Assembly: GCA_905250055.1 (NCBI GenBank)
Contig: CAJNOF010000078.1
Coordinates: 294,340 to 333,772 of the forward strand
Reading direction: 5' to 3'
Length of the DNA stretch: 39,433 nucleotides
Source of the DNA: Rotaria sp.
Taxonomy: Eukaryota
This document shows positions 1 to 39,433 of this stretch, in pieces. The notes below the pieces were generated by a model. That model was given only the letters and a program-made list of their open reading frames with translations, was not told where the DNA came from and did not search any database. Made by a program: the position numbers and the translations under genes. The stretch's first letter is position 1. Each line of letters starts with the position of its first letter.

Positions 1-607
1 CTTGAGTTTATTAACAATAATTAGAAATTATTTCAAAGTGTCTTAAACATTTGATTTTGAGTAAAAAACAAACGAGAAGAAAAGTTATACTTGTTTGACA
101 ATTTTGTTTTGTTTTCAGCAGTATTCTTATAACTGATTTCCTATGTTTAAAACATTGAAACTTTATTTCCAATATAATATAGAATGCAGATCGATTCTTG
201 AAGTAATATAAAATGAAATGTTTGTGCTTCGAGAACATTTTAGATCTTACTGTTAACCTTTTAATATTTATGGATTACGTCAAAACCGTTACTCTCCATT
301 AATGTCATATTATCATTATTTCGTTATCCTTGTTTATCAAATACACATCTGGTATATATTATGAAATGACAAATAAACCGAAGGTCGTTCTCTTGATCCT
401 TGATTATGTTCTTCTGTCTTTTTTTTCTGATTACTACACAGACCTAAACCTTGAAAATATATCACGCTTTGTCGAACATCAAAGTTTTCTATTGAATTAA
501 AATATATATTTGTATGACATGTCAAAAAAAAAAATTAATCAAAAGCCTAAAATATTATATTTGTTTATATAATTACATTCTAGATAATAAAATATCTTTA
601 GTTTTCA

Positions 608-1968
608 TTAACATTTAACAAAAATAAACCATATAATTATTATACTTATAATACTTGTTAATATTAATTTATAATATAGTATTAAACTTCTTATGAATGA
701 AAAATTCCATGGATAAATATATTTATATGTTTGATAAAATTTTTCACTTAATCTATTAACATCACCAGTTATTTCTAAAGCAATATTTTGTGCTTGTCCT
801 TGAAAAATAATTTCTTCATAATAACCATGTTGAATAAATATATTTGTATTATCTTTATTCAATGTCATATTATAAATTAATTTTGATAATCGAACATCAA
901 AATGTATATTTTTTGTAAGAAATTCTTTAACAAATTTAATCATTCGATCATCCCGTGGTCCATATAACATAGCACCAGATATATTTTCTAATTCATTACA
1001 ATATGTACTTATATGAAGTTTATATTGAAATAAAACATCATAAACATTAAATGATACTTGATTTGTAGTTGAATTAACAGATAAATCATGAATAATCGAT
1101 TGTAAATAAGTATTAAAATGATAAAACTTATTATTATATTCGAAAACAATAAGAAATCCAGCAAATTCCATATTAAAATACCATGGGATAAGTGCTAATG
1201 AAAAAAATAAACTAGCTGATGATGATGATGTTGATAAAAGATTTTTCCATTGATTAGCTTGACCCCATATCCATACTGATGGAAATGAATGTCCCCAATC
1301 TTTTTCTATATAACCTAAACCAGATATATTTTGTTTTTCATTTTGATTTATTTGAATTGAACCATAAATATTATGTGTCATACTAAGTACATGATGATAA
1401 CATTGCATTGTTGGTATCCATGAATAAGGACCCATTGTTCCTGGCATTATCCATAATAAATCAGGTATATGTATATGTGATGATAATGTTAAATTCATTT
1501 GAAAACTTTCTGTTGCATCATCATCATTATTTGGTTGAACATTAATCATAAGTTTATCATATGAAAATATATTTTTTTTATTATCAATTGTTATATAAAA
1601 TTCATCTAATGATGATGAAAATGTTTCATATGGAAAACGATAATAATGTGAAATATTATTATAAGCAACCATAATAAATGAATGTTGTTTAGTATCATTT
1701 CTATGAACACCAGGAATAATAACAAATGTATTATTATATTCATTTGAAACTATTTTATAATACCATCCTTCAAAAAATATTCCATTTTGAATATAATGAC
1801 CTGAAAGAAAAAAAAAATTTTCGAATAATTAAGAAAATTAAATATTTTTTGTTATATACCATGATAACGATCTGGATGAAAGACAAGTTTTATAGATTTA
1901 TAGTTAAAAAGTAGATAAATAAGTGCAAAAAATATGCATGCAATGGTTGCAAGTCGTGATGCAAACAT
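608..1968 (-). CDS. Tocopherol cyclase (VTE1/SXD1)-like protein, 2 exons: 1860..1968 and 608..1800 (stop 608-610), 433 aa. Predicted N-terminal signal-anchor and C-terminal TM helix.
   Basis: Exon 1 encodes MFASRLATIACIFFALIYLLFNYKSIKLVFHPDRYHG. The minus-strand 59-nt intron runs GTATAT..TTTCTTTCAG (plus coordinates 1801-1859). Exon 2 continues HYIQNGIFFEGWYYKIV...EKDWGHSFPSVWIWGQANQW... From memory these align with plant VTE1 motifs (PHSGYHF, RRFFEGWYFKV, EKNWGGGFPRKWFWVQCN). Exon lengths sum to 1302 nt, which is in frame. Confidence 0.65.
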
Positions 1969-4898
1969 GTGAGATTTTAATGAAAAATCGACAGACGAGA
2001 AAAGAAAGACAAAGAGTAACTACAGGTAAATTTATACTAAAGAATATATTCTTTTTCGAATATTATAGGCCATAGGGTACTTTATGATTATATCTTTTTT
2101 CTTCTCAAGATAAATATATATATGTTATTCAATGGTTAAATTATATGGAATATTGTAGTGTTCGAAATCGATAATGTGTCTCTGCAAGTGGACGTTTTAT
2201 TTTATAAGATTCTTAGTAGAGTACTGAGTGGATACGATTTCTTGCGTTTGTATCGAACTACTGATATTCTATTCGAGACTTACATTATTATGATACATCG
2301 CGGATAATTTAACAAAGCGATCAATTAATTATGTGATAATATCATTGAAAACACATAGAATAGTTGCAAGAACTCCCGCTATCGGAGTAAAAAGTACATG
2401 AATTTCAATCATTTTGTCTAACAATAAGGTTAGGTCTACTTTGATCGCAAGCAGCAATCCGAAGTCGATAGGTCTTCATGCAAAGGATTTACAATAAAAA
2501 TCTCTTTTTCCTTGCGCTTCGAAGAAGATGACTTCTGATTTTCTACTAATTCAATTTATGAACCTCCATTGTCTTATTAACGAAAAAAGATTCGCATGTT
2601 CATATTGTATCACACATTTCATCGCTGATTGCAATTGTGAAACTTTTAAGCAAAAACTTCATGGAAGCAAGAGATTTATTAATTGAAAATTAACTCATAA
2701 GTCAAGCAATACTAAAAAAACGTTTGATGTAAACTTTGTATTGATGATAGAAACAACATTGAGCTACCAAATGAGTGGTTTATGAATTGTACCGTTAAAA
2801 ATGAAGTAGGAACTATTGAGAGTCCAGTACGTCATAGAAGACAGCATCCAGGGTGGGTATGAATGTTCGTCAAATTTTTCTGAATGAATTCAAAACAAGA
2901 AAATTTATCAAATATTTGAACATAAACCAACATGTGGACTTGATAATAACTGAACACAATGGCAAGCCACGCTTGCAAAGCTAAAAAAATATATTAAATA
3001 TGAACTCCATGATGAAAAACTACAACAACTCATTTCAATTTGTCGTTTGATAATAAGATATTTATATTTTAAACACGCAAGAGTTTTGTTCAGTTTTTAA
3101 TGTGAATATGATATTATTCAAGTAAAACTATTTTTCTTATTGCTTTAATTTATTCTGTATGTCAAACTCAACTGTCAGAGTACTGGAAGTCGAAGTCATT
3201 GACTAGTGTTTTATTCGATAAATTAAATCAGAATTTATTTCAAAGAATTAATTACATCACACAACTTCTCTGAACAAAAGTAAATAATAAGAAAAAGCGA
3301 ACAATAGTTTCTTTATATAAACATCATTTATAGAAAAGTAAACGAAAAAAATAAAGAACAAAACAGTCATAAAAGCATTTTTGTTATTCAATCATAAACA
3401 TCAGTACGCAATTCATCAAGTAAACAGTAAGAGACTATTTGACAAAGAAAAAAAATAAAACAGGTGCAAGTGAAATTTAATATTCACATCCATACAGACT
3501 TTCAGTGAGAATAGAATTAGAAGTAAATAAAATATGTGATGATAATGCCATTGTTGATAAAACTGGAGAACTTGGCAACTACTTTTTATTGAATAAAAAT
3601 AAAGTTTTTGTTAACGTGAATATTGTTTTGATTTGTACGCTTACTCGTTCTTCGTTATAAAAATGTCTGAACCAATAAAGAAAAATCTACAACTATAATA
3701 AGTGGTATCTCTTGAGACTTTTTGTGGTTTAGAACATTCACATTCACTCTTGACTGTAATCATTTTAAGTGGAATAAATGATTCAAAGCATGCTTAATTT
3801 CAAGTCTAATACAAAAACTGAAATTATTAAACACCAGTCTTTTAAACTTAACAAGCGATACAGGAAAACATCATTGTGAATGTAGCCTATTAGAAAATGA
3901 ACGATGAAGTCTTGCATAATTAAACTACTGAAAATTCGACATTGAAACACAGATATTAATAATATAAATAAACCTGTAACACAAGAACTTACAGGAGACA
4001 TATGAACTGTGGCGTCTCCGTACTTTTAAAATTCGCTCATACAATGCCTTTCCAGAGATGGCGAGAGAAGATTTCTAAATGTGAGTCATCCATCGAATAT
4101 TTTGCCCATAAGTAAGCTCCGATGAGACTAGTAGAAGTCTATAAAGGCTTGTCTCCATGCCCTCTCTTGGACATAAAAATGCAAATAAAATTCTAGTAAA
4201 AACTTTTCAATTAACTCTAGATTGGTGACTTAATAGGACTTATCCTTTACGGTTGTTCATATCTCATTAAACTCTACCTCATGTATAGAGTCCGAATTCA
4301 AAAGCAAATGATTATTTAAACTCTCTCTCTCATAGGCGAACGTGTCGTTCATGAGATGTTGAATATCCGAAAATCATTATCTAATTTCATTCTTAAATTT
4401 CCTAATCCGATTGTTTCACTAATTCCGTGCCAGAGAGAAAAGTATTCTGCAAAATTATAATCACTTATGAAAACTAACTCTTCTAGAATTCTATTAGCTT
4501 TATCAGAGTGTATTTTAAGTAAGAATAATAGTTCGCTTAGCAACTCACACTTACAGATCTTCTCATATGAATTATGTGGCTGAAATCTAGTGACATCTAT
4601 CAATCGTATTTTTTTTATGACGTGCCGAAGAAATATTTCACCATTTATTTTTTAGCAACTGATTCATCTTGACAACATTCGCAGAAAAGAAGAAAAAAAA
4701 TTGTGTTGATGATCACGATCGAAGAAAAGAAGAAACAAAAGAAAGAAGCTTGCATACATATATATATATTTATTCGTCTCGGTTTGTATTTGTCATACGA
4801 TTTAGAGCATCACATATAAAAACATATTTTCATACATATTATTATTATGATTTGGTTTTTTTGATTGAAAAAATAAGTTTTGTTTTTTTGTTTTCTAG

Positions 4899-7800
4899 AT
4901 GAATAGTTTCAATCGTGTACGTTCAACATTACGTCGTACATTTTTTTCATCGAATGATGCCGATTCAAGTCCAAATACAACACGACGTGAAGATTTTCCA
5001 ATATTAAGTCGTCATTTATCATCATATGAACGTTTTGATTTATCAACAGGTAATCAAGGAACATCAACAACATCATTACAAAATATTAATTCAAATAATA
5101 ATAATAATACATTATCACATACACCAATTATTGAAACAACAAATGATGGTGTTGAATTTTTACCAAATAATACTAAACGTACATTACGTACAATACCAGG
5201 TGTATTTTGTCCAATAGCATTATCAATGTTTTCAATATCATTATTTATGCGTATTGGTTTTGTTATTGCACATGCTGGAATATTACAAACATTATTACAA
5301 TTTGGTCTTTGTTTTATTATACTTTTTTGTACGTTATTAAGTGTTTGTTCATTAGCAACAAATGGAGCTATTGAAGGTGGTGGTGTTTATCATATGATAT
5401 CACGTGCATTAGGACCTGAATTTGGTGGATCAATTGGTGTATTATTTTTTTTTGCTAATGTTATTGGTAATGGACAAAGTGTTGCAGCTCTTGTTGAAGC
5501 ATTAGTTGATAGTTTTGGACCCGGAAGTAAATATACAAAAAAAAATTTGAAATTTGAAATATTTATTTTTTTTTTGTAAGGTAAAGCAAATGCTTTTCAA
5601 GATACACATTGGTGGAGATTTTTATATGGAACAATAATTAATATAATTAGTCTTATAACATGTTTACTTGGTTCATCATTATTTTCTATGGCAACATTTT
5701 TTATATTTATTCTTGTTAGTTTTAGTTATCTTATGGTAGTTGTTTCATTTTTTGTTCAAAGTCCAAGACAAGTTGTTATACCAAAAGTTAATACTTATGC
5801 ATATGATCATCCACCAATAGAATTTAATAATAGTGATTTAATTTATGGACGTTATACAGGTTTTAGTTCATTAACAATGCGTGAAAATACTTATGCAAAT
5901 TATACAATTGATTATACAACTGGTGATATGATGAATTTTGCTACAGTTTTTGGTGTACTTTTTTCAAGTATAACAGGTTTATTGGCTGGAGCAAATATGT
6001 CAGGTAAAAAAAAAAAAACAAATTCAATATATGAAGTTTATTTGATAGTTCTCGAATAGAACTATATGAAATTTTTATGCTCAGATAAATCATCTGAAAT
6101 AAGGAGACATTTATTTGAGAGAAAAAGAAAATGTTCGTAGTTTTTTTTTTCGTAAGAACTCTGATTTTTCTATCGGATTCGATCGTTTTCTATTTTAACA
6201 AAGCTTAAAATAACTTTTGAGACATAGTTTAAAGTATTTGCAAAAAAAAAGAAAAATGTCACTTCAATCAAGTAAAGTTAGAGAATGGTCGTAAGTGGAT
6301 TTGATGTTGTTTTATGAAAAACAAAAGTTTCTTCAAACAACTGCCACTTTATATGGAGAGAGAGAAAAGTGTGAGATATGCAAGAATTCAAAAGGATACC
6401 ACCACTTAACCCATCTGTTCAGAGTTACAGACATTTTAGCTTCTGTCATGTTATATACCAACACATCGAACAATACTATTTCAGACTCTAGTAAAATGCC
6501 TATAACTCTGGACTGAAGTTCTAATGAGACTGTTCGTTTTGAAGTTTTGTCATTGAAATCTACCTTATGCATAGCAGAAAAAAACGAATAACGTAGTTTT
6601 ACATGTTCTTTGCAATAAAAGATAAAGCAATTGGCTACGATAAAGTTCCTACGGCAATTCTAGGTTGTCCAATTAGAAACGTAGTTAAAGAAAATAGTAT
6701 GCATGATTGAAATTTATATTGTTGATGAAAGATTCAACCTCAAGCTATTTTGATATTTTTGACGAAAGTTGATCTTGTTTTGTGGTCGACTTAAAATAAA
6801 ATCTAAGAATTTTTATTTTCTTTTTTTCCTCCTATTTCTTATATTTTTTTTTAATTCATACTTCAGTGAAAAAAGAAACCGTATTCTAGAATGAGAGAAA
6901 TCAAGTCTTATCTGTGTTTTATTGATTTTATTACAAAGCAAACATATATCGGTAAAACGAAACTAAATCTGTAATCTTATATGAATAAGAATTGTAATCA
7001 TAATAGGATGTTAAGAATTACACATAAAGAAAACAATATATTATTATTTCATAGAAAGAATATAATTGAAAATTTTATATAAAAAAAAAAATGAATTATA
7101 GAAAATAATTTATACTAATTTTTATGTTTGTTTTTTTAGGAGAGTTAAAACGACCAAGTCGAAGTATTCCAACTGGTTCTATAGCTGCTATATTTTTTGT
7201 ATTTTTTATATTCATTACGGAAACATTACTTATGGCTGCTACAACTGATCGGTGAGTGTTAAAAATTAAGTTTTTTTTTTTTTCTTTAATACAATTTTTA
7301 TTTATTATTATAGATTTACATTAACTAACAATTATTTATTTTTACAAGATATTAATATTTGGGCACCATTTGTAATAATTGGAATGATAGCTGCAGTTTT
7401 TTCAGCATGTTTATCAGGACTTATTGGTGCATCAAGAATATTAGAAGCATTAGCAATAGATGAAATTTTTGGTATGAAAATTTTCTATAGAATTTGTATC
7501 TGTCACATTTATAATGTTAAAAATAAAAAAGAAGATTCAAGTTGTCGAATTTCCCTACTTTCAAGTTCCTATCATTTTTTGACTCGTATTTCTTCTCCAC
7601 CTTGTTGATCTATCATGTTGAGTAGTCATACAAAAACAAAAGGCATTTACATAATTTTTTTTTTCTATATACCCCTATAGACTAGGGATCGACAAGCTCC
7701 GCTCACGAGGGAACATTCCCAAGTGATACCCGCCGTTTCAGCTCATATAGTGTCCAAAAGTAGATCTCGGTAAGACTAGAGAAAGCCTAAAAGGGTTCGT

Positions 7801-10800
7801 GCCATTGCGCCTTTGGAGCCGAGTTATGCCTAATTTACTGAATTTTCGACCCTTTTTAGGGTACTGCGGCTTGTCCAAACGTAACGCTGTTACGTTTTTG
7901 ACACACTCTTCTTCAACTATCTCGAAAAGTTTAAGAGCTAGGAAGTTCGTTCAAACGTCATTCGACGCAACTTATCGAACTTTATTTATCATATAAAAAT
8001 GGCCTTTTTTGACTGAAGTCTCAGGCATCTAGGAAGGTTTTATCATGGCGTAACGCTGTTACATAAAAGGACCCTTTTTTTCCAGTGCCGCCAAGAAAAC
8101 TCTAAATTCTTGCGAAACCATTTCTTCAAATGTGATGCTCCGAGAGTCTTTTTTGTAGAGCATTGAATAGGCTTTCAGGCAGTAAAAAAGATTTTCTCTA
8201 AAACATTTTTGCTCCGATAAAAAATGCAAAAAACAAACGTAACGCTGTTACGTTTTTCGTAACACTGTTACACAGTTTTTTGTTGACCAATTTTGAGGCA
8301 CTTAATGTACTCAGAATGACTTGATTTTTCTAAGTGTTACTGTTTTCTATGTAGACAATCCCCTATGCAAAAATGAGATTGATACATCGATCTGAGAGCT
8401 CATAAACTGAGCAGGAAGTTGGGAATTGTATCGAAGTCTTCAATTTGTTCTAAGCTGCCAAAGTCAAAACTAAATAGACCATTTTGTAGAGAATTTAATT
8501 CTGCATCGAATGGTATGTCTCTTGACCTTTGTTGAAAAAATTTCTTGGTTAAAAAATCCAAAATACGGTTTTTGAAAACTTTAAAATCCAGTTTTCGATA
8601 TCAAAATCTGATTTTTATACAAAATTAATACCAAATTCGTAATCAGCGTAAAAAACTGCATCTAGTACCCCACTGAGATCTGTCCAACTCGAAAAAAAAT
8701 TTTTTCAAAACTTGATCAGCGAAGTGTCGCGTTACGTGGACAAGCCGACTGATCGAAAAATCAAATTACGGAGTTTCCATCTGAAATTTCTAACATAGAT
8801 AGATATAGTTACACCTAGAATATCCTGGAAGTTTCAACCGAATAGAATGTTCCTATGTGGAGATATTGGATCTCCAAAAAATAGTCATTTGCGACAGATC
8901 TTTCACAAGTCGAGTTTAATTGAAAATGCAATAACTCGACAAAGGAACATTCTATTCGGCTGAAACTTCCAGAATATTCTAGGTGTAACTATATCTATCT
9001 ATGTTAGAAATTTCAGATGGAAACTTCGTAATTTGATTTTTCGATCAGTACCCTAAAAAGGGTCGAAAATTCAGTAAATTAGGCATAACTCGGCTCCGAG
9101 GGCGCAATGGCACGAACCCTTTTAGGCTTTCTCTAGTCTTACCGAGATCTACTTTTGGGCACAATATGAGCTGAAACGGCGAGTATCACTTGGGAATGTT
9201 CCCTCGTCAGAGGAACTGTTCGAACAGTTCTTTTGCGCTGAACTGATGAACCGGTTTGTTTGAGCTGTATTCCCAAAACAGAATACTTTTGTTCTCTTAT
9301 GGGAATTATTTCCCGAAAACAGAACAAAAGTGTTCTGTTTTGGGAACACAGCTCAAACGAACCGGTTGAGCTGAGCTTGTCGACCCCTAACTATGGACTT
9401 TACACATAATGTCTGTATCGATATTATGTATTATTCTATCTATCGAATACTATAGCTGAATGATGTTAGTTTTTTTGTATATAGAAAGTGTAAATTTTCT
9501 TATAGACTCATATAATATTTATTTAGGACCAATACTTGCTTGGATTCGAGGTGGAACAACTCATCATGGTAATCCATGGGCTGCTGTATTACTTACATTT
9601 ACACTTGTACAGGTAAGTTAGATATTGAAAAATTTTCTTTTTTGTTTATAATTTTGCTTTTTTTTTTTTGTTTTCTTAAATTTTAATTTAGTTAACTTTA
9701 TTCATTGGTTCAATGAATAAAATAGCACCAATTGTAACCATATTTTTTCTTCTTGCTTATTTTGCGGTTAATTTATCTTGTTTGGCACTTGATTTAGCAT
9801 CAGCACCAAATTTTCGACCAACATTTAAATATTTTTCATGGCATACAGCATTAATAGGTGCTGTTGGATCGATAATAATGTGTTTTATTGTATCAGCTGC
9901 TTATGCTGCTATAGCTATTGGAATTTTAATTGGTTTTATTTGTATGCTACATTTAAGAGATTTTCCTCGAGCTTCATGGGGTTCGATTTCACAAGCTCTT
10001 ATATTTCATCAGGTTTAGATTGAAATATCAATGATGGTTTTTATTTTTCGTCTGGTTTTCTTTTCTATAATTTTTAGGTTCGAAAATATCTTCTTTTACT
10101 TGATCCACGTAAAGAACATGTTAAATTTTGGCGACCACAAATGTTATTACTTGTTGCTAATCCACGTTCATCAATAAATTTAATTGATTTTGTTAATGAT
10201 ATGAAAAAAGGTGGTCTTTTTATATTAGGTCATGTTAAAATTGGTCAAATGGATCAAGGATCAAATGATGTTTGTTCACAAGAATATCCATATTGGGTTT
10301 CATTAATAGATAATATGAAAATTAAAGCATTTGTTGATATGACATTAGCACCAACAATACGTGATGGTGTATTACAATTAATGAGATTATCTGGATTAGG
10401 TATTTGAAAAATAAAATAAACTAATTGAAAATCTCAAAAAAAAAGAATAGATTGAATTTTAGAAGTTTTTTATGTTAGAATTAGAATATAAATGTTATTA
10501 TTTTTTGAAAAGACTGTTGAAATCTCTAGGGATTGAAAAATTATTCGCGATGCATGAATGATAATCTTTTATATAAGATCATCCACATCTATCCATTCTC
10601 GGAGGCTTCTTCAAGATACTTTATGTCATGTGATGAATTGCCTTCGTACTTTTTTCTCTTAGGAAAATTTTTGTCTATAGTGTTGTAAAAGAAAACTAAT
10701 TATTAAAGATAGAAATAGAAAATCATTTTAATATGAGATTCACGTATAAGAAATAATAAACATATTTCATTAAGATCTATATAAAGATGAATTATTTAGA

Positions 10801-12734
10801 TAAATTAAGATTAGTATTAAAATAGACATTGAATTATTAATTTTGTTAGTTTGTAGCAAAAGATGTGCCTTTTAAATAAAAAACAATACTTATGAAAATT
10901 ATTTATTAGATTAATCATTTCATTACAAAACTCATATAATTATATAAGAGCTGAATTGCATGATAAATTGTATTTATATTCTTTCATCATCTAAATCATA
11001 ATATTATTGTATGATTTTTTATGAAACTAATTAAGAGAAAAACAAAACAGTTTTGAACATAAGAATTTACTAAAGTCGAGCTATGAAATTAAACAGAATC
11101 TTAGATTTAATGTTGCTTAAATTCTAATTCTAGCTATTATTTTGACTAATAATATCATACAAAATTTCGAATGTATACCTTTGAACTATTTAAAAGTTTC
11201 CATTGATCTTTACAACACAGTACTCAAATGTGAACCAGAACTGTATTTTACTGGTATTCTAAATGTTAGTATGATTCATTTCTTGGTGACTGTGTAACCA
11301 AAGAAATTTTTGTAGGATAACTATTTCACGTTCGCCTCTCTTTTTTGTATATGTCACATCTTTATTTTGAGGATGTGAGTGGGAAGAGGTTTTTTTTTCT
11401 CTAAAAAAAAATTCCTTCTAAATTATTAGATCTATTTAAAAGAAATATTCTTATTTTGTTTAACTAGGTGGTCTTCGCCCAAATACAGTTATTCTTGGTT
11501 TTTATGATAGTGCTTTACCAGAAGATAAATTACGTAATCGTTCATTTTTTAAAAAACGTTGGCTGAAAACAAGTACTCCTGTTAATTTATTGGCAGCACC
11601 TACATTTCATCAACAACCTATAATTCAATCTGGTGTAATGGAAGGTGCTAGTACAATAACATTACATTCATTTAATAGTTCAACAACAATAAATGGTAAT
11701 GATATGTATCCAATATTTAATTTTGGAGGTAAGAAATATTTATTTATTTTTTGTTCTATGATTAGTTAATTTAGATTTACGTCAAGAAAATGAAGATAAA
11801 GAACTTGATGTTTATTCATATGTTCAAATTATAAAAGATGCACTTTATTTGAATAAAAGTATTTGTCTTGCTCGAAATTTTCATCAATTACACAAAGATG
11901 ATATAGAATTAAATAAACGAAAAGTTTTCGTAGATATTTGGCCAGTAAGTTTAAATTTTATTTGGATTTCATACAAATAAAAAGTAAAAGAATACATGAA
12001 AAATAGAAGTCTCAACGATCAGTACTTATAGAGAAAATTTTTAAACTTCTATCAGTCGAACAAACAAAAGTTCTTCATATTTTGAAAGTTTCATTCTATT
12101 TCAATAAATAATATTTTCAATTGACTACATAAAAATGTTTTGTTTTTTTGCTTTAAAGGTTAATTTTATCTTTCCGGAAACATCAACTCAATTTGATGTA
12201 ACATGTCTTTATATGCTTCAATTAGCTACAATTTTATCTATGGTTAAACCATGGAAAAATCGTGTTACATTACGTGTTTTTCTTTGTATTGATGCAATTA
12301 ATGATAATGCATTACGTACTCAACAACATCTTGATGAATTACTTAGTCAACTTCGTATAAATGCTCAAACACGTATGATTGCTTGGGAAAATGTAACAAG
12401 TCTATTAAATAATACATCAACAACTAATGATAGTGCAGCAACAATATCTGTTGAACAACAATCAACAACAACAACAGCAACGGCACCAACAGCAACAACA
12501 ACAACAATAACAAATTCATTTATTGATATAAATGATGTATATGTTCGTGGTGTTAATGAACTCATTCGACAACAATGTGACAATACATCATGTCTTTATT
12601 TATATTTACCACGACCACCACGAGATAAAAATCTTTCACCACGTTATATGCGTGTTCTTGATATATTATCAAATGATTTACCACCTGTTATGTTTGTTCA
12701 TGGTGTTTCATCTGTGACATGTACTCAATTATAA
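4899..12734 (+). CDS. SLC12A9: Solute carrier family 12 member 9 (cation-chloride cotransporter-interacting protein type) orthologue, 10 exons, 1018 aa.
   Basis: Exons: 4899..5526, 5581..6003, 7140..7251, 7314..7471, 9527..9612, 9692..10012, 10078..10399, 11468..11728, 11775..11944, 12159..12734. All junctions are GT..AG and phases are consistent; total length is 3057 nt. The translation is collinear with human SLC12A9 as recalled from memory: [58 protein letters not shown]|[131 protein letters not shown]. The AG at 4897-4898 abuts the ATG. Confidence 0.88.
7674..9396. mobile_element. Non-autonomous foldback/MITE-like DNA transposon (about 1.72 kb) inside SLC12A9 intron 4. Terminal inverted repeats of about 190 bp (about 7700-7866 vs 9040-9207, roughly 95 percent identical). 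Outer termini match at cccctatagactagggatcgacaagctc and gagcttgtcgacccctaactatgg. No transposase ORF.
   Basis: Reverse-complementing 9040-9230 reproduces 7700-7866 almost exactly. The right arm carries an extra ~150-bp palindromic insert (9215-9360) that the left arm lacks. A nested ~130-bp-arm inverted repeat lies at 8745-9045. GTAACGCTGTTAC palindromes recur at 7885, 8051 and 8240. The ORFs inside are short and unrecognisable. Confidence 0.75.
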
Positions 12735-12975
12735 TTTTCTTTTTTTTTTTAAATAAAAATTTTTTTTTTTTTTTTTTGTGTGTGTTTTCTTGTTTTCATG
12801 TCAGAATATTTCATATCTGTCTTTTAATCTCTTTTATTTTGTTTTGTTTTGCGACTTATTTAATAAGTGTTTGTCCTTTTTTCTTCCATTGTCTGAATGG
12901 TTTTTAATTTGCACTTATCATAATAATAATAATCTTTGTATGCGTTTTTCTTTGTCTGTATGTGTTTAATTTAAG
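12735..12975 (+). promoter_or_regulatory. 242-bp same-strand intergenic spacer between SLC12A9 and TIPRL. It contains the polyA signal, long poly-T tracts and a trans-splice-like acceptor (ttaatttaag|ATG). This could be an operon-like or outron arrangement.
   Basis: The stop codon is at 12732-12734 and the ATG at 12976. The AG at 12974-12975 directly abuts the ATG. Confidence 0.35.
12752..12757 (+). other. AATAAA polyadenylation signal 18 nt after the SLC12A9 stop codon.
   Basis: aaataaaaat at 12751-12760, followed by T-rich tracts. The next gene's AG|ATG is at 12974-12978. Confidence 0.4.
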
Positions 12976-25065: not shown

Positions 25066-25088
25066 GGTGTGGGTGTGGGTGTAGGCCT
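25066..25088. repeat. Short interstitial telomere-like tract (TGTGGG)3 (ttgGGTGTGGGTGTGGGTGTAGG). Similar GGGTGTGGGTGTGA tracts occur at 23755-23771 and 28521-28535. Each is followed 25-45 bp downstream by an inverted CACACCC(ACA) partner.
   Basis: Read directly. TGTGGG is the bdelloid-rotifer telomeric repeat unit; this is established knowledge, but its relevance here is an inference. Confidence 0.5.
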
Positions 25089-26904
25089 TTATCTTCTCTT
25101 CACTCACACCCTACTCAAAATAATACTGGATGTGTGCTCGGAATTATATTGGCAATAGCCGTAATGAACTACAAATTTTATTGAGAGTAGAAATTACATA
25201 AGAGCCAGATCGGTCGGACCCGACACTGATTAAGCAAAGCTTGATTCGGACCGGGCAAGCCTAACGCTTTTCTATGCCATTCTGGACTTGGCCAAGCCAT
25301 GAAAAAGTGGCTGGTTTCGGGTCTTACTAGACATTGGAATCATTGCTTGCTTCTGCTTTTTTCTTATAAGGTTTTTTTTAATTATTTTGAATATGCTGAC
25401 GAAAAGAATGCCAAGATGGTGGGCGCAAGTTCACTTTAAAGACACAGGTCTTTCATTCCTACTCAGCGTTGTATATGGATATATTACACCAATGACTGCA
25501 AAGTATATGATTAAAATGAACATTGAATGACATAAAACAAAACTTATCTCTTTACTTTTAAATTTTAACTAAATGTTATTTCAAAACTTCAGGTTAGTAT
25601 TATGCATTAAAAAACGAAAAGAAAAGATTTGAATATATGCATGTCTACTTCCTATATTTCACAACTCTTGTCTTTTTTGTTACTGACCTAAGAAAATAAT
25701 ATGCAGTTGAAATCATTGAAATACAGAATAAAAATAGCAGTAAAAGCTTTTCTAATCTAATGATGTATCAGAGAAAAATCTCTATAGTGGTTTGCTGAAA
25801 AATCAATGAGTTTCTGATACCAATGAAGACTATAAAGCAAGAATTTTATTTTGATTACTTTGTGTTTTCAAATGATGTAATATTTCAATGTCTGTGTGTA
25901 TCAAACATCATCATCTATTTAAATGAATCTTATTGATATCAAATAACAACTACAAAATGATATTAATATATTTCTTTTTTTATCATACCAATAGATCGAA
26001 AAAACAAGAAAAGCCTCATGATGTCTGATATACATAGACATTGAAATATTACATTATTTGAAATAAAAAAATAAAAAGAAAACTACAAAAATAAAATTCT
26101 TGCAGTTTCGTCTTCAGCGACATTAGAAACTCATTGTGCTTTTTCTAATCTAAACTAGTTAAAGGTTTTTTTAACACATAATTTCATTTCATGAACATTA
26201 CTCTTCATGTCAATAGAGATATATGTTATAACGATTCCAAAATAAAAACTGATGGTTTTCATTTAGATTAGAAGTTATGACTAAAAAAACAGCATAATAT
26301 TGGAAATATAAGTGCTTCAGTGAATTTTCTAATAGTTTCATTCGAATTTTCCAAAAAATAATAGATTAGTTTTTTACAACTCCTTTGAGCAGCCTTTATT
26401 AGATATAATAACACTTTTAAAGATATTCCTGTCATAGTGATCAATAAAAAAAGACGCCTTTGATTTGTCAATTTAAATGTCATAACATTATTGACAATTG
26501 TTCAAGAATTCATCCACAACTCGTATTTCAATATGATATTGATAACTATTAAAGACAGCAAACCTATTGTCCATGTAATATTACTCTCATTTAATTTATC
26601 GTAATGAGAAATATTTGGTGCAAGAATATTTCAATAGTTTCAAAAAGTAAGTATATTGACATTTTTATTATTATTCATACGATTATGGAATATAGAAAGC
26701 GAAAAAGTCCAAAAACAGATCATTTGATGTTTGTATCTACAGCATGAAAAATTGCACATGCATCCATAAGAAAAATTTTTAGTGATGAAGAAACACAGCT
26801 TACTAATGCTTGTTTCAAAAAAAAAAGGCGGGTGAGTATTTTTTTTGAATAACTTTTGAATAGATTTAGCTAGAGAATTGAGGTTTTGACCATTAGAAAG
26901 AAAA

Positions 26905-27295
26905 GATACAGACTCATCGAACCATACATGAAAAAATTTTTCTAACTACTTTCCTAACAGTTTTAGTCAAACGTTCTCAAAAAATTGCTTTTTTTCATAC
27001 GTTAAAAAAGGTGATTTTTCGTCCAAAAAACTACAAAAACTTAAATTTTTCGATTATTTTGTTGAAAAAATTGAGTAATAAATTGCAATCCAATAGTTAG
27101 TATATCTTGCTGGTAGTGGCTAGGAATAGAATTTTTATATAGTTTTGTAGCTCTTCATCTGGTGGTTCTAACACACTCCTGAAAACCAATAAATTAATAT
27201 TGCGACTATGACACGCATGCTGCTTTTCTAGAAGTTTTATATAAAACTGTTACGAAAGTAGTTAGAAAAATGTTTTCATCTATGGTTCGATGCGT
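26905..27295. mobile_element. MITE-like element with ~57-bp terminal inverted repeats (gactcatcgaaccatacatgaaaaaatttttctaactactttcctaacagttttagt vs its reverse complement at 27236-27292) around a ~270-bp AT-rich core.
   Basis: Reverse-complementing 27236-27292 reproduces 26905-26962 with few mismatches. Confidence 0.6.
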
Positions 27296-27901
27296 CTTTA
27301 TCTTCTCTTCCCAATGGTTAAAACCGCAACTCTCTAGTTCAATCTGTTCAAAAGTTATTCCAAAAATGTCCACTTGACTTTTTTCTAAATGGGCATTAGT
27401 AAGTTTTTAATTCTTATGCTGATTTTTCTTGCTGTTGTTGATAGCCATAATCAAGTTGTTGACTCTGCTCATGTTGTTGTTGAGCGTCTCGTGTGCGCTT
27501 TAATTCTGTAAAAAGTATTTGTAGTTTTTCTTTTATAGAGAATCAGAGGACATTAGACAGACAGATGGTAGAATTTCTCGGCCTGTTCATCAGTTTTCTC
27601 GAAAGCGAAAATGTGCATACAACTTGAGTATGATTTTATTCCATAGCGCATCAAAATTGTTCATACACTTAATATTCAAAAACTTTTTTAATTCTAAATC
27701 ACCTATATTTCGAACTTTTTTTTCATCGTCTGATCTTCTCTCACTATCTGCTATATCTGGATAGTCATTGAGCAAAAAGAATTTTCTATAGCTCCATGAC
27801 ATTTGAACCAAATGAGCTAATTTTTCTTTCCTCATAATAGTGAAGGGCTCCAAATGCTTTTTGCCAAATATAAACGATAGATTTTTGGTTTTTTTAATAT
27901 G

Positions 27902-27987
27902 ATTCGAGTTTAGAGGTGAGAAAGTTATTGTTATTTTTTTTTGTTATTAATAACAATAACATTAACTTTCTCACCCCTATTCGAGTT
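27902..27987. repeat. Near-perfect 86-bp palindrome/hairpin (ttcgagtttagaggtgagaaagttattgttatt ... aataacaataacattaactttctcacccctattcgag).
   Basis: Read directly. The arms are about 35 bp and the loop is AT-rich. Confidence 0.6.
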
Positions 27988-29183
27988 CCTCATGTTCTTA
28001 ATTTTTTTCAATTGGTTAAATAATTTATTTACGATATTTGACTTTTTGCTTAGCCTATCTAGATTATCTAAAACTCCACAGAACGTTTTCAGCTGTTTTT
28101 AAACAAGAAACCGCTCAAAAATCCAGTCGACTACAGTGAGCTTGTGATAGATTACATCCATGAGTAATCAATTGCAACGATACATAGGTATCGAAAAAAT
28201 CTTTGTATATTCCATTTTATAGAGTTTATTATGCTAATCATTTTTTGTAAAGGAAAATTCTATTTTGATCTACAAATAATGGTGTTACAGTTCAATTACT
28301 GGAACATCGAGTTGCTCAGGATCACAGGACGATTTGATGTTTTCCGCTGATTTGAAGCCCGCAATTTTATTTGCTGATAAAAATAGAAATATTTTTACAA
28401 GAATAATCAGAGAAGCAAGCTATATAAAATGAGATATGTCAACAAATTTTTGGATACGTTTTTCGTTTTTTATTGTTGTGATTACTTATGAGAATAGCTG
28501 GTAAAAACGGGTGATCGGCGTGTGGGTGTGATAACGATGTTGGTCTCAACCAAATCCACACCCTCTTTTTGTCAAGAAAAAAAATGTAGGAGTGAATATT
28601 ATATAATCGCTATAGTTTCGTCTTTTCTTGCAATTGGAAGTTGGATGAATAGTGTTAGCGAATTGTGTTCACAATACTGAGAATCAAATCTTTTTTTTGC
28701 AAAACTATTTTTTCACTTTCTTGTACTCATGGAAGTGCGAGTGTAGGTATGCATGCGCTTGTTGATCTTTTCTGCGGCATCATCCTCACCCATATCCACA
28801 CCCTGAATCGCTTGAAGAGATTTATTTTTCCTCTTATCATATGGTGAACATTATAACAATTCTGTAAGCCATCTAGTAGTTTAAATATCTAGTCGAGTCA
28901 TTTACACAATTGGCGACAATATCCACAGTGAAGTGCATTAGTGTCGTGCTTGGTGATTTGCCGACATTTTCACAATATATCTCTTTCATCGGCTTGTGCA
29001 ATAACATAAAATACATGACATGACATGTGCAGAATTGTAAAGAAAAAAGTCAACAGCATTGGCCTACTTACTTTTTTCTCTTTTTCTTTCTCTCAAACAC
29101 TAGATACTTGAATATTAGTCATCATAAAAACGATAAAATGAATATATTTGTAAATTAATTAGAAAATTATTGATTACTTTCAG

Positions 29184-32100
29184 ATGAAACAAACGACTAC
29201 ATCTACTCGATCTATGTCACCATTTAACGGTAAATCGATCGTCCTCGAACTTGGCCATGAAATAGGCTTCAAGGCTAAACAAGAACTGATCAACTATTTA
29301 CGAGAACAGAAAGCATATATTTCATATATTCTTACAGCTAGTGTACGGTCTATATCTATTTCACAAGTATTCTGTTGAAGTTGACTGCTGTTTTTTTGTA
29401 GACTGACTTCGTTTTGGTTACCAATAATGTAGACAGCTACAAAACACGCCGTGCCAAACAGCTCGGCTTGCCATTAGTCAATGTTGAATATGTGTACGAG
29501 TGTCGTCGTTTGTCACCTGGTCAAACATTGGTTGATATTAGCAAATTTATTATCAAGTCAGTTGAAGACCAGGAAAATTTTACAAAGACTGGTACTATTT
29601 CCGTCACAGGTATTACAAGATTTCTTTTTTTTTTTTTTTTTGAAAAATCATATCAGGCGTACCTATTTGTTAGGATCCCGAGCAAATACGACCAAAAATA
29701 ATAAAGTCGATTTGACTAAAATCAAGATATGGAATTCAGACGATGTTGATTTGCCTCGTTTCGATGAATTAACACATTGTGAAATTGGCAAATGGGCAAT
29801 TTTTAAAGTACAGTTTTATTCATATACTATAACAATTGTTCTTTTATAACTCCACTGTTTGTAACAGGAAACTAATGATAATTCAGATGTATTTTTTGTT
29901 CTTGAACTCCAAGTTATTCCTGAAACATACTACGATCAAACAACAAGCGATTATCGACTACGATTTCGATATGAAAAACAAATTATTGTTGGTGAAAGTC
30001 AAAAACAAGATAAAAAAGTCTTGATACAATATGCGTTTGGCAATGATCCAAACGAACAGCTACAATTATTTACATCATACTATTATCGTGTAGCTACAAT
30101 GCCACGTGTAACACGAATTCGTGAGATGTTACCGGATAAATTAGGATCCAAACTATTATTACGTGTAAGTCAATAATGCTAAAGAAACGAAAGTATTTTC
30201 CAAAAACAAAGATACATTTGTAGTCTTTATTTACCCATCGTATCGATACACAAATACTCGATGAGAATGTATGTCAATTGATCGAATCGATTTGGCTAGA
30301 GTCAATAGGTGATCTAAATAAAATTTTGAGCGTACAACCTGAATCAATCAATCTTAAAACAGTATACATATTCATTTTGATACATTCAAATTATAGATAT
30401 TGTCTCATATTAATAAATAGATCATTGAAGCCGAAGCTGCCCTACTCGAACTTAAATTGACCAATGATCCAGCTGCAGCACTTCGTTTCTATTCACTTAT
30501 TCCTCATCGACCAGAGTATAATGTTGATCTCATAAAGAATCGTCGAACATTGACCGACAAGATAGATTTATGCCAAGTATGTCTATTTCATTCAAATATT
30601 TCATTTAATCTTCTTTATCATTCAGATGCTTCGAGATATGCTAACAGTCAACGAACTAACTAATTGGAATGTTAAAGCACCGATTGAAGCTAAATATCGA
30701 GCATTAAAATGTCACATTGAAGCGGTAGATAGTTCAAAATCTGAATTTAAGAATGTTGCTGATCTCATTCAATCGTCAACGGACAGGTAATAAGAAGTGA
30801 AGTTCGATTTCATAATGATAATTTGGTTTTGACTCACTAGTGATGAAAAAATTATTATTCACCATGTCTTCAGTGTAGCCAAACAAACAGATGCACTCAA
30901 TTATTGTACATCACTATCTCATCAACGGCAACTATTTCATGGATCGAAATATGCTAATTTTCTTGGAATTCTGTCACGGTAAAATATTATTTCTTCATTC
31001 TCTAGACAGCATTTATAGTACGATCATATACCTTTAGTGGTTTGGCTATGCCAAAAATGGTTGTTGAAGAATTAGGTGTCGTACGTACTGATATTGGTTG
31101 TCTCGGTTATGGGATTTATTTTTCTGATTCTGCTTCTACATCTCTGAAATATACAACAGCAAGTACAACACGACCAGGTCGAAGATTATTGTGCATCTGT
31201 CAAGTAGCACTAGGCGAATCGGCTAATTATTATTCATTTTCACCGACTCTTACTAAACCTCCCAATGGTTTTCATAGTGCCCATGGAGTTAAGCGAACGG
31301 AGGAAAATCATTCAATGTTTACTGTAAGTAGTTTGTGTTCTGTCAACAGGATCATAACTGCATCGCTGAGTAATAGAAAAATGTGCAGCAGCGACAGAGA
31401 ACACTGTGTGATAGTGTTCGACTCGGATGAGATCACGAAAAAGACATTTGGATCTTGAAGTGGATCTGCAGTTTAGACATTTTCCAGATACAAAAGACAG
31501 TCTGAATGTTTTGTCCGTTTCGAAGTCCTATCAGATAAAGTAAAAAAGCTTAATCAAACAAAAATTTATATATGGTTCGATCTTTTCTTTCCCTTTCACA
31601 GAATTTTCCTTATTGAAATCAAGCAAACAAGAAAAAACTATATCATCTAATCGTTTCGTGTCAATAACAAAATATTGACGAAGCATTAAAAACAAATAGA
31701 AATTAAGGACATATTCTTTGTTTCTAATCATGACATGAACGAAAGAAAAAAGGAATTGAGAAATTGCTTCTCTCGAAAAAAGGAGACAAAGTAATGCTAT
31801 TCATTGCGTAAAATTTTTGTGTTGGATAGAAAAAAAATAGATCATTGTATTCTCTATGTATGCTACAACATGATGACAAATTCTAAAAAAATTTATCAAG
31901 TGTTTTGTAGTTTTCAAAGTAGTTAAGTCAGCTGTGAAGAAAATAGCTATTGTTTCAACTCTACAAAATTACCTTCATGTCGGAATCTTTTACCAGAGCT
32001 TGCATAGCATCCTTCGTTTATTTAACAATTTCTTGACGTAGATAACGTACAAGTACAATTAATCAAACAAATGTCAGCGTGATAGTGATGACCATCGCTG

Positions 32101-35100
32101 GTCATATCGCAAAAATATTTTTCTCAGAGATAAAACAGAAAACTCTCAGTCTTCTAATATGTGTAACACGTCATTCTAGAAAACAAGAGTTTCAACTGTC
32201 TTCTTGTATTTGAGAAGACAAAAGTGGTCAAAACATCCTGTTCAAGTGAGAAATAGAACCAAAGCCGAGCAATGTATCTCCATGTAAAAAAGTGCAGCTC
32301 TTTCTCAAGTCACAAACATTGAGTTGTAGAAAAAAAAATAGAAATTATCAGACTTATACATAATGTGAGATCGAGAATCTTCGATAATGTGTCTCAATTA
32401 GGTCTCTGTCAGTTTTATTTCATGGCTAATATGATGGATTTGAAACTCTAATTGAAATTCATCAGAGACCAAATTAAGACTTAACATTGAGGACCATACT
32501 ATTTCGAATATCTTTAATCACGCCATACAAAAATTTAATCTTTATCAAAATAGGATAACGAATATGCAATCTATCAACTTGACCAACAACGTCTACTCTA
32601 CATTGTGGAAGTTTCATGGGTACCAAATGATGCTCTCAATATTGAATTAGAACGATTACCGATTGTTCATCATCAACAACATACATTAAAATTGAGTGAA
32701 CATGGTAATGATAATTTCCATTTTTTGTTAAAATAAAAAATTAGATCAATTTATCTGTTACGTTCTAGTCGAAGTGCCGTTGACAATCGACGATGAAGTC
32801 ATTGAAGTAGCTGAACAAGACTATGGTTTAATATGTCCTTCGTCAGGAAAACTTGTACCACTTAAATCATTTCATATTCGTGCTCAAATTGTTGATGCTA
32901 CAGTTGAAGTAATTATACTTATCTTTCTGTTGATATCATACTACATAGTTCATCCTATTGTCTTTTCAACGAAAAGGTTGTTCTTTATCAAGTCTATCAT
33001 AATACAAGTTCGACACCAATTGAAGCCAAATATGTATTTCCTCTTGATGATAATTCAACTGTATGCGGTTTTGAAGCACATATTAACAATAAAGTTATAA
33101 AGGGCATCGTCAAGGAGAAAGAACAAGCTAAAAAAGAATATCGAGAAGCAATTGAAAAGGGTCATGGTGCTTATTTAATGCATCAAGAACAAGCTCAAGT
33201 ATTCAGTGTAGCTGTTGGCAATCTACCAGCGAACAATGAAGTCATTATCAAGATAACTTATGTTGCTGAATTAGAAATCGAAAATGGTGATATTATTTTT
33301 CGCCTTCCAGTCAAAATGGCTTCATGGCAATCAAAACAAGCGATTGAAAGCAAAGATCAATCGATTGTACGAACCATCGATATTATAGATGAAAAAGTCG
33401 AATTTAGTTTTAAGGCATCGATTCGAATGCCCTATGAAATAACTAAATTATTCTCGCCAACACATCGTCTTCGTCGAAAATTAACCGACTGTATAGCCAT
33501 GATCGAACTTGTTGATAACGTTTTAATTGATCGAGATTTCGTTCTTTCGATAACACTCAAAAGTGCTAATCTACCTCGAATATTAAACGAAACATTATCA
33601 TTGGATGGTGACAGCGAAACAACAACGACAACATCGAACAATGTTGATTCTCAAGCATGTATGCTGACATTTTATCCACGATTCGAAACATTAACAAATT
33701 CGTACGAACATATTGAAATTATATTCATTGTTGATGTGTCGAATTCGATGGATGGTACACATGTACAACAAGCTAAACAGTTAGCACATTTGTTTCTTAC
33801 GAATTTGAAAGCAGGCGACATAAATACATATTTTAATATAGTGACGTTTGGATCAGGTAATTAGATGATCATCTGTAGTACTATTTTATTGTTCACATTT
33901 GAACTATTTAGATAATGATGAATGTTTTCCTATTTCAACATCAACTACAAAAGAAAATCTTGATAAAGCTAAACACTTTGTTTTGGTTGGTTGTTTATTT
34001 TGAATGCAATTTTTTCTTTCAAAAATTTATGTGTTTACATATTGTAGCATTCACTTGTTCATCGTGGTAACACGAATCTATTTGCTGTTCTTCACCGTTA
34101 TGCATTGTTACCATCATCAAATTTTGGTCGACAATTTATTATTCTCTCTGATGGACATATTCATGATCTTCAATCGATTCTTGTTTTACTCGAACATCAA
34201 TCAACTATGCGTCGAGATCGTATATTTGCATGTTCAATTGGTAATGTTGGTAACAAACATAGTTTGAAACAATTAGCAAATGGAGCAAGTGGAGGTGGTC
34301 TAACAATCGTATTCGATTCGAATTATCGATCGAAATGGAAAACAAAAGTATTAAATATTCTCGAACAAGTTCGACAACCATGTGTTACAAGTATATCAAT
34401 TGATTGGCATGGTCGTTTTGATGAACAACAAAAATTTAATATGCAAGCACCAAAAATAATTCGATCATTGTTTAATGGAATGCGACTTAGTGTCTATCGA
34501 TTTATACAAAATTGTCATAAGGCCATATTAACAGCTACTATCGATGGACAAGAATATGTTACAACTGTATTTAGTAGTGCAACGACAACGACGAAAGGAC
34601 GTATCCTACACTGTTTAACCGCTCGAGCAATTATCGATGATTATGACAATGGGTTATTGCATGTAGATGAAAGTGAAAATGAACTGATGAAAGTTCAATA
34701 TAAACAAGATCTCATTGATCTAAGCATCAAACATTCAGTCGTTAGTGCATACACTAGTTTCGTTGCTATCGAAGAACGTGATACTAAAACAGATGCAAAA
34801 ACTCTTCAATCAGGTTAGTAGAAAGTTAAATAGAATGTAATTAATTGCTATCGATAATCATAAGCATTATTGTTTTATTCTATTAATAGTTCGTTTCGTA
34901 AAGTTTTAACTCTTCAAAAACTTTCGAAGAAAAAATTTGATTCTTTTTTACTAATGCCTATTACTATTAAAAAAATAGTCGACAATGTACGTTCTATTAT
35001 AGGTGTTCGTCTTCTTGATGTTATGCTCGATCGAGATGTTGACTTATTACCGTACATTGGATGGGATGGTGATATATCAACTTTGGATACAATCAAACAG

Positions 35101-35466
35101 AAATTAATCGAAGCACGTATTACACTCGAAAGTGCATCGATTCAAAGCAAAAAAGAATCCGTAGTTGATATTGAAAAACTTTGTGAAAAAATTTCCTATC
35201 GAGCAGGTGGTGATGCGAAATTTGATATGATGATGAGTATCATACGCACATATCGTTATGTATTGAATGAGCATGAAAAAGCAAATGAAATCGAAAATAA
35301 AATGCAAAAGGGTACGTTATTCATTAATAAATCAACGTTCATACATATCGATTTTTGAAAAATAAATAGATCTTAAGACTGAAATGATTAGTGCAACGAC
35401 AGAAGAACGACAAGCATTACAACAACAATGCCAAGCTAACAATTTGATAATCACAAGTGATGAAGA
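29184..35466 (+). CDS. PARP4: Vault poly(ADP-ribose) polymerase (PARP4/vPARP) orthologue with BRCT, PARP helical/regulatory, PARP catalytic, VIT and vWA domains. At least 16 exons; the 3' end is unresolved. The modal intron is about 55-65 nt, plus one 1230-nt intron.
   Basis: Exons: 29184..29342, 29402..29609, 29674..29807, 29868..30164, 30224..30361, 30421..30576, 30626..30786, 30841..30978, 31038..31323, 32554..32704, 32769..32908, 32977..33856, 33912..33985 (donor alternatively at 33979), 34048..34813, 34979..35311 (acceptor alternatively at 34904), 35370..35466? All are GT..AG and phases were checked. Matches to human PARP4 as recalled: BRCT (VLVTNNVDSYKTRRAKQLGLPLVNVEYVYECRR); SIWLESIGDLNKIL like MIWAEALGHLEHML; FYSLIPH; KYRALKCHIEAV; catalytic LFHGSKYANFLGILSR, GIYFSDSASTSLKY, LLCICQVALGE, DNEYAIYQLDQQRLLYIVEV; VIT (PIEAKYVFPLDDNSTVCGFEAHINNKVIKG..GHGAYLM..VGNLP); vWA (IIFIVDVSNSMDG...VTFGSG...GNTNLFAVLHRYALL...FIILSDGH); RILHCLTARAIIDDYDNGLLH; YTSFVAIEERD; DVDLLPYIGWDG. 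The AG abuts the ATG at 29182-29186. Confidence 0.88.
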
Positions 35467-37755
35467 GTATGCAAAAGAAAATGGAGGAAATATTGAGAAT
35501 AAAAATTTCACCTTTGTTTTTTGTTTGCAGTGAATCATTAGGCGACTTCAATGGTAAGTCAAGTAGTAAGTGGAGACACTTTATTTGCTACCAAGGCAAT
35601 GAAAAAATTTTAAGCTTTGCTTCCTTTGTCTAATTTTATCTTTGACTTGAAGTTAAAGCCTACTATCTGTATTTGGCAACTGCTTATTTTCGGTAGGACT
35701 ATTCCAATATTTATCGCAGATTTCGTTATGAGGTAGTAAGGTTTTAAAAAATACTCCGATATGATAGAATAAAGTATTGTTTAGTATGAACATAGGATTG
35801 TTCAATGAGTGATTTGACTTTCATGTTGAATTGAAGAATAAATAGGAATTCGTTTTTGGATTGAATAAAAGAGATGTTAACTAGTTCCGATAATCGAATG
35901 ATGTAAGTCAATTAGAGAGACGATGTTCGATTTCTATCATGAAATTTCAACTTTTGGATTCGACGTATAAATAAAGCAAAGCTGTTAGTGTTATTTTAAT
36001 CAACATGAACACAGGCAACCATAAAAAAAATTCATAATATATTCGCAAACGGATGTATTAATCTTCGGGTAGAAATCTATCTTAATGTTAAATCATATAT
36101 GAGAATATGTTTAATTCATTTAGTAGAAATATATTTTATCATTATAGAACGATTGTTTCATTTAAAAAAAAAATCAATGGTTTGAGTATTCATAGTATTA
36201 TAACTTTTCGAAAAAGATTTATGACTTGATTTAACTACCTCTAACCCAATACATCCATTAATTGAGCAAACAAAAACGATGCGATCATTTTTTCCAAAGG
36301 AATGTTGATATTTCATTTTTATAGAATATGCTTGCTACAAACTTCACTTTAAAGGATTAGCAAAAACTCAACGACTGGAAAAGATGAGAAATATAATGGC
36401 GTCGGTACGTCAATCTACTGTTCTATGTAGGATTGACAACGAAATCGAATATTTATTTTTTAGTTGGGTGAAGTGCCAAATGCCTCTGACGTACCCTCTA
36501 CACCATCATCATTATCATCATCAGCATCATCATCATCGTCATCACTAGTACTTGCACCAGTAGTGATAAGTAAAAATAACGTATCAATTACTACACATAA
36601 CAAAAGTTAAGGGCGTGGGCAGATACAGAAAAACAAAAATTATCATTCATGACCATACCGATGGCGAAAATCTGGTTTCTTTAAGGCTTCTTTCTACTAA
36701 ATGAAAAGATTTTCGAAACAATCAAGTCGGTTGAACTGATATTTCTATAAATACTCAATATACATATTTGCAAAGAAGACACTACACAACAATCCTTTTT
36801 TTTTATAGAAAACAAATGATTTTCGCTCTAGAAAAGAGAAATCGCTTTTGTGACATCTTTAGACATATCACGAATTTGTTTTCATATAAAATAAATATAA
36901 TATTCGAGATAGAATTTCCAAGAAAAACATTATTGGTGAACCATAGAAAATATATTCGTAAATAAGCAAATCTTGATTGAAATAACGACAAAAATTTGAA
37001 GTAATATACCAGGGTCATAGTTGAAATGGAATACAAAAATATCAAGGTTATGGTCATTTTGTCTGAATTTCACTATTGATTTTGGGATATTCATCGAGAT
37101 ATCAAACTGAAAAATTTTGACTTTAGGTTTTGTTCATAGATACACTGGATGTTTCTTTGAACATTCTGCAAGTTTCAGTCGAAATGAACGTTTTTAAATT
37201 GACATACTGAATTATCAAAAAGCTAGCGATTCCCTACGAAAGTCAAATTTTATGTCTTGAGAAAGGAACTTTCATTTCGACTTAAAATCTTAAAATATTC
37301 TCTGAATATCGTTTTCGACAAAGTTATATTTTTTTACTTTGATTTACGATGCTGACTCAGAAACTTTTGTCTCAAATCTTAAGATAAAATATAAATCAGA
37401 AAAGTCAAGTTTTCAGTCACCGTTAAAAAAGTCCTAAATTATATAACAGTCAGTATTCATCTAGATCCGTCAATTCTATTCAACCGTTTAGAAATTGTGA
37501 AAATATCTTATGCTGTTTTTCTAAAGTATTATTTCTTTGCATCATCAAAAATAGTATCTCGAAAAAAAAGTGACTGAGCCTCAATATTCTGATTTCATTC
37601 AAAAACTTATATTCATACGGTGATGCTTAATTTGAGAATAAGAGTTTGATCTTGTAGTAAAGATGCAAATACTTTTGACACATTTTATTTTTCAAAAAGT
37701 CTATAGATTATTTAATTTTACTTCTGGTTTAAATATTCTGTATTTTTTCTTTAAG

Positions 37756-37872
37756 AGACACGCAGAATGTGTTCGTCTGCAGAAAAATCATATCCCAAGG
37801 ATGAAGACTATGATATGATAGGTTTCGACTATTTTGATGATGGTATGTCAACAGCTTCCTACTCGGCACCTC
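37756..37872 (+). CDS. Alternative first coding exon A of a small acidic-protein gene (ATG at 37767, MCSSAEKSYPKDEDYDMIGFDYFDDGMSTASYSAP, phase-1 donor C|gtaagt at 37873). It is preceded by an SL-acceptor-like tttctttaag|.
   Basis: It is paralogous to exon B, 570 bp downstream. Upstream 65 bp, coding sequence and intron start are all duplicated, and a consensus GTAAGT donor sits at the aligned position. The ORF read-through beyond the donor is judged spurious. Confidence 0.45.
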
Positions 37873-38330
37873 GTAAGTTATGCAAGTGTTATGAAGTACG
37901 ATCTAAAAGAAACGTTGAAGTATATATAGTGGACATTTGGACTCACTGCTTTCGTAATGCGTCTCACGAACATTTAGTAAAAGAAGGATGAAGACATGTA
38001 TCTCAGGATACATATTGAATGAAATAATCTTCTTTTGATTATTGCGACAATAGCTTTTTCGTTCAAGTTCATATTCGAATATAAAAACGTTTTCTCAAAA
38101 AGTCAATCTAGAGAGTATTTAATTATAGAATATTTAATGCCAATGATTGAACCTAAATATATTGATTTCCCTCAGGAACTTGAAACTATGCTTTGGTATT
38201 TAATTTGGAAATCAAAAATTTGAATCCTTCTGTAAGGAAACAAATATTCTTGTCACACTTTGTTTTTCACAAAAATCTATAGATTATTTAATTTCACTTC
38301 TGTTTTCAATATTCTGTATTTTTCTTTAAG

Positions 38331-38453
38331 AAAAAATGCTTGCACACGAAGAGCGATCGTCGAAAGTACAGCTGGAATCTGACGATGAAGACGATGATCA
38401 TGGGTTAGACATATTCGGTGATTATACACCAGCAACTTCATACTCAGCATCTG
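38331..38453 (+). CDS. Alternative first coding exon B (ATG at 38336, MLAHEERSSKVQLESDDEDDDHGLDIFGDYTPATSYSAS, phase-1 donor G|gtgagt at 38454). It is a tandem duplicate of exon A.
   Basis: About 85 percent identity to unit A across tttt(t)ca(c)aaaa(g/a)tctatagattatttaattt..ctgtatttttctttaag. Conserved peptide core D.IGFDYF..TASYSA vs LDIFGDYTPATSYSA. The downstream intron start is also conserved (ttatg.aa.t..tatgaa..acgat.taaaa.gaacgttgaagtat). Confidence 0.45.
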
Positions 38454-38852
38454 GTGAGTCATGGAAATTTTATGAAACACGATTTAAAAAGAACGTTGAA
38501 GTATTTAAATTAGAAGCTATATCAGAACTTCTTTCTTATTTATATTTGGAGAGGATTATGCAAAATCAGATTGAAGAAGTGTTTTCCAAGTAATGTTATT
38601 AGTTGTTTTCTTGAAGAAGATACCTGTATATAAGAACGGCATCTAAAAACAATAGTGATTTATTAAGTACTGAACACTATAGAATCTTTTCATTGATGAC
38701 TGAACTTCATTCAGGAACTGATAATTAATACTCACTGTAATGTTTAATTTGAGATTCAGAGAGTTCAATGGTTTCATAATCCTTGTTTTTCAAAAAATAC
38801 ATCGTTTAATTGTTTCTACATATAATTTTGATGTTCTATCCTCGAAATGTAG

Positions 38853-38993
38853 ATTTCCTTTTGGAGCAGAAGCCTGCACCAAAAGAGGATTCAATGCAAC
38901 AACCGTTGAAATTGTTCGAGTCAGAGAATGAAGGCAATGCGATAGATTGGAGCATTTTGGACTGTATGGACGAGTCCTCCTATATCGACTTTA
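38853..38993 (+). CDS. Shared downstream exon (phase 1 in, phase 1 out) encoding (D/H)FLLEQKPAPKEDSMQQPLKLFESENEGNAIDWSILDCMDESSYIDF. Acceptor gaaatgtag|, donor A|gtaagt at 38994. The gene continues beyond the window.
   Basis: It is frame-compatible with both upstream alternative exons and has strong splice consensus at both ends. It is acidic with a W..L..D motif. The product is unidentified. Confidence 0.45.
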
Positions 38994-39433
38994 GTAAGTT
39001 ATACAACTTTTAATATAAGTAGCGAATATTGTAAGAAAAGTTTATTAAACTAACATATTCCGTTTGACAATAATATATATATACAATAGAATTTTATGAG
39101 AATATTCCGATAAATACCGAAACCTCTCAAAAATGAATTGTGGAAGCTACTGCGTAGCGTACGAGGGTAATGGGTAAATATTAGACTATCTGTTTCTAAA
39201 CGACCGTTATACTTATTCAACTAAATTTCCATTTAGATCATTGCCATGTGAGAAAAACCAAGCCTAGGCCAGACGATTGTCTTATAGCTTTGACTGAACG
39301 AGACATTTTTACGAAAATGTACGCATAAAACTTTGTCATCACTCAGTATAATCTATTCACTAAATATAGTCTAATATTAAAATTGATTTGTTAGATAACT
39401 ATGTTCTCTCATCGTTTACAAATTGACATATAA

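Follow-up and report, generated by a model that had tools for sequence, protein, structure and literature searches.

A tocopherol-cyclase-like gene of probable foreign ancestry and with predicted membrane anchors in bdelloid rotifers

The tocopherol cyclase VTE1 is a plastid/plastoglobule protein without transmembrane (TM) anchors, and to our knowledge it is a textbook rule that tocochromanol synthesis occurs only in photosynthetic organisms. A second branch of the family, termed "TC-like", was previously described from heterotrophic bacteria, and the motifs YxEKNWG and FP+xWxW+QxNxF were proposed for both VTE1 and the bacterial TC-like proteins (PMC4963081). A text search found no literature on tocopherol cyclase or PF14249 in rotifers or bdelloids, and the gene described here is not mentioned in the searchable bdelloid transcriptome and horizontal gene transfer (HGT) texts and supplements.

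The window analyzed here, a stretch of 39,433 nucleotides from the bdelloid rotifer Rotaria sp. Silwood1, contains a TC-like gene at positions 608-1968 of the minus strand with two exons and a product of 433 amino acids. Exon 1 (1860..1968, minus strand) holds the start codon, the N-terminal hydrophobic anchor and the motif HPDRYHG, covering residues 1-36 and the first base of codon 37. Immediately 3' of this motif lies a phase 1 intron of 59 nt with GT..AG borders and 13.6% GC (1801..1859, minus strand), followed by exon 2 (608..1800, minus strand), which was placed by the ORF listing and splice reconstruction, encodes residues 37-433 and ends with the stop codon (608-610). After splicing, the gene gives a protein with 100% identity to P0001, an NCBI protein of Rotaria sp. 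Silwood1. The splice reconstruction agrees with the original prediction of a single 59-nt intron near the 5' end, and the peptide blocks quoted there were all found, namely HPDRYHG (residues 31-37), IFFEGWYYKIV (residues 44-54) and EKDWGHSFPSVWIWGQANQW (residues 202-221).

The proposed assignment to the Tocopherol_cycl family was borne out by a profile search, in which Pfam PF14249 scored 51.8 bits (E = 8.6e-14), with the gathering cut-off at 26.6. Homologue matches are as strong as E 1e-46 to 1e-66, far beyond chance, and an exhaustive search placed the whole family at 1384 representative clusters. The FFEGWYYK block (residues 45-52; 1754..1777, minus strand) contains E47, G48, W49 and Y50, each kept in 90% or more of the family alignment, and the core family motif YIEKDWGHSFPSVWIWGQANQW (residues 200-221; 1247..1312, minus strand) is the presumed catalytic region. 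Within it, Y200, E202, K203, W205, G206, F209, P210, W215 and N219 are invariant across 56 aligned sequences, and the rotifer protein retains all 23 invariant family columns. Y200-I-E-K-D-W-G, F209-P-S-V-W-I-W-G-Q-A-N and F45-F-E-G-W-Y agree with the family motifs YxEK[ND]WG, FPxxWxWxQxN and FFEGWY, respectively. The AlphaFold2 (AF2) model has a pLDDT of 89.6 and predicts an all-beta double-barrel fold of the AttH/CrtC type. PF14249 is the sole Pfam match at E <= 1, with no profile match to the CrtC and AttH families, and the resemblance to CrtC/AttH, as seen in the model, is structural only. Neither the protein nor the family profile matched an entry in searches of NCBIfam and of the PDB sequences.

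The quoted blocks had been regarded as diagnostic of VTE1, which does not hold, as the motifs are shared throughout PF14249 and the BLASTP match to Arabidopsis VTE1 (residues 73-465, taken by OCR from S2 Fig of PMC4963081) reaches only 32.7 bits over 66 amino acids plus 24.6 bits, confined to two motifs. The TC-like proteins score 170-216 bits. The Kimura distance to Arabidopsis VTE1 is saturated, and VTE1 stands apart on a very long branch of its own. The rotifer is a non-photosynthetic animal, and its protein carries a hydrophobic signal anchor and a C-terminal TM segment, at variance with the plastid-targeted and anchor-free nature of VTE1. A plant or cyanobacterial donor is ruled out, as the similarity to VTE1 is weak, the phylogeny speaks against it and the best 80 prokaryotic loci include no cyanobacteria. 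Judged by its sequence, the rotifer gene is a member of the TC-like branch and not an orthologue of VTE1.

Both termini had been predicted to be membrane anchors, and this is supported by hydropathy peaks at the two ends, each of which is modelled as helical by AF2. The N-terminal TM segment or signal anchor LATIACIFFALIYLLF (residues 6-21; 1906..1953, minus strand; AF2 helix 2-21) has a mean Kyte-Doolittle hydropathy of 2.32 over residues 6-22, the C-terminal TM segment LILTSIISIIIIWFIFV (residues 415-431; 617..667, minus strand; AF2 helix 413-432), followed by a two-residue tail KC, has one of 2.95 over residues 415-431, and apart from the two ends all 17-residue windows are at or below 1.5. 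The N-terminal TM segment is kept in the bdelloid orthologues and is also found in the eukaryotic relatives P0270, P0355, P0041, P0121 and P0388. The C-terminal one is kept in both bdelloid paralogues and in Didymodactylos, is homologous to the TM segment that precedes a methyltransferase domain in P0270 and P0355, and is truncated in the related genomic contig L085 and in several environmental orthologues. Terminal TM segments were absent from the approximately 70 prokaryotic homologues inspected. The anchors had been thought to be gained in the rotifer; yet P0270 and P0355, the sister proteins of the bdelloid clade, have the identical layout of N-terminal TM segment, domain, "YPW" linker and second TM segment, and for this reason both anchors probably came in with the gene. 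Two candidate N-glycosylation sequons are bdelloid-specific, N85-I-S (1649..1657, minus strand; 17/17 bdelloid versus 1/39 prokaryotic sequences) and N139-L-T (1487..1495, minus strand; 14/17 bdelloid versus 0/39 prokaryotic sequences). From these sequence features we infer a lumenal topology and N-glycosylation of the rotifer protein: the signal anchor would put it into the ER/secretory membrane, the barrel domain would lie on the lumen side and be N-glycosylated there, and the C-terminal helix would keep the barrel at the membrane.

The main reading of the locus, to which we give a probability of roughly 0.5 as a whole statement, is that it encodes an isoprenoid cyclase of the TC-like branch that was acquired long ago, faces the lumen, needs no cofactor and most likely closes a chromanol ring on a prenylquinol. 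The catalysis, substrate and physiological role that we infer for the rotifer protein are as follows. A set of acidic and polar residues that are conserved (E47, Y50, H172, Y200, E202, K203, D204, Q217, N219, E329 and E379) would protonate a trisubstituted C=C bond of a membrane isoprenoid without a cofactor, and the resulting cation would be trapped by a neighbouring hydroxyl group, most likely so that a chromanol ring forms on a prenylated quinol as in tocopherol-cyclase chemistry. The product would be a lipid antioxidant that is made or regenerated from dietary or endogenous prenylquinones. Chromanol-forming activity taken by itself is a tentative assignment, for which we would offer somewhat less than even odds. 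For the reaction of VTE1, from DMPBQ, MPBQ or plastoquinol to chromanols, the one indirect hint is the fusion of the cyclase to a gamma-tocopherol-methyltransferase (gamma-TMT)-like domain in the sister proteins. The rotifer loci examined have no methyltransferase, and the analysis turned up no partner from a prenylquinol pathway.

The more distant prokaryotic relatives point to a different substrate class, as their genes often stand in carotenoid operons or near heliorhodopsin and photolyase genes and not near quinone genes. Carotenoid or retinal genes lie within 6 kb of the TC-like gene in 16 of the 82 loci of the closest prokaryotic relatives. In one colinear operon (L033) the order is CrtB, an Ldh/Mdh-like dehydrogenase, a lycopene-cyclase domain, two alpha/beta hydrolases, the TC-like protein, a CruF-like protein, a PlsY-like protein, GT2 and a CrtD/CrtI-like protein, and in two others (L071, L057) it is CrtI, CrtB and TC-like. 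Heliorhodopsin adjoins the TC-like gene in L006 and L013, photolyase genes also stand beside some of the relatives, and tocopherol cyclase is listed in a published analysis of rhodopsin neighbours (10.1101/2021.02.16.431466). The ORF calling was crude in high-GC prokaryotic loci, and at about 12 loci long antisense ORFs obscured the TC-like gene. Taken singly, the Maribellus and Draconibacterium loci (L002, L003) looked uninformative, and the neighbourhood pattern emerged only on clustering of the 82 loci. Read in the light of these neighbourhoods, the rotifer enzyme might act on carotenoids or retinoid precursors, hydrating or cyclizing a psi-end group in the manner of CrtC/CruF on dietary carotenoids in gut or membranes. 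We consider this unlikely, though worth keeping in view, as the operons already encode a hydratase of the CruF type and a protein with a lycopene-cyclase domain, the bdelloid clade falls outside the operon-associated subclades and groups with methyltransferase-fused eukaryotic proteins, and a text search gave no report tying phytoene (carotenoid) biosynthesis genes to bdelloids.

The best non-bdelloid match among 1.84 billion representatives is the protein P0270, with 34% identity over 409 amino acids and 216 bits, including the C-terminal extension; it outscores every prokaryote (at most approximately 178 bits). Among the eight matches listed for P0270, the best are in turn bdelloid proteins. 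P0270 (JGI contig Ga0606239_0003) is encoded by one continuous genomic ORF in which the cyclase is fused to a methyltransferase domain, and likewise fused is the cyclase of P0355 (SRR28720660/61), which is 30% identical to P0270. The alignment of the fused domain with Arabidopsis VTE4 runs from one end to the other (39% identity over 304 amino acids, 196 bits; the VTE4 sequence used is provisional, and a motif search for a published one gave no match), compared with 82 bits for the best PDB methyltransferase. A UbiE-type methyltransferase also adjoins P0270. On the sequence level, the rotifer gene looks like the sister-group module minus the methyltransferase.

In the phylogeny, which is by neighbour-joining (NJ) only and leaves the coral homologues reported in the literature outside the tree, bdelloids group with P0270 and P0355 with 92.5% bootstrap, and the deeper nodes have weak support of at most 56%. 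P0041 and P0121 were a candidate sister group (69% bootstrap) and moved one node out after P0270 and P0355 were added. The non-bdelloid matches listed (best 120-150, mostly nameless) are prokaryotic, environmental or protist. The non-metazoan ancestry and domestication that had been proposed are supported. As far as sequence comparison can tell, the closest relatives are a small, patchy set of anchored eukaryotic proteins, neither VTE1 nor any single bacterial group. The identity, the integration and the foreign, TC-like (non-VTE1) ancestry of the gene are highly probable, and the eukaryotic sister relationship with inherited anchors is reasonably probable. The gene would have entered the bdelloid lineage before the split of Rotaria, Adineta and Didymodactylos and would later have duplicated into two paralogues.

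TM-anchored relatives near the bdelloid clade in the choanoflagellate Diaphanoeca grandis (P0388) and the stramenopile alga Parmales (P0296 cluster) would fit an ancient eukaryotic or holozoan gene that descended vertically, without any HGT, and was lost in nearly all other animals. This is quite unlikely, since very many independent losses would be required, no further named animal is among the matches listed, the proteins next to the bdelloid clade belong to an intron-poor eukaryote that does not resemble a rotifer, and the deeper nodes of the tree are poorly supported. It is very unlikely that a soluble cyclase from a bacterium (or a plant or cyanobacterium) passed directly into the rotifer and gained both anchors and the intron there de novo. 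Prokaryotic homologues without TM segments are indeed abundant at 28-36% identity, and the intron was clearly gained after transfer, or is at least missing from P0270, P0355 and P0041; against this stand the higher score of P0270, the N-terminal TM segment, "YPW" linker and C-terminal TM segment common to P0270 and bdelloids, and their well-supported grouping. For a plant or cyanobacterial source, the weak VTE1 similarity and the lack of cyanobacteria in the best prokaryotic loci count in addition.

The integration of the gene into the rotifer genome is reflected in its surroundings. A divergently transcribed SLC12-family neighbour (4899..12734, plus strand; Pfam AA_permease and SLC12), separate from the TC-like gene, serves as synteny anchor, and it is followed by a TIP41 gene (12976-13371) and by a gene with PARP catalytic and VIT/VWA domains (31042-33864). 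The metazoan neighbours, originally named SLC12A9, TIPRL and PARP4, are thereby confirmed at the Pfam level as SLC12, TIP41 and PARP genes. The stretch 1968-4899 is contiguous sequence, as the window has no N. The A. vaga orthologue lies on the 20-Mb chromosome CP075492.1 adjoining SLC12/TIP41 and has the same divergent SLC12 neighbour, as does L085. The intron is found at the identical site with 57 nt in A. vaga and 76 nt in R. sordida, the paralogue B protein P0027 reads through the intron at the same position, and L085 has no intron there. GC3 is 7.6% in the TC-like gene versus 4.8% in the neighbouring SLC12 exon, and a BLASTN search of the gene against plasmids gave no match. Shared intron site, SLC12/TIP41 synteny, codon composition and the absence of N thus corroborate the location in real animal DNA, and a contamination or chimaera is ruled out by intron, synteny and composition. 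Foreign genes are commonplace in bdelloid rotifers, so the juxtaposition with metazoan genes, which had been pointed out, is expected and not startling.

Orthologues with 59-83% identity were found in R. sordida, R. socialis, A. steineri, A. vaga and A. ricciae, paralogue B in the same species as the window gene, and a further homologue in Didymodactylos carnosus. The bdelloid clade is monophyletic with 100% NJ bootstrap and contains two paralogue clades. Vertically inherited orthologues in related animals, the case that the original prediction had set against transfer, exist inside the bdelloids (Rotaria, Adineta, Didymodactylos), and no other named animal is among the matches listed. ORFs are intact in at least seven species. 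The dN/dS values of 0.40-0.63 (NG86), which exceed that of the adjacent SLC12 exon two- to threefold (0.55 versus 0.21), are only indicative in a gene with 8% GC3, and constraint is only moderate, because some orthologues have no C-terminal helix. A pseudogene is ruled out by intact ORFs and retained predicted catalytic residues, and the gene appears from its sequence to be intact and probably functional. That it is a decaying or non-catalytic remnant, e.g., a lipid-binding barrel without enzymatic role, or an assembly contaminant is hardly credible: the relatively high dN/dS and the loss of the C-terminal helix in some species would fit a remnant, but the ORF is intact in every species seen, all invariant family residues are kept and two paralogues were maintained since before the bdelloid radiation, and the contaminant is excluded by the intron, the synteny and the codon composition.

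As yet another bdelloid foreign gene the finding would by itself be ordinary. It is the animal copy with its predicted membrane topology, together with two leads from context, that makes the function of the non-VTE1 branch testable: the gamma-TMT-like fusion in the sister proteins constitutes a "Rosetta-stone" link to chromanol chemistry, and the carotenoid, heliorhodopsin and photolyase neighbourhoods of the prokaryotic copies connect the family with light and oxidative stress. Should the rotifer protein prove to form chromanols, part of a vitamin-E pathway would be present in an animal, which would bear on the antioxidant biology of anhydrobiosis; should its substrates be carotenoids, the family would provide an enzyme that carotenoid or retinal metabolism is still missing. 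A bolder claim, and one that we regard as a long way from probable, is that bdelloids and scattered heterotrophic eukaryotes with the anchored cyclase, which some of them have in fusion with the gamma-TMT-like domain, close the chromanol ring and make or regenerate vitamin-E-type lipid antioxidants from prenylquinones of dietary or endogenous source, aiding the resistance of bdelloids to desiccation and radiation. If true, the textbook confinement of tocochromanol synthesis to photosynthetic organisms would be broken.

In comparison with known systems, the rotifer protein shares with VTE1 (SXD1; Synechocystis slr1737) the Pfam family and the FFEGWY and Y-x-E-K-[ND]-W-G / FP..W.W.Q.N motifs, and the cofactor-free, protonation-driven ring closure is presumably the same, whereas the N- and C-terminal TM helices and the candidate N-glycosylation sequons set the rotifer protein apart. 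The prokaryotic TC-like proteins, from heterotrophic bacteria and archaea (PMC4963081; NCBI "tocopherol cyclase family protein"), are 28-36% identical over the whole catalytic domain and have all invariant residues in common with it, but they are soluble proteins of 320-340 amino acids beginning at the HPxxYHG motif, to which the rotifer protein adds approximately 30 N-terminal and 45 C-terminal residues as well as the intron in its gene. P0270 and P0355 show the same architecture of N-terminal TM segment, barrel, "YPW" and TM segment, reciprocal best matches and an identical 15-residue block PGTMGPYSWIPTMQC; they differ from the rotifer gene in the C-terminal gamma-TMT-like methyltransferase domain of approximately 300 amino acids and in having no intron at the rotifer site. 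Double beta-barrel enzymes of the AttH/CrtC type are 7-15% identical in structural alignments, with no PDB chain similar in sequence, and include kievitone hydratase of the carotenoid 1,2-hydratase type (7a0q), AttH (2ich), 25-phosphosteroid lyase (9fzn) and the fungal decalin Diels-Alderases CghA/Fsa2 (6kbc, 7e5t). The TC-like gene resembles the horizontally acquired metabolic genes of bdelloids (e.g., PMC3499245, PMC4632278, PMC11258130) in that it is of probable non-metazoan ancestry, has acquired a short intron, follows the codon usage of the host, lies among metazoan genes and is conserved between bdelloid genera, and it differs from these in that its nearest relatives are eukaryotic and not bacterial.

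The tocopherol-cyclase-like (TC-like) gene at 608-1968 on the minus strand most likely encodes, as judged from sequence, an anciently acquired, membrane-tethered, lumen-facing and cofactor-independent isoprenoid cyclase of the TC-like, non-VTE1 branch of PF14249 (Tocopherol_cycl). ORF and splice reconstruction gave exon 1 at 1860-1968, a GT..AG intron of 59 nt at 1801-1859 and exon 2 at 608-1800, which includes the stop codon (608-610), and the spliced product of 433 aa contains the blocks HPDRYHG (residues 31-37), IFFEGWYYKIV (residues 44-54) and EKDWGHSFPSVWIWGQANQW (residues 202-221). Its single Pfam match is PF14249 (E = 8.6e-14, 51.8 bits; gathering cut-off 26.6 bits), and searches of NCBIfam and of PDB sequences returned no match. 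Residues 6-22 and 415-431 are hydrophobic (mean Kyte-Doolittle 2.32 and 2.95), and outside these terminal segments no stretch exceeds a mean of 1.5. The flanking genes carry AA_permease/SLC12, TIP41, and PARP catalytic plus VIT/VWA domains. The original prediction was thus borne out for the three blocks, the family profile, the single intron, the hydrophobic ends and, at Pfam level, the neighbours SLC12A9, TIPRL and PARP4.

The same prediction had called the blocks diagnostic for VTE1, the plant and cyanobacterial tocopherol cyclase, which did not hold. The alignment with Arabidopsis VTE1 (residues 73-465, rebuilt from the OCR text of S2 Fig, PMC4963081) was limited to two motif blocks, with just 32.7 bits over 66 aa and 24.6 bits over 21 aa, and several hundred prokaryotic "tocopherol cyclase family" proteins aligned over the whole domain with 28-36% identity and at most 178 bits. 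The best 80 prokaryotic loci belong to Anaerolineae and other Chloroflexota, Bacteroidota, Methanobacterium, Methanosarcina, Promethearchaeota, Clostridia and others, with no cyanobacteria among them, and a HMMER scan of 1.84 billion representatives yielded 1384 clusters at E <= 1e-3 and 142 at E <= 1e-30. It was reported that heterotrophic bacteria encode "tocopherol cyclase-like" proteins of unknown function, and YxEKNWG and FP+xWxW+QxNxF were proposed as catalytic motifs (PMC4963081). Given these motifs, the whole-domain matches and the 1384 clusters, the blocks are signatures of the whole family, and the rotifer protein is best classified as a Tocopherol_cycl member of the TC-like branch and not as VTE1.

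An AlphaFold2 model built on 56 sequences (pLDDT 89.6, pTM 0.88) consists of an all-beta core at residues 45-381 and helices at 2-29 and 384-432. Its structural matches include AttH (21.2), a CrtC-domain kievitone hydratase (18.9) and a 25-phosphosteroid lyase (16.0), cofactor-free enzymes whose substrates are hydrophobic isoprenoids, polyketides or steroids. Each of the 23 invariant columns of the rotifer and prokaryote alignment is kept, including Y200, E202, K203, W205 and N219, as are the conserved E47, Y50, H172, D204, Q217, E329 and E379, and the protein looks catalytically competent. An N85-x-S sequon is present in 17/17 bdelloid versus 1/39 prokaryotic sequences and an N139-x-T sequon in 14/17 versus 0/39. 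Taken with the signal anchor at the N-terminus and a C-terminal transmembrane (TM) helix that is followed by a basic tail of 2-4 residues, these sequons suggest a glycosylated barrel domain oriented towards the ER/secretory lumen.

The best non-bdelloid match listed in the exhaustive HMMER scan is P0270, a protein of 817 aa. Its ORF is uninterrupted and lies on a JGI contig of 222 kb among eukaryotic, intron-poor genes (SNF2/HSA, MutY-like, WD40, PH+VASt). P0270 is 34% identical to the window protein over 409 aa (216 bits) and shares with it an identical 15-residue block, PGTMGPYSWIPTMQC, and a C-terminal "GD...YPW..S" extension that prokaryotes lack; with P0270 as query, the best among the matches listed are bdelloid proteins. 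P0270 and P0355, a protein of 893 aa from transcript-sized contigs in two SRA runs with 30% identity to P0270 over the full length, have a common layout of N-terminal TM helix, TC-like domain, TM helix and methyltransferase domain. These two divergent eukaryotic fusion proteins were located at L088:8880-12454, L089:101-2782 and L090:31-2712. The methyltransferase domain of P0270 matches Arabidopsis VTE4 (gamma-tocopherol methyltransferase) end to end (39% over 304 aa, 196 bits, E = 3e-65), an approximate alignment that gives a strong lead but falls short of a rigorous test; the best solved methyltransferase is MitM (82 bits). A UbiE-type methyltransferase adjoins P0270 divergently, and the two look like a compact tocochromanol-type gene pair of an intron-poor eukaryote. 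Tocopherol synthesis ends with a cyclase step and then a gamma-TMT step, so the fusion suggests chromanol chemistry, and the branch nearest to the rotifers appears to be linked in particular to a methyltransferase of the tocopherol type. If the barrel domain faces the lumen, the methyltransferase of the fusion proteins would lie on the cytosolic side, where S-adenosylmethionine is available. For the rotifer enzyme, chromanol ring closure on a prenylquinol is tentatively predicted, with a rough probability of 0.35-0.4.

The main alternative to this chromanol chemistry, a carotenoid-modifying activity, is rather unlikely and draws on the prokaryotic gene neighbourhoods, where carotenoid or retinal genes lie within 6 kb of the TC-like gene in 16 of 82 loci. 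In Anaerolineae and some Bacteroidota the TC-like gene stands inside colinear carotenoid operons (L033, L050, L056, L076, L071, L057, L007, L075) with CrtB, CrtI/CrtD-like, a lycopene-cyclase domain, CruF-like Caroten_synth, GT2 and a PlsY-like acyltransferase. The L033 operon (1363-11059) encodes, in this order, CrtB, an Ldh/Mdh-like dehydrogenase, a lycopene-cyclase domain, two alpha/beta hydrolases, the TC-like protein, CruF-like, PlsY-like, GT2 and CrtD/CrtI-like, these Anaerolineae genes being all on the same strand; the order in L071 and L057 is CrtI, CrtB, TC-like. This setting suggests an undescribed step of carotenoid metabolism. Heliorhodopsin (PF18761, E = 7e-94) is adjacent to the TC-like gene in two Methanobacteriaceae loci (L006:7192-8025, L013:4852-5748) and is also found next to or near it in an Anaerolineaceae locus (L036:7277-8083); DNA photolyase recurs near the TC-like gene at L036, L052, L068 and L074, and PNPOx does so at three loci. 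These neighbourhoods agree with a published analysis (10.1101/2021.02.16.431466) that lists tocopherol cyclase with the families found enriched next to heliorhodopsins and proton-pump rhodopsins. Methyltransferase fusion and carotenoid, heliorhodopsin and photolyase neighbourhoods tie the family to isoprenoid lipids and to light or oxidative stress.

Trees were calculated by neighbour-joining only (324 columns, 200 bootstraps). Bdelloid sequences including Didymodactylos carnosus are monophyletic (100% bootstrap) and form two paralogue clades, B and A, the latter including the window gene; Rotaria sp. Silwood1 has copies of each. Their sister is P0270 plus P0355 (92.5%), and a grouping with plant VTE1 did not stand. 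Next outward, with weak support, are the secreted-looking environmental P0041 and P0121 and beyond them, again weakly supported, P0388 of the choanoflagellate Diaphanoeca grandis and then a cluster with a Parmales alga. Secreted-looking TC-like proteins encoded on two intron-less, transcript-sized environmental contigs (L084:1-1074, L087:29-1108; JGI 3300030741, 3300030743) begin with a signal sequence, carry many N-x-S/T sequons, lack a C-terminal TM helix and branch near the bdelloid/fusion clade. On our reading, the anchors and the C-terminal linker would predate the bdelloid copy, being already present in the donor or a shared lineage, and the rotifer gene would be the N-TM/TC-like/TM module minus the methyltransferase, of which neither the window nor the three other rotifer loci inspected contained a homologue. 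The rotifer intron is absent from P0270, P0355 and P0041 and is placed as a later gain on the bdelloid stem, before the split of paralogues A and B. From the proposed acquisition followed by domestication, intron gain stands and anchor gain in the rotifer probably does not, since P0270 and P0355 have the same TM layout. Vertical inheritance from an early eukaryotic gene is quite improbable and is kept as a rival to ancient acquisition because of the relatives in a choanoflagellate and an alga.

An NCBI protein of Rotaria sp. Silwood1, a bdelloid rotifer, matches the TC-like protein with 100% identity, and orthologues are found in R. sordida (83%), R. socialis (75%), Adineta steineri (69%), A. 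vaga (61%) and A. ricciae (59%). On the 20-Mb chromosome CP075492.1, the A. vaga orthologue and an SLC12/TIP41 gene are transcribed divergently and lie 616 nt apart, an arrangement common to the window, A. vaga and the Rotaria-like genomic contig L085. The intron position (after HPDRYHG, phase 1) is identical in the window (59 nt), A. vaga (57 nt) and R. sordida (76 nt), and P0027, a read-through product of paralogue B, has an intron at the same site. GC3 is 7.6% in the TC-like gene versus 4.8% in the adjoining SLC12 exon, and the window is free of any N. Contamination or a chimaera is excluded by shared synteny, shared intron site, host-like GC3 and the absence of N, which settles the contiguity of the flanks raised in the original prediction.

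The L085 orthologue (838-2109; Logan assembly of DRR314038) has lost the intron and most of the C-terminal TM helix, as it ends after a T-run in QYYKMIRSFFFSMN and a stop; several environmental orthologues stop likewise. Its intergenic gap to SLC12 is about 375 nt versus 2.9 kb in the window. Nei-Gojobori dN/dS of the TC-like gene is 0.63 against R. sordida, 0.40 against A. vaga and 0.55 against L085, with 0.21 for the adjacent SLC12 exon in this last species pair; selection appears purifying but relaxed, the figures being approximate owing to extreme AT bias. A. steineri carries TC-like copies in tandem on shared contigs (P0258, P0262, P0268), some of them merged into gene models of 791-815 aa, which indicates local gene amplification in that species.

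Further observations concern the surroundings. The A. vaga model next to the orthologue (L001:4518-9385) joins AA_permease/SLC12 and TIP41 into a 1238-aa product, probably an annotation fusion, as in the window 240 nt separate the C-terminal exon of SLC12 (12135-12734) from that of TIP41 (12976-13371). GC3 is very low at the left end (1-6000: TC-like 7.6%, SLC12 exon 1 4.8%) and reaches 26-33% in genes further right (16000-35000), a sharp compositional shift inside 39 kb. A single-exon YrhK ORF at 21651-22622 on the minus strand (323 aa, PF14145, E = 1.3e-16) has a GC3 of 33% versus 5-8% at the TC-like locus and may be a second foreign gene, since we take the family to be mainly bacterial and fungal. 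Between the TIP41 and PARP4-like genes sits a single-exon ORF of 351 aa with WWE and NAD:arginine ADP-ribosyltransferase (ART) domains (16363-17418, minus strand).

Foreign genes are frequent in bdelloids, so that the mere presence of the TC-like gene is unremarkable. No mention of it in rotifers was found in the literature searched, and it owes its moderate interest to the protein architecture, to the relatives it has and to a chromanol hypothesis that can be tested. In about 70 prokaryotic TC-like homologues the protein begins at HPxxYHG itself and both hydrophobic end segments, present in the rotifer protein, are lacking.
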